Shown one piece after another: positions 1 through 64,000 of a stretch of DNA of 64,000 nucleotides. The translations under genes were made by a program, and so were the position numbers. The stretch is from a virus. The DNA lies in IMG/VR virus record IMGVR_UViG_3300028666_000032, positions 5,879 through 69,878 of that record. The stretch is one strand, 5' to 3'. Each line of letters opens with the position of its first letter. Within the stretch, counting starts at the first letter, position 1. The notes below the pieces were generated by a model, which made no database searches, had not been told where the DNA came from, and saw only the letters and a program-made list of their open reading frames with translations.

Positions 1-685
1 TTTTGACGGCGCGGCTGATGCCGGTGTTTATGCCACTTGTCATCGCCACATTGCCGAAATTAAAATAGCCAGCCGCTTGCGCGAGATCGCAAAGAATGCT
101 TGTGGATGAACTTCCAGCGCCAACAGATGATGAGACAGTGAGACTGGCTTTATTGAAGGTGCAATTGCTGTCGCCGAATGTCCAGGCACACTTCGGCATG
201 TATTGACGGCGCGGCATGTAGATGTTGAGTAGGTATTTTGGGTCTTTGCATTTTAGTGAAGCTGTGTTGCGCGTAACATCGACTTCCGTCACTAGGCCTA
301 GGAATACACGCACGGTGCCAAGGCTTGTATCACCGGAACTCGGCATAAAGAGACGTTCCCGTTGAACGGTTGCATTGTCCATTAGTCCTGCCCGCAGCGC
401 CTGCAGGAAAGGTATGCTGCCGATCATGCTCGGCTTTGCACCGAGGTTTGGATAGCAAGTCAGATCAGTTTCATCGGCATCAAGCCCACGGGTTTGCTTG
501 AGCTTCCCGCCAACGAGAATGACATCGTGCGAAAGAAAAGTATTGCCGCTGATGGTCAGATGCCTATCCCAACCCGTGTAACGAAGCACGGTTCCGTTCA
601 CGAGCGAAAACGTCCACAAATCCGCAAAATCCACGACCCGGTTTGAGCCGAGATAAGCGATCAAGGCTGGGCTGGCATTTTTCAT
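1..685 (-). CDS. DUF2163/BR0599-family tail hub protein (RcGTA g13-like), runs off the left edge
   Basis: Manual translation from ATG at 685: MKNASPALIAYLGSNRVVDFADLWTFSLVNGTVLRYTGWD...MPRRQYMPKCAWTFGDSNC. It follows the DUF2460-like gene, as in GTA-type tails. Confidence 0.8.
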   Translation of the reverse strand, partial: MKNASPALIAYLGSNRVVDFADLWTFSLVNGTVLRYTGWDRHLTISGNTFLSHDVILVGGKLKQTRGLDADETDLTCYPNLGAKPSMIGSIPFLQALRAGLMDNATVQRERLFMPSSGDTSLGTVRVFLGLVTEVDVTRNTASLKCKDPKYLLNIYMPRRQYMPKCAWTFGDSNCTFNKASLTVSSSVGAGSSSTSILCDLAQAAGYFNFGNVAMTSGINTGISRAVK

Positions 686-695
686 TGATACCAGC

Positions 696-1304
696 TCATT
701 TGCAACTTTCGAATTCTATAGCCTTCATGCTCCATCGATTCCGGATGAAGTTCTGGAACTCTGGTTCATCCGAAAGAAATCGGCATACGAAATAAAAGGT
801 GAAAGTTGCGGCAACCGCCGCATTCAGCAGAGGGGCTGTAGTGAAATTGATCGTGTCGTTGGCATAGCCGAAGGAGCTACTTAGCGTGTAAGCCGAGGTC
901 GGCGTGCCATTCACGGTCACTTGGCTAATCGCATTCACTGCCAGGATTGGTTCTGTGAAACCACCCAGCGTTCTTACCAAAGGAAATGCCGTCTGCGATC
1001 CGGTTCCGACACCCAGCGGCTGGCTTGTTACGGTATTGTCCGGGGATGATGCGTCGTTATAAAGAAAATTACCCTGCTGCCCGTTCATCTGATTGCAAAA
1101 GCCGACGAGGGTTGAGTATTCCGAATAGGGGCTGAACTGGCGCAAAAACTCGACTGGAAGAGAAAACTTCCAGCGCGGATATGACCAGTTTGACGAGCGG
1201 TATTCTACCCCACTTTGTGCGGTCATGACTTGCGTCGACCACATCGGCGTCTTGCTTATACCCCATCCGATACCGAGCAATGTTGGGAACACAGGAAGCG
1301 TCAT
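696..1304 (-). CDS. DUF2460-family distal tail protein (RcGTA g12-like)
   Basis: KTPMWSTQVMTAQSGVEYRSSNWSYPRWKF, GVGTGSQTAFPLVRT and FYFVCRF motifs; directly after the tape measure gene. Start reassigned to ATG 1304. Confidence 0.8.
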   Translation of the reverse strand: MTLPVFPTLLGIGWGISKTPMWSTQVMTAQSGVEYRSSNWSYPRWKFSLPVEFLRQFSPYSEYSTLVGFCNQMNGQQGNFLYNDASSPDNTVTSQPLGVGTGSQTAFPLVRTLGGFTEPILAVNAISQVTVNGTPTSAYTLSSSFGYANDTINFTTAPLLNAAVAATFTFYFVCRFLSDEPEFQNFIRNRWSMKAIEFESCK

Positions 1305-1311
1305 ACCAGCC

Positions 1312-3480
1312 TCACATCTTTGCGAAAGCAGTGCGAAGGGTGGAATTTCCCCCGCGCGCGGCTTGAGACACTGCCGCCGCAATGGCCGCATGATTTCTCA
1401 TGAGCGACTTTTTAACGCCGTCTGAGTCCATCGCGTTGATGTGAAAATGCACATTCCCCCCGCCGCCACTTCCCAGCGTGGCGTCGCCCGCGCGAATAGC
1501 ATCCGATTGAGCGCGCGGAACGATAATTTCGCCCTGGTGGATATTGGCAAGCTGATCGTGCGGCACATAGTCGGTGCCAGTATCAAAACTATCAAATGCA
1601 GCAACCGCCGCGAAAGCCGCCGCTGCGGCAGGTGGGGCTAGAATCCATCCCACATAGGGGATGGAGGAAACGGACGCGTAAACATTCGCTGCAGCTTCTT
1701 TGGCATCTTTCATAATCTGCGATGATGATGCGGCATCACTGGAAGCCTTTTGTGCGCCTGTCGCCGCCGTATCCGAAGCTGTGCGCGCAGCATTTCCGGC
1801 TATAGTTGCTGCGGTCTGCATAAGCTCTTTTTTAATCCACTCCATACCCATCTTTGCGACAGCCTCGACAAAACTAATCACGAGATTCTGCGCCATGTTT
1901 CGGAATGCCTGCTGGAATGTCTGCGTGCCCTGCATCAGGCCTTTTATCATGCTGTCGAAGTTTTTCTCTATGGTATTGAAAATCTCGGTCCAGACTTTCA
2001 TGTCGTCCTTTACCTGGGCCTGCGTCAACTTCATGTGCTCGATATTGAACTTCTGGTCGGCTAGTACTTTTTGGTCCTGAAGCTTTTGATATTCGATTGA
2101 GTCCTTGTTGTATTGTGCCATTTCGTTATCGAAAAGCTCCGCGGTCATGGCAGCAACAACTTCGTTATAAGCCATCAGGTCGGCAAGTTCCTGCTTATGC
2201 GACATCTCCCCGCTTTCGACCTTAAGGTCGTCATATTCTTTCTTGACGTTGTAGTTCTCTTCCAACAGTTGGCGCTGCTGGGAAAAATCATCCTTGGGCT
2301 TCTCTTCCTTCGGAGCCGGCGGAGCAAATGGTGTGGCCCCCTGCTTACCGCCTGCCTTTGGTAATCCAACATGGCTGCCAGTAGCAGCGTCCATGATTTT
2401 CATAAAATTGTTGCCGAACTTATCGCCAAGCGTGCCCATTTCCGTCATGCTCTGGTCGAAAACGTCCTTCATCTCTTGAATGTCTTTGGTGAAGTCGCCC
2501 TTGATTTGGCCGAATTTCAGGGTGAATACATCGCCAAGCATATCGCCAACAAGAGCGACGGATTCGGCAAGTTCGGTAAACAGTGTCCTGGCGAGGTTAA
2601 GGAAACCCTCGAATGCTGTCTTGACGCCCTGCACGCCAATGACGAGCGCTGCCATGCCGTCGCCTAACCACTGCAAGATTTGGCCGAAGGCACCCCCGTC
2701 TTTTATGTCCTGCGAGAACGCTTCCGAGAGTTGTGTAAGGCCAACGAGCAGCGCGTTTATACCCGGCTCAAGCTGGCTGAATATAGCATCAGCAACCCCC
2801 CGCTGTGCTGCGTCGAATATCGTGATCTGCTGATGCGTCTCCGCGAATTTCTCGGCCAGTTCCGGCGATAGCCTTGATCCGGTTGCAGTCAGTGCCGATG
2901 ACAGCGAAGCCAGGCCAGCACGGCCCTGATCCAGGATCGGGATAAGGTTGGCACCGCCGCGGCCAGCAATCTGCATGGCAGCCTCGGTCTTGTTGGCACC
3001 ATCAGCCGTGTTGTGGAACTGATCTGCCATTTCCTTGAGGGCTTCATCAACATTGCCGCTGGCCAGCGTTCGTGCGCTCACCCCGGCGCGAGTGAAGGCA
3101 TCCGCAAGCTGCCCCCCTTGCGATGCCGCCAGCGCCATATTACGCTCCATGCGCAGGATGGACATCTGCGCTGTCTCGGCGTCGCCACCAGTTGCCTGCA
3201 CAGCAAATTGAAAATTCTGGATCGCGTCGACAGAAAGGCCCGTCATATGGGCTGTGCGCTCCAGCTGTTCGCCGAGATCGCTTACGCTTCGCGTGAACTC
3301 GTCCATCTTGTCGACGGCCCACATAGCGCCAATCGCTTGGGCAAAACTTTTAATCTGATCGATGGAGCCTTGGACGGAATCGGCAAAACCTTGGACGGCA
3401 TCGCTGCTTTCTTTGGCCGCTTGTTGCACGCCGGACGCATCGCCGCCGAATTTTACGGTAGGATTTGTTTCGCTAGCCAT
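1312..3480 (-). CDS. tail tape measure protein
   Basis: 722 aa, Ala-rich and helical; C-terminal FDTGTDYVPHDQLANIHQGEIIVP motif; position after the chaperone genes. Confidence 0.9.
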   Translation of the reverse strand: MASETNPTVKFGGDASGVQQAAKESSDAVQGFADSVQGSIDQIKSFAQAIGAMWAVDKMDEFTRSVSDLGEQLERTAHMTGLSVDAIQNFQFAVQATGGDAETAQMSILRMERNMALAASQGGQLADAFTRAGVSARTLASGNVDEALKEMADQFHNTADGANKTEAAMQIAGRGGANLIPILDQGRAGLASLSSALTATGSRLSPELAEKFAETHQQITIFDAAQRGVADAIFSQLEPGINALLVGLTQLSEAFSQDIKDGGAFGQILQWLGDGMAALVIGVQGVKTAFEGFLNLARTLFTELAESVALVGDMLGDVFTLKFGQIKGDFTKDIQEMKDVFDQSMTEMGTLGDKFGNNFMKIMDAATGSHVGLPKAGGKQGATPFAPPAPKEEKPKDDFSQQRQLLEENYNVKKEYDDLKVESGEMSHKQELADLMAYNEVVAAMTAELFDNEMAQYNKDSIEYQKLQDQKVLADQKFNIEHMKLTQAQVKDDMKVWTEIFNTIEKNFDSMIKGLMQGTQTFQQAFRNMAQNLVISFVEAVAKMGMEWIKKELMQTAATIAGNAARTASDTAATGAQKASSDAASSSQIMKDAKEAAANVYASVSSIPYVGWILAPPAAAAAFAAVAAFDSFDTGTDYVPHDQLANIHQGEIIVPRAQSDAIRAGDATLGSGGGGNVHFHINAMDSDGVKKSLMRNHAAIAAAVSQAARGGNSTLRTAFAKM

Positions 3481-3730
3481 TGGGCACCTGCAGCCCTAAT
3501 GCCCCAGCGAATTGTTCGAAGCTCGCCTGTTTTGGAGTCTCATAGCCCATGAAGGCAGCGGCCAGGACGTGTGTTGGGGGGTATTTTTTCCAGTAGCGGC
3601 GATAAGATATCATGCGTTCCACCGTGAGCGTCTGCTCGATTTCTTCCCATGGCCTGCCGAGGCAATAGGAGAACTCGGCGATAATTTCGTCCCAGTCGAG
3701 CGCCGCTAGCTGCTCGGCTGCGCTTCCCCC
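3473..3730 (-). CDS. tail assembly chaperone frameshift extension (gpT-like segment)
   Basis: Open -1 frame AEQLAALDWDEIIAEFSYCLGRPWEEIEQ...PNG*, reached via G GGG GAA at 3730-3724; no obvious own start. Confidence 0.7.
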   Translation of the reverse strand, partial: GGSAAEQLAALDWDEIIAEFSYCLGRPWEEIEQTLTVERMISYRRYWKKYPPTHVLAAAFMGYETPKQASFEQFAGALGLQVPNG

Positions 3731-4107
3731 GTGATGCCGCCCTCCGATGACGGCGCGGCCACAAACAGGCCCGTTTGTTTCTGCACGACACGCGCGATTG
3801 CCATCATGTCGCCGAAGGAAATGTTCATGTTTTCGAGATCGGCAAACTTGATTGCCGTGCCTTTAGGTGAGTTGCGCTCCGGATCATTTGGCCAGATCAC
3901 GCCCCAATAGACCACCTTGAGAAGCTGCTCGAAATGCTCGGTCTTGAGGGGGGAAGGTTCGCCTGTCTTGAGCGCTTCCGCTGTCTTCAGCATTACAGGC
4001 ATGACCTGCATCAGATCAGGCATGACGTATTTCAGTTGCTTGGGAACCAATGCGGGAACCGCATATTCCTTACCGTCGATTGTTACTTTTGGTGTGTCTT
4101 CACTCAT
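3706..4107 (-). CDS. tail assembly chaperone (gpG-like)
   Basis: Lies between the major tail and tape measure genes and ends with slippery GGGGGAA just before its stop. Confidence 0.75.
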   Translation of the reverse strand: MSEDTPKVTIDGKEYAVPALVPKQLKYVMPDLMQVMPVMLKTAEALKTGEPSPLKTEHFEQLLKVVYWGVIWPNDPERNSPKGTAIKFADLENMNISFGDMMAIARVVQKQTGLFVAAPSSEGGITGEAQPSS

Positions 4108-4318
4108 AACCCATTGCCTTTCTAACTCTCAGTAAAAACGTGCGGCACTCCTGCAGGATGTCCTCGCTGATCTCGCCGCGGTCGATGCGAACAATCAGGT
4201 CATGCGCCTGATCCGCAATAAACTTTGGCGCTGGCACCGCGGCACGACCTGCCCTGTACTCATAATGGCCCTTGCCATTCATAAGGTTGTGGACTTCGGC
4301 GGTTCTCGGCTTATCCAT
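4100..4318 (-). CDS. hypothetical protein
   Basis: 72-aa ORF translationally coupled to both neighbours. Confidence 0.55.
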   Translation of the reverse strand: MDKPRTAEVHNLMNGKGHYEYRAGRAAVPAPKFIADQAHDLIVRIDRGEISEDILQECRTFLLRVRKAMGYE

Positions 4319-5067
4319 TATTGTGACAGTGTAATCTTGCCCAGATTGTTGGAGGCGTCGGTATAGGCCTCAAAATCGAAATCAAAGATCGAGTATTCTT
4401 GATTGCTGACCGGCATCGTGAGGTTTTGAGACACGCATTGATTGAGATGCATGTTGAACACGTTGCCCTTGTATGTGGTCGCCAGAACCATCAGGAAGGT
4501 GGGCGTTGTTCCCATCAACTGATTGGTGAGGACAAGCTCGTTCGCCGATGTAGCAGTATATTCATAGCTGATTTGAACGGCTACCGATGCATCGCCGGAG
4601 AAGAAGGTATAGACGCCAGCAGAGACCGTATATTGCCCAACGGCAGTAAGAGAAGCCACGCGCACAAAGGGGATACCGGAGGAGGCATAGATCACGCCAA
4701 GGTCTTGGGTAAAGGTGGCGGAATGCGTGACGGTAACGGTATAAGTGCTGCTTCCGGGAATAGTTCCTGCTTCGCCAACGGCCACGAGGAGAGCTGTGGC
4801 AGAGGTGACACCTTCACCGAAAAAGAGATCGAAATAGCTTGAGAAAATCTGGGCTGAAGTGGCTTTGCCTGTGACCTTAACCGGGCCGCGCGCCACATCT
4901 TGCGGGAACTGATACTGGCCGTGCAATTCCTTATTCTGGCCTGCGAATTTGATTTCTGCTTTTTGCAGAACACCGAATTTAACGGCTGTTGGGGTAGCAC
5001 CTGCGGCGGCATCGGTGCGGACGGCATACATGCTGCCGGAGGCGAAGTTATAGGCCAATGAACTCAT
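4318..5067 (-). CDS. major tail (tube) protein
   Basis: FGVLQKAEIKFAGQNKELHGQYQFPQDVARG and FDFEAYTD; position in the tail module; GGGAGA RBS before ATG 5067. Confidence 0.8.
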   Translation of the reverse strand: MSSLAYNFASGSMYAVRTDAAAGATPTAVKFGVLQKAEIKFAGQNKELHGQYQFPQDVARGPVKVTGKATSAQIFSSYFDLFFGEGVTSATALLVAVGEAGTIPGSSTYTVTVTHSATFTQDLGVIYASSGIPFVRVASLTAVGQYTVSAGVYTFFSGDASVAVQISYEYTATSANELVLTNQLMGTTPTFLMVLATTYKGNVFNMHLNQCVSQNLTMPVSNQEYSIFDFDFEAYTDASNNLGKITLSQ

Positions 5068-5086
5068 CGAAGTCTCCCGAACTCCG

Positions 5087-5135
5087 CTGCGCAATCAGCT
5101 TACAGGGGCCTAGTAAGCCCCTGTTGCAAATTACC
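5087..5135 (-). promoter_or_regulatory. late leader element copy 1 (hairpin with TTACTAG loop + GCTGATTGCGCAG box)
   Basis: Minus strand ACAGGGGC-TTACTAG-GCCCCTGT, then GCTGATTGCGCAG 20 nt before the major tail ATG; same element at 17151 and 62936. Confidence 0.7.
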
Positions 5136-5161
5136 AGAATGCCGCGTCCTGTACAAGCACG

Positions 5162-5611
5162 TTAAGGGCCTCCCCACGGCACTAAAGCTCGGAGGGTAAA
5201 GAGCGCCATGCCCTGCCCGTTCAGGTATCCCGGCGCACGGTGGATAGGGCCATCTATCCAAACGTGGTTCACAACGCCGCCCAGCGTTTGGACGAAGGCG
5301 TTCGCCCCCGGCCCGGCTACGGCTAGCTCGATAGCATCCAGAAGCGTATTCATTTGGGTGTCCGGCGTCACATTCGGGTCTTGGCCTGCGTTGATGTAGA
5401 GGAAAATATCGAAATCCAGCGTGATCATGGGCGGCGTAGCCGTGCCGTTCGGATAAACGTAGTTTTCCTCGGGATTGCCCATATAGAGCGCAGGCATGGC
5501 AACCGAGTTGTCCCAAAGAGCAGGACGGCGGCTGGAATAGTTTATGCCGGGTACGACTTTAAGCAGGGCGAACAGAGCGACCGCTACCTCTTCGCGAGTT
5601 GGCGAGTTCAA
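5162..5611 (-). CDS. tail terminator/completion protein
   Basis: 149 aa upstream of the major tail gene; LLDAIELAV...TLGGVVNHVWIDG motif typical of siphovirus terminators. Confidence 0.65.
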   Translation of the reverse strand: MNSPTREEVAVALFALLKVVPGINYSSRRPALWDNSVAMPALYMGNPEENYVYPNGTATPPMITLDFDIFLYINAGQDPNVTPDTQMNTLLDAIELAVAGPGANAFVQTLGGVVNHVWIDGPIHRAPGYLNGQGMALFTLRALVPWGGP

Positions 5612-6129
5612 GCAATCCTCGCAAATTTGCCGTGGTATTTATGTGCAGCTTCGCTGTAAACGAGGGATGCTAGAATGATATCATCGTAATATCCGAGATG
5701 ACGCCTTTTGCCGTTATAGTTAATTTGGACCATATATTTCCCAGCTCTCTTATTGAAACTAACCCCCTTAAAACCACTGGTATTATTAGAACCGATCTTC
5801 CTATTCAGAGAATTTTGGTAATCGGTTGCTGTTCGCAGCTCGGCGATATTGGTCCGTGCGCGGAACCCATTTTTGTGATCCAAGTCACCTTCGGGCCATG
5901 CCCCATGAAAATGACACCAGCCTATGCGGTGCGCCTTATAGGCCCTTCCGTTAATTTTTATCACCCAATATCCCTTTGCATCCATACTCCCGGCCTTTTT
6001 ACCGGCATATTTATTATTCCACGACTTCATCTGCCAATTGGTAACAGGCCTTTCCTTCCAGAACAAATCCCCGGTTTCGCAAAAGTAGTCGAATGTGGCT
6101 CTAATAAATTCAGGAGTTGGCAGCATCAT
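5608..6129 (-). CDS. HNH endonuclease with AP2 DNA-binding domain
   Basis: YKAHRIGW...DLDHKNG; NNTSGFKGVSF...HLGYY...AAHKYHGKFA (AP2 domain). Confidence 0.9.
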   Translation of the reverse strand: MMLPTPEFIRATFDYFCETGDLFWKERPVTNWQMKSWNNKYAGKKAGSMDAKGYWVIKINGRAYKAHRIGWCHFHGAWPEGDLDHKNGFRARTNIAELRTATDYQNSLNRKIGSNNTSGFKGVSFNKRAGKYMVQINYNGKRRHLGYYDDIILASLVYSEAAHKYHGKFARIA

Positions 6130-6605
6130 TTATCCATTATAGCGTTATTAACCGCTGTTGCCATGCCATCGATGATAATATCCCTGTAATCAGTAAGCGA
6201 CGAGCGGAGGTATGATCTCTCGGGAAGCGTAAATCCGCGGGCAAACTTGGCGAAAACGTCCTGTCCACCAGATTTCCAGTGCATTGCTTTTCCTGAAACC
6301 GGATACCTGTCTGGGATGATCGCACCGAACTCCTGCGCCCCTGCATATGGTGCAGTAGATGTGTTTGCATAAACCCGGCCAATAACGGAAGTTCCGCTGT
6401 CCTGCACGTCATGCTGGATCGAGGATTGCAGCCTGCCGGTGATCTTGTTGAGCACCTGCCCGCTTAGCTTATCAACCACCACATGACGCTGCAGATCAAG
6501 GGCGAGTTTTGTCACCTCTAGCACCAACGCCCGGTGGATTTTCTCCGGCATGGCGTTGAACTTGGCGATGACTTCCGTGTCGCCCGTAATGGTAACATTC
6601 AACAT
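6126..6605 (-). CDS. HK97 gp10/Mu gpG-like neck/tail completion protein
   Basis: TGRLQSSI, PYAGAQEFG and LPERSYLRSSL motifs. Confidence 0.75.
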   Translation of the reverse strand: MLNVTITGDTEVIAKFNAMPEKIHRALVLEVTKLALDLQRHVVVDKLSGQVLNKITGRLQSSIQHDVQDSGTSVIGRVYANTSTAPYAGAQEFGAIIPDRYPVSGKAMHWKSGGQDVFAKFARGFTLPERSYLRSSLTDYRDIIIDGMATAVNNAIMDK

Positions 6606-6606
6606 C

Positions 6607-7890
6607 TCAACCCGTCCATTCCAGGCGGTAGGGGGCGAGGCGTTCCTTGATCGGGTCCGTCATGGCCACAATGGTGTAGGACGATGTTTCCTGACCTCCC
6701 AGGCTCTGGCTTACCTGCCCGATGCGTGATTTATAGCGATAGCGCTCAGCAACCAGTTCAATGCAGGCCTGCTCAACATCGTAAGGAACGTAGTTATAAT
6801 TGATGAATACCGGAATTCCGGCGTCTGCTTGTGAGAATTCATAGTAAAGCCTCGGCGTATCGCCGGTCACGCAAGGCGGAACATATTGCCCTTTCTGCGG
6901 ATTGGCTTTGACGGCTACCAGCGCTCCTCCACCGATATTAATACCCTGATCGAGCAGCACATCTCCGTCCTGATCTTGCAATGCATCTCCGCTTTGATCC
7001 TCGATATCCTCAGGCACGTTGCTGTTCTGATAGTAGACTCCGACATCGCCACTCCATGATCCGAAGGCAGAGAGCGGCGTAACAGTTGGAGTAATGTCGA
7101 TAATTCCTTGATCCATAAGAGGCTCGCCGCCGATATAGACAATGCCGCTTTGATCCATCAATGGATTACCGCTTTGATCAAGGATCGGATTGCCGCTCTG
7201 ATCGAGCAGCGGCTGGCCCATTTGCTGCGCCCCGCTCTGATCCAGAATTGGGTTGCCGTTCTGGTCGAGAATAGGTTGCGGCGGAGCCAGTACCACCGCA
7301 CTCTGGTCAACCAAGGGGTAGCCATTCTGGTCAAGGATAACCTTGCCTGCCTGATCGAGCAGAAAGAAGGATGGGATCACCTGAGGCTCGTTTAGCGCAG
7401 CATATCCATAAGTGTAGTTGACCGAGATATTGCCATAGCCTCGCACGAACGGCCCCTGGCTTCCGCCATATCCTGCGTAAGGCGAGAAGCCGACCAGTCC
7501 GGCACCGTATGATGCAACGCCACCACCAAGGCCAATCCCCCCAATGATGGCGAGGTTCTGGGGTCTTCCGGCGAGCCCACCATAGACCTGCTCAAGGTAG
7601 TAGCCGTAGCTCGTTGAAACGCTGCTGGCGGGTATGGTCACGCCATTGATGGATAAGGCATTCACTTCCAGAACCGGCCAGTTGCGCATCTGCAGCCTGC
7701 GTTCACCGCGCCCACTCACCGTTTCGATGACTGTGGTATGACCGAGTTCGGCGCGCTGTAGGTAATTCATGATCATGCGGCTGGCGTCATTGATCATGCG
7801 CAACAGCATCTTATCGTCTGTCGTGGTTGTCAGACCGAGCCAGCTTTTGACGTTTGGGAGAGAGGTTAAAATCATGACCTTAATTGACAA
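6607..7890 (-). CDS. head-tail connector (gp6-like) with internal DQxG repeat insertion
   Basis: LTSLPNVKSWLGL...DDKML at the N-terminus and VPYDVEQACIELVAERY at the C-terminus, interrupted by about 12 (I/L)(L/M)DQxG repeats. Confidence 0.7.
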   Translation of the reverse strand: MSIKVMILTSLPNVKSWLGLTTTTDDKMLLRMINDASRMIMNYLQRAELGHTTVIETVSGRGERRLQMRNWPVLEVNALSINGVTIPASSVSTSYGYYLEQVYGGLAGRPQNLAIIGGIGLGGGVASYGAGLVGFSPYAGYGGSQGPFVRGYGNISVNYTYGYAALNEPQVIPSFFLLDQAGKVILDQNGYPLVDQSAVVLAPPQPILDQNGNPILDQSGAQQMGQPLLDQSGNPILDQSGNPLMDQSGIVYIGGEPLMDQGIIDITPTVTPLSAFGSWSGDVGVYYQNSNVPEDIEDQSGDALQDQDGDVLLDQGINIGGGALVAVKANPQKGQYVPPCVTGDTPRLYYEFSQADAGIPVFINYNYVPYDVEQACIELVAERYRYKSRIGQVSQSLGGQETSSYTIVAMTDPIKERLAPYRLEWTG

Positions 7891-7894
7891 GATC

Positions 7895-10438
7895 TCATGG
7901 GATCATCCCGTAAAGTACATTCGAGATTTGCTGGGCAAAGAGCGGAGCTACTTTTCCATAACCCTGAATGGATGGATGCAGATTATCCGCGCTATCATTG
8001 GGTACATTCCAGCATGGGTTAAATGTTGGCTCCAGATTAACATCGACAGCAAAGTCGAGAGTTTTCCCTGATCCGCTATTTTGCAAAATCCACGTATTTA
8101 AAAGTCTGGCCTGTGTGTCCATGCCGGATGTGTAACCTCCCGTCACACAGCGGTTATATAACGTCACCATACCAGCAATAAAACCCGCTGTATGCACAGT
8201 CGAGGCCCATGAGGTGATGCTGGCCTCCAGAGTGGCGGCACTTGCTCCGCCAAATTCAATATCGTTAATCCCACCCGCCATAATGATAATATTTGGGATA
8301 CCCGTTTTGAATGTTGGCGTTTCATAAGTGGTCGTTTCACTCACCATGCCTTGAAGCGTTTGGCCGCTTGCGCCAAACGTAAGAACCGAAATCTGATCGC
8401 CTATATACTCGTTTAGATTTTTCGTATAATTCCACCAATATGAGGTAGGACCGCCAGCACCAACTGTAATGCTGTCACCCTGAATAATGACGCTGGCTTT
8501 TGGCGCAATCGGGATAGAATAACTCTGTGAAAGACCGTATTCCATCATTGCTGCATCGGAGGCACTAAGACCGGCGTTAAACGCAACCATTGCATAAGTA
8601 TCACTTTGATTTGTTCCGCCAAAACTCGATCCCCCATAATTCCACTGGCCCCCGGTTGTTGTGGCAGATGTTGCCGCACCGAGGCTGACAGAATAATTAT
8701 TTCTATAATATGTCACTGCACTCGTTGTGGAATTAAGGCCGACAGCAACACCATTTTCATTTGGAAGGGATTGTGCCGTTCCGAAGCCAGTCTGTGTCCC
8801 GTTTATTATCGATGATGATGAAACAGTGCCAAAGGGACCAAGCTGAAGCCCAAATCCACCCGTTCCCAACATGAAGGGAATATTAGTTAATCTTAGAGAC
8901 ATATTGCCGACAACTGACCAGGCCGAGGCATTTTTCGTACTTGTTATTACTACGCCGACAGGAAGATCATATACGCCACCGGCAAGTGAGGGAGCGCCAT
9001 TTTTGAGAGTGTTCAGATCAAGCAAACCGCGATTGCTGTCCGTTGCCTGCGTGGCATCGCTGCCGTTACCAGACTGATCATACCACGTAACCAATTTGAG
9101 CGTTGATGAACCCGCAAAGATTTTCATCAAATTCGTGTCCACAATTCCATCAGCTAAAAACGGGATGTCTAACTGAGCGCTATCGCTTGCGCGAATAACT
9201 TTGCAGCAATTCCCCGCATATCCGGATAACATCTTAGTGAATCCACCAGCAAAAACCGGCGTATTATTCGTCATCGAGCTAATGAATGGGGATGCACCTT
9301 TTCGTGACTGATCCCATGTTGCGCGACCGACAATTCCGGCAAGTTTGGAATTGGGATTAATGGCACCTGTCGCAGGGCCAACAAACCAACCATTGCCGCC
9401 GTTGGTCACGGGTAGATTAAATGTTCCGCCAACATTCCCCGCAAAATAGCCGGCATAGCCACTCGGCGATGAATTCGCTGCATATAGCGCATAATTAACG
9501 GCTCCCGTATCTGTATTAGAGAAATATCCGGCATAGCCGGTATTGGCCAACCCGCTCATCACGCTATAAACGCCATAACCAGACCCCGTAGTGGCATCTG
9601 AAAGGCTAAGCACTTTCCCGGTTGATGTTGCCGATGCTGCCGAGTTCTGCAGGCTCAGGATATTGCCGTTGGTGATCGAGCTTGAACTCAGCGTAAAGGC
9701 TGTCTGTGTCGTCAGACTATTCCATGTCCATGTCTGAGCATTGCCAGCATTATCAATGGAATTGACTCCTGTCGCGCTCGTCAATGAGGAAACGGCAGAA
9801 CCACCGCCCCCTCCCGGCGGAACTGCCCATGTCCCATCGCCGCGCCAGAACGTAGACGAGGATGCGCCCGTGCCACTATTCATCTGACTTATCGATATGT
9901 TGCTCGTCAAATTAGAGAAGCTGATTGACGGCAATTGCCCAAGCGTGGCAACACCGCTGATATCAGCGAATGAGGGCTGTGACAGCGAGGGAACGCCAAG
10001 AGTTGATATGGATCTGATCCAGTTATGAGAAATGGGGGATATGCTTTCAACGCCGCCGATAGAAACTGCACTGGGGAACGGTAAGTCGTTACCTACCAAT
10101 GCGCGCGCAGCAGGAACAGCAGGCGAGCCATTTAATGGCCCGGCGACGACAGTATTTGCAGCAGCGGGAGGAAGAACGCCTGTGGTCGTGACGTTTAAAA
10201 CGCCATTCGTGCAATCGACTGTGTTACCGCATTGCAGGATGCCTGCCGTGATAGTGCTGCCGAGAGTGATGGTTCCCTGAAGGCTGTCACCATCAACACC
10301 GCCGCGGACGATATAGGTTATATCACCGTCCTGGACTGGGCCACCGTCAGGATAGTCTGTGACTTTCGCTGCGAAGCAGGGCGTGACTTGGCAAAGGCCT
10401 ATGAATAAGACGAATGTTAGCCTCAGTAGCCATTGCAT
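7895..10438 (-). CDS. signal-peptide fibre/spike-like protein with ConA/ABF-like and SGNH hydrolase domains
   Basis: N-terminal hydrophobic signal ending CFA-AK; TFWRGDGTW fibre motif; VIRASD...TWYDQSGNG; SGNH blocks GDSIT, GASG, GGIND and DNLHP. Confidence 0.7.
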   Translation of the reverse strand: MQWLLRLTFVLFIGLCQVTPCFAAKVTDYPDGGPVQDGDITYIVRGGVDGDSLQGTITLGSTITAGILQCGNTVDCTNGVLNVTTTGVLPPAAANTVVAGPLNGSPAVPAARALVGNDLPFPSAVSIGGVESISPISHNWIRSISTLGVPSLSQPSFADISGVATLGQLPSISFSNLTSNISISQMNSGTGASSSTFWRGDGTWAVPPGGGGGSAVSSLTSATGVNSIDNAGNAQTWTWNSLTTQTAFTLSSSSITNGNILSLQNSAASATSTGKVLSLSDATTGSGYGVYSVMSGLANTGYAGYFSNTDTGAVNYALYAANSSPSGYAGYFAGNVGGTFNLPVTNGGNGWFVGPATGAINPNSKLAGIVGRATWDQSRKGASPFISSMTNNTPVFAGGFTKMLSGYAGNCCKVIRASDSAQLDIPFLADGIVDTNLMKIFAGSSTLKLVTWYDQSGNGSDATQATDSNRGLLDLNTLKNGAPSLAGGVYDLPVGVVITSTKNASAWSVVGNMSLRLTNIPFMLGTGGFGLQLGPFGTVSSSSIINGTQTGFGTAQSLPNENGVAVGLNSTTSAVTYYRNNYSVSLGAATSATTTGGQWNYGGSSFGGTNQSDTYAMVAFNAGLSASDAAMMEYGLSQSYSIPIAPKASVIIQGDSITVGAGGPTSYWWNYTKNLNEYIGDQISVLTFGASGQTLQGMVSETTTYETPTFKTGIPNIIIMAGGINDIEFGGASAATLEASITSWASTVHTAGFIAGMVTLYNRCVTGGYTSGMDTQARLLNTWILQNSGSGKTLDFAVDVNLEPTFNPCWNVPNDSADNLHPSIQGYGKVAPLFAQQISNVLYGMIP

Positions 10439-12528
10439 TGCGCCACCAGGAGATCAGAAGCATTCCATGCTGTTGATGTGCCAGTGGTGCGGCTATAGCT
10501 TGTCCACGTCACGGTTGATGCCGATGTAGGAACTGAGGCCGTCACAAGTGTTCCCACACTGGTCGAGTCAACCACGTTGCAGGCATAACCGTGAGGAGCA
10601 GCCACACCGAATGCAACAACGCCTGATGTTGCAGAGCCGCCAGTTCCCACGTTGACCGTAAATGTCGTGCTGCTTGACCCGCTGGCAACCGATGGAGAAG
10701 TCCCAAAGCCGCTGCTGATCGTGGGGGCACTCAAAGAAGCGATCACAGCATTGCCAATATTAAGGTAATTGGATGTACCCGAGGCAGGCGTATCAACTCC
10801 AGTCGTGGTGCCGAGCAGAATATTATTTGATCCAGTCAGAAGCGTTACGTTAGCTACATTTTGGCCAAGGATGAGATTTGAGCTACCGGTCGTTATATGG
10901 TTGCCAGCAAAAGCGCCAACAATCGTATTACTTGCCCCCGAAGTGATGGAGGCGGCGGAGTTATTGCCAACTCCCACATTGAAGCTTCCAGTAAGAGCGC
11001 CAACACTAAATGCGGATTCGCCTATAGCCACATTGTGGGAACCCGTCGTAATGGTTTGTCCGGCATGAAAACCGAGGGCCGTATTATTAGTTGCCCCTCC
11101 GGTTAAAGCCTGAAGGGCAAGATTGCCTATACCAGCATTCCCGCCACCGCTACTATTATGAGAAGAACTTTGAACGCCCTGACCTATCGATACGTCTCCG
11201 CTGCAGCCATAAGCGCCCTGCCCTATTGCTACGGTTAAAAAACAGTTGTTGGCTGTAAGATTGGCGCCGCCCCCAATAAGCACATTCTGAAAGCCGGAAA
11301 CAGCGGTGTTTCCAGCCTGATAGCCGATAAAGGTATCAAGATATCCTACCGTTAAAGCGGAGCCAGCCTGGTAGCCAATGGCAGTATTATTAGTGGATGT
11401 GGAAAGTGTAAGAGCCTGATAACCAATCGCAGTGTTTTGTGCAGCCGTCGTAAGCGTAGCCAGTGCGCTTGCGCCAATGGCTGTATTGAACAAACCAGTT
11501 GTGGTTTGATTTAAAAGAGCAGATGCACCGATGGAAACGCCCGTAGTATCAACTCCGTTATCCGGCAACGACAGGCCATTGCCGCCGTTTAAGTTAAGGC
11601 CTTTGGTGGTGGCGTTATATTGCAGGCCCGTAGCATCGCTGACCGCTGACGTGCTGGATGCATAATAGGATAGATCGGGTGTCGTGCCGCTGTTGACCGT
11701 GCCGCTTCCGCCACCACCGGTATATTGCGGAATGTTCAATGAATTTCCGGACAGCACCGCAGCGCCTGACGTTCCCGTGGTCGTGAGCGTTAGCTGCCCT
11801 TGATATTGAGGAATGTTCAGAGCATTTCCGCCAGTGAGAACGGCTGCGCCGGTCGTGCCCGTCGTCGTCAGAGAGATGCTGCCGCCAGCCGCGCCGTTCG
11901 ATGCGGCCGTGATACGGCCATTCGAGTCGACCGTGAGATTCGTGTTCGTATAACTGGCGGGGGTAACAGCCGTGGTCGGCAGTCGTGCTGCGCTCAGTGT
12001 ACCGCTTGCGATATTGGTAGCGTTCGTGGTGTCGGTTGTTGCCGAAGGAGCAAAATTTGCTCCATTTGACTTCGTGCAGGTTAGCGATCCACTTGAAGCG
12101 AGAGTGCAATCGCCGCTGACCGCATGGGTTCCCCATGATGTGCCAGATCCGATAAGAATATTCCCGGCGGTCGCGGTCGTTGTGCCAAGGGAGGCGCCGT
12201 TGATTGCAGCTACCGTCGCCGCGACAGACCCGGTGCCGCTGGCCGTGACATCGCCGGTAAGTGCCGTAATACCGCTACCACCACCGCCAGTGACAGTAAT
12301 AATGCCTCCAGAGCAGGACGTGCCGGAGCCGCATTCGAGAAGACCTGGAACCGTCGAGCTTCCAACCGCAACGGTGCCATACATGCTGGTATTGCTGCGG
12401 ACGATGTAGGTAACGTCGCCAGCCTGCAAATTGCCGCCGCTTGGATAGTTAGGAACCTGTCCAGCAAATGCTTGGCCACTTAAAATGATGCCCAATGCAA
12501 GGGCGGCGTATCCGAGCTTCATAGTCAA
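10423..12528 (-). CDS. signal-peptide fibre-like protein with NTAIG beta-roll repeats
   Basis: MTMKLGYAALALGIILSGQAFA signal; LTGDVT and TVDSNGRITAA fibre motifs; many NTAIGxxAL repeats. Confidence 0.7.
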   Translation of the reverse strand: MTMKLGYAALALGIILSGQAFAGQVPNYPSGGNLQAGDVTYIVRSNTSMYGTVAVGSSTVPGLLECGSGTSCSGGIITVTGGGGSGITALTGDVTASGTGSVAATVAAINGASLGTTTATAGNILIGSGTSWGTHAVSGDCTLASSGSLTCTKSNGANFAPSATTDTTNATNIASGTLSAARLPTTAVTPASYTNTNLTVDSNGRITAASNGAAGGSISLTTTGTTGAAVLTGGNALNIPQYQGQLTLTTTGTSGAAVLSGNSLNIPQYTGGGGSGTVNSGTTPDLSYYASSTSAVSDATGLQYNATTKGLNLNGGNGLSLPDNGVDTTGVSIGASALLNQTTTGLFNTAIGASALATLTTAAQNTAIGYQALTLSTSTNNTAIGYQAGSALTVGYLDTFIGYQAGNTAVSGFQNVLIGGGANLTANNCFLTVAIGQGAYGCSGDVSIGQGVQSSSHNSSGGGNAGIGNLALQALTGGATNNTALGFHAGQTITTGSHNVAIGESAFSVGALTGSFNVGVGNNSAASITSGASNTIVGAFAGNHITTGSSNLILGQNVANVTLLTGSNNILLGTTTGVDTPASGTSNYLNIGNAVIASLSAPTISSGFGTSPSVASGSSSTTFTVNVGTGGSATSGVVAFGVAAPHGYACNVVDSTSVGTLVTASVPTSASTVTWTSYSRTTGTSTAWNASDLLVAQCNGY

Positions 12529-12553
12529 GCCAATTCTGCGCCAATGGCGCGTT

Positions 12554-12769
12554 TTAGGTTTCCTTTGACTTTAATTTCTTGTTGTCGTCTTCCACAACGG
12601 CCGGTTTCTCGGCCACGACAGGAGCGATTACTTCCTCTGGCACGGGACGGGGCTTCGGATCGTGTATAAGAACAGCCAAGACGCCGCATTTAGGGCAGCA
12701 GCGGGTTTTGGCTTCGGAGAGATGATCGATCTTGATCTCTCGATCACATTTCGGACAGCGCATTCTGAA
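12554..12769 (-). CDS. small Zn-ribbon protein
   Basis: MFRMRCPKC...CCPKC. Confidence 0.5.
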   Translation of the reverse strand, partial: FRMRCPKCDREIKIDHLSEAKTRCCPKCGVLAVLIHDPKPRPVPEEVIAPVVAEKPAVVEDDNKKLKSKET

Positions 12770-12854
12770 CATTTTGTCTCCAATTCTTAAGATAAAGCCC
12801 GACCCGACTTTCACCGGATCGGGCTATCTTCCCCACTAAGAAGTTCTCACCAAT

Positions 12855-13328
12855 TCACTCAACGTGCTTCCAGCTTTCTCGATGGATAATGCGGGCAATC
12901 TGCGACTGACCAACTCCATACAAGTCTGCAAGGTCGTTCTGAGACATACATCCAGATGCGTAAAGTTCACGGATTTTGCGAACATCGCCCGACTTGATTT
13001 TAGCGCGCCCATGATCTTCCCCCTGTAATAGGGGAAAAACATACCCACGGCATTTCCGCCGCATGTCGGCAATATTATCTTGTTGGGTGCCCAGGAAGAG
13101 ATGGTCAGGGTTGACGCATCTCCCATTATCGCACTTGTGAAGAACGCACATTCCATCCGGAATTACTCCATTTTTCAGAAACCATGCGACCCGATGCGCC
13201 TGCGTTCTCCAGCCTTTGTAAATCGTATGACCGTGCATTTTACCGCACAGTTCATTCAACCAAAGCCAACAACCATTAGGCCCGTTCTTGTCTACACGCT
13301 TCCAAAATAACTCTTCTCTTCTATCCAT
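12855..13328 (-). CDS. HNH endonuclease
   Basis: CWLW, AHRVAW, VLHKCDNGRCVNPDHLFLGTQQDN and a C-terminal HTH; AGGAGG RBS before ATG 13328. Confidence 0.9.
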   Translation of the reverse strand: MDRREELFWKRVDKNGPNGCWLWLNELCGKMHGHTIYKGWRTQAHRVAWFLKNGVIPDGMCVLHKCDNGRCVNPDHLFLGTQQDNIADMRRKCRGYVFPLLQGEDHGRAKIKSGDVRKIRELYASGCMSQNDLADLYGVGQSQIARIIHRESWKHVE

Positions 13329-13413
13329 CGCGCCTCCTATCCGTTGTGAGGCGTGTAAATTACGACAACACAACGGATAGTACAAGCGAGATGGAGTAAC
13401 CTATTGTTTAACT

Positions 13414-15210
13414 TCAGCCATTTCCTATTCCAGTTATTATCCCAACGGCAAATGGCGCATACAGCGCCAGCAGCTCTTCCGTGTACACTCCATACTGGTA
13501 TTCGCGTGTGACGATAGGCCAGTCTTGTGCGTAGTAATCACGGCGCGTGAGCACTTCGGCAACGTTAGGCGTCGAATTGCTCTTGTAGTAGTTCGGCAGC
13601 GACTTCGCGAAGGCCAGCAACGTGCCGGGCGGGATCGTCGGATGGATGATGATAGGAATCTTCCGTCCGCCGGGGATATACGGGTTGTGATAGAACGAGA
13701 TCACACCGTAACCCGTAATATCGAAACCGTCTCCATCCGTCATCGCCCGCAGCAACGGAGCGCTTGATCCGTTGAGCACGCGGCTTGTGATGTTTGCCAG
13801 TTCCTGCGCGTTGCACCAGATCACATCAACTGTGACCTTGTACAGGTTCCACATCTGGACAAGCATGGCGTCGATCTGATCGACGTTGCCCTTGCCGGAG
13901 GTGGTGAGCAAACCACCCGCCATGTTGTTCACATAAGCGTTTTGCGGTGACAGGTTGGTGTTGTTCCACGCTTGCGTGAGCAAACCGTCGAACGCCTTGA
14001 CCTGATTGGTTCCACCGCCAGCCGTGCCGTTATTCTGCGAGAAATCCGTGGCCGTAAGAGCAGAATACGCTTCGTTGGTCGTGTGGCCCGTTGTCGGATC
14101 GGACGTGAAGGCAAATTGCGGAACCGTGGTAAGAGCCACAAGATACATCGCCGCGGCGCTGTTGCTTGTGCCTACATACCAGAGATACGCCACTTCGCCG
14201 TTCTTCGGTGTCACCGAAGAAGTTACGGTGAGGCTGCTGGACGGAGAAACAACAGACGAGATTGCCGACTTCTGGGCGCAACCGCCGTTCGTCGTCATCG
14301 TCTTGCTGTCGGGCGTCACAACCGAAACCTGCTGCTGAGGCGCCAGGCCTGACGTAACCAAAGGTACGCCAGAGCTTGAGAACCCATTGCGCAGGATGAA
14401 GTTGCGATAACCTTCGTAGGTCAACGCTACGCAGCCGATATAGAAGCTGCCGGTGAAGCTGCCGCTTCCGGATGCTACGTTCGTCGGCGTATTCGTGGTG
14501 CCGAGAGCCAGCGAACTGTTGCCGCCAAGGAGCGAGTCCTCTTCCATTGCCATCACGCTTTCCAGCGTGAAGAAATGCTCAAGCGCCATCGCGTCATCGA
14601 AGCCCACCGAGGATGATTCGGCTTCGAACGACACGCTGCCTTCGCGGCCGAGCGTCACATAGTTGGCGCTCGCATCGAGAGCGGTGAGGCTGATCTGCGG
14701 AGCACGCTGACCTTCGTTCACCCATGGCATCGCCGGGAGTGTGCCGCGACTATAGCTGCCGGCGGCGGTTGTGAACGATTTCCAGTGTGCCGTTGCACCA
14801 GGGGAAGTACGCGCAACGCGGGGGAGTGCCTCGCGGAGCGGATAGAGCCATGGCACGAGCTGCTTGGCCGGAGCCTGCAAATCATACGGGGTGATGTTCG
14901 AGGCAACTCCGATGAAGCCCTTGCGGACCGCGTCGGCATTCATGCCCTTGTTGGAAACCCATGCGCCGAAGCGTTCGCGAAGCACGGCCTTCATCATGTT
15001 GTGACGAAGGGCCTTGTTCTCCGGCGTTTCTTCAAGGCGGAAAACACCGGGGATATGCTTGTCGACTTCCATCATACGGAACGAGCCGTTGGCGATGGAT
15101 TTGTTGAAGGGAGCAATCGCGCCTTCCAACTCTTTCTTGAGGCCTGCCGATGCGCTGCGCGGGATAAAGCCGCGTGCTTCCAGCTGGTCTGCGGTCAATT
15201 GTTCGGACAT
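13414..15210 (-). CDS. major capsid protein (HK97-fold, with large insertion)
   Basis: Follows the protease; YDLQAPAKQLVP, IIIHPTIPPGTLL and YGVYTEELLALYAPFAVGIITGI motifs. Confidence 0.85.
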   Translation of the reverse strand: MSEQLTADQLEARGFIPRSASAGLKKELEGAIAPFNKSIANGSFRMMEVDKHIPGVFRLEETPENKALRHNMMKAVLRERFGAWVSNKGMNADAVRKGFIGVASNITPYDLQAPAKQLVPWLYPLREALPRVARTSPGATAHWKSFTTAAGSYSRGTLPAMPWVNEGQRAPQISLTALDASANYVTLGREGSVSFEAESSSVGFDDAMALEHFFTLESVMAMEEDSLLGGNSSLALGTTNTPTNVASGSGSFTGSFYIGCVALTYEGYRNFILRNGFSSSGVPLVTSGLAPQQQVSVVTPDSKTMTTNGGCAQKSAISSVVSPSSSLTVTSSVTPKNGEVAYLWYVGTSNSAAAMYLVALTTVPQFAFTSDPTTGHTTNEAYSALTATDFSQNNGTAGGGTNQVKAFDGLLTQAWNNTNLSPQNAYVNNMAGGLLTTSGKGNVDQIDAMLVQMWNLYKVTVDVIWCNAQELANITSRVLNGSSAPLLRAMTDGDGFDITGYGVISFYHNPYIPGGRKIPIIIHPTIPPGTLLAFAKSLPNYYKSNSTPNVAEVLTRRDYYAQDWPIVTREYQYGVYTEELLALYAPFAVGIITGIGNG

Positions 15211-15221
15211 CGAGACTTCTC

Positions 15222-17051
15222 CTATCTAGCGTTATGTGCAAGGCGGCGTTCGTGCTCCGGCGACAAACGCAATGCCTCGTATGGGTTGGAGTTAGTCTCG
15301 ACGGGCGCGGTACCGGATTGCGCCTCGTGACCGGTTACATCAAACGGCATGCCTTTCAGCACTGCCGGTTTTCTTTCCAGATGATCGACCCGCTTCAGGA
15401 CTTCCTGAAGCTTGCCGGTCAATCCTGTGATTGTCTTGGTAAGCGCTGTATTCATGGCTTGCGATTTCGCGAGCTCTTCTGAATGCATTGCCTTTTCCGC
15501 GTCGGCTTCGTCTGGCTCGATCTTCGATCCCATCTTCATGCAGTGCTGCATGATCTCGTTGCCAGCGGCATGGGCCTTTTTGACGTGATCCGATGCTTCG
15601 GGAACGGCTTTCGTCACCTCGCCATCATCGTGCATTTCATGCATGGCCTTCATGCAATGCTGCATCACGCGGCCAGCGGCCTTGTGGATGGCTTTCACGC
15701 GATCCGCGTGCGGCTTTTCGCCATCTGCACTTCCATCGCCAGGCTCGCTAACCTTCTTCACGGCATCCAAAAGCTTACCGGCTTTCAGATGCTTCCCGAT
15801 TGCGCGGGCATGGTGGACTGGCATTCCGGCGGCAGCCTCGAGAGCCGCTTCGATGCCAGTGCCGCCGTGATCTTCGACAATCTCGCTACATTCCTCTTCA
15901 GTGTATGTCACGAGGAACGCCAGCACTTCCTTGATGATCGAAGTGAGATGATCAGGGGCATCCGAATCCTTGTCCTCTTCCCAAGCCTCTTCGGCGGCAA
16001 CGCACTGTTGCAGCCATTCGAGTTCTTGGGCGAGGCAAGCAGCGCGAGCGACAGTATGCAGGTCTTTTGTGATCTTAAGACCGCTGCGCTTTGCCATCTT
16101 CCAGTCATCTGGTACTAGGCTTTCGAGGCCGAGGGCCTTGGCGCGGGTTTTGATGTGATCCTTTGCCTTCGCCGGGTCTTTGGCACGGCCAACGGCACGG
16201 ATAGCGTTCTTCAAATCCTGTTCGGATTTTATTGGGAAGCTGCCATCTTCCATTGCTTCTCCCGACTCAGCCATCTTCGAGCGTTCGTCGTCCGAGAAAT
16301 CGCGTTTCCAGTAAATATCGCTTTCGATTTTCGAATCGATCTTTTCATTGATATCGCCGAGCAGCTTATCGACCTCGGCTGTTGCCGCTTTCACCAAAGC
16401 CTGAGCCTCCACCGCTTGATTGTGCTTGAGCGCGTCTGCTTTCGACTTGTGGAAAGAGCCGTCTTTGGCTTGCCAGCCCTGCGTTACCTCAGGATCGGTT
16501 TTGTTCGATGGAACCTTTGGCTCATCCTTGTTAACTTCCGGCTTTGCATCTTCCTTGGTGTGGAATTTGCGCATTTCGACAGCGCCATCGGCTTTGACGA
16601 TTTCAAAAGTCGCTTCAGTCACACAGGGATTATCGACGATGGAAACTTCGGCGGGATTGGCAGTGTAATGGGTTACGTCGCCCTCTTGCCACTTGTCGAC
16701 ATACTCTCCGCCTTGTGAAAACCCCGAATAACACCCGTCGAGAACCATCTTCCAGCAATTGTCATCAACGATTTTGGCGGTGATCTCGATGCTCTTTTCT
16801 GCATCGTTAAACTGAATGTCCGTAAGCTTACCGGCGACTTCAGGCTGGTGCATGATGCGCACGTTGCCAAGGGACTTGCCGTTGGTGGCTTTCTTGAAGC
16901 CGTCAGACCATTTCTGATAATAAGGTTTTGTTGATTCGTAATCGCAGACTTCGCCGCTCTTATCCAAAACTTCTGCGGTAGCAATGCCGGAGACAAGACG
17001 CTTTTCTTCGTCAACTTTGCGCAGGGCAAAGAAGATGGGCAACGCGGTCAT
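15222..17051 (-). CDS. prohead protease/scaffold fusion (includes DUF6582-like domain)
   Basis: KVDEEKRLVSGIATAEVLDKSGE, RIMHQ, GFSQGG and EVSIVDNPC (HK97-type protease); central GEAMEDGSFPIKSEQDLKNAIRAVGRAKD. Confidence 0.85.
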   Translation of the reverse strand: MTALPIFFALRKVDEEKRLVSGIATAEVLDKSGEVCDYESTKPYYQKWSDGFKKATNGKSLGNVRIMHQPEVAGKLTDIQFNDAEKSIEITAKIVDDNCWKMVLDGCYSGFSQGGEYVDKWQEGDVTHYTANPAEVSIVDNPCVTEATFEIVKADGAVEMRKFHTKEDAKPEVNKDEPKVPSNKTDPEVTQGWQAKDGSFHKSKADALKHNQAVEAQALVKAATAEVDKLLGDINEKIDSKIESDIYWKRDFSDDERSKMAESGEAMEDGSFPIKSEQDLKNAIRAVGRAKDPAKAKDHIKTRAKALGLESLVPDDWKMAKRSGLKITKDLHTVARAACLAQELEWLQQCVAAEEAWEEDKDSDAPDHLTSIIKEVLAFLVTYTEEECSEIVEDHGGTGIEAALEAAAGMPVHHARAIGKHLKAGKLLDAVKKVSEPGDGSADGEKPHADRVKAIHKAAGRVMQHCMKAMHEMHDDGEVTKAVPEASDHVKKAHAAGNEIMQHCMKMGSKIEPDEADAEKAMHSEELAKSQAMNTALTKTITGLTGKLQEVLKRVDHLERKPAVLKGMPFDVTGHEAQSGTAPVETNSNPYEALRLSPEHERRLAHNAR

Positions 17052-17150
17052 GCTGACCTCACGAAAAGGTTAAGCTGGGAATTTTTGGGGAAGGTGATCT
17101 TGCCGGAGGACTTGAACATTCGAGTGCGCACCTGATACAAAGACCATCGG

Positions 17151-17212
17151 CTGCGCAATCAGCCCGCACGAGGAAGCTAGTAACTTCGCTCCGTGATTAG
17201 CGCTGCATTATA
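17151..17212 (-). promoter_or_regulatory. late leader element copy 2 with TATAAT -10
   Basis: Minus strand TATAAT, then CACGGAGCGAAG-TTACTAG-CTTCCTCGTG, then GCTGATTGCGCAG; upstream of the protease/capsid genes. Confidence 0.7.
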
Positions 17213-17238
17213 AACATGCGGCGCTTTTCATTCAAGCA

Positions 17239-19614
17239 CTATTCTTCGGCGTCACTTTCTTCGTCGCCGTCACTACTATCCGTCACAGAAATTATTGAAC
17301 ACCCGCACGCGGGATGCGCGGGGGGAGCATCGTCTCCACTACTGAAATCAGAATCCAAATCAATATCACCGTCATCTGCATTTTCGAGACAAATTTCACA
17401 AGCTGTTTCATCGGGATACCAACTTTTCAAGACCTTAATACCCGTATCCCGAGCAGCCTTGAACCCAGCAAGAGTCCCTTGTGCATTTGCATTCTGCAAT
17501 TCTGTTCTGGCAATCAGCTTGGCCCTGTCTTCGCTGAATGCTCCGGCATTTTGGATGGTATCCTGCAAATCGGATGGATTGAGATCGCCTGAATAAATAT
17601 CGCCGATTATATCACGCAGCTCATCGCGGGTAGCGTCAGAGATCACCCAGTCCGCATTAGGGTTGTCGACCAACTCTCCGTCCACCCACTTCTTTCCCAC
17701 CATCTCAGCCGCGCGTTGGCGGGCGAAGGAAAGGCTGAATTGATTGACCTGATTCACCAAATCGCTTTGATCGAAGACGCCGAGCGTGGCCAGAGCTTGC
17801 TTGCCACTGTCCGCCGCGATGCGATCAAGGTATTCGGGCGTGGCATCGATCAGCGCATCAAGGCCAGAGAGGTCGAGAGACCCTGCAACGGCGGCAGCTT
17901 CAGCAGCGTCATCCACATCGCCGCTATCATCCTTCGCCAGTTTCCAGTGATGGCCTTTCAGTTGCCTCACCACTTGGGCAGCAGTTTTTTCCAGAATGTG
18001 GTGTATTTTCGCCACTAGCTGCGGTTCGGTCTGCTCGACGATAGGACGGTGAAAAGGGAGCGGCTTATGCCTCACCGCCTTTCCCAACAACTTGTTTGCT
18101 GGTTTATCGTCGTCATTGGGCTTGGAGGCTCCCTGAGCGCCTTTTCCCCCAGCGGTCGGTTCATTTGTTTGCCCCGGCTTCTGCTGGGCCAGCGCCGCTG
18201 TCTGCGCCGCCCTGGCTTCCGCCTGGGCCTGCATGTTCTGCTGCTGCATCTGCTGCTGCTGCTCGAAGCTGTCCAGCGGAACGTAGCCTGTCGGGGTGAG
18301 CGCCATGGGATCGTCGCCGCCAGTGATCGGATCGAGGCCGAGATCGTTGCGGCCTTCGTTGATGGTCTTCACGCCGGCCTTCACGTATTCGGTGATGACA
18401 TCCGCCTGAACCTTGGGATCGGCATGTGCGCCCTCGCGCCATGAGAACTCGAAATTATCGGCATACTCGTCGCCGAAGTCCCCGATCAGCTCATCCACGA
18501 TCAGTTTCACATACTGCATCTTGGGAAACTGACCATCTTCCTTGCCACGGTCGGCATCTGACTCGCTGGTCGACCTGTTCATCTGCTTGATGAAAGCGGT
18601 AGGCGGAACGCCAAAGCAAGAACAGACGATCCGGGCGAACCATTCATCGGCATCGCTTTTCAGCTCGGTTTGCTTGAGGGGAACGATCTCGGCTCCCGAA
18701 GGCAGGAACGGCGTGCCGCGGCGCATGGCCGTGTTGCCACGAAGCAGATCGTTGAACCTTTCCTCGAACGCCTTGATCGCGTCCGTTGTCATGCCTTCGG
18801 GCATCTTGGCGTAGCTGTCGGGCAGTGTTCCTTCAGTGAAAAACTGAAGCTGGCCCTTTTGCCGTTCGATAATAGTTTGCCCGGTGACGATCACGTTCTC
18901 GACTGCCGAAATCCCGCGTATCGGATAGTCCGTCGTGATGTTGCGCGACATGTAAAGCATTTCATCGGTCGTATAATCTGCTCGCGGAGAACCTTTGATT
19001 ATCTGTTGGTAAGCAGGATCGGGGTCTTGCGGCCTTCTGCCGTTGGCGTCGATCAGGACCTTGATACGCGCCGAGTCGAACAACTCAAATGCATACGGCC
19101 TGCCGAGTTGGTCCTTTGGCCTGTAGATCGAGACCGCATCCAGAACCAGGAAATCATCCAGCAGCATGCGCAGCCAGGTATCCCATGGGTTGATCTTGTC
19201 GGGCTTGCGGAAGAACCTGGTTATCTCCTCAACGCGTGGGTCTTCGGGATCGGCTTCGCTGTCTTCCTTGGGAACAATTTGCCAGTCAAACGCGCATATC
19301 TGATCTTTGACCATCTGAATGACGATGCGCATGATCTCGCACTGGCGGGCCACGCCACGCAGCTCATGGAAGCGGATGCGTCCGAATGAGTCCGGCTGGA
19401 ACTGCAGGTTGATGGCTGTGGGATAGTCCCAAGTACGGCCAACGATGCCGGGCAGGTATGGAACAAGCGGCTGGTTGGGGGAGAATACGGTTTCTGATGT
19501 GATATTACGGATCGTCGTGCGGTCGCCTTTGAAGAAGGCGGAGGCAAGCCTGAGCGACTCGCGCGCACGCTCGAAAAAGCCTAGTGGCGGCTTCGGAACT
19601 TCAAAACTAACCAT
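17239..19614 (-). CDS. portal protein fused to Mu gpF/SPP1 gp7-like minor head domain
   Basis: Portal motifs (ARIVCSCFGVPP, TINEGRNDLGLDPITGGD), a Gln-rich linker, then RAKLIARTE...CEIC...PPAHPACGC. Confidence 0.85.
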   Translation of the reverse strand: MVSFEVPKPPLGFFERARESLRLASAFFKGDRTTIRNITSETVFSPNQPLVPYLPGIVGRTWDYPTAINLQFQPDSFGRIRFHELRGVARQCEIMRIVIQMVKDQICAFDWQIVPKEDSEADPEDPRVEEITRFFRKPDKINPWDTWLRMLLDDFLVLDAVSIYRPKDQLGRPYAFELFDSARIKVLIDANGRRPQDPDPAYQQIIKGSPRADYTTDEMLYMSRNITTDYPIRGISAVENVIVTGQTIIERQKGQLQFFTEGTLPDSYAKMPEGMTTDAIKAFEERFNDLLRGNTAMRRGTPFLPSGAEIVPLKQTELKSDADEWFARIVCSCFGVPPTAFIKQMNRSTSESDADRGKEDGQFPKMQYVKLIVDELIGDFGDEYADNFEFSWREGAHADPKVQADVITEYVKAGVKTINEGRNDLGLDPITGGDDPMALTPTGYVPLDSFEQQQQMQQQNMQAQAEARAAQTAALAQQKPGQTNEPTAGGKGAQGASKPNDDDKPANKLLGKAVRHKPLPFHRPIVEQTEPQLVAKIHHILEKTAAQVVRQLKGHHWKLAKDDSGDVDDAAEAAAVAGSLDLSGLDALIDATPEYLDRIAADSGKQALATLGVFDQSDLVNQVNQFSLSFARQRAAEMVGKKWVDGELVDNPNADWVISDATRDELRDIIGDIYSGDLNPSDLQDTIQNAGAFSEDRAKLIARTELQNANAQGTLAGFKAARDTGIKVLKSWYPDETACEICLENADDGDIDLDSDFSSGDDAPPAHPACGCSIISVTDSSDGDEESDAEE

Positions 19615-19635
19615 TGACCCTCACGGGGCACCCGG

Positions 19636-20364
19636 TTAGGTGCCGATCACCACCAGCGGAACCGTGGCACCCAAGCCCAAGGCATAGCTTGCCGTGGGGA
19701 AGGTTGCCGGGAGCGCAGCGTAGGTAAATGCAGCCGATACACCGCCAAGGAACTGAGCCGATGTGGCAAACGCATGTGCGGCAGTGTCAAAGCCAAGATC
19801 GCGGCTGAGTTCGAGCGCGGCGTTCGCCGTGGTCGACTCAACTGTCGGCATGGTGGAGGATGCCGAAGCAGTTGACGCCACCCAATACCAGCCTTCCGGA
19901 ATGCTCAGAGCGATAGCGCTTGAGCCGACGACGGCAGTGCCGGTGCCAGCGAGGTCGCCAGTGTCAGATCCTGCCACTAAGGCTGTTGGCGTTCCTGCAA
20001 CGTCGGTGTAGAGACCGGCGCGAACCTTGCCGCCTGTCTGGCCGGTCGTGACATCGATGCTGAGTGACTGAAGTGCCACGTTGCCGGGAATGTAAATCGG
20101 ATAGGCGTAAATGGTGGATGCAACGGTCAGAAGGGTTGCCGGGGTAAGGCCTGAAAGACCGGTGTAGAAGCGGCTTGCTATCCACGAAAGACGTGAACCA
20201 GTTGATGGACCGGCAACGGGGCGAAGGCCCATTTCAAGGATATCGAGCACGTCCTGCATGGCGACGGCGCTGACGATGCCATTCACGGGAGCGTAGACGT
20301 TTCCTGATTTGCAAGCGAATTCGGTTGAGTTATTGCCTGCGGGGACTTTGAAATAGTTCGTCAT
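19636..20364 (-). CDS. putative virion structural/decoration protein
   Basis: 242 aa, Ala/Thr/Gly-rich and beta-like; between terminase and portal. Confidence 0.5.
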   Translation of the reverse strand: MTNYFKVPAGNNSTEFACKSGNVYAPVNGIVSAVAMQDVLDILEMGLRPVAGPSTGSRLSWIASRFYTGLSGLTPATLLTVASTIYAYPIYIPGNVALQSLSIDVTTGQTGGKVRAGLYTDVAGTPTALVAGSDTGDLAGTGTAVVGSSAIALSIPEGWYWVASTASASSTMPTVESTTANAALELSRDLGFDTAAHAFATSAQFLGGVSAAFTYAALPATFPTASYALGLGATVPLVVIGT

Positions 20365-20440
20365 GATGCTGGCATCCTTTGGGAGCTGGTGCGCGTTGCC
20401 ATGTTTTTATCATAACGCAAGAAACAGTACCAGCGGGATT

Positions 20441-21679
20441 TTAGACCTTCGCCTGCTTGGCTTTTTCTTCCGCATCGCGCTGCGCCCAATACTGCAGGAT
20501 ATTATCGCCAACGGATGGAAGCGCCCTTCGACGCTGAGCAAGAGCAAGAGCGCAAACACAATCGTCATGAAGGCCTTCAGGAGCAGAATATCTGCAGCCA
20601 GTGCGCGTATATTCGTATTCGAATTGCTCCAGTTCGACCACGATAGGCCCATCCGGATATCCGACAGCTTCTTGCTGAATGGCGACCGCCAGCCCTTCCA
20701 TCAATTGCTGCTTGCTTGGCGCTGTAAAATGATAGCCTTCGATGTTCGGATGCGTTCGTTGAATGGCTTCCACAATAGGATCGCCAACACCGGTTGAATC
20801 GGCGTAAGCTGGACAACCCGTACCGGTAATCGACTTGATAAGCTCGATGGTTTCCATCCACGGCTTTTGCCAGCGATGAAATGCTGCAACATCGCCGTTG
20901 ATGTCGAGACCAATGCCAACGCACCAATCGTTCTTTTTTGCTAGATCCCAGCCCCACCATTTTGGTGCCAGCTTGGACAGCGGCTTGATGCAATGTTTGA
21001 TTGCCGAGAGACCAAACGGATTTCCACCGTCATCCGAAGGGATTGCCTCATACAGCTCGCGAAACACCTGTTCCGGCAGGATGCGCCTTGCATCATCAAC
21101 CTCTTGCGCAGAAATCACACCAGCCGCGACTGCATCAGCAGCAATGATTTTGCTGTAATGCATGTCCGGATCACCAGCCTCGGCGAGCCGGGCCATTTTG
21201 AAGAACCAGTTTTGCCGCCCGCGGACGTTGCCGATCATGCGGATATGTCCGCGCGTGGCAGTCAAGGTTGAACGAACCGCGTGCCATGCTTCTTCGCGAA
21301 GACGGCTGGCTTCATCGATTATCGCATCGTAAACGTCTTCGCCGTAGAGATTGTCCGGCTTTTCACCAGACCGAAACTCAAGCCGCGTCTCGTTTGGCAG
21401 CTCGATCCAGAGGTCAGTATCATGCGTTCTGATCAGCTCGCCCGGCAACCCGCGCTTGATGCGGTTGTAGACCATTTTCGCTTGAGAATAGACGGGAGCA
21501 ACCCACCACCGCTTTTGCCCTGGCATTCCGCGAAGCGATCGCTCAACGATCCACGCCATGCCGCCAGCGGTCTTGCCTGCCTTCGTGGTCGCCTCGCACA
21601 AGCTGTAACGCTTATCGTTGAAAAATGCGTCACTCTGTTTGAGGTAAAGTATCGGCCTTTGGTACGTCAGTTCTGGCAT
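20441..21679 (-). CDS. terL: terminase large subunit
   Basis: ATTKAGKT Walker A, IIDEA Walker B, GWDLAK, DSTGVGD and HDDCVCALALA nuclease motifs. Confidence 0.92.
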   Translation of the reverse strand: MPELTYQRPILYLKQSDAFFNDKRYSLCEATTKAGKTAGGMAWIVERSLRGMPGQKRWWVAPVYSQAKMVYNRIKRGLPGELIRTHDTDLWIELPNETRLEFRSGEKPDNLYGEDVYDAIIDEASRLREEAWHAVRSTLTATRGHIRMIGNVRGRQNWFFKMARLAEAGDPDMHYSKIIAADAVAAGVISAQEVDDARRILPEQVFRELYEAIPSDDGGNPFGLSAIKHCIKPLSKLAPKWWGWDLAKKNDWCVGIGLDINGDVAAFHRWQKPWMETIELIKSITGTGCPAYADSTGVGDPIVEAIQRTHPNIEGYHFTAPSKQQLMEGLAVAIQQEAVGYPDGPIVVELEQFEYEYTRTGCRYSAPEGLHDDCVCALALAQRRRALPSVGDNILQYWAQRDAEEKAKQAKV

Positions 21680-22064
21680 CAGAGCCGAATTTGAGAGTGA
21701 AGCTTAAAGGATTGTCTTTGTCGCCTGCAAAAACTTGAGTAGGCGCGCCTTCGATACGGCTCAGCATGGCCTCACGTTCTTTGCCAACATGATCAGCCCC
21801 GGAGTCCGTAACTGTCAGCCGCCTTTCCATCGAGCGCGCCATGTGCAAAATGCAAACAGCATCCCAATACGATAGCTCGGTAGTTCTTTTCACGTCATCT
21901 ACGGCATACTCAAGTATCTGGGCTGTCGTGTATTTCTCGGACAGCCTGATAATCCTGTCGCCATACTTCTGCCATCCCTGCGCATGGCCATTTTTGCCTT
22001 CGGGATTACTGATATTGCCGAGTGCATAAGTGCCATCAGGATTGCGAATTTCGGTGCCAGCCAT
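21630..22064 (-). CDS. terminase small subunit (putative)
   Basis: RNPDGTYALGNISNPEG N-terminus; directly upstream of terL. Confidence 0.65.
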   Translation of the reverse strand: MAGTEIRNPDGTYALGNISNPEGKNGHAQGWQKYGDRIIRLSEKYTTAQILEYAVDDVKRTTELSYWDAVCILHMARSMERRLTVTDSGADHVGKEREAMLSRIEGAPTQVFAGDKDNPLSFTLKFGSDARTDVPKADTLPQTE

Positions 22065-22075
22065 GCTCAACTATA

Positions 22076-23710
22076 TCATTGATCTTCCAGTTGCGGAAAC
22101 GCCTTCTTCAGCCAAAGCTCCTTGGCGTTGTCGTCTCGACCTTCGTAGTCACACGTCATCCAGACCACATCTACAAACTGAAATACGCCATGAGGATCGA
22201 AATCTCCCTTGTGGACAATGGCTTCGAAGCACCGTGCGAAGTTCGTCGGACAGGTGTGTTCGTTGTAGTAATACTCAGCGTGCGTTTTGACCTCAGCAAG
22301 ACTATCGTCTACGTCACCGAGGCCTTCGACAACAAAATAGGCATCGGCAAACTTCAGAAGAACGAGCGTTTTGCGCAACTTAGCATGGAATGGGTGGGTA
22401 GATCCATTGTGAACCATTGCTTCGGTCGGCGGATTGCGCGGGTCGTATGGCATGGCGAAGGCGGAGATGATCATTGCTGTTGCTTCGAGCTGCGCAAATT
22501 CAACGGCGCACATTCCGGCAACACGCGAGCTTGCTCGACGGTAAAATTGTGGTTGCCATAGGTAGTTAAGATCGCGGTTACACACGCCTGCTTTTCAGCG
22601 GCGACAAGATGGTTAGGCCACGCACCGTAGCCAATGAGGCAAGCGCAGAGGCCAACAACTATAATGATAATGCGCTTCGTCATTCCCTTGCCATCCGAAG
22701 TATGTACCCAACAATATCCGCAATCACGCTGTCCGGCGGCAAGACCAGGGGTGGGACTTGATGAGCTTCAAACCGGTGTTTCAGGTATAGCATGCAGTCC
22801 CTACTTATGTCGTCGTCCATAACAAAAGTCTTCGGCTCGCACCAATAGCGTATGATGCCGGTTTCACGGTCGGCTTGTTGGCATAGAGTAGTGTCCTCAA
22901 TGCGCGCACCAGTTGCAGCAAGATATCGCGCTACAAAATGCTCGAGGTTTGACACCTGCTCCTGAATGGCTTTTTCGATCAACGCATGATGTCCGGGCGT
23001 GTCGGTCATTTGTCCTTGCTCGATAGCGGGCAGTTTCCGCGCTCTATCAGCGCGGGCCTTACGGAAAGACCGTCTCTCTGGATTACCATCCTTTCATCGC
23101 ATGCGGCCTCGATGCTCAAGCGGCAGTTCAACAATGTCATGCGACGTGGCCGAGGCCGACATGGGAAGCAGGATGCAGAGGAGCAGCGCCAATTTAGTTG
23201 ATATGGTTCGCATCATCCCTTCCTCAGCGGCTTGCGCTCGGTGATATGGCGCTCGGTGGGGAGGCGGGTTTCGGTATCAATCTCACCACGGACTAGGCTC
23301 AGGCCATTACTGGTCAGCCCGACATACGATTTTTGTTCGGCAAAGCCATGATCGATCAGTGATTTTTGGTCTTGCGGATGAATCTCGATGCCGAACCAAA
23401 TTGCCAATGCTGCTTCACGCAAGGAAGCTGCCATTTTGGGTAGTCTATCGCTCATGCGGATTGCTCCGCCATAAAATCGAGGTATTTACTTCTGATATGC
23501 TCGATAACAGGAGCGTAAACCTCCTCCAAGTCCCGCACATTATACAACGTTGACTCCGCCGAGATGCAGGCGCGCATGCCGACTGTTGTTTCACTGCGAA
23601 TCGCCTTCTCAATGGCCTCTGAACGCGTAAGCTTGCGCCCGCGCAGTTGCCGCTGGAACTCGTGCTGGAGCCGTTCAATCTCCGAAGTATGATCCAAAGG
23701 CAAACTCATT
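22076..23710 (-). other. cluster of small hypothetical ORFs
   Basis: Overlapping short minus-strand ORFs, e.g. 22076-22474, 22471-22683, 22680-23009, 23213-23455 and 23452-23709; no recognisable family. Confidence 0.5.
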
Positions 23711-24125
23711 CCGTATCCCTCGTATCCTTCCTCGCCTGCGCAACGCCTTCCATGTTGGCGCCGGAACCCATGTTCATCGAGGCGTAACGAGTGCCGTCGA
23801 GTACGCAATTCGAGGTGAAGCGAAATGCCGCCGCTGTGGCTTCTGTGTCATACCCGCCAGCAAATACTCCGACAACAGGGATGAAATTCTCAGGATGCGC
23901 CTGCGCCGCGCCGTAGCTGTAAATCCAGACGGTCTTGCTGTCATCCCCGGAGTTGCTGGGACGAATTACGTTCGGCGGCCCAAGCCTAGCCTGCACATCG
24001 GCACAGGTGGACTTGCCAGCGGTAAACTCCGTCATAGCTGACTGATCAACCTTCACACCGCTGCTAGCGCACGAGCAAAGTAGGCCTGCGCATAAAAGCA
24101 ATGCCGCCAGCTTGTTTGTGCTCAT
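23706..24125 (-). CDS. SmpA/BamE-like outer-membrane lipoprotein
   Basis: MSTNKLAALLLCAGLLCSC lipobox; GKSTCADVQARLGPP...VWIYSY pattern. Confidence 0.6.
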   Translation of the reverse strand: MSTNKLAALLLCAGLLCSCASSGVKVDQSAMTEFTAGKSTCADVQARLGPPNVIRPSNSGDDSKTVWIYSYGAAQAHPENFIPVVGVFAGGYDTEATAAAFRFTSNCVLDGTRYASMNMGSGANMEGVAQARKDTRDTE

Positions 24126-24274
24126 GCGCTCCATCAGTAGTTCAACCGGAGTGATTTTTTTGGGTTGCCCCTTGCTATCCGCCACGATCAGCGGCGTGTT
24201 GTTGAGAATAGCCTTCGTTTTTACCGCTTCGATATGCGCGGGCCAAGCTTCTTTGATTTTGTCGATCCAGTCGC

Positions 24275-24652
24275 TCATGTTTGTAACCCTGGAGGCGGCT
24301 GCACACGTTGGGCGTTCTGCATAATCTCTTGCGCACGTTTCCTGTTTTGCTTGGCCGTTGCCATCGTCTTGATAACCGGGTCTTTTTCAACCCGGTCGTT
24401 GAACCGTTGCTCGGCTAGCATGTTGGCAATCTGCACCTCGCCGTTGGCGCGAGCCTGCTCGGCAACGTCAACGATAATGTCGGCAGCAACCATCTCCGAT
24501 TTGTATTCAATGACTTGTTTGAAATCGTCTGTCTGGCGCAACAAGTCACTACCTAAAACCTCTGGCGCTTGTTCTGCACTCGACCTTGATTCGTAATAAA
24601 GATTGATAGTCTGCGCTGGTGTGGTGGAAAGGGTTATCTGTCTGACAATCAT
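24275..24652 (-). CDS. hypothetical protein
   Basis: 125-aa ORF coupled to its neighbours. Confidence 0.5.
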   Translation of the reverse strand: MIVRQITLSTTPAQTINLYYESRSSAEQAPEVLGSDLLRQTDDFKQVIEYKSEMVAADIIVDVAEQARANGEVQIANMLAEQRFNDRVEKDPVIKTMATAKQNRKRAQEIMQNAQRVQPPPGLQT

Positions 24653-25036
24653 TGGTTCTCCTGTGGGGCTGAAGTCGTCGTGAGGCTGAAGTGGGGATGG
24701 CGGATGAAATGCCGGAAGGTTTGGCTGGAGAGTTGGTCATAGCCGGTCACTTCGGGGAGCATAGTCTCTCCCTGAGTTGCTACCGCGGGCGTGGGGGCAT
24801 TCTGCGGGCTGGGGATGGCTTGCAATCCATTGACGAATAGCCCCGCAATCCCTGCCATCAAGAGCATGACGGCGATAATTCCAGTGCAGAATATGGCAAT
24901 GGGGGATAAGGCGCGCACGGGGCAGGTGGATTGGGGTTTGGGGGTGGGTTTGGTCATTATTCAATACTCCAGTAGATAACTTTGCCGAGGCGGTAGAGAA
25001 GCCAGCCGAAGAGCGCGAGGAGGATGCCAGCGGTGA

Positions 25037-25336
25037 TCATGTGGCCTCCACCGCCGAGATCAGGGTGGCGATAGCCTTGGCAACGCCGTAGGGCCTGCGG
25101 GTCGTTTTCCGGGCCGTGGGGCGGATTGCCTTCTGGCGTAGTGCCGCATAGCCCCCCTGCCCGAATTTCGTCACCAGCGCCGAGAATTCGTCCGGGGAGA
25201 AGCCATGCAGGCGGAGGGCGTCCTCTAGCTTGATTTCGCCGTCGAGGACTTTCTCGACCAGCTCAGCCTTTTTGCTGGCACTCCAGCGGGTAGAGCCGGG
25301 GGATAGATATTTGGTGGGGGAAGGGAAGTCGTTCAT
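25037..25336 (-). CDS. SciP/DUF1153-like CtrA inhibitor homolog
   Basis: SPGSTRWSASKKAELVEKVLDGEIKLEDALRLHGFSPDEF...GYAALR resembles SciP (RWVxRRKAEVV...LEEA...EEF...GLxGLR); GGGAGGA RBS. Confidence 0.7.
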   Translation of the reverse strand: MNDFPSPTKYLSPGSTRWSASKKAELVEKVLDGEIKLEDALRLHGFSPDEFSALVTKFGQGGYAALRQKAIRPTARKTTRRPYGVAKAIATLISAVEAT

Positions 25337-25469
25337 TCCGCGTCCTCCCGAACCATGACGTGGATAAGACGCAATCTGCTCTTGCAGGCTTGGCCACCGG
25401 GAACGTCGAATACCTTTTCGCAGTCAGGGCAGTGCCATGTGTGCTTGAGGATCAGCGTTGGCTTGGGCT

Positions 25470-25787
25470 CTACGGTTGTGTCTGGCTGGACGCGCATGCG
25501 GTCTCCGTTAGCTGCTTGACGAAAGCTCTGCCTTCTGGCGTCGGACTGATGAAAACCCTGCGCCCGTCAAACCGGCTGCGCTCTCTCTTGGCCAATCCCT
25601 TGATGCTCAAGCTGTCCATCAGGCGCGACATGCAGGAGGCATTCAAGCCAAGCTCGCGGCGAATGAGGCCGAAGTCGGAGGGATGGTCGAACATGCTGAT
25701 CATGAGAAGAATGCCGAGGGAGCGGGTAGCAAAGAAATCGTAGGGAAACGTAGGTTTTATAGCGTTCAGGAGTTCCAGAGTATTCAT
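25470..25787 (-). CDS. MarR-type winged-helix regulator
   Basis: MSRLMDSLSIKGLAKRERSRFDGRRVFISPTPEGR. Confidence 0.75.
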   Translation of the reverse strand: MNTLELLNAIKPTFPYDFFATRSLGILLMISMFDHPSDFGLIRRELGLNASCMSRLMDSLSIKGLAKRERSRFDGRRVFISPTPEGRAFVKQLTETACASSQTQP

Positions 25788-25965
25788 TGCGAAAGCGATA
25801 GTGCATTACGAGATTGTTAATTGCAACGGAAACGCAAGCAATATTATTGCTTTTTCACGAGCACCAAAACCTTGTCGGTCTTTTCGACAGAGCGAGTGTA
25901 TTCGTGATCGAGCTTGCGGGTGGTGGCTTGGTCTTTCCATTGGCCGCGGTAACGGGAGGGTTTGG

Positions 25966-26760
25966 TCATGCGGCCTCTATGATTTCACGAGGGCATAGGC
26001 AATGGGGTGAGTCGGGCGTATCGCCCCAACGTGAAAGCCAGAATTTTCTCTCCCGCCATCCCTGTATTCGCATTTTCCATGGTTCAATATGGCCGTCTTG
26101 GTTTGACACCGCTTGGTCTAACCAGCAATCTCCATCGAGCCAATCAGCAGGCTTAGGTGCAAACCGCATCTCCGGCGGAAACTTATGCTGCCGCAGTCCC
26201 GTCATCAGGTCGATATGGGAAATCCTAGCCATCGCCCGGTCATAGGCTTTGCGAGCAAAACCCTTTTGAGTTTTCTTCGGATAGGCAAGCCAAAATTCTT
26301 CAAAAAAGACTAGGTTTCCTAAGCCGTCACCCTCTTTTGTTGCTATTGGGGTTGCTATCGCTGTCGAGCTAGATAGTGAAATGGCGTCACCACTAGAAGC
26401 TAGTGTATTGTTATTATTAGATTCGCGCTCATATTCGGCCTTGTTTCGTCCACCTTTCGCGCTACTTTCGAGGTGAGTTCGCTTCATGTTCAGCTCACGT
26501 TCACATCTTTTTTGGGTGATTTTCGACCCCTTAATCTGAAGCGAGCCTGCGGCCAATAGTTGAGCAATTAACGCCCTTGCCAGCCTTGACGAGCATCCGG
26601 CCGCACGACCAATCCATGCCGGGTCGTTCTCGATAGGGCCACGGTTCGCATAGATCATGGCGACAATCTGGATGAAAATTCCCCGCTGTTCGACTGTCAT
26701 TTTTCCAGTTTGAACCAGCCATTCAGAGGGGTAAAAATCAATACGAAACAGTCTGTCCAT
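25966..26760 (-). CDS. YdaU/DUF1376-family replication initiator
   Basis: RIDFYPSEWLVQTGKMTVEQRGIFIQI at the N-terminus; FEEFWLAYPKK...A.KAY at the C-terminus. Confidence 0.8.
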   Translation of the reverse strand: MDRLFRIDFYPSEWLVQTGKMTVEQRGIFIQIVAMIYANRGPIENDPAWIGRAAGCSSRLARALIAQLLAAGSLQIKGSKITQKRCERELNMKRTHLESSAKGGRNKAEYERESNNNNTLASSGDAISLSSSTAIATPIATKEGDGLGNLVFFEEFWLAYPKKTQKGFARKAYDRAMARISHIDLMTGLRQHKFPPEMRFAPKPADWLDGDCWLDQAVSNQDGHIEPWKMRIQGWRERKFWLSRWGDTPDSPHCLCPREIIEAA

Positions 26761-27284
26761 TATATTCCCTCGATCAATGACATCCATGCTTCCAGCGGCA
26801 TATCGCCTTTAGCCCTATTACACCTGAAACAGGATGTGATGAGATTAGTATCTTCATCACCGCCGCCCAAAGAAACTGGGTCTTTATGGTCACATTCGAG
26901 TTCTCCGCCTCTCTCTCCGCAGTATCCGCAGGTATAATCATCGCGTGCGAACACTCGTGATCTAATATCGTTCCAGACGCTACTAGGTGCTCTGCCAAGC
27001 TTAGGTTCGAGGCGAACGCCACATTCATTGAAATCTACTATCCAACCCGAAGATCCATTCTTCAGACACGATAATATTTTATCGCAAAAATTATCTTTCC
27101 ACTCTTTCAGAGAGATACGACAGATTCCAGCAAGTTCGACTTCATCGAATGGGAGGGGACTGCGAGAAGTCATATATTTGTCGATCAGACGCCGATAACA
27201 GCCGTCCTGAAATAGAGTTAGGTGGAAAGCATGATCCAGGTAGCGCTGTGGAAAAAACCGATAAGAGTATTCGTCAGGGATCAT
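26760..27284 (-). CDS. DUF1376-like N-terminus fused to HNH endonuclease
   Basis: YRFFPQRYLDHAFHLTLFQDGCYRRLID, plus VFARDDYTCGYCG...ECDHKDP...NLITSCFRCNRAKG. Confidence 0.75.
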   Translation of the reverse strand: MIPDEYSYRFFPQRYLDHAFHLTLFQDGCYRRLIDKYMTSRSPLPFDEVELAGICRISLKEWKDNFCDKILSCLKNGSSGWIVDFNECGVRLEPKLGRAPSSVWNDIRSRVFARDDYTCGYCGERGGELECDHKDPVSLGGGDEDTNLITSCFRCNRAKGDMPLEAWMSLIEGI

Positions 27285-28729
27285 TTTATTAATCCCTCGA
27301 ATGCCTGGCGTTTTGCGTCGAAATGCAGCTTAACGGTTCCAGCTTCACCCTGTCTGTTTTTAACGATGATTAGATCGGCCACACCACGGGCTGCGTCCAT
27401 TTTGCGCTGCCACGTCTGAGATTCTGCAATCGTCGCCGATTCTGGAGGTTCCCGGTTTTCCAGATAATATTCTTCACGATATAGCATCATGACCACATCG
27501 GCGTCCTGCTCGATGCTGCCACTGTCGCGTAAATCTGAGAGACCGGGGCGCTTGTCATCACGGCCTTCGACGCCGCGGTTGAGTTGGTGGAGCAGCAGGA
27601 TGGGAACCTTCAACTCTTTTGCCAGCACTTTTAGGGCCATCGTCATTTCTGCGACTTGGTAGACACGCGGAACCCGTTGATCCCGTGCCGCGACAATTCC
27701 CAAATGATCAATCACAATTAGCGACTGCGGAACCTTGGATGCGATATCGCTGGCCTTGTGACATATCTGTTCTGCGGTGAGGCCGGAACGATCAAACACA
27801 GTGAGCGGAACATCGCTAAGTGAGTTTCTAGCATCCGTAAGATCAATGAAATTAGGATTTTCTGCGGTTCTCTGGTCCCACATATTGACGCTGGAAAACC
27901 TAGCGTTCACACGGTAAGCAAGTTGTTCCCAGCTCATCTCAAGGCTGAAAAACAACACAGGGAGCTTGCGCCGCGCAATGTTCATCGCAAGCGTGAGAGC
28001 AAGCGCCGTTTTGCCCATGGCGGGACGCGCGGCGAGCACGTAAAGAGACCCGGGTTCAAAACCGCATAGCTTGCGGTCTAACTGGGAAACGCCAGTCTGA
28101 ATGCCCGTAAGTCCGCCGCCAGCGCGGTATCTGTTCTCAATATTCTCAAGCGTCAAATCGAGCATGGTGCCGAGCGAATAAGTATCGGCCGCGATGCTAG
28201 GATTTCCAATTTCTCGCCATAGGTATGCGATCTTTTCGGCCTTCTCCATTTCCGAAAGTGATGCATCGCTTTGAATAAAGCGTAACCTGCGTTCGTTATA
28301 GAACTCGACAATGCTTCGCGCGTAATCTCGGACTTGCATTGGCGATACAACGCAGCAAATCAATCCCGCGAGATAATCACGTTTCTCTTTGGTGTGGGAG
28401 AAAAGGCCATCATTTATGCGTGGTTCTATTGTACTGATCGTATGTGTTCGACCCTTTGAAGCGTCACCTGCTATCGCCTCGTAAATTATCTGGTGGCACT
28501 GATAGAAAAACATCTCGGGTCGAAGCAAATCCGCCACATCGCGGAGCCGATCAGGATGCGCGAGAAGAATGCCAAGCAAACCGCGTTCGATATCGTCAAC
28601 GGCTGATTCTGGATTGCGGACAAATGGATGGATGGACAAGCGGGAAACCGTTGCAAGACAATGTCCAAGGGCAGCGGGCGGCTTACCTGCAACGGTAAAG
28701 GGCCAAGGCGGCTCATGACTTCCGCCCAA
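27281..28729 (-). CDS. dnaB: DnaB-like replicative helicase
   Basis: AARPAMGKT, FSLEMS, IVIDHL and QLNRGVEGRDDKRPGLSDLRDSGSIEQDAD. True start is probably about 130 nt downstream of 28729. Confidence 0.93.
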   Translation of the reverse strand: MGGSHEPPWPFTVAGKPPAALGHCLATVSRLSIHPFVRNPESAVDDIERGLLGILLAHPDRLRDVADLLRPEMFFYQCHQIIYEAIAGDASKGRTHTISTIEPRINDGLFSHTKEKRDYLAGLICCVVSPMQVRDYARSIVEFYNERRLRFIQSDASLSEMEKAEKIAYLWREIGNPSIAADTYSLGTMLDLTLENIENRYRAGGGLTGIQTGVSQLDRKLCGFEPGSLYVLAARPAMGKTALALTLAMNIARRKLPVLFFSLEMSWEQLAYRVNARFSSVNMWDQRTAENPNFIDLTDARNSLSDVPLTVFDRSGLTAEQICHKASDIASKVPQSLIVIDHLGIVAARDQRVPRVYQVAEMTMALKVLAKELKVPILLLHQLNRGVEGRDDKRPGLSDLRDSGSIEQDADVVMMLYREEYYLENREPPESATIAESQTWQRKMDAARGVADLIIVKNRQGEAGTVKLHFDAKRQAFEGLIK

Positions 28730-29172
28730 ACCCGCGCTCCTAGACTGGAGCTAATATATTACCAAAACCACGAGGACGGTACAAGCGAATTGTCACAGCG
28801 CCTCGTTACGTGATACAATTCTCGAGGCATGCAGCCCATAACCTGCGTGATCCGTATCGCGAGTAAGCGGCGCAGGAACCTCCAGTGAGAGCGCCGCTGA
28901 AAGCGCTTCACGTGAAGCCATCAAAAATTTATAAGCCAGATCAATATATTATCAATTCGCATAGATTCCTTACGTGCCCAGCGCGACGTTCCAGTCTTCC
29001 CCCCGCTACATCTGGAGACCGACCATGAAGCTGAGCCATAATCAGATCGAAGAAACAATGGAAGAAACAGCCCTAGATCAGTATTTCCACCACAAACAGG
29101 AACGCATGGAGGCAGAAAAGCAGCAGCAGTTGAGAGATTTGAAAAACAGCTTCCGCCATACGGACTAGTCCT

Positions 29173-29640
29173 TCATAATCTAAGTTGCTTTTTGACTAGC
29201 TCCAGAACGTCCTGTCTGCGCCGGAATACGTCGGCAGCGGGTATCCTGTGAACGGTATAGCCTTTTGATTTCAACCATCCGTCCCGCTCAGCATCGTATG
29301 GCTTTTGCCCGTCATGAGCGCCCTTGCCGTCGATCTCGTAAATGACCTTATCGATCACAAAGTCGGGTACGCAATAATTGGCGATGCGCCCGTCCCATGT
29401 CATGCGATACATAATTACCTGATAGTGAAAGTCTATTGCCAACTGGCGCAATATTCTTGCGAACTGTAGCTCGACAGGATTTTGAGCCGCTATCTGGATT
29501 GCCCGGCATTCGTGAGCCTTGCGGATGATTTCTGACTCAGGTTCGAGCTTGTAATGCTTTCCGTATTGATCATACCGTTTGAACCGGCTCTTGCGGGGTA
29601 TCGGACGGCGAGCCGTCTTGGACTTTACGGATTTCGGGAA
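29173..29640 (-). CDS. DUF559/Vsr-like PD-(D/E)XK endonuclease
   Basis: YCVPDFVIDKVIYEIDGKGAH...DAERDGWLKSKGYTVHRI; start uncertain. Confidence 0.75.
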   Translation of the reverse strand, partial: FPKSVKSKTARRPIPRKSRFKRYDQYGKHYKLEPESEIIRKAHECRAIQIAAQNPVELQFARILRQLAIDFHYQVIMYRMTWDGRIANYCVPDFVIDKVIYEIDGKGAHDGQKPYDAERDGWLKSKGYTVHRIPAADVFRRRQDVLELVKKQLRL

Positions 29641-29827
29641 GCGGAGGCCGTTCTCGACCGTTTTGTAAATCGTGGCCATGAGAGTGAGCAAGGCAAAGGC
29701 TGTTATGGAAACTGCAATAACTGCGGCCAGGAACAACATCGTCCCCGCATATTATCATCGAAAGGCCGCTGCCTGCAATAAATCTACAAGCGTTTGGCCC
29801 TGCGTCGGCTAGGCTTATCGGCATCAA
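29570..29827 (-). CDS. GcrA C-terminal-like protein
   Basis: ISLADAGPNACRFIAG...ICG....GRSYCSFH matches the GcrA C-terminal CRWP/FCG/YCxxH pattern. Confidence 0.65.
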   Translation of the reverse strand: MMPISLADAGPNACRFIAGSGLSMIICGDDVVPGRSYCSFHNSLCLAHSHGHDLQNGRERPPLPEIRKVQDGSPSDTPQEPVQTV

Positions 29828-30043
29828 GACCCTTCAGAGCGAGGGTGCAGAGGTAAGAAACCGCGATGATAGCGCCGTCATGGCCAGCCTGGATTTTCCA
29901 GTTGGTTTTTGCGGCGAAGGCGCGCATGCGGATCAGGTCACGCTTTTGCATTTAACCGATCCAGACAGCAATCGCGATCAAGAGGAACAAGAAGCAGACG
30001 CGGGTGACTTCGGCCTGCCACGATATGGTGCGGAGGAGGTGGG

Positions 30044-30217
30044 TCATTTCCGCTTCCCCTTCTGCTTGTCGGACTTGGCGCGTGCCCTATCGCAAATCAG
30101 ATGAATTTGTGTAGAGATGGTTTCGCATTCTTCCTTGCCTGAGGCGCGTAGAAAGTTAAGAACCAAGTCGGAAGTCTTAAAACTAACCACATGGCGGCGG
30201 AGATATTCAGGTTTCAT
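30044..30217 (-). CDS. small DNA-binding protein (Arc/RHH-like, putative)
   Basis: First gene of the leftward operon at the divergent promoter; small and basic. Confidence 0.4.
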   Translation of the reverse strand: MKPEYLRRHVVSFKTSDLVLNFLRASGKEECETISTQIHLICDRARAKSDKQKGKRK

Positions 30218-30270
30218 TAAGCACTCGCGCAACTTTGTTGCTAATTACGTTTGGTCTACCTTTTTAGACT

Positions 30271-30299
30271 TGACCTATTCATAGCACGAGACTACCTTT
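30271..30299 (+). promoter_or_regulatory. sigma70-like promoter of rightward early operon
   Basis: TTGACC then TACCTT at about 17 nt spacing, in the AT-rich divergent intergenic region. Confidence 0.45.
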
Positions 30300-30353
30300 C
30301 GTTGCAAGAACAAACTCAGATTCCAGAACGCGCCTCTAATCTCAGCTATTCAA

Positions 30354-30680
30354 ATGACTGACACATTCACCCCCGGCCCATGGTCTTACGACGGCGAGGA
30401 CATTGATAGCGAGGTTGCTCACCTTGTTGCAGAAGAAATGGGCCTATCACACGATGGCTATGAAATCTTCTCTGTAGACGCTGATGGCGAAGTTGATATG
30501 CCGATTGGCACTGCACTTGACGAGGAAAATGCTCGGCTGATTGCAGCGGCCCCGGATATGGCTATAGCTCTGAAAAAAATGCTGGCATGGCACAACGGCA
30601 CGAACGAGAAAAAGTATCAACCCATGCAGAGTATAATGGAAGAAGCGTGCGCGGCATTGGCGAAAGCAGGTGTAGAATGA
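30354..30680 (+). CDS. conserved phage hypothetical protein
   Basis: FTPGPW...ENARLIAAAPDM motif common in phage early genes. Confidence 0.65.
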   Translation: MTDTFTPGPWSYDGEDIDSEVAHLVAEEMGLSHDGYEIFSVDADGEVDMPIGTALDEENARLIAAAPDMAIALKKMLAWHNGTNEKKYQPMQSIMEEACAALAKAGVE

Positions 30681-31539
30681 TGCAACTTTCAGAAATCACC
30701 TTCGGCAGTAAGGCCAAGTTCTACGGTGCGATTGTCATCGTTGACAGCTACACCCGAGACAACCACGGCCCTCACACCATTCATGTGAGGTTCGCTTGCG
30801 ATGACCGCCGCACAACCTTTCCATGCACACTTGACCAACTTGAGCCGATTTCAACCCCAGAGAGCCGGAGCATCCAATGAGCGAACTTCCACTGTCCGAA
30901 GAAGTGAAATCTCTCATCCACGAGCTTGATGAGAAGGCGCATCATGCCGACCAGCTCGGCCAAACAGAATATGCCGGGATCATGTGGCACGCAGCACAGG
31001 TTCTCAGAGATTTTCAAAACGCACGACAACCAAAGGAGAAACTATGACCGACCACCTCACCCACGCTCTTACCTCAACCAAGTCTTCCCTCTTCCGCGCA
31101 TGGCGCATCTTCCGCATTGGCCTGAGTGTGGCAGCCTATGCGAGCCTCGCCCTGGTTATCGTCGGAGGCTGGCAGCTTTCGCACGGCAAGATCGTCAAGT
31201 TCGACGGCATCGCCCATGCGGAGCTGCCCTTCGGCGACCCGCAGCAGGCCTTGATAACTCAACTGCCTGCAGATCAGACTTTGCCCCCACAGGCTTTGCA
31301 GGCGCTACCAGAGGCTCACGTCACCCACGCCAGCTACCGGCTGGGAGACGTGCCGGCGGCGAAACCGAAGGTTCAGTGATGGTGGAAAAGAACATCACCA
31401 AGCCGAGGTTAGTGCAAATCAACCCAGACTTTTACGAAGCCTACCGCGACGTGCTCACCGATTTGAGAATAGCGATTGTGAATGCAGAGCTGAGATATGA
31501 GCAGCAACAGATGGATCAACTACGCAAAAGGAGACGATC

Positions 31540-32472
31540 ATGACGATTTTGAAGAACCCGAATGAGATTAACGAGACTGTCACACTGGCAGGCATCGTCT
31601 ATGGCCAGCCCGGAGTAGGAAAATCCACGCTAGCTCTTTCAGCCCCGAACCCCGTCTTGATCGACGCGGACAAAGGAATGCGCCGCGTTGAAAAGCGCTT
31701 TCAAGTGCCATCCCTTCCGCTAAACGATTACAAAGATATTCTGGAACTCTTCCAATCAACCGAACTCCACCCGTTTGATACCATCGTATTCGACACGCTC
31801 GGCAAGCTGGTAGACCGCATGGGTGAGTATGTGGTTGCCGAGAACCCAAAGAACGGCAACGGCAAAGGCTCACTTTCAATGCAGGGCTGGGGTGCACTAA
31901 AGGTTGAGTTTCAGAGGCTTCTCAAGCTGGCGCAATCCAAGAACAAGCATCTGATTTTCGTGGCGCACGAGCGTGAGGAAAAAGACGGCGACATGACCAA
32001 GGTGCGTCCAGATGTTTCCGGATCATCCGGCAAAGACCTTGTCAAAGACCTCGATTTCATGGGTTACATGGAAATGCGCGGCACCAAACGCACCATTTCA
32101 TTCACGCCTACGGAAAAATACTACGCCAAGAATGCGCTGAAACTTGATCCTGTGATCGAGGTTCCCGATACCGAGAAAGGCAACAATTTCATCCAGAAGG
32201 TTATCATCGAGCGCACGCTTGAGCGCCTGAAAGAGGACGACGAAGAAAACGCACGCTATGCGAACCTCATGGCCGATCATGACCGCACACTTGCCAAGGT
32301 TGTCGATGCAGCGACAGCGAACGAAGCCCTTGCGGTTATCGATTGCGCGCCGGTTATCTGGGACTCAACTCGCGTTGCCAAACACAGGCTTGCCGACAAG
32401 ATCAAAGCATGTGGACTGAAGTATGACCTGACTGCGAAGGTGTTCAAGGAAGCGGAAAAGAAGGCTGCCTGA
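31540..32472 (+). CDS. Sak4-like/AAA_24 ATP-dependent single-strand annealing protein
   Basis: IVYGQPGVGKST, LIDAD, TIVFDTL and IFVAHE motifs. Confidence 0.85.
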   Translation: MTILKNPNEINETVTLAGIVYGQPGVGKSTLALSAPNPVLIDADKGMRRVEKRFQVPSLPLNDYKDILELFQSTELHPFDTIVFDTLGKLVDRMGEYVVAENPKNGNGKGSLSMQGWGALKVEFQRLLKLAQSKNKHLIFVAHEREEKDGDMTKVRPDVSGSSGKDLVKDLDFMGYMEMRGTKRTISFTPTEKYYAKNALKLDPVIEVPDTEKGNNFIQKVIIERTLERLKEDDEENARYANLMADHDRTLAKVVDAATANEALAVIDCAPVIWDSTRVAKHRLADKIKACGLKYDLTAKVFKEAEKKAA

Positions 32473-32918
32473 TGTTTATCCTGCCTATTCGAATGCAGGA
32501 AAAGATTATGCCAGAACCTATGTCCGGTTGCTGGTTGTGGATAGGCGCTTGGAATAAAGACGGATATGGTCAAACGACCTTGATGGGCAAATCAAACAAT
32601 GCTCACCTGATAATCTATCGCATTCTGGTCGGCGCAATACCAAAAGGTCTAAAGTTAGATCATCTTTGCAGGAACCGTGCATGCGTCAATCCAGTACATT
32701 TGGAGCCCGTCTCTAACCAAGAGAATATAAGGAGGGGAAAAGAGGCCAGCAAAAGGTTTTGCAAAAATGGCCATGAGTTCACCCCTGAAAACACGAGGAT
32801 TATATCGAACCCTAATAGGGCCGCTTCTCCTCTCCTTAGCGGAAGGCAATGCCTGACCTGCTTGCAAGTTAACGCGCGCCGGTATTACGAGAGGAAGAAA
32901 CAATGCCGAGGTATTTAG
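32472..32918 (+). CDS. HNH endonuclease
   Basis: SGCWLWIG, LDHLCRNRACVNPVHLEPVSNQEN and CKNGHEFTPENT. Confidence 0.9.
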   Translation: MFILPIRMQEKIMPEPMSGCWLWIGAWNKDGYGQTTLMGKSNNAHLIIYRILVGAIPKGLKLDHLCRNRACVNPVHLEPVSNQENIRRGKEASKRFCKNGHEFTPENTRIISNPNRAASPLLSGRQCLTCLQVNARRYYERKKQCRGI

Positions 32919-33520
32919 TCACCCCATCATTACATAGTTCATGGAAATGGTTCATGAACTCAGACCAGACCAAGCTGGAGTTTTTGAACACGCTGAATAA
33001 GGTTCCGATTGAACCTACAGAAGCGATGTTGCTTGGCAGGCAATTCGAGGATGACATCTACTCAGCTTGCGACGGCACTTACAAGCAATCCGGCGATGAA
33101 CGCTATGACAGGTGTGTTGATGAAGCGGCAGAGCTTGCGAGAGATGGCTTGAGGCAAGAGAAAGTCTACCGTGATGTCAGGATAGCAGGCTATGACGTTC
33201 TGCTTTATGGCAAAGCCGACCTGATCCGCAGAGACTGGATATACGATTTCAAGCGCACCAAGAATTACGATATCGGCAAATATGCAGGCAGCATACAGCA
33301 TTCCCTCTACATGGCATGCTCAGGTATCCACAACTTTCGCTATATCGCAAGCGATGGTCGGAGCGTGTGGCTGGAGGACTACCACTACGACGATGCCATG
33401 CGTGATAGGATGATTGGCGAGGTTGCCGCGATGCTCGATTGCATCTTTTCAGATGGCGAGCTTGCACCGGCATACAATACACACTGGCTTTCTAGACCGA
33501 GGTTAGAGACTGCGGCATGA
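32903..33520 (+). CDS. PD-(D/E)XK exonuclease (Sak4 partner)
   Basis: LYGKAD...IYDFKRT...QHSLY motif; adjacent to the Sak4-like gene. Confidence 0.75.
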   Translation: MPRYLVTPSLHSSWKWFMNSDQTKLEFLNTLNKVPIEPTEAMLLGRQFEDDIYSACDGTYKQSGDERYDRCVDEAAELARDGLRQEKVYRDVRIAGYDVLLYGKADLIRRDWIYDFKRTKNYDIGKYAGSIQHSLYMACSGIHNFRYIASDGRSVWLEDYHYDDAMRDRMIGEVAAMLDCIFSDGELAPAYNTHWLSRPRLETAA

Positions 33521-33849
33521 TTGAGTTTGATCCCCAAGCCCTAGCAAGTCAGTTCGAACAGGCCGGACACAACTGGGCCGACCTCAACGCGGCAGCGGAA
33601 GTTTTGGAGGACACGGCGAAAACACTTCTTGCCGAGATTGCGCTCGAATATATGCCGAAGGTTGGAGCAGTATCCAAGGCAGAGATGGAAGCAAAAGCAT
33701 CCAACCGCTACCAATCACACCTCTCGCAAGCCACAGAAGCTCGACGGCTCTCCAACCGAGCGCGGGTTTCATACGACGCGATGCGCGTGCAGATCGATCT
33801 TATCCGCTCGAAGGAAAGCACAGAACGAGCGCTAATTTCAGTCCGTTGA
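33517..33849 (+). CDS. hypothetical coiled-coil protein
   Basis: 110-aa helical ORF coupled by an ATGA overlap. Confidence 0.55.
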   Translation: MIEFDPQALASQFEQAGHNWADLNAAAEVLEDTAKTLLAEIALEYMPKVGAVSKAEMEAKASNRYQSHLSQATEARRLSNRARVSYDAMRVQIDLIRSKESTERALISVR

Positions 33850-34079
33850 CTATACGCACTGAATGCACGAAGAGAGATGATATGCCTACCGGGACTAATG
33901 CGAAGCTACTGGGAAGAACATTCGGCAAGGTTAACGGCCAAGATTATGAGTTTGCCCAGTTCGGCGGTCGGCATGAGCTTCTTGACAGTGATAGCGAAAG
34001 GCTTGTCGCCCCCACTTCGCCTGCCAGCTCTGTTAAAGTTCCTGACGTCGCTCATGTAATTCTTAGGGGTTAGAGATAC

Positions 34080-34418
34080 CTAGGATAATGCGGCAACGAT
34101 TGCCTTGAACAGAGCGTCCTTCTTCTGCTGCTCTAGCGGCAAGCCTTCATAGGGAACGAAGCAAGGGTGCTCCTTCTTCTCGACATCCTTGACCGGCCCA
34201 TATTTCCAGCCATCCACCCGTTTTGCCTCTAACCAACTTTCATGGTTGGCGCTGGGCGGTGCGTCGGGATTGTCGAGGCAGAAATTTACTCCTTTGATCG
34301 CGCTATCGCGCTGCCATTCAGGGGCTTCGTCCCAAGGAAGCTGAGAGTTATCGCCTATGGTTTTGCAGTAGGCGCGGTTTGCTTCGTGGCAGACCTGGGC
34401 GATGGAAGTGTTATTCAT
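34080..34418 (-). CDS. RyR-domain protein
   Basis: HESWLEAKRVDGWKYGPVKDVEKKEHPCFVPYEGLP. Confidence 0.85.
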   Translation of the reverse strand: MNNTSIAQVCHEANRAYCKTIGDNSQLPWDEAPEWQRDSAIKGVNFCLDNPDAPPSANHESWLEAKRVDGWKYGPVKDVEKKEHPCFVPYEGLPLEQQKKDALFKAIVAALS

Positions 34419-34666
34419 AGGCTAGTCGATTTCTCCGGCACTATTGGCCGGTGTTGGTTGTTAGCTCGGATTGGTTCTTGGCACATCAGACATGATGTTA
34501 TCCAGCGTGCCGGACACCTTTAGCGCAATGCTGAGTGCAGCAGGTCTAAGGTGATCCTCTTTCTTGCCCGGAAATGCATTGACCAATGACGACAGTGCCA
34601 AATCGTAAGCGATCTTGTGCATCTCGTCTCTGGTTGGGATCATGGCAAATTCGGGGGTTTGAGATA

Positions 34667-35437
34667 TCAGCGTTTCTTAGGGTATTTCGGTAGGGCGAGA
34701 GACGCATGACAACCACGAATCCGCTTCGCCGACTCTTCGAGCTTTTCCGCCGTGCTGGCCAATCCGCCCCAAGCATCCGACACACCGGATTTACAGACTG
34801 CCACAATCGCATCGATGATTGTTTGATCGCCGAAATACAGCTTGTTCTCTTCGATGTGCTTCAGCACACCGTCTAAAATCTTCGTTGCCCTTGCGTCTTC
34901 GGCGCGAGCCTTATCAACCGCCATTTTTATGCGCTGCTCATCGGTTAGGCGCAGCTCCTTAAGGCGTTGCTGGCATATGCTTTCGACCAATGCACTATCG
35001 ACCTTTCCAGCGCTGCGAAACAGCGCAGCGACAAACATGCGGTCATATTCCTTCGGTTGCGGGTTTCGCACCGCTTGCTTTTTGATCGACAATCCTTCAG
35101 GTGCAGCCAGCATCCATCCCCAATTAGCGGGTATCTCGGCTTCATCCTCAATCACTTCATCGCTTGTGACGATCCACCATCTATCGCAGAAGGAAGCGAA
35201 GCGTTCGGCCTTTTGAGGATTCGCAAGTTCTCTCTTCCAATCATACTTGCTGACTTTGATTTCGTAACCGTGCATTTCCAGACCATGCGACGGCCACAGG
35301 GCCATACTAATTGCATCGGCAAAGCCGCTATGACGCGCCCCAGTAGCATCAGGCACTTCAAAGAAGATGGCATGCGTCGGCGCACAGAACTTTGTGCGGA
35401 GATGGGTGCATATGTCTTCGGAACGCATGTAAGTCAT
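34667..35437 (-). CDS. MmcB-like PD-(D/E)XK nuclease-fold protein
   Basis: FFEVPDATG...ADAISMALWPS...GYEIKVSKYDW...ELANPQKAE. Confidence 0.7.
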   Translation of the reverse strand: MTYMRSEDICTHLRTKFCAPTHAIFFEVPDATGARHSGFADAISMALWPSHGLEMHGYEIKVSKYDWKRELANPQKAERFASFCDRWWIVTSDEVIEDEAEIPANWGWMLAAPEGLSIKKQAVRNPQPKEYDRMFVAALFRSAGKVDSALVESICQQRLKELRLTDEQRIKMAVDKARAEDARATKILDGVLKHIEENKLYFGDQTIIDAIVAVCKSGVSDAWGGLASTAEKLEESAKRIRGCHASLALPKYPKKR

Positions 35438-35475
35438 GGGATAGAAAGTCGGCGTTAGTGTAATTCAAATGCCGA

Positions 35476-35524
35476 TTGACATCTGATGGTAGTTACAGTA
35501 ACGTATCACTAACGGTCGTGTCAA
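35476..35524 (+). promoter_or_regulatory. promoter with overlapping imperfect palindrome (possible recombinase-binding/res-like site)
   Basis: TTGACA-N17-TAACGT; the segment is bracketed by TTGACA...TGTCAA and contains GTTAC-A-GTAAC. Confidence 0.5.
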
Positions 35525-35544
35525 CTATTGTTTTCGAGTGTCAA

Positions 35545-36207
35545 ATGCAGGGTAAACGAGGCCCCAAAAAGAAGCCATACATCCACAAAATCGCCGAAAC
35601 AACGGTTAAGTGGAAAAAGCGCAAAGACGGCGAGCCGATGATGATCGGGTATGCTCGCGTCTCAATGAACGATCAAAGCAACCAGCGTCAAATAGATTCA
35701 CTGGTCGAATATGGCGTAGCGCCAGAAGATATTTTCCAGGACAAACAGAGCGGTAAAACAATGGATAGGCCAGCGTGGCAAGCTTGTTTCCGCGATCTGC
35801 AAAAAGACGATTGGCTGGTGATCTATTCTCTTGACCGGCTCGGTCGCAACCTTCGCGACCTCCTCGATATTGAGCAACAGCTTTACGAAAAAGGCATCAA
35901 ACTGAAAGTTATCTGTCAGCCCATTGATACCAGTAACGCGGGTGGACGGCATTTCTTTCACATGCTTGCGTCACAGGCTCAATGGGAACGTGAATGGAAT
36001 TGGGAACGCACGATGCACGGCTTATCCAAAGCGCGTGATCGCGGAAGCATCGGCGGTCAGCCTTCGCCGTTCTCCGACAAGGAAATCCGCGCAGCATTGC
36101 GGAAAGCAAAAACCGTTAGTGGTGCGGCTAAGATTTTGAAATGCGCAAAGGTGACAATTCATCGGCGCATGAAGGAATGGGAAGCAGCGAAGGAGGCAGC
36201 AGCATGA
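35545..36207 (+). CDS. small serine recombinase (resolvase/invertase family)
   Basis: MIGYARVS catalytic Ser motif, Q..Q...L, DKQSG...RP, VIYSLDRLGRN, IDTS, and a C-terminal HTH; basic N-terminal extension. Confidence 0.93.
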   Translation: MQGKRGPKKKPYIHKIAETTVKWKKRKDGEPMMIGYARVSMNDQSNQRQIDSLVEYGVAPEDIFQDKQSGKTMDRPAWQACFRDLQKDDWLVIYSLDRLGRNLRDLLDIEQQLYEKGIKLKVICQPIDTSNAGGRHFFHMLASQAQWEREWNWERTMHGLSKARDRGSIGGQPSPFSDKEIRAALRKAKTVSGAAKILKCAKVTIHRRMKEWEAAKEAAA

Positions 36208-37051
36208 GCGACAAACCAGTTACGACGAAAGCTCCGTGCGAAGGCGATTGGATAACTTCGCCACCCCACCAATTTGAGATCATAGACAAGATCGAGGAAG
36301 CGGGCTGGTTTGGATCGAAGAAAGTCCGCGTTATTTACAAATGCAAGGCTTGTGGTCGAGTGACCGAGAATGGCGTGAGACTATGAAATCAGATCAGCCG
36401 CCCGTCTTAAAAAACAAGCATGGATCTTTCAGCATCGGCGACAAGGTTTCTTTTGATGTCGAAAACCAGATCAGTGGTGGCTATAGCTGGGACAGCCACG
36501 GAGAACTGCGCATGCGCAACGGCGAGTTGATTATAAAAACGAGACAGGGCGTCGTGACGATTGGCAAAGGTTACGATGCTTATATCGGCTCAATACGTCC
36601 GCAGGTAGCCAGTCCATACGAGAGGCCGCTGTGAGGGCGACATCGGACCTTCTTAAGAAAGCAGCCATCCAACTCGAATGGCATATCGAACGGTGCGAGA
36701 ACGGCACCGAGGAGGAAGGATTTATTAGCCCGCAGGATGTTTATCCGATGGAGCGATTGGAAATGTCCAAAAGCGTTCTGGCGCAACTCAAGGAAGCTAT
36801 AAATGGCTGAGCCACAAACGACCGACTACGAGACGATCATGGCCGCGCTTTATTATCCCATGAGAGACGATGCAACGTGGGAGAAGATGCAGAAGAAGTG
36901 TCATCAGGCGATAGCGGCTTTTCAGCGTCTAGTCCCACCGCCAGTCAGTAATAAATACGTTGCCCTTGGATGTGAGCCTTTCGGTGTTTCGAATGACCGA
37001 TAAACCACGAAAGCAGACTAACACCGGCTCAGCCGGAGAAACTAGCTATGG

Positions 37052-37627
37052 GTGAGGATCTTGATTGCTTGTGAATGCAGCGGAATTGTAAGGGACGCTT
37101 TTATCCAGCGCGGCCATGACGCTACTTCGTGCGACCTGAAACCGACGCGCCGACTTGGCCCGCACTATCAGGGCGACGTTCGCGACATTCTGCACATGTC
37201 TTGGGACATGATGATCGCGCACCCGGTCTGCAAGATCATGGCGAACAGCGGAGTTAGATGGTTGCATGAAAGACCAGAACGCTGGAAGCTTTTAGAAGAA
37301 GGTTGCGCGTTCTTTAAACTGTTTATCGACGCGGCTCATATCCCGAAGCGTTGCGTTGAAAACTCCATTATGCACGGCCACGCTAGAAAGTTGATCGGCA
37401 GAAAATGGGATCAGATCATTCAGCCCTGGTGGTTCGGAGCGCCATTTACTAAAGCAGCCGAGTTACATCTAATCGGCCTGCCGAAATTGCCGCAGGAAAG
37501 AACGAAGGATAGCTACGATCATATCGAACCGAAATGCTGGAAGATGGCACCGAGTGCCGACCGCGAAGAACTGCGCAGCAATACCGAACCCGAAGTTGCA
37601 CGAGCCATGGCGGAGTATTGGGGATGA
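37052..37627 (+). CDS. DNA cytosine methyltransferase-like protein
   Basis: RILIACECSGIVRDAF...SCDL...DMMIAHPVC...VENS...IIQPWWFG; a phage DNA methylase-like family. Confidence 0.7.
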   Translation: MRILIACECSGIVRDAFIQRGHDATSCDLKPTRRLGPHYQGDVRDILHMSWDMMIAHPVCKIMANSGVRWLHERPERWKLLEEGCAFFKLFIDAAHIPKRCVENSIMHGHARKLIGRKWDQIIQPWWFGAPFTKAAELHLIGLPKLPQERTKDSYDHIEPKCWKMAPSADREELRSNTEPEVARAMAEYWG

Positions 37628-38320
37628 AAAACGAACAGACACAAACGACGCCACCATGGGGGAAATGCCCACACTGCAAAACAAACATCCGCGTCAGGAA
37701 CCGGAGGTTTTATTGCCTTAAGTGTGACAAAGATCTGGGAGAAGCCAAATGAATAGAACGACGCCGGTTAGGGAATTTATGCAGTGGCTACTCCGCGAGC
37801 CATTTTGGATTTTCTACATTGCCGGTGTTGGCCTGCTTTTCCTAAACTTCGTGGGAGCATTCCGATGACATCACAAACGACACTTTCGCCGTCCGAAGAG
37901 GAAGCGTTACGCCTTTGGCAAAAACTGGCATCGGATAATTTGTTCGTGGCTGAGACGCACGACAAGCAACCCGTGAAATATTTCATCAAAGTCGTGTCCA
38001 AATGGCTGGAAGCGAGAGGATCGATATGAGCAACCCACAAACGACTGAACATGACAAAGAAGTCGGCGATGTTTTGGCTGATGCGCTCGCCGCGTTGACG
38101 AACGAAGCCATGCGCCATATCGCGAAAATCTCGAATGATAGAGTGGGCGTTATGCTCGCCGTGGCTACCCTATGCACTCACCGTTTCGAAATGGTTTATC
38201 GGACCGACTTTGCCGATGCGATGCGTGACGCAAAAAAGAAGGACGAAGCGAAGCCCCCAACCGAATACTCCGAGGCTTTGGTGGAGCAATGAGCAAAACA
38301 GATACCACGAGTGACGCAAC

Positions 38321-38911
38321 GTGATTGCCGCGCTGTTTGTCATGCCTAACGGCGCATATTTTAATCTTCCCGATGTCGATCCGTGGGACGAAAAAAGGGA
38401 TGCGCGGAAATATGACGGGCCGTATCCGGTTGTTGCTCACCCCCCATGTGCGCGGTGGTCGAGACTGGCAAAATTCTGTGAGGCGCGGCATGGACTAAAG
38501 GTTGGGGAGGATGGCGGTTGCTTCGCAGCTGCTCTAGCGGCGGTTCGTAAGTTCGGTGGCGTGATAGAGCATCCTGCGTTCTCTAAAGCGTGGGCATCGC
38601 ATGGATTGCCTAGACCGCCGACAAAGCATCACGGATGGACTGTCGGGTTAGATGGCGGGGCGTCCTGTTATATCGAGCAGGGAAGATATGGTCATGTAAT
38701 GAAGAAGGCAACTTGGCTTTACGCTTTTAGAGCTGAACTCCCTGAGCTCAAGTGGGGGTACACCCCGGACAGCGAAGGAAAGTTGGCTACCAAACGGGAT
38801 TGGCGCGGCGGTATGGACAAATGGAGAAACGCAACTGGATATAAAGTTGCTAATGCAACGCCACAAGAATTTAAGGAAGTTTTGATCGCAATGGCTAGGA
38901 GTGTAAAATGA
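38321..38911 (+). CDS. DNA methyltransferase-like protein
   Basis: DARKYDGPYPVVAHPPCARW...GGVIEHPA...KKATWLY. Confidence 0.6.
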   Translation: MIAALFVMPNGAYFNLPDVDPWDEKRDARKYDGPYPVVAHPPCARWSRLAKFCEARHGLKVGEDGGCFAAALAAVRKFGGVIEHPAFSKAWASHGLPRPPTKHHGWTVGLDGGASCYIEQGRYGHVMKKATWLYAFRAELPELKWGYTPDSEGKLATKRDWRGGMDKWRNATGYKVANATPQEFKEVLIAMARSVK

Positions 38912-41900
38912 AAGACACAACACAAACGACCCGGATAAACACATGAGGCGCGGATCATCGCAAGCAACCATCGATAGATCGCCCATCAGGACATTTTATA
39001 CGGTCGGAGGGTTCTATAAACTATACGACAATAACTTTGCATCGCAAGGTAAGACCAAATGTGACGTTTGCTGCCAGGAAGAATGGTCGGGAACTTTTTA
39101 CCACAAAGAGAAATTCAATTGCTGCAACTCGCACGCTATCTCTGCCGAAAATATCCTCGCATCCGGAGCCACATGGCAAGACGCCCTACAACTATCACTT
39201 TGCAACGGAATTTTGATGGAGATTAGCAAATGCATGAAGGCGGAATAGCTCCAATCACAGACCGTTTCAATCTTATGGATTTTACGGACTCACTAATCAA
39301 TGACCTTAAGCTTCTGCGCGAAGGTGAAATATCAATCCACGAAGCGCACGCTCGCGCCAACCTAGCAAAGCAAGTCCTCAAGTCCGTTCACTACACGATT
39401 GTGGCTCAAAAGTTTATGATCGAGCAGGCGCAGTTGGCAGAGAAGCCGGTTCAAATTGCGAAGGGAAAAAAGAAATGTCCAAAGAAACAGTAACGACCGA
39501 CCTGCTCGACCGGTTCACAGCCTTTGTGATGGGGGTCCACTTATTGCTCGTTGCCCTAATCATCGGGGTGGCCATCTGGGAGGCAGCACATGGACGATTC
39601 TAAAACCACGGTAGACAAAATCGACAAACTGCTTCGAGAAAGGGCACGCGAACTTCTGGATAGCACGCGCCTCGCAATCGAAATCGCCTTTCGCGATCCG
39701 AAGTATCAGCAGCTAGTTTGGATGGCGATAGCCGAGACAGCAGAGAAATATGCCAGAGCAGCGGAAAGGGAAGCCAATGCCAAAATCTAATTCACATCCG
39801 ACGAGGATGCCATGTTCTTTGGACTTTTAATTTTAGCTTTCTGGATAAAGGAGAGGTTCGATGTCTAAACCACAAACGACTGGACGTTCACCAACAACGA
39901 AGAAGATTGATCCGACTGTTGGCCGCGATAGCGTCATCGTTCGCCTTACGCTTCTAACTGGAGCATGTCGCCAGCCGCGTATCTCGAAGAAGCAGATCGA
40001 GGATAGTTTGCAACGCTACATCAAGGAGCTGTCCGATGGCTGATCCACATACCACGAGCCGTGACATCGACGAAGCTTGCTACGGCGGCATTATGGACGA
40101 CAAACCTAACACCACGCGACACAGCCCCGACTTGTGGGACGAAGCCTACGAAACTGTCGTGACGCTTCGCGGTAGCAGTGATGTGCCAGGGTTCTATATC
40201 TGTGTGGAAACGGAATATCAGAAATTGTTGGAGGCGAGAGATGCCCAATCAAACTGAAACGACTGCCAAGGCGCACGAGCTTGCAATGAGGATAAGCCAC
40301 TTTTGCTGTTCGTCGATACGGCACGATGAGACGATTTTGAAATCCGTCACTGAATTTATCCAAGAAGAATTGGATGCCGCTTATACGGATGGATGGAAGG
40401 CCGCTAATGGAGAAACGCGATGAGTTCACAAACGACGAGGAGAAACCAATGATCGGACATTTCTGTAAGGCGCTTCATAAGTTCATCTTCACCCGCTGGT
40501 CTAGCTGCGAGCATTGCCATGGTAAGTAAGCCAGAAACCACAAGACCTCCAATATGGCTATGGTTGCCGATCACGCTGTTCCTTCTGCTGGGTGCGTCGG
40601 TGATTTTATCTGGCTGCTTTATGTGTCCATCGATGGACGACAACTGCCCACTCTTGCGAGGCAACGGTGACTGATAATCCACAAACCACAAATTCTGATG
40701 ACTGGCTCGCTGGCTATCATCAGGCGCTTGAAGATTCAGCAACGCTAGTCGAGACCCATCTAGTCTATCCGTATTGTGCCACGAAATTGCAGCCGATCAC
40801 TAAGGGACGAGCAACTAAAGGCAACCAGCCACGCCACGTTTACGCAGAGGCAATAAGGGCAATGAAGGAGACGGGACTATGATCGATAAACCAGAAACCA
40901 CGAGCTTCACATGACGGACGACAACATCATCAAGCTTCAAAATGTGAAAGAGGTTGTTGATCCTGCGTCTTGTGCGAGGAGCGGCAAAATTATGCTCCAC
41001 TACAACATTGAGGATCACGACACGGTTGAACTTGAGGGAAGCATCACGCTGGCGGAGTGCTGCTTTCTTTACATGAAGCTTGGTCAGTATTTGAACTCAG
41101 AACTTGGAGATGAGGAATGACACATACGACCGAGACATTTGAAATCCCCGGCCTACCCGGATTATGGCGGGAGATCGAGGCTCGGTATGATTATGAGAAA
41201 GACAAAAGCCGTTGCCCGAATTGCCACGGTATCGGAATCCCTTGGGCTGGATGGTTTAGTTGCGACACCGCCTGTCACTGCAAGGCCCTGGTGGAAGATG
41301 GGCGCGCCTTTGTTCCGGTGGTGGGGCCATGACAACTAAAACGACTCGTAAGAAGAAATCGATCCCTTACGATCAAATGTCCGAAGACGAACAGGAAGAT
41401 TTTCGAAGGGAGACTTGCCGAATAGTAAAATGCGCAACCCGATTCAAATGTGATGAGGAAGACGATGAAGACTGATCCACATACCACGCCTGCCGTTGTC
41501 CGATCTCTCGACGACCTTTTCGCGGAGGCGAGGCGCTATGGACTGATCGACATTTTCGGTTCAGCCGATGGCACCTATTCAGCGAACATCACCTTCTCGA
41601 CCGTCACCAATACCAAGCTGGAGGCCAGAAGCGGACACGGCCATCCAACACCAAACATGGCCTTGCAATTCGCGATAGATGCGGCGCGTTCGATTGTCAC
41701 ATCGGTAAAGGAGCTGGCCAATGTCTGATTCACAAACGACAATTCCTTGGAAGTCAATCAGCCAATATCATGGCGGCGAAGCTCTGTTCTATTACCCAGA
41801 GGTCAAGGGAAGCCAGCACGCTTCGAACGATAGATCGGCGACATGCGACTTCGGCCTGCCGTGGAAAAACAGGAAGCCAACTTACTTCACCTACGTTTTC

Positions 41901-43354
41901 CCGCCGGAGGAAGCATGACAACTGAAACCACGAAACCGCTAGAAGAATATTCCGATGAGGCCAAAGCACTCGCTCTCGATGTCTGGAGAGCGGGGAACAG
42001 ACACGGCCCGGACGCAGAACGACAGATGGATATTTTGAAAGTGTGCGCGGAGTATTTGGAGAAGGCCAGGCGTGATGCTCACAAGGCCGGGTTCATAGAG
42101 GGATTTGCAAAATGAGTAAACCCCAAACCACACCGCGCTGCCCACACTGTGGCTACACGAAGCAGGATGCAATAATTCACGGAGATCACTGGCTTTGCAA
42201 AGGCAGGCAAGACGCTCCTTGGGAAGTCGAAGCGGCATACCAGAACTTGCAACGCGCAGCCGTGAAAAGGAACCCATTCAATGGAGCAATCTGAAACCAC
42301 AGCCTGCGGCTACTGCGGCTGCATCCACCAGACCAAATGTCCGATGGTGAAGGCTATCGAATATCATCAGGATGGCACAGTGAAGCGCGTCGAGTTTTAT
42401 TCGGCGTCGGACTACATGCAAAAGGCCGTAGTCGTTCCGGCGCATCAACCGGCGATCACCGAGACAACTTGGGGCGAGCATTGGGGGAAAAATGGCTAAT
42501 CCACAAACGACCTTTTTCAAAATAAGAGATAAGGTGCGCGATGTTACTTTCTGGATTTTGCTGCCAGTAATTCTTCCGCTAGTTCTGGTTGGGTATACCT
42601 TTGGGTATCTTTATGGATATTTTCGAGGAGCTTTTATTTTGGGGAGTGACCCGCATGCCCAATAATCCACAAACGACTGACCTGATCAACAGGCTTCGCG
42701 GTCACTATCGCACGCCGATCACCGACGGCCTTGGGCCAGCAGGCGGTGAGGAGCCGGACAACCCGCATGAGCACGTTCGGACATTTCCCGTGCCACCAAT
42801 CCATAAAGAGGCTGCCGCCGAGATCGAGCGACTGCGCAATGGCATCAAAAAGGTGCTGAATGAGGGAGTGCAGAAAACGGAAGGACCATACTCACCGAAG
42901 AACAATAAATGCAAACACGGCAGATACGGCTACGAAGGCTGCGACAATTGCACCGACGAATTTTTGGAGGAGTTGCTCAATGGATAAATCAGAAACCACG
43001 GCCTCCCGCATCGAAGAAGCGGCGGAAAACCTTCTTAACGCTATTGAGGGCAAGACCAAGAGTGAAGCCGTGACCATCATCATTGGGTATTCTCGTAAGA
43101 TTTATAGGGATGCTCGCGCGCATGAACGGGAGGACTTGCATGGCATCGCCAACCAAAACTGAAACGACCAGAGAGGATCGTCATTACGCAACCATCGGTC
43201 ACACATGGGCATACGTGCCACTGGATAACCAGCTCTATAACCCGTGGGCCAAAGAAGGGATTGAACCGCTCTATATAAGGATGGTCGGAGGCCCGAACGA
43301 TGGGCGCTGGCTCGTATTTAAGGATCAGAGAGCTTATGACAATTGGGTGCTGGC

Positions 43355-43558
43355 ATGAGTGGGAAAACAGATACGACCTGGCAGACGATGGAAACCGCGC
43401 CGAAGGACGGAACGATGGTTCTGCTTTTCAAGCAATCGTCCGGCACAAAGGGTTCGGGATATTGGGATGAGCGCGAACAATTCTGGCGCATCGGCGGCAT
43501 GTGTTATTTTAACGGTGCCTCTCATTGGGCTCCATACCCGGAGGTGCCAAATGCCTAA
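43355..43558 (+). CDS. DUF551-like protein
   Basis: WQTMETAPKDGTMVLL...SHWAPYPEVP. Confidence 0.7.
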   Translation: MSGKTDTTWQTMETAPKDGTMVLLFKQSSGTKGSGYWDEREQFWRIGGMCYFNGASHWAPYPEVPNA

Positions 43559-43859
43559 ACCAGATACGACGCTTAACAACCAACCAAAGGAGAACACCAT
43601 GAAGAAGATTGTTACCGAAGTTGAAGGCGAAGGATTGGTTAAGCTTCTCGGAGAAACCGTTACGCTGTTCTGCGCCTCATATATCTACACTGGCAAGCTT
43701 GTCGGCGTGAATGATAGCTGCGTCCTTCTCGATGACGCAAAAGTCGTTTACGAAACCGGCGCGTTTAACGAGAAGGAATGGAAAGACGCTCAAAAACTCC
43801 CCGGCTCCTGGTATATACAATTGGGAATGGTCGAGAGCTTCGGCATCTTGAAGGTGTAG
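43551..43859 (+). CDS. Sm-like fold phage protein
   Basis: LLGETVTLFCASYIYTGKLVGVNDSCVLLDDAKVVYETG; internal AAGGAG RBS and ATG at 43599. Confidence 0.55.
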   Translation: MPKPDTTLNNQPKENTMKKIVTEVEGEGLVKLLGETVTLFCASYIYTGKLVGVNDSCVLLDDAKVVYETGAFNEKEWKDAQKLPGSWYIQLGMVESFGILKV

Positions 43860-43889
43860 AAATGTACGCCATCAAAAAGAAAAAATATT

Positions 43890-44015
43890 GGTCGCGGTCG
43901 CGGTCGGGGTCGGGGTCGGGGTCGTGGTCGTGGTCGGGGTCGCGGTCGTGGTCGGGGTCGCGGTCGTGGTCGGGGTCGCGGTCGTGGTCGGGGTCGCGGT
44001 CGTGGTCGGGGTCGT
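43890..44015 (+). repeat. GGTCGN hexamer tandem repeat (21 units, 18-nt higher-order unit) within ORF 43862-44020
   Basis: Encodes SRSRSGSGSGSWSW(SGSRSW)4SGS. Confidence 0.9.
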
Positions 44016-45647
44016 TATGAAAAATCCACAAACCACACTTGACGACATCACGCTGACAAGTTTTATCGACGCGATCAAACTGGCTGTCGATGGTGGTCAT
44101 AACAATATTGCCCCTTTGGGAATGTCGGGCGCGAATATATACCTGCACCGGAAAGAGAGCCGTGCGCAGGAAGTGTCGATCCGGCTTTACTGTGGGGATG
44201 CAGAACTGTTGATTACGAACGAGAGCAAGGATTTTCTCTTTTATGGGCGCTATGACATTTCTCTTGGCGTCGATTTTGTGGCGAACGAATATTATAGAAT
44301 CTTTTACCTGCTCAAAGGCAAAATACCGAAAACGAAAGAAGACAGGGAGCCATTAAAGATTCAGGAAAATCCGGAATACTCAATCGGCTTTAAGATGTTG
44401 GATAAATATTATGGCCGATAATCCACAAACGACCGCTTGCCGCGCCTGCATGATTATCTTTTGCGTGTTCGTCGCGCCTCTGGTCATGCCATTCATCGCG
44501 CTCAACCACCTGCGCCGCAATCTCGGTAGCGCTTTGGGCTACTGGTGGCTCGACATGCGGCAAGAGGTCAATTCGTGGAGGGACGCATGGCCGAAGTGAA
44601 ACCGCAAGTTAGGAAGCGCCCGACAGGGGAGAAAGAAGTCACTCTTCGTTTTACCATTCATGGCAACATGCTTAGGTGCGACGACGCAGGAGAGATTAGC
44701 TGCAACAACTTGGCGGACGATGACATGGCCCTTACTTTTGGGGAGACGCTTGCTGGGTATCTACAGGGGTATTTCTATGACTACAAAAACTGAAACCACG
44801 ACCGTGAAGCCATTCACCGCCTTTGTAGTGGGAGTGTATTTTGCTTTGCTAACTGGAGCAGTTCTACAGACTGTTGGCCAAACGACTACGTGTAAACCGG
44901 AACCCATTACGATGTGGAATGCCGTTGAATATCTGACATGGGTATATGGCGGTGGATTTGCCGGATTTTGCATCGGGAGAAAACTATGACAACAGAAAAG
45001 ACGACCGATTACGAACGCATCCTCCAAAGTGTGTTGGGGAAATATAACAATACTATCACAGCGGAAGATGGCAGCAAGAGGTTGGAACTCGGCGATTCCG
45101 TTTATCTTGAATTTGATTCCGATGAAAACTATACGGGAGCTTATAGCTATGAATGATCCGCATACCACTCTCCCTGCCGTTAATCCAGAATTATTGAAAC
45201 TCATGCATCTGGCAAATGCGGTTTCATACACGAGGGCAGCCTATGAGTTCTCTCCTTACTCTAAAGAAGAGGCGCTGCGGCTGGCAAAGGAGGAAATGGA
45301 TGCCTATAAACGATAAAACACAAACGACTGCCAAGCTTGATCTTCAGGCGAAGAAGCACGGTGCACGCTTCCGCACGCAAGATGGCAGGATCGCTACCCT
45401 GATCGCCTTCGACCGAAGATTGAAGCGTCCTTATATTTTTCGAGTTGGAGACGAGGTGTGGACACGACGCAGAGATGGAACGCACTGCGCCACATGCGAC
45501 GGCACCGTTTACCCGGCGATTGTGAGGCAGCTATGAAACCAGAGACCACGAAACGTCTGCCCTCTTGGCGCTTTGGTATTTGCATGAAGCCCGGAAAGAT
45601 CAACTGCATGCACAAGACTGGAAAGCCTTACTACTATCCGGTGAGCC

Positions 45648-46205
45648 ATGACGACTGAAGCAATCAGCAAAAAACCTAAACTCCTAGAGGCTGGGCACGC
45701 AGACAACTTCCAAACGCCGCCTTCAGCACTCGATTGCTTACTTCCCTATCTCAGGCGTGAGTGGCGGATATGGGAGCCAGCATGCGGAAAAGGAAACTTG
45801 GTTCGCGCATTTCACGACAACGGATTCCGAGTTACGGGCACCGATATAGATAGCGGAAGCGACTACGACTTCCTAAACATCCCACTCGGCAGCGACTTTT
45901 CGCTGATGTGCGATGCCATAATCACGAACCCGCCATTTTCGGTCAAAGAGAAGTTTCTTTCGCGCTGCTATGACTGGCAAATGCCGTTCGCCCTGCTCAT
46001 GCCAATCACAACCTTCGACAGCCGGGAACGCAGGAAGCTTTTCAGCCGCCATGGTGTTCAGATCATCCTACCAAATGGCCGCATCAACTTTGAAACGCCG
46101 AACGGCAAGGGATCGTCAAGCTGGTTTTATACAGCTTGGTTCACGCACGGGCTTAACCTTCCGAAACAGCTAAACTTTCACGGTCTTGAGATGGAGCTTG
46201 TATGA
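45648..46205 (+). CDS. DNA adenine (N6) methyltransferase-like protein
   Basis: FQTPP, IWEPACGKGNL (motif I), IITNPPFS (motif IV) and RINF. Confidence 0.85.
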   Translation: MTTEAISKKPKLLEAGHADNFQTPPSALDCLLPYLRREWRIWEPACGKGNLVRAFHDNGFRVTGTDIDSGSDYDFLNIPLGSDFSLMCDAIITNPPFSVKEKFLSRCYDWQMPFALLMPITTFDSRERRKLFSRHGVQIILPNGRINFETPNGKGSSSWFYTAWFTHGLNLPKQLNFHGLEMELV

Positions 46206-48113
46206 AGGAAACACAAACTACGATTGAAAAGCTGAAAGAGATGCGCGAAGAAATGGTGCTAAAGGCCATTTCTTTGAAGCAGATTATCTCTCAACTTGAG
46301 ATCGCGAATGAAATGGCCGAATCATTAGAAAAGTGCCGGGCGCAATTTGCCTTCTATACGGCCAACCATTTGTCGGCAGGAAAGGCGGATAGGGAAAAGA
46401 CAAACTCTGAATTTGCCGAATTGTGCCTGTCGGTTTTAATAAAGTGGGAGAAAATAAATGACTGAAACTACTCTCGACGACGATCCGGTTCGCACGATGG
46501 CATACAAACGTGGCTTCAATAACGGGCTTGAGGAAGCGGCAAAGATAGTTGATGCCGTAGGCTACTCGGGTGGTCTGAAGAACTGGCAAGCGGCCCAGAT
46601 GATCCGAGACATGAAGGTCGCGCCATGAAACCAGATACCACAAAGGTTCAAGTTGAGGGGCCGGAATTGAATGAATATGCCGAGCAAACCCTCATGCAGT
46701 TCATCGAGGAGTTGACGGAACTGTTGGACAAGATTCCAGCGGCCCATAGAGATCAGGCGACAATCAGAGGTTCTGGGGAATACACCACTTACACCTACGT
46801 TGAATACGACCGCCCCGAGACTGACGAAGAAAAAGACAATCGGTTGGAGAGAGAAGCCAGGATGCGAACCGAGAATGAAAAACGGGATAGGGAGCAGCTT
46901 GCGAAGCTGAAGGCAAGATATGAAGCCTGAATCTAAAACGACGAAATGGTGGCAAGCAGCCATCGGCTATACTTCGGCAATCCTTCTATTTTGGAAACCG
47001 GAGATTTGGCGAGCGTTCATGAAGGGATTTCGCAATGGGTGATACTGGCGCACTGGTGGCAGCGTTCCTAGCCGTATTCGTGTTTGGTGCTTTTTGCGGG
47101 ATCGCAATTTTTGCCGCTGGATCAAAGTGGGGAAAGCATGACTGACGAATTACAAACGACAATCTCAGAAAGGTTTTGGCGTTGGCTCTACAAGTTTTGT
47201 GACCGGCAGATCGCAAATATTTATCTCTATCGTCAGCATGTGAATTTGAAATGCCCGAACTGCAATCAATGGTCACACAATTACGAATATCGCTTCATGT
47301 CATCGGACGGAGATTTCGACACCCTGAGATGTGGATGTTGCGGGCAAGAAACTGAATGGCGATGCGAAGGCGGATTTTGGTTCACGAAGAAGGAGTTTCT
47401 AAAACATGCAGTCTAAGGATTTACAAACGACGACCAGAACAGCTTCGGATCGGGATACGATCAAGGATACCTTGCTGGGCTGAAAGCCGTTCGGGATTTC
47501 ATGAGCGGAGATGTCGATGCCTAATTCAGATACCACGGCTAGGGCGTAATGGCAATTCTCAGAAAGCTTACTGAGGTTGAGAGGGAAGCTAAGATCGCAA
47601 GCTTGAAGCGTGAGCGTCATTATTTCTTGCAACGCTATGAGTTATCAAAAGAGAGGTGGCAGTTGATGGCTGCGCTTTCGGTTGCAATCGAGATTTTTCA
47701 TTGGAGGTTCCATGCCCGATAAAACGATAACCACGAACGTAGTCGGCTTTAAGCCAAAAGAAAAAACACATTACGTTAAAATCGCTCGTAATGGAGAAAG
47801 GTTCTGGCTGCGAGCGTTGCCCGATGGAATGAGCGGCACGAAATATGGGAAGGTTGATAACCATCTCATTGAGGCGCACCCATATAAATACGGGGACGTA
47901 ATAGAATACAAACAGGATGAGGTATTAGATGAACAGCGAACCTAAAACCACCACCATTAGCATCGAGAACGCACATCCCTCGGCCCGTCCACTTTCGTGT
48001 GCATAATGCTTGCCGGCATGATGGGTTTGGTCTTTCGCCGGGTCAGTCTTGCCTTGCCGTCCGTACTGGCGGATAATGCAATGAAGGCCACTGGGGCCTA
48101 GGGGGGGTGCGTT

Positions 48114-48563
48114 ATGCCTGAGCCAATAACGATCGGCGTCTTCGTAGTCGGTGTACTTGTCAAGATCGCCGAAGGCGGCGTAGCCGAGCTCGCCAAAAGC
48201 ACTGCAAAGCAGGCGTACGCAGCACTCAAGGGCAAGGTTGCGGAATGGGCGGGGGCCAAAGTGGAGGTGCTCGAGGCCGCGCCCGACTCTGAAAAAATTC
48301 GGCGAGAGATTGCGGAGGCAATCGATAACCGCGACGGCGCGGAGCAATCGCTGATCAGATCCCTGGCACAAGCTGTGATCGACAAGGAGTCCAGCGGCAG
48401 CGGACGCGCCATCGCCCTCGATTTTGGCGACTTGAAGAATGTTGCGGTCACCCTCAAAAAAGTAAGTGCTCAAGGCAACGCCACAGGTGCTCAATTCAGA
48501 CGGGTTGAAGGCGGCACCATCAATGTCGATGAGGCTTCTGCCGCGAGCAGCGCAAAAAAATAG
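48114..48563 (+). CDS. Bell/RHIM-associated-like small helical protein
   Basis: MPEPITIG...AKQAYAALKGKV...LEAAPDS pattern with a beta-rich G/N/V tail; ends A AAA AAA TAG. Confidence 0.5.
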   Translation: MPEPITIGVFVVGVLVKIAEGGVAELAKSTAKQAYAALKGKVAEWAGAKVEVLEAAPDSEKIRREIAEAIDNRDGAEQSLIRSLAQAVIDKESSGSGRAIALDFGDLKNVAVTLKKVSAQGNATGAQFRRVEGGTINVDEASAASSAKK

Positions 48564-48592
48564 AGACAGCAGCGATAACTGCCCGCACCGCT

Positions 48593-49441
48593 GTGCCGAA
48601 TAACGGGCCCTATTCTGATGCAGGCCGCGACAATGGCGGCCCAAGTGTGGCCGCAACTGGTGTGCTCATAAACGTAGATCAGTCAAGTTCTGCTAATAAC
48701 ACTTCCCAAGACCTAGTAATGAAGCTAATGGGGCCTTTGGCAGAGCGTGCAGGAAAGCACTTGGCAGAAGTTCTGGACCACGGCCTTGCCTCAACTGGGG
48801 CTAAGAACGTCGACTCCCATATCGAAAAGGTGAAGGAAGTCTCTGGAATCTCAGAGCCAACATTTACTCCGAAAAAAACTGAGAAACTTGCCGAGTGGGT
48901 GACCGAGGCATCTGAGGTAAATGAGCGAGAAAGCCCGGAACTGGCGGCTGCATGGCGGGCAGCACTGGCGGATATATTTAGCGGCAATGACTACGAGTTG
49001 CTAGCGATCGCAAAGAAGCTTACCAAAAGAGATATTCAGACCATGATGCGATTACATCACGGTGACGAATTGGATTTTCACGATGCTGGCGACAGGCTTG
49101 TGATGCTAGGAATTGCAAAAAGGGTGCCGTTCGGCGGACGCCCATTTAGGCTCTGGGTATTGCTTACACTTACTGTAAGTTTAGTCGCAGTCGCACCTTT
49201 TCTCGCTGAGTCAGTAGAGGCTGCGCGTCATGTGAGCGTGAGTCTCGACTCGGACACACCGATTGGCTCAATGATTCGGGCGGCCAAGAGCCTCGGCTTG
49301 GCCAGTGGAATCTGCTATGTACTCGGTTCCGTATACTATCTGTTTGCCAATGCGAGCAGGCTTTCTGGCTATCGTCTTAATTATATAGGCGATGAGGTAT
49401 ATTCCAAAATACGACCTTATCTTCCAGATGAACTGAAATGA
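48593..49441 (+). CDS. Abi-alpha/DUF4393-like domain with two C-terminal TM helices
   Basis: LAEWVTEASEV...PELAAAWRAALA...LLAIAKKLT; hydrophobic LWVLLTLTVSLVAVAPFL and LGLASGICYVLGSVYYLF; weak GTG start without an RBS. Confidence 0.45.
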   Translation: MPNNGPYSDAGRDNGGPSVAATGVLINVDQSSSANNTSQDLVMKLMGPLAERAGKHLAEVLDHGLASTGAKNVDSHIEKVKEVSGISEPTFTPKKTEKLAEWVTEASEVNERESPELAAAWRAALADIFSGNDYELLAIAKKLTKRDIQTMMRLHHGDELDFHDAGDRLVMLGIAKRVPFGGRPFRLWVLLTLTVSLVAVAPFLAESVEAARHVSVSLDSDTPIGSMIRAAKSLGLASGICYVLGSVYYLFANASRLSGYRLNYIGDEVYSKIRPYLPDELK

Positions 49442-49453
49442 TTCCGGCCGTGA

Positions 49454-49756
49454 GCAAACCTAAATCCCAGCACCGCAGCAGGTCGGTTGATCTTCCACAT
49501 CCTCGTAACCGTGGCGCAGTTCGAGCGGGAATGGAGCAATGAGCGCAGCTTGCATGGGCTTATTAAGGCCCGGGAGCGCGGCGTGCGCGGCGGTAGGCTC
49601 AAGACCTACACCGATATCGAGATCGCCGCAGCGATGAAGAAGACGAAAGGCAATTACGAAAAGGCCGGGGAGATCATCGGTGCGAAAAAGATCACGATGA
49701 TTCGGCGTTGGAAGAAGATGCCAGGAAAGTTAAAGCTAGGCGTGAAGACGAAATAA
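49454..49756 (+). pseudogene. N-terminally truncated serine recombinase
   Basis: NLNPSTAAGRLIFHILVTVAQFEREWSNERSLHGLIKARERGVRGGR plus HTH aligns with the C-half of 35545-36207; catalytic domain missing, in-frame stop at 49451. Confidence 0.85.
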
Positions 49757-49841
49757 AGTTGCCGAAAATAGCAATAGTATTGCTCCGATTGTAACTATTT
49801 ATTGTAGTCCAAAGGACTATACTCCTAGCTATACAGTCCTT

Positions 49842-51104
49842 ATGGACACCTCGGCTACGGAGATGACTATGGCTACCCAAGAAAACAATACGGTCAAAAG
49901 GACCTTCCAGATACCAGCGGAAAATCTCACCATCTTTCTCGGCAAGATCGACGAACTGAATCGCCGCGCCAAGCGCATGAAGCAGCAACCCATCACTATC
50001 ACGCGCGGACCTGTCGCCAACGCGGTTCGCATGATCTCCACCAAAGTCTATGGCGCGTTCGGCCAGACCGAATGGCGCGACAAGCCAGTCACCGTCGAGT
50101 TGCATGAGATCACCGTTGAAGGTCAATCGCCCCAGATCACCGGCTGGACGCTCGTCTCGCGCCTCCAATACATCGATGGCTCCATTCTTGCCCATAGCGT
50201 CCCCGGCGAGACGTGTCCGGCAAAATACCGCGATGATTGGTCCAAGCGTTGCGACCATTGCAACACCAATCGCACCCGCAAGGATATGTTCATCGTCCGT
50301 GATGAGGCCGGAAAGCACATCTGTGTCGGGCGCAACTGCGTCAAGGATTTTACCGGCCATGTCTCACCGAACGAGCTGGCTTTCGCTGCTGAATGGCTGC
50401 ACTCTGTTTCCGAACTCGGCAACGAGGACAACGATATTTACAGTGGCGGCGAAGATGCCCGCCTCCAACTCACCGACCTTCTGGCCTGTGCTGCTTGCGC
50501 CATCCGTAACATCGGCTGGGTAAGCAAGAAAGCAGCCGACCAGAACGGAACGAAGCCCACTGTCACGATTGCCATGACGCTTTTGTGCGGTAAGCAGCCC
50601 GAGGGGGTGAGTGTCGAATTGATCGTTGACGACAAGGACCAGGCCATGGCGGAAGCCGCCATCGAATGGGCCAAGCAGATCAACCCTCTTGGCGATAACG
50701 ACTACCTGCTTAACCTCCGCTCAATCGCGCAGAAGATCATCATCTCCGGAAGGATTTCCGGTCTCGCGGTTTCGCTCGTGTCTGCCTACCAACGCGAGAT
50801 TGGCATCGTTGCTGCCCGCAAGAAGATGGCGGAAGAAAGCCGCCACGTTGGGGAAGTCGGCAGCCGGGATCGATTCAACCTGACGGTCGAGAAGATCATC
50901 GACATCATTGGTCACTACGGCATGTCTCACATCCACCTTTTCCGCGATGACCATGGCAACGTCATGAAGTGGAAGTCGTCGCGGGAGCGCCTCGATACTG
51001 GCAAAACCTATCAGGTCAAAGGCACGATCAAGTCCCACGACCTATACGCAGACATCAAGCAAACCTGCCTGAGCCGGTGTGTGTGCGTGGAGGCCGCGAG
51101 ATGA
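49842..51104 (+). CDS. conserved phage hypothetical protein (Zn-binding CDHC/VGRNC, C-terminal OB-like fold)
   Basis: CDHCNTNRTRKDMFIV...CVGRNCVKDF; VKGTIKSHDLY...QTCLSRC. Confidence 0.6.
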   Translation: MDTSATEMTMATQENNTVKRTFQIPAENLTIFLGKIDELNRRAKRMKQQPITITRGPVANAVRMISTKVYGAFGQTEWRDKPVTVELHEITVEGQSPQITGWTLVSRLQYIDGSILAHSVPGETCPAKYRDDWSKRCDHCNTNRTRKDMFIVRDEAGKHICVGRNCVKDFTGHVSPNELAFAAEWLHSVSELGNEDNDIYSGGEDARLQLTDLLACAACAIRNIGWVSKKAADQNGTKPTVTIAMTLLCGKQPEGVSVELIVDDKDQAMAEAAIEWAKQINPLGDNDYLLNLRSIAQKIIISGRISGLAVSLVSAYQREIGIVAARKKMAEESRHVGEVGSRDRFNLTVEKIIDIIGHYGMSHIHLFRDDHGNVMKWKSSRERLDTGKTYQVKGTIKSHDLYADIKQTCLSRCVCVEAAR

Positions 51105-51313
51105 GGCCACGCGAGATACGTGCCCTGCGGCTTTCCCTGGACCTGTCACAGCCAGAATTTCTGGAGAGGCTTGGCATAAAATCGGCTCGTTCGGCAGCAG
51201 CACGGCAGATGGTCAGTCGATGGGAGCGCGGAGAGCGAAACCCGTCAGCAGCAGCTACCGCCCTTATCGAGCAGCTTCGCGACAAGACGGCACGGAGGAG
51301 AGCAACGGCATGA
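51101..51313 (+). CDS. XRE-family HTH regulator
   Basis: MRPREIRALRLSLDLSQPEFLERLG...VSRWERGERNP. Confidence 0.8.
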   Translation: MRPREIRALRLSLDLSQPEFLERLGIKSARSAAARQMVSRWERGERNPSAAATALIEQLRDKTARRRATA

Positions 51314-51528
51314 TCGAATTTGACCCAAAGCGGACTCTACCCAACCTGAGCCGATGTCCGTTCTGTGGTGGTGATGCTCATTGGAATTACAGCTCAGGCG
51401 TGGCGTCCGGCGTCTCCTGCATCGAAATGGGTTGCCGGGCCAATGTTTCGTTCCACACGATGCGCAGCGAGACGCCGGAGGAAATTGCCAACCACTGGAA
51501 TACGAGGTTTGTCCGTGTCCAAGCCTGA
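51310..51528 (+). CDS. Lar-family restriction alleviation protein
   Basis: LSRCPFCGG...CIEMGC...IANHWNTR. Confidence 0.7.
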   Translation: MIEFDPKRTLPNLSRCPFCGGDAHWNYSSGVASGVSCIEMGCRANVSFHTMRSETPEEIANHWNTRFVRVQA

Positions 51529-51765
51529 TTCACAAACCACAATAGATCGAGTTGATGCCATGCTCGATGATATGTTCAAGGTCGATGGGCCAGAACTTAT
51601 GCAGCTTTCCCTCGGTGACTTCCGAAAACTTTGCTGGAAAGAGGATGCTTGCGGAGAATTTATCGCGGCGACAGCGACGATGGATGATATGACGGTGATC
51701 CAGGTCTCCAAAGAAAATGGGCCGAGCGTTTTAATTGATCCTGACGGTCATCCGCTGAGGTTCGC

Positions 51766-52137
51766 ATGAACAATCCACAAACCACGAAGGTCACTCACAT
51801 AGCCTTGGTCGATTCTCCGCCTGACCCGAACTGTGTTTGGGAAATGCCAAAGTCGGGAGACGGCATAACTTGGTCTCGCTGCACCAAGTGTGGTGAAATT
51901 AACATGGATGCGAACAAGTCGGTTGAATGTAAATGCCAACAGTTAGAAGTAGCGAAGTCGCTTAAGCGGTGCCCGTTCTGCAATGGAACGCCTGCGCTTT
52001 CAACTGAAACGAAGAAATTCCGGTCAGGTGGAAACGGAAAGGTCCATCAGATATTTTGCATGAACTGCTTTGCGGTGATTGATTCTCTTCACAGCTTCGG
52101 TGATGCCGCTGAGGCATGGAACAAGAGGGTAACATGA
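51766..52137 (+). CDS. Lar-family protein (cassette-motif start MNNPQTT)
   Basis: LKRCPFCNG...CMNC...AAEAWNKR. Confidence 0.7.
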   Translation: MNNPQTTKVTHIALVDSPPDPNCVWEMPKSGDGITWSRCTKCGEINMDANKSVECKCQQLEVAKSLKRCPFCNGTPALSTETKKFRSGGNGKVHQIFCMNCFAVIDSLHSFGDAAEAWNKRVT

Positions 52138-52182
52138 CACAACTTGCGTTAAAGCAGTGCCCATTCTGCGGCGGACATGCGG

Positions 52183-52368
52183 TCATAAGACCCAGTCGGG
52201 AGCGCCTATCTCGGCCCGTTCAAGTGTTTTGCTCCAGCCCTTGAGCCGGAGCGTGGCCTCTTTCTTATCAGCCGTTCGAAGAGAACGTCGATGCTCGCGC
52301 CCGGCAAGTCGGACACGGCCCCAGTATACGTCGCCGCGCTTGTAAAGGTGCCCACTGGCCTTCGACAT
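52183..52368 (-). pseudogene. tyrosine integrase N-terminal (arm-binding) remnant
   Basis: HLYKRGDVYWGRVRLAGREHRRSLRTADKKEA is typical of an integrase N-terminus; stops after about 61 aa with no catalytic domain. Confidence 0.75.
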
Positions 52369-52559
52369 GCCTCGCGTTCCGCTTTGCGAACCCATGCACT
52401 AATCTGGAGAGGGTCGAATGTCCACACGCCTCCGATTTTTCCAGCACCCGGTATTTTCCCAGATGTGGCCATGTTCTGAATTTGGCGGGTCGATAAGCTG
52501 GTAATGCGGGCGACCTCGGAGGATCGAATGCGGGCAGGCAAGATATCCATGTAAGCCAA
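52206..52559 (-). CDS. excisionase-like HTH protein
   Basis: SSEVARITSLSTRQIQNMATSGKIPGAGKIGGVWTFD; overlaps the int remnant, as in xis-int pairs. Confidence 0.75.
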   Translation of the reverse strand: MAYMDILPARIRSSEVARITSLSTRQIQNMATSGKIPGAGKIGGVWTFDPLQISAWVRKAEREACRRPVGTFTSAATYTGAVSDLPGASIDVLFERLIRKRPRSGSRAGAKHLNGPR

Positions 52560-52653
52560 GGCTTTCTGCCGTATTCGGCAATAATATTGCTTTTTGTTTG
52601 GATACTACATCATCTTCATTGACTGTTCATAATTATAGCATAATATATGCCCT

Positions 52654-52836
52654 ATGCAACACAAATATGCACAAATATTGAAGGCACATCGGTTCATATC
52701 CGGGCAGGAACAAAAGGAACTTGCTCGTGATATCGGTCTTACTCAGCCAGAAATTTCTAAGATCGAGCGCGGCCTAATGCCATCCGCAGCCGCACGAGAT
52801 AAGATCATTGATTGGATGGACGGGAAACGACCATGA
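52654..52836 (+). CDS. XRE/Cro-like HTH protein
   Basis: QKELARDIGLTQPEISKIERG; preceded by TTGACT-N16-TAATAT. Confidence 0.75.
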   Translation: MQHKYAQILKAHRFISGQEQKELARDIGLTQPEISKIERGLMPSAAARDKIIDWMDGKRP

Positions 52837-53661
52837 ATAAGAAAACCATCGAAGGCATAATTGGCTTCATCGCCATATTCGCAATCCCGATCGCTCTGTG
52901 GTGTTGGATCGTCATGCATGCGAGGCCGGTATGATCGTCTCTCTCATTCCGCGCCGCCTTCACCAACTTAATATTGACCTTACTTCATTATATGAAGCAG
53001 AGAAATTCCTAACCGATTTAGCAGTGCAGAAGTATTTCGAACGGCAGCTTTTCAAAGGGAGGATAAAATGCAACCTACGGCAGACGGATATATCCATCAA
53101 AGCAGACTGGATGACGCTTTCGAAGAATACGAAGCCTTCGTCCAGTCAGCTTTCCTCGCGCTTGTTCTCACAACACTCAAGCGCGACCTCACGAATGAGG
53201 AAACCCATTTGTTGCAACGATCAGCAGAATTGACGGCTGGCTATGACGGAAACTACCGAGGAGCGGACATTCAAGGTTAAGGCTGGGAAAGTCACCCGGC
53301 ATTTTCAGCAACTCGACATCGAGGATGCCTTGCGGCGAAATCCCGCTTTCAAAGAAATTCCTGAGGAGCAGCCAACCGTCAGTCCTGATCGCACGCCCCA
53401 CTGGAAAACCCAGCTCCGCGACAACGGACGGTTCTCCAGCAAGGAAAGCCAGAAGCGGACGAAGGCCAAAATCAAGGCGACTACCAAATCCCTTCGTCAG
53501 GATGTTCAACATGAGAGGCGCAGCAGAGATTGGCGAGACGACATTGGCGAGTTGATATTCGTTTGCGGGGCATTCGTCCTATTCCTGTGGATTGTGGCCG
53601 GTGGGATCGGGGGAACAGCCGCCATCGTCTCAGCCCTGAATTTCTGGCAGAGGCTAGGGCA

Positions 53662-53838
53662 ATGAGGTTGGCATTCATCCTCCTGCTAGCTCTGATTGCC
53701 TGCTCCGGCCAGACCAGCGTTTACGGCGATTACAACGACACCATGCGCGGCACCTGCTCGGCTCAAGGTGCGCAGCCTGTGACACATTACAGCCATGGTG
53801 GGTGGACGAGCGATTGCAGCGAGGCACTGCCCGAATGA
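53662..53838 (+). CDS. small lipoprotein
   Basis: MRLAFILLLALIACSG lipobox. Confidence 0.55.
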   Translation: MRLAFILLLALIACSGQTSVYGDYNDTMRGTCSAQGAQPVTHYSHGGWTSDCSEALPE

Positions 53839-53844
53839 GTGAGA

Positions 53845-54246
53845 TCAAGTCGATTGCGTATGCGTCCTTACGTTCAATCGCATATAGCTATTACGGGCGG
53901 CTTGAACCTGTTTCTTCGTTAAGCCCAACAACAGGTTAGGTATTTTGCGGCTGTGAACTCCCGGAGAGTTTGCGTTCATGCACAGCGGGTCACTAGATGA
54001 TTGCTTGATGAGAGTCGATTCCAATCGACGCGCTTGTTTCATGCCAACGACCTCTAAAAGAATATGGCGTTCCAGTCTGACTTTAACGATTGACATCAGA
54101 AGCGGCCATATACCGCTTCCCCTATAACCAACAGGAAGTGTATTTTTCGGGTAGCACCCGATATAAAATTGGCCAGTAACCGACCGACGAGCACAATAGA
54201 CGACGTATGATGAATGTCTCGGCTTCGGGCCAACTCTACCACTCAT
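53845..54246 (-). CDS. GIY-YIG-like endonuclease
   Basis: YVVYC...TGQFYIG...YRGSG...ARRLESTLI. Confidence 0.6.
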   Translation of the reverse strand: MSGRVGPKPRHSSYVVYCARRSVTGQFYIGCYPKNTLPVGYRGSGIWPLLMSIVKVRLERHILLEVVGMKQARRLESTLIKQSSSDPLCMNANSPGVHSRKIPNLLLGLTKKQVQAARNSYMRLNVRTHTQST

Positions 54247-55359
54247 TTTGTGGCCTGCCGTAGGAGTGCGCGGACGAATTGGGAGATGTTTTCGAAGCCC
54301 TTGGCTTTGGCCTTCTCCTCGCCCTTCTTATACAGCGCCAGAGGCACAATAACTGAGAGGGTCTTACTAGTCTCGGTATCCATGTTATACCATCATATTT
54401 AATTGTTGACTGTTCGAATATATATGATATCGTAATATCAATCAAGTGATTCGCCGCAAGGCCAACTAAGCAAGAGGAGAAACCTCATGACAGACGCCAT
54501 CGACGTGATGATGAACGCCCTAGACCGCACAGAAGCAGCGCTGCACAATCCTGTGATCGACCTTGCCGCAGAAGCGCGGAAACGGCGCATCGCCAGCAAG
54601 ATCAAGTTTCATCACATGGTGGAGGTTGGCGACCGGGTGTTTATCAGCCACAGCCGCCAAGCTGGCGTGATCCGCGATCTTCTCATCATCACAAAGGATG
54701 CAGACGCGCCCGACAGCACCAGCTACGGCAAGTTTCTCGTGGAGCTTGATAGCGGCCTGATGGTCAAAGAGCATCCCGAACACGTTCAGAAATCGGTGCG
54801 GTCATGAGTTGCGTTTGCTGCAAATCCTGTGGTGTTTGGGTTGACAGCGACGACACCATAGATGGCGCATGGGACAAGGATAAACCATTCGGTTGGAAAT
54901 GTGAGAATTGCCTTGCCGATGATGGAGAGAAGGCCGACGAGCAAGGCTATCGCGTGCCAGACCCGGAAGCCACCATCGATGCTCAATGTGTGAAAGGCGC
55001 GTTCTACCTCATGGAAGCAATCAATGGTCGTGAGGGAAGCCCAGAAGGCAAAGCAGCACTGAAGGAAATTCTGCAAGCAGCGGCTGAGCGACAGAAGCAA
55101 CCGTAACCCAAAACCGGCACCCAAGCCGGAGAAACTAGAATGCCGTCGGAGGCTCGTGGTCGGCAGGTGCTATTGGACAGCAAGGATGCGGCTACGGCCC
55201 CTGCCGCTCCGGCTGGTCAAGCTTCTGCCCAAGCCCATGGCGAGGCCATTGCGGCCAGAGCGGACAGATTATATGCGATCAGGGTTGCCAAGCGGGCAGT
55301 GGGTGGGGAAGTATGAGAGTATTGCCAAAGTAGTATAGAGTATTGTAATCTCATGGGGC

Positions 55360-55890
55360 ATGACGGCCAAGAAACTACGACCATGGCGAGCCCGCCCAAT
55401 CCCTACACCTCTAGATCAACATATAATAGATCGGTTTTGGTCTTGCGTTGATAAAGGGGGTGACTGCTGGCTTTGGACCTCAGGCACTTGGCCAACTGGA
55501 TATGGTCGATTTTATGTTGATAAACAACAGTATTTCTCTCAACGCATTTCTTACGCGCTCACACATGGATCATGTCCACCTGATAAAATGGTCTGCCATA
55601 AGTGCGACAATCCACCTTGCGTAAACCCGGATCATCTGTTCCTCGGCAGCGGGTTCGACAACATGAGGGATATGGTTTCGAAGGGACGAGTAGCCCGTGG
55701 AGGAAACCATGGAGAATGGGTTTCGGGCGAAAAGAACCACAGGGCCAAACTGGTAGCCTCACAAATCGTTGAAATAAGGCGGCTGCGGGCAGCGGGCGCG
55801 GAATGTAAGGACATTGCCAAAAAGTTCGGCATCCATAGGACGAATGTTTCCTTGATAGCGAATGGCCAGCGCTGGAAGCACATCGTCTAA
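55360..55890 (+). CDS. HNH endonuclease
   Basis: CWLWT, VCHKCDNPPCVNPDHLFLGSGFDN and a C-terminal HTH. Confidence 0.9.
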   Translation: MTAKKLRPWRARPIPTPLDQHIIDRFWSCVDKGGDCWLWTSGTWPTGYGRFYVDKQQYFSQRISYALTHGSCPPDKMVCHKCDNPPCVNPDHLFLGSGFDNMRDMVSKGRVARGGNHGEWVSGEKNHRAKLVASQIVEIRRLRAAGAECKDIAKKFGIHRTNVSLIANGQRWKHIV

Positions 55891-55983
55891 CAGACGGACT
55901 TTGACACTAGCCAGCACAGAGGGGGGAATTCGGGCTATGATGACTTCGAAAACTAGTAGATGTAGACAACGAACTTACTGATC

Positions 55984-56050
55984 TAAGCCATTGATACGCC
56001 TGAGGTTTTGTAAACCGCCAACGTGGGTTCGATTCCCTCACCCGGCACCA
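55984..56050 (+). other. attP-like 3' fragment of tRNA-Thr(TGT)
   Basis: GGT-TTTGTAA-ACC anticodon arm, GGGTTCGATTCCC T-arm and ACCCGGCACCA 3' end; no D-arm or 5' acceptor strand; preceded by TAAGCCATTGAT. Confidence 0.7.
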
Positions 56051-56313
56051 ATATCTGGCTTATTTCCGCCATTCTTTCCCCGCATGCAGCGCATAGACCG
56101 CATAGACTGTGCCGGGTTCGGGCACAAGATAAGGAACATTCCCACTAACAATGGGATTAAACTAACACCGCAGAAAATCCCGATAATGCCCGCAATCCCG
56201 CATCGGCTCTGCCTTCTGGCTCCAGATGCGCTCGTGCTGAAGACAGAGGCCGTCGCGGCGGGGTTGGCGCTTGCAGGGTGTCCCCTTGGAGGTGGTGGCG
56301 ACGCAGCGCTCGG

Positions 56314-56745
56314 TCATGCCGTCAATCCAATCGCCATCTCGACCCCGGCCTCTATGTCGGCCCCGCTCACGTAATCTCCCCCGTTTTCGAAGCGGAAGAC
56401 ACTGGCGAGAAGCTTGGCCAAGTTTCCAGAATCTTGCACATTGTATTGATTATTTGGATCGACACCGCAATCTGCAGCGACAAAATTTGCATAGGCGTTG
56501 GTGGGGTTGGCATCCGCAGGGGGTGCCCAGCGGTTGATATATTGCGCGACCGTCGATAGGCCGTGAGACAGACTATATTCGAGGAAGATGCGGGCTGCGG
56601 CCCGGACGCCATATTTGACATTTGAAAACTCCTCGAACTGGTCATCTGAAGATGGGACGATCTTGCCCAGCCACGGTGCTGCGCTGATCCTGATGTTTCC
56701 GGGGTTGGAAAGTCGGATGCCTCTTGGAAGCGTTTCGTCTTTCAT
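56314..56745 (-). CDS. P5-like putative peptidoglycan hydrolase/endolysin
   Basis: RGIRLSNPGNIR...YGVRAA...INRWAPP..N.T.AY...FENG. Confidence 0.7.
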   Translation of the reverse strand: MKDETLPRGIRLSNPGNIRISAAPWLGKIVPSSDDQFEEFSNVKYGVRAAARIFLEYSLSHGLSTVAQYINRWAPPADANPTNAYANFVAADCGVDPNNQYNVQDSGNLAKLLASVFRFENGGDYVSGADIEAGVEMAIGLTA

Positions 56746-57939
56746 CTTTTCAACTCCCCCGCCCGTTTGCCAAACACCTTCTTGAAGAACTCCTTGGCGT
56801 TCTTGCGCTCGGTTTTGGTCTGTCCCTCGGAAAGAATGCGGAAAATCTTCTGTATGTCCTTGCTCTTTTTAGCCATGCGTCAAGTTCTCAGCAGCATTCA
56901 CTAGGTCGCGCCGGTCTTTCCCTAATGGCGTCAAGACGTACTCTCTCGGAACGCTTCCGGGACGCCACGGCAAGGACGCAATAAGCTTTTGCTCGACCAT
57001 GTTGGCAAACAGATATTCATTGCGGACGAAGGCGCGATCCATGATTTGGCGTTTGGTCAGGATTTCGCTTTCTTCCTTAAAAGAGAGCAGCATTGCGGCG
57101 CGGTCGGGGTTCATGGTGTCAACCTCATCTGCCGCGCTAGATGCCCTCGAATATCTGCCGGTAGCCTTGGCGCAACCCGGATTGGCGGCAACTCGGATTT
57201 AACAAAAAGATTGACGACTTCACGGACAGACTTCCAGAATTTCGTTTTCATAGCGGTTATCCTTCTAGCGAGTTGAGTTTGGGAAGGGCGCTGCGGGCGA
57301 TTGGGTGGAAAGGCTTTAGCGGTTCTTTCCCGGCACCGCGCCGCTCAAGCGTTGCGTGCTTCATGCCCTGTGAAATCTCGCCGTTTCCGATCAGCGAAGA
57401 GAGATACCTGAAACGCGCTGCCGTCATGGGCGGCGGTGTTGGCGTTTCCTTTGGGAGCGGCGCACCCATAAATTCATTGTTTGCAAGTGTCATGGCTCTA
57501 CTCCCTGCAATAGTCGAAGCGCCTGAAAAAGCTGGTGCTGCCGTGTTGGGTTAAATGGCGTGTGGTTCATAATAAGATGCGCTCGCATATTCGTAATCTC
57601 ATGCTGCACTAGATCGAGAATGTCGGCGTCTACTGCTATGCGCAAATCCAGTTGTTCGCGTTCTGGCGTCATAACGTCTTTCCCATTCATGCCTCCGGTT
57701 GAATGAGTAGTGCTGCCGAGGCTCGCATGAGGCGGGCGCGTTCGTTCGGCTCAAGGGGCTTATCTGTGACCAATAGGCGGCGCATCGTCTCTTCGGCTGC
57801 GGCAAGCACACTGTCACAGAGCCACATATCTGCCGCAGTTTTGATTTTCTCTTGCGGGTTGGGGATGACGGTTTCGCTCCGGCGAACTGTTACAAGCTGA
57901 TGAGCAGCACGCACATCAGCGAGGGAGATGATCTGAGCC

Positions 57940-58146
57940 TCAGGCATCGAGGGTTATCCCGGCTGCTTTGGCAATTTTCTTTGCGACATTAACGCTGTCT
58001 AATATTTGTGGGACTGTGATGCATGGACGATCAGGGGCCTTGAATATGAAATGGCTCGTGCTTCGTCTTGCCAAAACATACCCGGCGCTCTCAAGGGCCT
58101 CTACAACAGGCTTGATGAAATGCCCACGGGCACCGCCGGTTTTCAA
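57940..58146 (-). CDS. HicA-like mRNA interferase
   Basis: VVEALESAGYVLARRSTSHFIFKAPDRPCITVP...KIAKAAG. Confidence 0.65.
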   Translation of the reverse strand: MKTGGARGHFIKPVVEALESAGYVLARRSTSHFIFKAPDRPCITVPQILDSVNVAKKIAKAAGITLDA

Positions 58147-59024
58147 ATGGGGCCTCCAAACTTAAACGCGTCCTTAAATCTGTACTTGGGAATGTCGTTG
58201 AATTTCGGCTTCATGCCATCCAACAGCTTCTTATCTGTCACTTGCTTGGCTGCGGCCTTGGCGTCCTCTACCTGCTTTTTCTCGGCGGCACGGGCATTGG
58301 CCTTGTGGGCATTCGAGAAAACATCAGCCATCGATGAGCCATTTTAAAATGAAGCCGCCGCCAATCAGGAAGGCGAACCAAAGTGCAGCCTCGAAAAATG
58401 ATACTTTCTTGGTTCTCGCTGGCATTTCAATCGATGCTCCGTATCAGCAAAATCACGATAACCACCAGAAGAACAATCGCTCCCCAGCAAACTCGACCCG
58501 AGAGCTTGCTACTCATAGCTCACTCCCGTCAGTCTGAATGAGGGTCTGTTCTTCAGGCACCGCGCCATCATCCAAACACATGCCGGAAATGTAACCTAAG
58601 CATTTTGACGGTTCGACCACACGGCTGCGCGGTGGAACGACCACCAAGATAATTATGACCAATGCGCAAGTAAGATACCGCACGTTCACCGCCTGAGGTT
58701 ACTGCACCCCGCCGTCATTAGGTTGTTCGAAATTGTGAACAGCAGTCTTGAAGGACTCGCGGAAATACGCGCCGAGGGTGATGAGAAGAACCAACGCCAA
58801 TGCGCCAATCAGGATTTGTTCTGTTATGGTTGTTTTCATCCCGCGCCGCCGTTCTTGGAGTCGGGATAGGTGTATTCGGCCTTCAGACTACCGAGAAAGT
58901 CTTCAGTGGCAGCAAGGGCTTCAAACTCAAGCTTTTGGGCTTCGTTGATAACACCCTTGTCCTTCGCTAACTGCAGGAGCAGAGGGATCGCAGTCTCAAG
59001 TGCGAATGTAGCCAGCGGCGGCAT

Positions 59025-59390
59025 TCACGGAGTGCCAGCCGGAGTGGCAGATGCATCTGGCGTAGGGCTTGCTGCGGGCTTTAGGGCGTTTGCAGCGAGG
59101 TTCAATGCCGACATTACCTCTTGCTGCGAAAAGGCCAATTCCTGAGCTTGTGCCTTGGCATAGACATCCTTGCCAGCAGCTACGAACGAGGCCGTCGTAA
59201 ATCCGCCAGCGGCTACATCGACGGCTGCGGTTTCGACCAAGCCAGTTAAAATCGCACCTTCTGCTGTTTTAGCCTTGGCAACGAAATCGCGGAGCCATAC
59301 AGGCATCCCGCTCCACCAATCCGTCAAACGCTTCTCAACACCAGCAGCATCGAGGTTCTTAATGTCTTGCAGGATAAGTTCGATGCTCAT
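59025..59390 (-). CDS. hypothetical protein (lysis module)
   Basis: Ala-rich ORF downstream of the holin-like gene. Confidence 0.5.
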   Translation of the reverse strand: MSIELILQDIKNLDAAGVEKRLTDWWSGMPVWLRDFVAKAKTAEGAILTGLVETAAVDVAAGGFTTASFVAAGKDVYAKAQAQELAFSQQEVMSALNLAANALKPAASPTPDASATPAGTP

Positions 59391-59403
59391 AGGATTTCGC
59401 TTT

Positions 59404-59724
59404 CTAAGATGTGGGTTGATCGGGCTTCTTCGGAACGATGACAGCCACGGTTTCCGGCTGAGCGATAAGTCGGTGAACAAAACTGTAGACTGGCGCCAGG
59501 ACAGCCATTATGGCCGCAACACCGTTTATGATTGAAAGCGCTCCATCGGCTGCCTGGTTTACGCCTTGCGCGATCTGCTGCTGAGAATTTGGGTCAACCT
59601 GATGGCCACTCATCAGGGAATAGGCGACAAAGCCCGCACAAACAAATCCGACAACATTCCCACGCACAACGTTGGATTTCACGAGTGCAGTTAGATTGAT
59701 GTTTTTCCAGTCAAGGCCGCTCAT
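59404..59724 (-). CDS. holin-like membrane protein
   Basis: Two hydrophobic segments; preceded by TTGTAC-N18-TATAAT. Confidence 0.55.
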   Translation of the reverse strand: MSGLDWKNINLTALVKSNVVRGNVVGFVCAGFVAYSLMSGHQVDPNSQQQIAQGVNQAADGALSIINGVAAIMAVLAPVYSFVHRLIAQPETVAVIVPKKPDQPTS

Positions 59725-59780
59725 GGTCGCTCCGCATAAAGATTATATGCACAATTGCTAGTTGCGTACAATAGCCGCAA

Positions 59781-60122
59781 TCACTTTCCCTTCCTCAGTA
59801 ACTCCCTGATATCCCTCAGGGCCTCTGTAGTCGCCTCTTGCTGATCGCCCATTTTCGTCATTGTGAGCAGCATGTTTTGTTGAATTGTCTGCATTTTATC
59901 GATGTGATCGTCCTGAGCCTTGCGGGACTCGCTAAAGGACGCGAACCGCTCATCGGTCCGAGCCCTGTCGGCATTAACTTGGGTGTAAAATGCCGAGCCG
60001 AACCAGATTACGGCTACAAGCTGTGTGAAATTGATGAAGGTCGCCGGGCCAACCTTCTTATCGAGGCCCCATTTCTTGCCGCTGGCATCTTCGACTTGCT
60101 GCCGTTTTGCCATTTTTACCAT
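59781..60122 (-). CDS. membrane-anchored coiled-coil protein (holin/hemolysin-like)
   Basis: One TM segment followed by a coiled coil. Confidence 0.5.
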   Translation of the reverse strand: MVKMAKRQQVEDASGKKWGLDKKVGPATFINFTQLVAVIWFGSAFYTQVNADRARTDERFASFSESRKAQDDHIDKMQTIQQNMLLTMTKMGDQQEATTEALRDIRELLRKGK

Positions 60123-60258
60123 CCGTTAGCCAAAGCAATCTGACATGTGTTTTTAGTGCCTTCCTTGACACAGACAAGGCGAAGATTGGGAATAAGCGCG
60201 ACAGCCTCAAAAATCATGGCTATGAAAACGGCGAGGCTGATGAGGAAGAGGGCGAGCT

Positions 60259-60966
60259 TCATTGCCCGTACCTCACTTGGGGGTAAGGTTGGACGGGGGC
60301 ATGAGCCTGAAATGCCGGACTACCGTTCACGGTTTGCGCGTAATGTGATGGCCCCCAATCAGGCTCGGCAGTTCCGATTCCAAGGAGAGGGGTGTAAACC
60401 AGCAGACTTGTAGGGCTTACCTCCAAAGGACTGGAGCCTTGTGCAACAGCCGTGATTTCATTGGCTGAAAGAACGCGGTTCCATACTGCAAATTCTGCCA
60501 TTCCCGCATTTACCGTCTGAGAACTTCCCGTTAGTTGACCTATTCTATAATTAGCTGTTGGATTGGGAGTAAATGCGCCGTGAGTGCCTACGGAAACGGC
60601 ATTTGCATAAACCGTCTCGCCTGCAGAGGAATAAGTAAAAACTAAATTTACCCATTTCCCGCTTGTAAATACGCCAGTATCAGAAACTATTACGCGGTTT
60701 TCCGGGCTAACGAATCCACAATAAATTTTGTTATCGCTAAATCTTTGGCAAGAAGGTTCGAAGGTTGTCCCAAATGTCCAGAACTCACGAACCGAGCTAT
60801 CGCCTGAGTTCCAGTTCGGTCTAATCCATACAGAAATCGTTCCTGCCGATGGTGCGGTTAGCCCGGAAGAGGATATATTTTGGCTGTTGGTAACGAAGGC
60901 ACGCGCCGCCCAAGCCGAGGCTGGCACTAGACACAATATCAAAGCGAGGATTAGGAAACGCTTCAT
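60259..60966 (-). CDS. LamG/ConA-like jellyroll protein with signal peptide
   Basis: MKRFLILALILCLVPASAWA; TISVWIRP, WVNLVFTY and MAEFAVWNRVLSANEI. Confidence 0.8.
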   Translation of the reverse strand: MKRFLILALILCLVPASAWAARAFVTNSQNISSSGLTAPSAGTISVWIRPNWNSGDSSVREFWTFGTTFEPSCQRFSDNKIYCGFVSPENRVIVSDTGVFTSGKWVNLVFTYSSAGETVYANAVSVGTHGAFTPNPTANYRIGQLTGSSQTVNAGMAEFAVWNRVLSANEITAVAQGSSPLEVSPTSLLVYTPLLGIGTAEPDWGPSHYAQTVNGSPAFQAHAPVQPYPQVRYGQ

Positions 60967-61268
60967 GGCGCAGGCCCCTCAGTCGGAGCAGGCGCAGGCG
61001 GCGGCTCACGGTAAGGAAGGAACCAGCTTGCTGCGGCTGCAATCTGATCTGATGAAAGCGACGCTAGTTCGCCTGTCAAACCAGCCTTGATTGCTGCAAT
61101 AAACGGAGTTGGATCAGTAGTCCCAAGCGGGAGATTTTGATCGAGGATTTCAGCGAAGGATACAAGATCAGTCGATTGAACGTGCGCAGTCGCGTTCGTT
61201 TGCACGAACAGAAAGTCATCAAGAAGCTGGCCCGTTTTAGTAAAGTCGATGGTCATAGTTAACGCCAT
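60963..61268 (-). CDS. hypothetical protein
   Basis: Coupled between two fibre-like genes. Confidence 0.5.
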   Translation of the reverse strand: MALTMTIDFTKTGQLLDDFLFVQTNATAHVQSTDLVSFAEILDQNLPLGTTDPTPFIAAIKAGLTGELASLSSDQIAAAASWFLPYREPPPAPAPTEGPAP

Positions 61269-62521
61269 TCCATTATCAGATTCGTCGAGAGTATTTGCGC
61301 CAGCGTGTAGCCAGAAGGCGTGAAGGTTACAGCTCCCGCAATGATATGATCAGCGACCGGGGTTGCAGTCAGAGGTGTGCATGTCTGCACATAGTTGTCA
61401 GCCGCGGTCCAAGTGATGCTTGTCCCGGTTTCCGAGTTAAAGACAGTTGCGCCCACGCTTGCGGTATTGTTGACGGCAATGTCAGCATCGCTCACGGTGT
61501 ATTTGACCGCGCCGCTAGTGGCATTCGCTTGTTGAAGCGTACAGAGATTGAGGGTTCCTGTGGCAGGAAGAGTTGGCGGCATCTTGAAGCGGTAGCGAAG
61601 ACTTGCCGTGGTCGTCATGCTGGCTGCCGTTCCCCAGCTCGGAGAACCAACCGCAACTGCGCCCGTCGCTGTGCTGTCGAAATATGTATAGGGAAAGACC
61701 GTTCCGCTTGTGTCGGTTGTGGTAACACTGAGAGGCTGAAGCACGGGCGTGAACGCTGCGCCGCAGCCAACACAAGTGCCAGTCACTGTTAAATTCCCGG
61801 TTGTCGTCGTTCCGGAAATAGCGGCATTCGTCGCTTTGAGAGTTGTCGTATTATCCGTTGTGCTTGTGATTGTCGTAACCAGCGCATTGCCGCCAAGGAT
61901 CTGAGCCGAGCTAAGCGTGGTCGTGCCCGTCAGGCTGGCGTTCGAGCCGTTGATCGTTGCGCCCGTGACTGTGGTGGCCGTGAGTGTGGTCAGCGTGGCA
62001 TTACCAGCGCCAATCTGAGCCGTGCCGAGCGTGGTCGTGCCGGAGAGCGAGGCGTTGCCATTGACCGTTAGTGACGTTGATGTAAGGCCGAGCGAACTCA
62101 GGAGGCCGGTCGATGGGTTGTAGGTAAGGGGCGAAGCAGGATCGACATAGATCGTACTAACGGATGCCCCGGTTCCGGTTGAGAATAACGGCTGAAAGTT
62201 TGTGTTGCCGCTTGTGGCCGTAACGGCAAGAGAACCTCCGCCCGAGGATGTTGCGCTTAGAACGCCAGTATTTGAAACCGCGAGACCGCTGCCGACAACA
62301 ACGCCACCCAACCTCGTGGTTGTCGCATTCAATAACGAATATGAGCCAGTTGTGGTGATTGTGGCGGGAGAAGCGGACAGGCCTGTTCCTGCCGTAAGGC
62401 TTGTTACAGATCCCGAACCACCCCCACCTCCTCCCGGAGAAGGACCAACCGTCTGGGCATCAGCCGTTGCCGCAAAACCTAGCCCTGCCAGGAGCGCAAA
62501 TGTGGCGAGTAAGGCTCTCAT
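61259..62521 (-). CDS. Thr/Gly-rich fibre-like protein with signal peptide
   Basis: MRALLATFALLAGLGFAATADA-Q; SVTSLTAGTGLS, ATTTRLGGVVVGSGLAV and LTYNPSTGLL fibre motifs. Confidence 0.7.
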   Translation of the reverse strand: MRALLATFALLAGLGFAATADAQTVGPSPGGGGGGSGSVTSLTAGTGLSASPATITTTGSYSLLNATTTRLGGVVVGSGLAVSNTGVLSATSSGGGSLAVTATSGNTNFQPLFSTGTGASVSTIYVDPASPLTYNPSTGLLSSLGLTSTSLTVNGNASLSGTTTLGTAQIGAGNATLTTLTATTVTGATINGSNASLTGTTTLSSAQILGGNALVTTITSTTDNTTTLKATNAAISGTTTTGNLTVTGTCVGCGAAFTPVLQPLSVTTTDTSGTVFPYTYFDSTATGAVAVGSPSWGTAASMTTTASLRYRFKMPPTLPATGTLNLCTLQQANATSGAVKYTVSDADIAVNNTASVGATVFNSETGTSITWTAADNYVQTCTPLTATPVADHIIAGAVTFTPSGYTLAQILSTNLIMEWR

Positions 62522-62530
62522 GGAAATCCC

Positions 62531-62911
62531 CTATTGGAAATTGGCAGCAAAAGCGTCCCCGGATGTGCCTGTGATGCAAACTTCGTCGTTCAGAACAATT
62601 GTTCCGACGTTGCAATTCATCGACTGGCCGGGGATGAGCGTAAATGACCCTGCTTTTGTCGCCGCAGAACAATTGGCGCTGTTCGTGGCGTCGAAATAAA
62701 CCCACATCGTATCCGTGCTAGTATTCGTGCCTTGATTTTGGATAGCGCAGCCACTGCGGGCGCCGTTCTTGACCTGAATAGTCTGGAAAGTTCCAGTCGA
62801 CGCTATGGTGGTGGATAGATTGCCGCTCGGGAGTGCGAGAGGAGACACATAAGCCGCCGCCAAGGCGGGCGCGCACACGAAAAGACACAAGAGGCCGAGA
62901 AGAATGCGCAT
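62531..62911 (-). CDS. secreted Cys-containing beta protein
   Basis: MRILLGLLCLFVCAPALA signal; four Cys in the mature part. Confidence 0.65.
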   Translation of the reverse strand: MRILLGLLCLFVCAPALAAAYVSPLALPSGNLSTTIASTGTFQTIQVKNGARSGCAIQNQGTNTSTDTMWVYFDATNSANCSAATKAGSFTLIPGQSMNCNVGTIVLNDEVCITGTSGDAFAANFQ

Positions 62912-62935
62912 GACGACTTCCTCGATGAAGATCGA

Positions 62936-62981
62936 CTGCGCAATCAGCCGTGGAAGGGCCTAGTAACCCTGCCGCATTATA
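62936..62981 (-). promoter_or_regulatory. late leader element copy 3 with TATAAT -10
   Basis: Minus strand TATAAT-GCGGCAGGG-TTACTAG-GCCCTTCCACG-GCTGATTGCGCAG, 25 nt before ATG 62911. Confidence 0.7.
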
Positions 62982-63021
62982 TAGATATACTTGAGCCCGT
63001 TCAATCTCCGTTTGCTCCGGG

Positions 63022-63294
63022 TTATACGCCGTCTTTATGCACCGGCTGGGGATACCCATCATCATCGTAGCATTTAAGACCAGCGAGGCCGCAGAGCGGG
63101 AACTCTATGCCGGCGGCGTTCATATATTCAACTGCGAATGCTAAGCCGAGGAACCCCACAAATGGCAAGAATGCGGGGCCGCCTGAGCCAGCCACGCCAG
63201 CGTAATAATCAGGTGGATACACAACCTGAGCTTCAGATTTCAGGGGTGCAAACGCCAATAGGGCAACTACACTCAACACCAGAAGTTTCTTCAT
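63022..63294 (-). CDS. small exported/membrane protein
   Basis: MKKLLVLSVVALLAFAPLKSEA signal with an AAGGAG RBS. Confidence 0.55.
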   Translation of the reverse strand: MKKLLVLSVVALLAFAPLKSEAQVVYPPDYYAGVAGSGGPAFLPFVGFLGLAFAVEYMNAAGIEFPLCGLAGLKCYDDDGYPQPVHKDGV

Positions 63295-63338
63295 GCTTCG
63301 TCTCCTTCTTCTTGGCGCGAAACCGTCGCGCGCGGCCT

Positions 63339-64000
63339 TTAGTGACAACATGTGGCAACTGCATTGACGGAACCACCACCACTTTTTGCTGTGCAGACGT
63401 TCGAGCCGCTATCCCATGCACCAATGCATGTGTTGCCGTTGGGATTACAGCCACATCCAGAAAGCGTATATCCGCCCGCGCAGGTGGCGGTGTCAGTTGA
63501 CGAGCCCGCGCCGGTCACTTGCGTGCAGCTCGTAAAGCCGGTTGAGAGAACGGAGCCGTTCACATAGAGGGTTGGAAGATTAAGAGTTCCAGGGCCTTTG
63601 TCGCCACCGGTCGGAGAGCCAATGGTTACGCCACCGTCGTTCCCGATTGCCACTGCTCCAGACCCACTTGTGGATAAAAGCAGTGCATTTGCAGTGGGTG
63701 AGGAAAGGCCGTTTACCGGCGCAGCCGAGGTTGACGTGATGCCGATGGCTCCGCCGACATCCAGATAATCTGCGGGTGTTGTATTGTTAATCCCTACTTT
63801 GCTGGAGGCAGTCACATACAGAGCATCATTCCCATTAGCTTCGAGAGCAACAGCGTTCGTGGCAGGCGAATGAAGGCCTGTTTTACCAGCTGATGTCGCC
63901 TGCGTGGTGCCGAGGTAGTAGGCCTGAGCCGAAGGCGTCGAGGTATAAGATGGTGTCGCGGACCCGCTTGTACCGTTATTGAGGATAGACCACTCCCCGG
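63339..64000 (-). CDS. tail fibre-like protein with Cys-rich C-terminus (runs off the right edge)
   Basis: Frame is open to 64000; KVGINNTTP..LDV.G fibre motif; C-terminal CAGGYTLSGCGC...C...C...ATCCH. Confidence 0.65.
   Translation of the reverse strand, partial: GEWSILNNGTSGSATPSYTSTPSAQAYYLGTTQATSAGKTGLHSPATNAVALEANGNDALYVTASSKVGINNTTPADYLDVGGAIGITSTSAAPVNGLSSPTANALLLSTSGSGAVAIGNDGGVTIGSPTGGDKGPGTLNLPTLYVNGSVLSTGFTSCTQVTGAGSSTDTATCAGGYTLSGCGCNPNGNTCIGAWDSGSNVCTAKSGGGSVNAVATCCH

Follow-up and report, generated by a model that had tools for sequence, protein, structure and literature searches.

A gene array behind a Gin-like serine recombinase in a soil phage looks like a new integron-like gene-shuffling system

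DNA invertases, such as Gin acting on the gix sites of Mu and Cin acting on the cix sites of P1, are the nearest kin of the recombinase described here. Their crossover sites also lie inside coding sequence, where, according to the annotation of the Mu record, a constant start is joined to alternative bodies. The multiple-inversion Min system of p15B is a further gene-switching system of the DNA-invertase type, and a pair of inverted half-sites is the target of the known small serine recombinases. Integrons (IntI, attI, attC and Pc) have a recombinase platform at the head of one-directional, promoterless and unrelated cassettes, and the platform supplies their expression. In pdif modules, accessory genes lie between short recombinase sites and are shuffled among replicons; there, the recombinases are tyrosine recombinases of the host, and the sites are intergenic, alternate in orientation and give no translational fusion. 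The pdif (XerC/D) modules of Acinetobacter plasmids (PMC9455709) served as a comparison system. In T4-type phages, the available parts of two papers describe PeSL (promoter-early stem-loop) modules as short repeats that bound small accessory genes in a hyperplastic region and mark where relatives gain, lose and swap genes; these intergenic repeats consist of a promoter and a terminator and are believed to work by homologous recombination (PMC2839356, PMC4122927).

Here, we describe a region of a soil phage in which about 45 small accessory genes start with a common in-frame DNA word. Since this word lies by a Gin-like recombinase, and since relatives exchange genes exactly there, the array looks like a new integron-like gene-shuffling system. 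The main features are listed below, in coordinates of the window (the whole stretch of 64,000 nucleotides that was analysed).

35490 to 35544, no strand assigned: putative control region, with paired TACNGTA-type short palindromes, then two GTCAA boxes about 20 nt apart
35545 to 36207, + strand: small serine recombinase, 220 aa, Gin/Cin-like (PF00239, E 1.2e-36)
36204 to 48006, + strand: candidate cassette array of 59 short, mostly overlapping ORFs, about 44 site-to-site units
49460 to 49756, + strand: truncated second serine recombinase of the array-poor group B type, with the end of the E-helix and the C-terminal domain and without the catalytic domain
51515 to 52137, + strand: two site-bearing genes starting VSKPDSQTT (84 aa) and MNNPQTT (123 aa, Lar-like), the 123-aa protein matching phrog_599
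53243 to 53665, + strand: distal gene starting MTETT (ACG GAA ACT AC), found by the looser scan described below

The earlier note on this DNA had bounded the system at 35545 and 49756. The first of these is indeed the start of the recombinase gene, but three further site-bearing genes (51515, 51766 and 53243) lie past the second.

By sequence, the recombinase is closest to Gin and Cin. Among solved structures, it is nearest to the DNA-invertase entries 4m6f and 3uj3 (E about 1e-34; gamma-delta resolvase reaches 5e-21), its best matches in deposited phages are annotated DNA invertases (38-44% identity), and it is 41% identical to Mu Gin, with which it shares Y5, R7, S9, R67 and R70 (numbered from MMIGY). 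Of these residues, S9, R7, R67 and R70 are invariant in an alignment of eight sequences that includes Mu Gin, as expected of the catalytic domain of a small serine recombinase. Gamma-delta and Tn3 resolvase chains, including their DNA-binding domains, align to residues 2-179 and 2-183 of the query, and no separate Pfam helix-turn-helix family was reported at E <= 0.01. Unlike the DNA invertases, the clade has an extra basic N-terminal extension of 31 residues (KRGPKKK...YIHKIAETTVKW), which is part of the coding sequence from 35545 and conserved across lineages. At E <= 1e-40, the recombinase has at least 150 relatives in metagenomes. Upstream, the second GTCAA box abuts the start codon, and the layout of palindromes and boxes recurs in the group-A loci examined; the boxes themselves vary, being imperfect in G000 and absent as exact words in L152.

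The word is enriched and confined to one strand. In the 64-kb window, the + strand has 32 copies of the strict 11-mer NCWSAWACSAC and the - strand has none, whereas 100 dinucleotide shuffles of the window gave 1.26 +/- 1.06 occurrences and 4 at most. A looser pattern (a start, then 0-6 codons, then xCx xAx ACx ACx), scanned across the entire 69,878-bp record, matched 49 times on the + strand and twice on the - strand. The 49 matches represent 44 distinct sites, 43 of them between 36,803 and 53,243, and these 43 array sites all use one reading frame. Each site is made of the 9-nt NCWSAWACS followed by AC, read in frame as [P/T/S][Q/E/D/H/K]-T-T, and information content drops to zero directly past the AC of the second Thr codon. 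The word always stands 0-6 codons after a start that has a Shine-Dalgarno-like sequence ahead of it, and the looser scan of the entire record found none at the starts of structural and replication genes. The earlier note had claimed that one 11-mer recurs in the same frame in the starts of the cassette genes, that similarity ends directly after it, and that structural and replication genes lack it; all this was borne out.

Codon usage within the word is strongly skewed: Gln codons are CAA throughout (18 of 18; background 0.45, p 5e-7), 16 of 19 Pro codons are CCA (p 6e-6) and 39 of 42 codons for the first Thr are ACC or ACG (p 1e-5), while the third base of the second Thr codon is free. One position takes Lys, Asn, Asp or Glu. 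Since its synonymous sites are constrained, the word is a nucleic-acid signal, with a constraint that acts on nucleotides and not on a peptide. It is therefore very improbable that x-x-Thr-Thr is an N-terminal tag (a degron, packaging signal or modification site), even if about 44 proteins have an invariant N-terminal Thr-Thr. A tag would also fit poorly with the interchange of Lys, Asp and Glu at two positions, with the presence of the word in peptides of just 10-12 residues, and with the 70 of 74 homologues of one body family (KIYGWYD) that lack a Thr-Thr leader just ahead of the conserved body.

The array follows the recombinase with the ATGA overlap that had been claimed, the recombinase gene ending at 36207 and the first array gene starting at 36204. 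Our gene model has 59 ORFs 3' of the recombinase (36,204-48,006), and 44 of them carry an in-frame site. The AC cores of these sites lie at 36225, 36821, 37648, 37880, 38044, 38307, 38929, 39496, 39608, 39879, 40054, 40262, 40435, 40540, 40688, 40900, 41129, 41344, 41486, 41739, 41930, 42130, 42299, 42510, 42676, 42998, 43167, 43376, 43569, 44035, 44432, 44798, 45167, 45327, 45548, 46220, 46470, 46640, 46941, 47159, 47430, 47535, 47733 and 47950. ORFs overlap at 56 of 59 junctions (25 of them by 4 nt), which leaves no intergenic DNA there. In 41 of 41 overlapping junctions, the stop of the preceding gene is complete 3 nt or more ahead of the AC core (permutation p 0.016), in agreement with the earlier proposal that a unit is a gene body followed by the ribosome-binding site, ATG and first codons of the next gene. 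Neither promoter-like sites (17 found, 15.5 expected) nor terminator-like sites (25 found, 21.8 expected) are enriched in the array. Two DNA methyltransferases, at 37052 and 45648, are among its cargo.

Six further ORFs stand directly behind short leader ORFs, five of which contain an in-frame site; the sixth leader, at 36993, has an out-of-frame look-alike only. These leaders, and one that is fused in frame to its gene, are as follows.

36993 to 37055, + strand: 20-codon leader ORF that ends in overlap with the GTG of the methyltransferase gene (37052) and has a site-like AAACC+AC in another frame
38289 to 38324, + strand: site-bearing mini-ORF MSKTDTT..., 11 aa, ending in overlap with the GTG start of a 196-aa gene at 38321
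38908 to 38946, + strand: site-bearing mini-ORF MKDTTQTT..., 12 aa, in ATGA overlap with the gene at 38943
40420 to 40452, + strand: site-bearing mini-ORF MSSQTT..., 10 aa, in ATGA overlap with the ORF at 40449
40879 to 40914, + strand: site-bearing mini-ORF MIDKPETT..., 11 aa, in ATGA overlap with the gene at 40911
43551 to 43598, + strand: in-frame leader MPKPDTT, fused via a translated native 5' leader (with AAGGAG) to the native start MKKIV
47517 to 47549, + strand: site-bearing mini-ORF MPNSDTT..., 10 aa, with 1 nt of its stop shared with the ATG of the gene at 47549

The match of the 196-aa protein to phrog_12600 starts at its residue 1, and a frameshift artefact is therefore ruled out as the origin of the leader at 38289. 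The alignment of the methyltransferase at 37052 to phrog_757 likewise begins at its residue 1, and P0127-P0129, close homologues of the gene at 43551, begin at MKKIV. We count this placement of cassettes with their own start, behind coupled mini-ORFs or in-frame leaders, in favour of the cassette reading. It can also be read in another way. The word could primarily serve an early operon as an mRNA signal or a translation signal (a repressor operator or an initiation enhancer), with exchange as a by-product of short-repeat recombination, as in PeSL modules, and the recombinase as a syntenic neighbour with another job. Genes unable to carry the word would then sit behind coupled mini-ORFs, the word would be expected just past a start with a ribosome site, and the Sak4-like annealing protein encoded by this phage might make use of short homology. 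We regard this explanation as possible but distinctly the less probable one: an RNA-binding site needs no frame lock, yet the other two frames, which are mostly open, are used by 0 of 43 sites, and the late, highly expressed genes lack the word.

The geometry of the word also speaks against a translation signal, as it fits that of the gix and cix half-sites. Both the Mu gix and the P1 cix half-sites end in AAACC followed by the annotated 2-bp crossover, and the four invariant bases of the word all match them, so that by sequence the word resembles one gix/cix half-site and its crossover dinucleotide. The likeness stops at the core. DNA invertases have two inverted 12-bp half-sites around a 2-bp core, whereas the array site has one conserved half, which counts against the cassette reading: against the left-half matrix, the 9 nt that follow the core score like random sequence (mean -16.5 versus -16.9), the conserved element is a non-palindromic word of 11-14 nt, and the loci scanned, in the vicinity of the recombinase gene and beyond, yielded no palindromic full site.

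Natural variants have their breakpoints at the site, in one case resolved to the AC, in agreement with the earlier expectation that gain, loss and reordering would map to the word. The loci L139 and L142 are 99.9% identical, and L139 is short of one site-to-site unit. The join in L139 reads ...CAAACCAC|G..., where diagnostic bases flank the AC on both sides; the junction is thus the AC, the last two bases of the word. A longer shared CAAAC was not used, which counts against short-repeat recombination at a translation signal. The deleted unit measures 163 bp, awkwardly short for excision as a circle, and this counts against the cassette reading. L139/L142 is the one junction resolved in DNA, the remaining exchanges being seen as proteins only. 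Among these, four protein clusters have bodies that are 90-100% identical behind unrelated leaders ending in TT (three leaders each for the KIYGWYD and REDRHY bodies, two each for ACGYCGC and KLDLQAKKHG), and P0036 carries a leader of the window, MASPTKTETT, on a different body.

The frame lock, the site-to-site indel and the leader swaps would all be left unexplained if the recombinase, or its truncated paralogue at 49460-49756, bound the words purely as a regulator (for instance, throttling the early operon) and did not recombine them. Single half-sites would suit one helix-turn-helix domain, and a copy without the catalytic domain is kept in the window (it covers PF00239 positions 103-144 only and has 80.9% DNA identity to the L146 recombinase). 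However, all 8 aligned sequences keep the catalytic residues of the full-length enzyme, and we consider such a role improbable.

The word, with its frame, strand and nucleotide-level constraint, co-occurs with one recombinase clade in otherwise unrelated phages. We inspected 13 loci with recombinases 67-75% identical to that of the window (L132-L143 and L152; three pairs represent one lineage each). Eleven, which are all those with at least 240 nt of flank, carry 1-8 strict words beside the recombinase gene; in L139 and L142 these lie upstream and on the other strand, and L133 has two convergent arrays. No word was seen in L134 and L143, where the downstream flank measures just 17 and 6 nt, respectively. 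In a further lineage, G003, an array adjoins a 69%-identical recombinase. The expectation that homologous recombinases head similar arrays was therefore correct for every distinct lineage at least 67% identical with flank to inspect. Among more distant recombinases (41-60% identity), 5 of 8 loci lack the word, and those of 51-56% identity are mostly without arrays. By blastn, arrays of different lineages have no detectable DNA similarity, and inter-lineage similarity is limited to the recombinase gene and about 200 nt upstream. No other protein common to the array-bearing lineages was found, and that the recombinase is the sole one argues against its being a mere neighbour of a translation signal. 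In favour of that alternative, two lineages found by motif alone have arrays with no recombinase gene in view: G004 and G001 (about 41 kb, incomplete, G004 being 77% complete by CheckV) and G002 (a 10-kb fragment) gave no PF00239 match.

Taken together, these results support the earlier reading of an integron-like gene capture and shuffling system that uses a serine recombinase in a phage. We consider it somewhat more probable than its negation that the 14-kb region is a recombinase platform with a cassette array, in which exchange takes place in frame at a single half-site with an AC crossover. A Gin/Cin-like serine recombinase and its putative control region would head an operon of about 44 promoterless, translationally coupled units, each running from site to site (gene body and stop, followed by the next gene's ribosome site, ATG and first codons). 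The site would be a single recombinase half-site, NCWSAWACS, with the crossover dinucleotide AC directly after it. Translation reads the site in frame as x-x-Thr-Thr, so that exchange between any two sites would fuse an intact start to an intact body. Between direct repeats, exchange could take place inside one genome or between genomes that replicate together, and units would thereby be deleted, duplicated, inserted or reordered. The serine recombinase is presumably the catalyst: it would bind the half-site and cut at the AC, with a second subunit that copes without a right half-site. Excised circles may form, and new genes may be captured by the array. Alternatively, the recombinase could serve a different purpose (dimer resolution, for example, or regulation from the conserved upstream region) and be merely syntenic with the array.

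Compared with the DNA invertases, the array has dozens of sites, all in direct repeat and each in the first codons of an unrelated gene. No inverted pair bounds an invertible segment (32 words on one strand of the window, 0 on the other), and whole genes would be expected to be deleted, inserted or reordered, in place of the inversion of one segment. Compared with PeSL modules as far as the available parts of the papers describe them, the repeat is a coding word of 11-14 nt, promoter and terminator motifs are not enriched, junctions overlap, and one recombinase clade accompanies the word arrays. Integrons are similar in the precise gain and loss at sites beside a conserved platform, seen here in the L139/L142 indel, the leader swaps and the restriction of inter-lineage similarity to the recombinase and its upstream region. 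They differ in that the gene adjoining the array encodes a serine recombinase and not an IntI-type tyrosine recombinase, that a non-palindromic word among overlapping ORFs takes the place of attC hairpins, and that the carrier is a phage. Since the site is an in-frame coding word, the platform would donate the translation start as well as transcription, unlike that of integrons.

We give an even chance to the broader view of a phage "serine integron", in which a widespread Gin-like clade maintains arrays whose genes are captured, lost and reordered at the AC that follows a single half-site. With that half-site and AC within the first codons, the platform would hand an incoming gene its ribosome site, start codon and reading frame. 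If true, phages would have a natural recombination system that makes in-frame gene fusions and whose asymmetric targets consist of a half-site only.

The record that holds the window is 69,878 bp in full, and one run assembles a circle of about 69.7 kb (Logan contigs). It belongs to a tailed phage and encodes a tape-measure protein, a portal, a large terminase, a DnaB-like helicase and a Sak4-like annealing protein. The claimed enrichment of the word, the 11-mer NCWSAWACSAC that reads in frame as (P/T/S)(Q/E/D/H/K)-Thr-Thr and consists of a putative 9-nt half-site and an AC core, is borne out: it occurs 32 times on the plus strand and never on the minus strand, against 1.26 ± 1.06 in shuffled sequences (largest value 4). 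A looser scan of the whole record, for a start codon, 0-6 codons and then xCx xAx ACx ACx, gave 49 matches on the plus strand and 2 on the minus strand, i.e., 44 distinct sites, 43 of which fall within 36,803-53,243. The main features are the following.

Features of the recombinase and array region
35490-35547: control region upstream of the recombinase
35545-36207, plus strand: Gin-like small serine recombinase (the recombinase), 220 residues, PF00239, E 1.2e-36
36,204-48,006: array, 59 ORFs in the gene model, the first gene behind the recombinase beginning at 36204
48114-49441: two larger genes without the word, which interrupt the array ahead of a truncated recombinase; no Pfam family for either
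49438-49756: truncated second recombinase, lacking the catalytic domain

Neighboring ORFs overlap at 56 of the 59 junctions, by 4 nt at 25 of them, and promoter-like and terminator-like motifs are not enriched in the array, which therefore reads as a single long, translationally coupled operon. Its cargo includes two DNA methyltransferases and one Lar-like protein. When the genes are aligned on the word, the information content is high from three bases ahead of it and zero directly past the AC of the second Thr codon. A simple repeat of GTC/GTG hexamer-like units, with several open frames, lies between two cassettes at 43870-44015; it interrupts the Logan assembly and draws contigs of other organisms, with a depth of 21-72 relative to 2-25 elsewhere. 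The ORF at 40036-40257 has two in-frame leaders (the start codon and first codons up to Thr-Thr), MADPHTT... and, 19 codons later, MDDKPNTT, and looks like a leader ORF whose stop was lost.

The word acts as a nucleic acid signal, not as a peptide. Codon choice within it differs strongly from that in the bodies of the same genes: Gln is encoded by CAA at 18/18 sites (background 0.45, p 5e-7), Pro by CCA at 16/19 (p 6e-6), and the first Thr by ACC or ACG at 39/42 (p 1e-5), while all four codons are used for the second Thr. Amino acids interchange, with Lys, Asn, Asp and Glu at one position of the word and Gln, Glu, Asp, His and Lys at another. Five ORFs of only 10-12 codons carry the word, and their stops overlap the start of a larger gene. 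A sixth leader ORF (20 codons, 36993) is likewise coupled to the methyltransferase gene at 37052; the only site-like word that it carries is in a different frame. The leaders before 37052 and 38321 are real rather than frameshift artefacts, since both proteins match their PHROG families from the first residue on. Because synonymous sites are constrained and mini-ORFs carry the word, we rejected a peptide tag. A phage tRNA was also rejected as the cause of the codon choice, as no tRNA genes were found in the phage. Two site-like words are out of frame, one at 3558 of the relative L138 and one at 36993-37010 of the window (MSDQKPR... and MTDKPRK...), the second of which opens the 20-codon leader ORF.

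The unit proposed in the earlier note, which runs from one site to the next, fits the junctions. At all 41 overlapping junctions with a site, 3 nt or more separate the end of the upstream stop from the AC, a rule that survives in only 1.6% of permutation trials, and the length of the overlap rises with that of the leader (r 0.57). The word variants xCT-GAA and xCT-AAA hold the upstream TGA or TAA within the half-site, and the RAW signal just ahead of the word is partly the upstream stop codon. In gene 43551, the reading frame of the leader extends across the ribosome site of the captured gene and into its native start.

The earlier note also asked whether breakpoints of gene gain, loss or reordering fall at the word, and breakpoints do so in one indel and in the leader swaps of several protein clusters. 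The indel separates L139 and L142, two loci with related recombinases that are 99.9% identical over 1.48 kb, L142 having one extra gene.

Junctions of the indel, in array orientation
L142, site A: ...ACTCAAACCAC|ACCAGAA...
L142, site B: ...TCACAAACGAC|GAAAATA...
L139: ...ACTCAAACCAC|GAAAATA...

L139 therefore combines leader A with body B and is shorter by exactly one site-to-site unit of 163 nt. The bases that distinguish A from B flank the AC on both sides, which places the crossover within the AC. In the main rival explanation, the word serves as an mRNA signal and genes are exchanged there by ordinary short-repeat recombination; we regard it as rather unlikely. A longer shared CAAAC, 3 nt upstream of the AC, was available in this pair and is not the crossover point. 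A second indel between the two loci (L142 2364-2862) concerns an extra gene adjoining the recombinase control region, and its flanks carry a repeated TTTTGGGGTTAG ribosome-site block instead of the word.

Leader swaps recur among proteins. A body of 92 residues (KIYGWYD...) is unchanged behind MANDSQTT, M(DKM)TQTT and MADNVTVTT, and the protein P0036 joins it to the window leader MASPTKTETT. The body of window gene 43140 is found behind MASPTKTETT, MSSDSPTT and MSETQTT, that of 42281 is identical behind MEQSETT and MSDKPQTT, and that of 45300 follows either MPINDKTQTT or MSDSHTT. Among clusters with relatives from other contigs, that of 46202 kept the same leader, without a swap. The 41465 cluster differs by a two-residue deletion inside the leader, and the 43355 and 43551 clusters include relatives that lack the word and begin at a native Met. 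Short native N-termini prevail in the KIYGWYD family: 70 of its 74 homologues have them and carry no Thr-Thr leader immediately ahead of the conserved body. The word has thus been added to the copies that arrays carry.

Four rhizosphere runs gave Logan contigs without site-to-site joints, which tells nothing either way because rare variants are lost from contigs. Contigs of two runs (X3 and X4) match the window from 39494 on, with unrelated G+C-rich sequence before. This break precedes the AC core of gene 39475 by 2 nt, and its foreign side resembles a site with one mismatch; two other loose ends (52286 and 53743) are not at sites, and we give the 39494 break no weight.

Searches with an alignment of the recombinases gave 19 metagenome loci, 2 genome loci and 2 further viral loci. 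The expectation that homologous recombinases head similar arrays held in the group of 13 loci at 67-75% identity (L132-L143 and L152), where 11 carry 1-8 strict words beside the gene; the two without a word, L134 and L143, have only 17 and 6 nt of downstream sequence. This group includes three same-lineage pairs (L134/L135, L138/L139 and, over the array, L139/L142). The words of L139 and L142 are found upstream of the recombinase and on the opposite strand. L152 belongs to a cultured isolate, Paraburkholderia ultramafica LMG 28614, with a recombinase 71% identical to that of the window and two site-bearing genes behind it. At 41-60% identity, five of eight loci lack the word, and one (L149) has a four-gene array with CAG and GAG variants. 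Between lineages, blastn similarity covers only the recombinase gene and some 200 nt ahead of it, with none among the arrays. The clade comprises at least 150 proteins at E <= 1e-40, the best 120 of which share 55-83% identity across most of the 220-residue length and come from contigs of up to 78 kb; among deposited phages, no recombinase is closer than 44% identity. L133 has two convergent site-bearing arrays at 4520-7855, with 8 genes on the plus and 5 on the minus strand; sites in both orientations thus share one genome, and inversion between the two arrays would be possible.

Searches for close relatives of the window were negative: megablast of 35000-50000 had no match in deposited phages, single-protein locus searches of viral_contigs found none with the 420-aa protein or the cassette protein at 43140, and the exact 33-nt KIYGWYD cassette sequence had 0 matches there. 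Viral contigs were also scanned for exact matches to the word pattern. Among the matches listed, 121 loci were scanned and four stood out, representing at least three further lineages. G001 and G004 belong to the same phage (15,401 nt at 99.99% identity), G002 is a 10-kb fragment, and G003, 52 kb in size, is a complete genome that has terminal repeats. By strand, the four whole records hold 0/7, 7/0, 5/1 and 0/4 strict words, a distribution described as strand-pure. These phages have almost no proteins in common with the window, one clear exception being the G003 recombinase, which is 69% identical to that of the window and lies just upstream of a five-gene array. No PF00239 match was found in G004/G001 (about 41 kb) nor in G002, both of which are incomplete; these arrays do not fit the recombinase reading and count against it.

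The closest solved relatives of the recombinase are the DNA-invertase entries 4m6f and 3uj3, which we take to be Gin. It is 41% identical to Mu Gin, with the catalytic residues conserved. Its basic N-terminal extension of 31 residues (35545-35637, KRGPKKK..YIHKIAETTVKWKRPKDGQ) is conserved in the clade; Gin lacks it and group-B recombinases have a different one. As a guess, it might add unspecific DNA contacts. The AETT within it was rejected as a site because it is conserved as protein, not as DNA. The control region has two short TACNGTA-type palindromes with 6-8 nt between them. Two GTCAA boxes follow at a spacing of about 20 nt, and the second directly adjoins the recombinase ATG. This layout recurs in L133, L135, L139-L143, L129, L137 and L152 (the last without exact GTCAA boxes), and looks like an operator/promoter hub common to otherwise unrelated phages. 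The truncated recombinase has 80.9% DNA identity to the array-poor L146 type. Ahead of it is the out-of-frame leader MIPAVSKPK, which has an ATGA overlap with a 282-aa gene; the junction of the truncated recombinase could not be placed at a site.

The geometry of the word was compared with that of Mu gix and P1 cixL sites taken from annotated records. The gix sites read TTATCCAAAACC-TC-GGTTTACAGGAA and TTCCTGTAAACC-GA-GGTTTTGGATAA, their annotated boundary falling in the central pair, and cixL reads CAATCCTAAACC-TT-GGTTTAAGAGAA, where TT holds the annotated crossover. Half-sites of gix and cix end in AAACC immediately ahead of the 2-bp crossover, much as A-W-A-C-S immediately precedes AC in the word, and all four invariant bases of the word (C-8, A-5, A-3 and C-2) match. 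According to the Mu record annotation, gix, like the word, is also part of a coding sequence, where it links one constant start to alternative bodies. However, the 9 nt to the right of AC have no likeness to the left half and a search for a palindromic full site found none in the loci scanned, so the canonical dimer site is absent.

Taken with the breakpoints, these observations make it somewhat probable that the recombinase and the array form a platform that shuffles whole genes at putative in-frame half-sites, as the earlier note had proposed in calling the array integron-like. Among the papers listed in full-text literature searches, none describes such a system. To our knowledge, no machine for stacking and shuffling single genes other than the integron is well understood. 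Integrons depend on tyrosine recombinases and folded attC sites and are carried by bacteria, whereas the candidate described here is phage-borne, with an invertase-type serine recombinase and sites within coding sequence. If this reading is true, it would raise the mechanistic question of how a small serine recombinase works on a site with one specific half, and the system could serve as a compact means of fusing genes in frame or exchanging cassettes. It would also be a second, unrelated solution, found in phages, and a different route to the fast turnover of phage accessory and anti-defence genes.

Follow-up and report, generated by a model that had tools for sequence, protein, structure and literature searches.

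The DNA analysed here (64,000 nucleotides; referred to as the window) is part of the complete 69.9-kb record (G000) of an uncultured tailed phage. It contains ∼45 small consecutive genes that have a short DNA word in common a few codons past the start codon; 44 of them, all on the + strand, form a chain between 36.8 and 52.1 kb (an array of ∼15 kb; Table 1). Each follows the same plan, that is, ATG or GTG, one to seven codons, then NCW-SAW-ACS-ACN in frame; outside this motif, the encoded proteins are unrelated to one another. Candidate copies were collected as A-N-A-C-N-A-C, in frame and no more than eight codons from an in-frame ATG, GTG, or TTG, between 36 and 54 kb. Under this rule, the A at −2 and both AC pairs are set, whereas no third codon position is constrained. 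It yielded 51 candidates, of which the 44 forming the gene chain were retained (gene 38908 has two copies, the second of which was counted).

Layout of the array and its relay ORFs

The array has a tightly coupled polycistronic layout. Each ATG lies 1–20 nt before the stop codon of the preceding gene and the motif 4–20 nt past it, and in 44/44 copies that stop falls between the ATG and the first threonine codon of the motif (Thr1). The distance from ATG to Thr1 is 15 nt in 18/44 copies and 18 nt in 13/44; 42/44 copies follow an ATG start, and a Shine–Dalgarno (SD) core match of at least 4 nt is present in 38/44, versus 26% of random positions. As neither promoters (17 versus 17.1) nor terminators (26 versus 22.2) were in excess, the array reads as one operon. 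Neither the late genes nor the + strand replication genes (30.9–34 kb) of this phage contain the motif, which is thus no general enhancer; within the array itself, at least four genes (36383, 36631, 39230, and 43862) have neither the motif nor a motif-bearing short ORF in front. Motif positions were predicted to be more often unpaired (0.63) than control positions (0.44). Structure prediction found no hairpin at the motif, and no matching Rfam family was found.

Seven motif-less genes with N-termini of their own, including two for DNA methyltransferases, sit behind short motif-bearing ORFs (relay ORFs; six of 10–20 codons, one of 41), the junctions being GTGA, ATGA, TAATG, or 11-nt overlaps. 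A usable SD sequence precedes just one or two of the seven. Three of them belong to conserved families that align from residue 1; for one, phrog_12600, homologues at 58 other phage loci have the identical (M/V)IAA start, and there the mini-ORF is absent. The relay device also occurs in another phage, G004. Translational coupling via short upstream ORFs (leader or relay ORFs) is a general phenomenon, which the array resembles in that relay ORF stops overlap the next start and would feed ribosomes to genes without SD. It differs in that every relay ORF of the array carries the word of its neighbours, the apparent purpose of the relay being to supply it.

Table 1. Start modules, relay ORFs, and other features of the array (positions in the window)
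Feature	Coordinates	Strand	Remarks
Serine recombinase (resolvase) gene, operon's first	35476..36207	+	Pfam PF00239 E=1.2e-36; TGA overlaps ATG 36204 of first array gene
Array gene, variant copy MSDKPVTT	36204..36386	+	CCA GTT ACG ACG
Start module MAEPQTT	36803..36823	+	core CCACAAACGACC; gene to 37003
Relay ORF, 20 codons	36993..37055	+	degenerate out-of-frame motif copy; TGA overlaps GTG 37052
Relay-served DNA methyltransferase gene (phrog_757)	37052..37627	+	own N-terminus, GTG start
Start module MKNEQTQTT	37624..37650	+	gene to 37752
Start module MTSQTT	37865..37882	+	gene to 38029
Start module MSNPQTT	38026..38046	+	gene to 38292
Relay ORF, 11 codons	38289..38324	+	MSKTDTTSDAT-stop; GTGA overlap with 38321
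Relay-served gene, phrog_12600	38321..38911	+	196 aa
Relay ORF, 12 codons	38908..38946	+	MKDTTQTTRINT-stop; ATGA overlap with 38943
Relay-served gene	38943..39248	+	101 aa; SD match absent
Start module MDDSKTT	39590..39610	+	gene to 39790
Start module MSKPQTT	39861..39881	+	gene to 40043
Start module MADPHTT	40036..40056	+	gene to 40257
Start module MPNQTETT	40241..40264	+	TGA of upstream gene inside motif (ACT GAA)
Relay ORF, 10 codons	40420..40452	+	MSSQTTRRNQ-stop; ATGA overlap with 40449
Relay-served Cys/His-rich ORF	40449..40529	+	26 aa
Start module MVSKPETT	40519..40542	+	gene to 40674
Start module VTDNPQTT	40667..40690	+	GTG start; gene to 40882
Relay ORF, 11 codons	40879..40914	+	MIDKPETTSFT-stop; ATGA overlap with 40911
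Relay-served gene	40911..41120	+	69 aa; SD match absent
Start module MTHTT	41117..41131	+	gene to 41332
Start module MTTKTT	41329..41346	+	gene to 41475
Start module MKTDPHTT	41465..41488	+	gene to 41728
Start module MSDSQTT	41721..41741	+	gene to 41918
Start module MTTETT	41915..41932	+	gene to 42115
Start module MSKPQTT	42112..42132	+	gene to 42294
Start module MEQSETT	42281..42301	+	gene to 42499
Start module MANPQTT	42492..42512	+	gene to 42665
Start module MPNNPQTT	42655..42678	+	gene to 42987
Start module MDKSETT	42980..43000	+	gene to 43162
Start module MASPTKTETT	43140..43169	+	gene to 43358
Start module MSGKTDTT	43355..43378	+	gene to 43558
Start module MPKPDTT	43551..43571	+	16-codon in-frame extension ahead of core gene with own SD and ATG (43599)
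Motif-less array gene	43862..44020	+	Ser-(Arg/Gly/Trp) repeat peptide, ∼20 TCG-NGG hexamers; ends ATGA on next start
Start module MKNPQTT	44017..44037	+	gene to 44421
Start module MADNPQTT	44411..44434	+	gene to 44599
Start module MTTKTETT	44777..44800	+	gene to 44989
Start module MTTEKTT	44986..45006	+	off-consensus AAG at −1; gene to 45156
Start module MNDPHTT	45149..45169	+	gene to 45316
Start module MPINDKTQTT	45300..45329	+	gene to 45536
Motif-bearing (relay) ORF, 41 codons	45533..45658	+	MKPETT...; 11-nt overlap with methyltransferase gene start 45648
Relay-served DNA methyltransferase gene (phrog_799)	45648..46205	+	
Start module MKETQTT	46202..46222	+	first Thr ACT; gene to 46465
Start module MTETT	46458..46472	+	first Thr ACT; gene to 46628
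Start module MKPDTT	46625..46642	+	gene to 46930
Start module MKPESKTT	46920..46943	+	gene to 47042
Start module MTDELQTT	47138..47161	+	gene to 47416, HNH-like by phrog_8828
Start module MQSKDLQTT	47406..47432	+	25-codon ORF to 47483
Relay ORF, 10 codons	47517..47549	+	MPNSDTTARA-stop; TAATG overlap with 47549
Relay-served gene	47549..47722	+	57 aa; SD match absent
Array gene, variant copy MPDKTITT	47712..47945	+	ACG ATA ACC ACG
Motif-bearing ORF, 25 codons	47929..48006	+	MNSEPKTT...; TAATG overlap with 31-codon ORF 48006-48101
Second serine recombinase, C-terminal remnant	49487..49756	+	PF00239 positions 103-144, E=2e-6
Start module VSKPDSQTT	51515..51541	+	GTG start; gene to 51769
Start module MNNPQTT	51766..51786	+	gene to 52137, Lar-like restriction alleviation domain
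Possible outlying variant copy MTETT	53243..53665	+	GAA ACT ACC

Codon choice within the motif

An earlier note on this DNA had claimed that, within the motif, Gln, Asp, and His are each encoded by one codon and Glu in 9 of 10 cases by GAA, and that Thr1 is ACG or ACC, twice ACT, and never ACA. The recount reproduced these figures exactly. At codon −1, the 44 copies contained CAA 20 times and CAG 0 times (GAA 9/GAG 1; GAT 5/GAC 0; CAT 4/CAC 0; AAA 4/AAG 1); Thr1 was ACG in 22, ACC in 20, ACT in 2, and ACA in 0, and the second threonine (Thr2) ACG in 17, ACA in 10, ACC in 9, and ACT in 8. In the background (24 long ORFs, 10,612 codons), CAA occurred 176 times and CAG 257 times, CCA made up 91 of 450 Pro codons, and Thr was encoded by ACA (171), ACC (258), ACG (274), and ACT (126). 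The exclusive use of CAA (20/20, p=1.5e-8) and the predominance of W-ending codons at −1 (42/44 versus 1068/2073 in the background, p=3.5e-10), of CCA for Pro at −2 (16/19, p=4e-9), and of ACS for Thr1 (42/44; p=2e-6 versus background, p=7e-5 versus Thr2 with 26/44) clearly depart from it, and Thr at codons −3 and −2 was ACW in 18/18 cases, against ACS in 42/44 at Thr1 (p=1e-13). The fraction of W at third positions was 0.90, 0.95, and 0.95 at offsets −3, −2, and −1, 0.05 at Thr1, and 0.32–0.52 from +1 to +9; along the motif, third positions thus read W, W, W, S, and are then free. Where they are constrained, they vary almost solely between A and T or between C and G, i.e., by transversions, and the longest invariant run is 2 nt.

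The amino acids vary, as the earlier note had also stated, while the DNA pattern largely holds. Residues at −2 were P19/T13/S9/L2/E1 and at −1 Q20/E10/D5/K5/H4, with V and I at −1 in three further variant copies (36204, 47712, and 48114). CWSAWACSAC matched 32 times, always on the + strand (36813–51785), against 1.36 expected (sd 1.28; 0 of 100 shuffles reached 32). A weight matrix at ≥9 bits gave 50 matches on the + strand, 47 of them in the array, and 5 weak ones on the − strand. Of the start-proximal copies, 42/43 are in frame, the lone exception being the degenerate one in the 20-codon ORF at 36993. Conservation is thus at the level of nucleotides and locked to both frame and strand. Codons 2–10 of 76 non-array ORFs of at least 90 aa, some of which are possibly spurious, served as the control: W at third positions was 0.45, CAA 10/20, and the TT dipeptide in residues 2–11 occurred in 3/76. 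Generic codon bias at 5′ ends, against which the earlier note had suggested this comparison, is thereby excluded.

The same codon rule was found in at least seven other uncultured phage genomes (records G001, G002/G003, G004, G410, G411, G412, G413, and G414), despite the fact that they have almost no genes in common with G000. In G411, two convergent arrays each carry the motif in sense, i.e., its orientation follows the gene. Orthologues at 37–41% identity retain the word with different residues: the G411 orthologue of gene 39590 (MDDSKTT) still has the motif at 41% identity, and the G004 orthologue of gene 42980 (MDKSETT), at 37%, begins MSNPQTT. Including other phages and variant copies, the residue at −1 is Q/E/D/H/K/V/L/I. 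A tail-fibre-like protein is common to 5/7 motif phages, which suggests that their hosts are related and that whatever reads the motif is on the host side.

The proposition of the earlier note that selection acts on DNA or RNA and not on a peptide tag is supported on five grounds. The Thr codon switches by position (ACW at −3/−2, ACS at Thr1); constrained third positions change almost only by transversion, unlike neutral drift from a common ancestor; residue −1 may be acidic, basic, or (in variant copies and other phages) hydrophobic while its letters stay N-W-W; the motif also occurs in short ORFs that have no visible role other than ending on a larger gene's start; and the identical codon rule recurs in other phages. 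That 42/43 copies are in frame means that either decoding by the ribosome or in-frame exchange of cassettes matters.

Possible roles of the motif

We tentatively favor, at a little under even odds, an element of the mRNA that the ribosome reads in frame when it initiates or reinitiates in a coupled operon, and that also marks the joints of cassette swaps. Accordingly phrased, (T-R-A-W)-N-C-W-S-A-W-A-C-S-A-C would be a cis-acting mRNA element working with the start codon. A starting or restarting ribosome would have ACSAC ∼15–18 nt past the A of ATG, presumably near its mRNA entry site. This A/C-rich, unpaired word would be read in frame while the ribosome (re)initiates or makes its first elongation steps, either by the ribosome itself or by an associated host factor; both this reader and an effect on initiation are inferred. 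SD, ATG, and motif would together form the module through which a class of accessory genes gains translation, or has its translation controlled in a coordinated way, and genes whose N-terminus cannot carry the word would be served by a short word-bearing ORF ending on their start codon. From its in-frame place at every gene start, it would follow that the word is also a joint for swapping gene bodies between phages of one host guild, a consequence, in our reading, rather than the function under selection. The degeneracy of the W/S type counts against this reading: it is unlike RNA–RNA pairing (which would give R or Y), unusual for protein recognition of single-stranded RNA, and a better fit to duplex strength or codon–anticodon strength. 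The mosaic joints at the motif, which fit recombination equally well, count against it too, as do the lack of the motif in late and replication genes and the array genes that have neither motif nor relay ORF.

The word might instead be kept mainly as a shared in-frame linker for exchanging accessory-gene cassettes within or between phages of one host guild, by short-homology recombination or some nuclease or recombinase, translation needing only SD and ATG; we hold this to be fairly improbable, though the likeliest of the alternatives. One G002 gene matches a G411 gene at 78% DNA identity over 260 nt, and the similarity starts inside the first motif and stops right past that of the next gene, with both flanks unrelated; in a three-way case (G411, A+B; G001, A+C; G410, X+B), the switch lies inside the start module; and gene 43551 shares 83% DNA identity with G001 in its core but not in its motif-bearing extension. 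An in-frame site would keep recombinants translatable and so account for the frame rule, the confinement to accessory arrays, and the same word in phages sharing almost no genes; the cassettes of T4-type phages offer a precedent (Arbiol et al. 2010, PMC2839356). However, these are just three junctions, of which that of gene 43551 has its left border ∼30 nt past the motif and the three-way one may run to the ATG, and selection by itself would also place junctions at gene borders. Joints between motif copies were not seen in the contigs of four runs, a search of low power. Homology-driven exchange also predicts one homogenized sequence rather than a degenerate, W/S-patterned word, and second-order selection is weak for holding 44 copies.

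A binding or cleavage site for a sequence-specific RNA-binding protein, endoribonuclease, or small RNA of phage or host, switching the whole early class on or off together in the manner of T4 RegA and RegB, would suit a word that is specific to one gene class in one operon and predicted to be unpaired, and relay ORFs would place motif-less genes under the same control. Nevertheless, it is a somewhat less probable explanation than the linker. A mirror-image RNA was not found in G000 (on the + strand, the best complementary 11-mers fall within coding sequence), the opposite strand has just the five weak matches, and the Rfam search returned no family. BLAST at E<1e-5 found no protein common to all the phages with the motif, so each phage would need a different regulator if it were phage-encoded, and a frame-blind regulator leaves the in-frame copies unexplained.

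That the motif is purely an N-terminal peptide tag, x-[PST]-x-Thr-Thr, acting as degron, targeting, or modification site with the codon pattern secondary, is unlikely, and we give it little credence. The Thr-Thr pair never varies and always lies, in frame, close to the N-terminus, which is partly due to the selection rule; the position-dependent choice of Thr codons, the wide range of residues at −1, variation at third positions almost only via transversion, and the motif in 10–12-codon ORFs unable to tag a downstream protein all speak against it. A co-function of Thr-Thr in the peptide, beside selection on the nucleic acid, is possible. A recombinase core, one of the examples given by the earlier note, taken here as the core site of the serine recombinase heading the array in an integron-like cassette system, fared worst and is highly improbable. 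In both G000 and G004 (69% identity), the resolvase gene immediately precedes the array and is coupled to it in translation, and a truncated second copy lies near the array end in G000. Despite this, PF00239 is missing from four genomes rated 100% complete (G001, G410, G411, and G414) as well as from the fragments G002, G005, G412, and G413; of the complete motif phages, 2/6 have the resolvase. The aligned motif copies show no conserved dyad or second half-site past +4, and a recombinase needs neither precise stop/start overlaps nor a frame lock.

Comparison with known start-associated repeats

The in-frame start word suggests a signal, not described before, by which the array genes are translated and perhaps swapped. 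The promoter-early stem-loop (PeSL) cassettes of T4-type phages (Arbiol et al. 2010, PMC2839356) are likewise conserved regulatory repeats between small non-essential genes (hyperplastic regions) that double as shuffling joints, but consist of promoters together with terminator hairpins in intergenic DNA, whereas the array repeat is coding, in frame, and without hairpin or promoter/terminator excess. The downstream box or downstream region and the CA-rich downstream enhancers of E. coli and T7 mRNAs, said to raise translational efficiency (PMC4611024), are also 3′ of the start codon, A/C-rich, and unpaired. As described there, they are loosely defined, in contrast to a frame-locked word of 10–14 nt common to dozens of genes, and pairing with 16S rRNA was refuted for E. 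coli; our own partial comparison with words of 16S helix 44 covered letters other than the invariant ACSAC. The closest known system is the Start-Associated Sequences (SAS) of Cluster K mycobacteriophages. According to the original description (Pope et al. 2011, PMC3203893), SAS is a short asymmetric word repeated 11–19 times in one orientation, in the non-structural half only, adjoining the start codons (mostly ATG) of unrelated genes, with the upstream stop sometimes inside it; as of 2025, its function had yet to be verified (PMC12699233). SAS lies 3–7 bp upstream of the start and contains the SD core, whereas the array motif lies inside the coding sequence, frame-locked and besides an SD, is unrelated in sequence, is relayed by short ORFs, and is present in ∼45 copies.

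Codon constraint in the start-proximal word

The array genes, a series of small genes on the + strand between 36.8 and 52.1 kb, begin with ATG (42) or GTG (2) and, one to seven codons later, read NCW SAW ACS ACN, which encodes x-[P/T/S/L]-[Q/E/D/H/K]-Thr-Thr (the two threonines are referred to as Thr1 and Thr2, and codons are numbered from Thr1). Copies were selected with A at −2 and both AC pairs fixed, whereas third codon positions were left free. Aligned on Thr1, the 44 copies yield the consensus R-A-W-N-C-W-S-A-W-A-C-S-A-C (RAWNCWSAWACSAC), and information content is ∼0 from +5 onward. The string CWSAWACSAC was matched 32 times (1.36 expected), always on the + strand and solely at 36813-51785; a weight matrix gave 47 matches in the array, three elsewhere on the + strand, and five weak ones on the − strand.

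The earlier note had proposed that selection acts here on a nucleic-acid site and not on a peptide tag, and the counts it was built on were reproduced exactly (CAA 20/20, GAA 9/10, GAT 5/5, and CAT 4/4; Thr1 encoded by ACG 22, ACC 20, ACT 2, and ACA 0 times). In the genome background, CAA accounts for 41% of Gln codons and ACC plus ACG for 64% of Thr codons; codon use at Thr2 is near background. The fraction of A/T at third positions was 0.90, 0.95, and 0.95 in the three codons before Thr1, 0.05 at Thr1 itself, and 0.32-0.52 over the next nine codons. In the control proposed in the same note, codons 2-10 of 76 non-array ORFs, A/T made up 0.45 of third positions and CAA 10 of 20 Gln codons. Thus, a generic AT-rich 5′ codon bias was rejected.

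The same amino acid is encoded differently depending on its position, threonine at codons −3/−2 being ACA or ACT in 18/18 cases and Thr1 being ACC or ACG in 42/44 (p = 1e-13). Third positions under constraint alternate between A and T or between C and G, that is, by transversion, and the transitions expected under neutral decay from a common ancestor are almost absent. An N-terminal peptide signal would retain residues and leave synonymous codons free, but the reverse was observed; small orthologues with 37-41% identity keep the word while their residues differ (MDDSKTT/MTKDSQTT and MDKSETT/MSNPQTT). The array proteins have nothing in common past the first 7-10 residues, and paralogy was rejected by an all-against-all BLASTP of the 39 proteins of at least 30 aa (best E 0.005). 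Position-dependent Thr codons, A/T or C/G alternatives, the unrelatedness of the proteins, and the recurrence of the word in other phages together bear out selection on nucleic acid rather than on a peptide tag.

Operon anatomy and relay ORFs

Overlaps between adjacent array genes measure 4, 8, 11, or 14 nt, among other lengths, and in 44/44 copies the stop codon of the preceding gene lies between ATG and Thr1, which accounts for T-R-A-W at −10 to −7; nine copies have this stop inside the word (NCT GAA and NCT AAA). Within the start modules (Shine-Dalgarno [SD] sequence, ATG, and word; 36803-52137), these stops are TGA (31) or TAA (13) and never TAG, which ends 7 of the 52 long ORFs in the window. 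ATG and Thr1 are 15 nt apart in 18 copies and 18 nt apart in 13, with ACSAC setting in 9-24 nt past the A of ATG (mode 15). Separate from the word, an SD core match of at least 4 nt was found upstream of 38 of the 44 starts. The first gene of the operon encodes a serine recombinase, and its TGA overlaps the first array ATG. As neither promoter-like sites (17 versus 17.1 expected) nor terminator-like sites (26 versus 22.2) are in excess within the array, it reads as one operon. Predicted unpairedness of the word was 0.63, compared with 0.44 at control positions, and no conserved hairpin was seen, nor a partner with which the word might pair.

Seven genes lacking the word each lie behind a short motif-bearing ORF of 10-41 codons, the stop of which overlaps their start (relay ORFs; see the table). 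A usable SD precedes only one or two of the seven served genes, and three of the seven belong to conserved families aligning from residue 1, namely, two DNA methyltransferases and phrog_12600. Homologues of the latter, a 196-aa gene, have the same (M/V)IAA start at 58 loci of other phages, and both the word and a mini-ORF are absent at these 58 of the 61 loci found (L141-L143 were set aside as partial matches), which rejects the word being tied to its gene neighbours. A relay is also present in the uncultured phage G004, where MKTETTTGQS and a stop lead via ATGA onto a 138-aa gene.

Relay ORFs and the genes they lead into (window coordinates)
Relay ORF	Gene served	Start codon of gene served	Strand	Remark
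36993	37052	GTG	+	
38289	38321	GTG	+	
38908	38943		+	
40420	40449		+	
40879	40911		+	
45533	45648		+	
47517	47549		+	
47929	48006		+	possible further relay

Gene 43551 represents a third solution: a motif-bearing extension of 16 codons is fused in frame before a core gene that has its own SD and ATG, and 83% DNA identity to a gene of another uncultured phage, G001, covers the core but not the extension. Neither word nor relay is present at the array genes 36383, 36631, 39230, and 43862, the last being a Ser-X repeat gene. A two-gene module (43599-44020 in the window; 13560-14060 of locus L059 in G001) consists of an 86-aa core protein (MKKIVTEVEG...), for which no Pfam family was found, followed by a repeat peptide, M(Y/I)A(I/V)KKKKYW(Ser-Arg/Gly/Trp)n, encoded by ∼20 TCG-NGG hexamers, where metagenome contigs pile up and break. 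The module has 83% DNA identity between two otherwise unrelated phages; because it was found solely in these two, it was rejected as a factor common to the motif phages.

Motif phages and their hosts

Pattern scans of IMG/VR, then scans of individual loci, revealed arrays under the same rule in the uncultured phage records G001, G002/G003, G004, G410, G411, G412, and G413, and a weaker one in G414. The GC content of motif-bearing phages ranges from 43 to 53%, and the array of the present phage is by far the largest. Nine loci from other phages were scanned with no constraint on codon −1 or on the wobble base of either Thr. In the resulting 61 rows, CAA outnumbered CAG 19 to 1, AAA outnumbered AAG 8 to 1, GAA was used five times and GAG never, and Val was GTA in 9/9. 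Thr1 was ACS in 48/61; the 13 exceptions include seven "ATG ACW ACW" starts, five of them with a standard copy two codons later.

Start-proximal copies favour one strand (majority/minority: 40/1 in the present phage, 7/1 in G001, 9/2 in G002, 10/3 in G004, 10/0 in G410, 17/4 in G411, and 7/1 in G414). The minority-strand copies of G411 constitute a second, convergent array, the two running head-on at about 8061-10053 (+) and 10220-14186 (−) of locus L275. The word therefore follows gene orientation and not genome polarity, which argues against a packaging, replication, or Chi-like DNA signal. The first gene pair of the G411 + array lies behind a Cys-rich "...CWC...PCHADVLL" gene, and the same gene precedes a different motif gene in G001.

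The present phage has almost no genes in common with the other motif phages, and no phage protein was common to all of them at E<1e-5 (7 records). A tail-fibre or spike-like protein (10423-12528, − strand) is the sole family present in 5/7; its sharing suggests related hosts, and the protein is a possible handle on a common one. The tail-fibre search for the host was uninformative. By portal, the best cultured relatives are Brevundimonas phages (34%), and matches in the genome collection came from a Paludibacterium prophage, an uncultured proteobacterium, and a Bacillota MAG (33-41%); the motif was not in excess in the Brevundimonas phage or in the Paludibacterium and uncultured proteobacterium genomes.

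The window corresponds to bases 5879-69878 of a 69,878-base record rated 100% complete. The phage is tailed, with tape-measure, portal, large terminase, head-protease-like, and DnaB-like helicase genes on the − strand at 1-29 kb and a + strand block from 30.9 to about 56 kb. Neither tRNA genes nor Rfam families were found in the 64-kb window. The sequencing runs containing the phage, none of which is listed as RNA, are labelled rhizosphere metagenomes, and a circularly permuted 69.7-kb contig of it was assembled in one DNA run. A DUF1153 (SciP-like HTH) match lies at 25037-25336 (E=4e-9), DUF1376 at 25966-26787, and DUF559 at 29173-29739; a putative GcrA-like ORF near the DUF1153 ORF (29570-29827) had no Pfam match.

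Reading of the word and exchange of gene cassettes

In the usual view, a bacterial translation start is defined by the SD, the start codon, and lack of structure. The word is locked to start codon, frame, and sense strand, is supplied by relay ORFs, and is rich in A/C and predicted to be unpaired; together, these features point to the translating ribosome as its most likely reader. The word would then act in frame and downstream of the start codon, as a start-associated element of a translationally coupled operon, and it may enhance (re)initiation, tune the first elongation steps, or serve as the handle of a class-specific regulator. We infer from the W,W,W,S pattern that duplex or codon-anticodon strength fits better than RNA-RNA pairing, which is part of why a decoding-linked mechanism is favoured; that the word is confined to accessory genes speaks against a general enhancer. 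A wider proposal, put forward tentatively and considered rather doubtful as a whole, is that phages sharing a host use a second, frame-dependent start signal (NCW-NWW-ACS-ACN, 10-14 nt) ∼five codons past ATG, that the host ribosome, or a factor on it, needs the word to (re)initiate on accessory messages or to control them jointly, and that relay ORFs act as adaptors and the word as an in-frame "plug" for gene trade. If true, this would be a codon-register-sensitive initiation element of a kind not known from bacteria.

With a sharply defined, frame-locked word past the start codon, start definition would gain a further layer. The word is kept in ∼45 unrelated genes and in several phages with almost no common genes, short ORFs supplying it where needed, and it would help gene finders to call tiny phage genes and true starts.

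The closest description of such a word is that of the start-associated sequences (SAS) of cluster K mycobacteriophages. Both are short, asymmetric, multi-copy repeats in one orientation in the non-structural half of the genome. However, SAS are described as sitting 3-7 bp ahead of the start codon, with the AGGAG core included (PMC3203893), whereas the present word lies inside the coding sequence, 1-7 codons past ATG and in frame, and its RAWNCWSAWACSAC does not match the SAS consensus GGGATAGGAGCCC, for which at most two deviations are given (PMC3203893). The function of SAS is still reported as unknown (PMC3203893; PMC12699233). In the literature searched, no description was found of the motif, nor of any frame-locked start word that lies in coding sequence and is accompanied by relay ORFs. 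The word makes the old problem of what SAS do testable with simple synonymous and frame-shifted reporters. A downstream box, which raises translation of its mRNA, would likewise sit just 3′ of the start codon and would pair with the penultimate stem of the host's 16S rRNA. A helix-44 word whose complement matches AACCACAAA occurred in 8/401 sampled Pseudomonadota genomes; in this partial test, helix-44 words fit only the variable part of the motif and not the invariant ACSAC, and in this sample the pairing was not supported. For E. coli, downstream-box pairing to 16S is reported to be refuted (PMC4611024). As a target of a phage antisense sRNA, the word was rejected because this phage has no non-coding mirror-image word and no Rfam family.

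A recombinase core, one of the examples in the earlier note, did not hold up. Resolvase PF00239 adjoins the array in both the present phage and G004, but it was found in just 2/6 records rated at least 90% complete; resolvase relatives were found only in G004, and PF00239 is absent from G001, G410, G411, and G414, all rated complete. Neither a dyad in the 14 conserved positions nor inverted half-sites around a crossover dinucleotide were present, by which a small serine recombinase or integron-like site was rejected. Cassette exchange at the word would resemble the shuffling of intervening genes by recombination between PeSL repeats (PMC2839356); PeSL differ in combining a sigma-70-like promoter with a terminator stem-loop, whereas the array is without promoter or terminator excess and its motif is unpaired.

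Gene bodies appear to have been exchanged between motif phages with breakpoints in the start module, judging from three inter-phage junction cases at or near it. In the G002/G411 pair, homology extends from the first motif to just beyond the motif of the next gene; G411, G001, and G410 form a triangle of A+B, A+C, and X+B with the switch in the start module. Population contigs from four DNA runs, all near-identical to the window, had no motif-to-motif joint or cassette polymorphism, which makes them uninformative on exchange. A shared in-frame word would keep recombinants translatable. Recombination is tentatively ranked as a consequence and not as the selected function, because homology-driven exchange would not maintain a degenerate W/S pattern.

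The word would mark exchange units of anti-restriction and host-takeover genes. Recognisable array cargo is anti-restriction or mobile-DNA-like (37052-37627, 45648-46205, 51766-52137, 47138-47416, and 55360-55890) and comprises two DNA methyltransferases (phrog_757 and phrog_799), a Lar-like restriction-alleviation domain, and two HNH-like genes. The motif chain is broken at 47900-51500 by an island of higher GC content (53-56%), which contains − strand ORFs, 149-aa and 282-aa genes, a recombinase remnant, and a 420-aa phrog_2319 gene, and looks like a later insertion.
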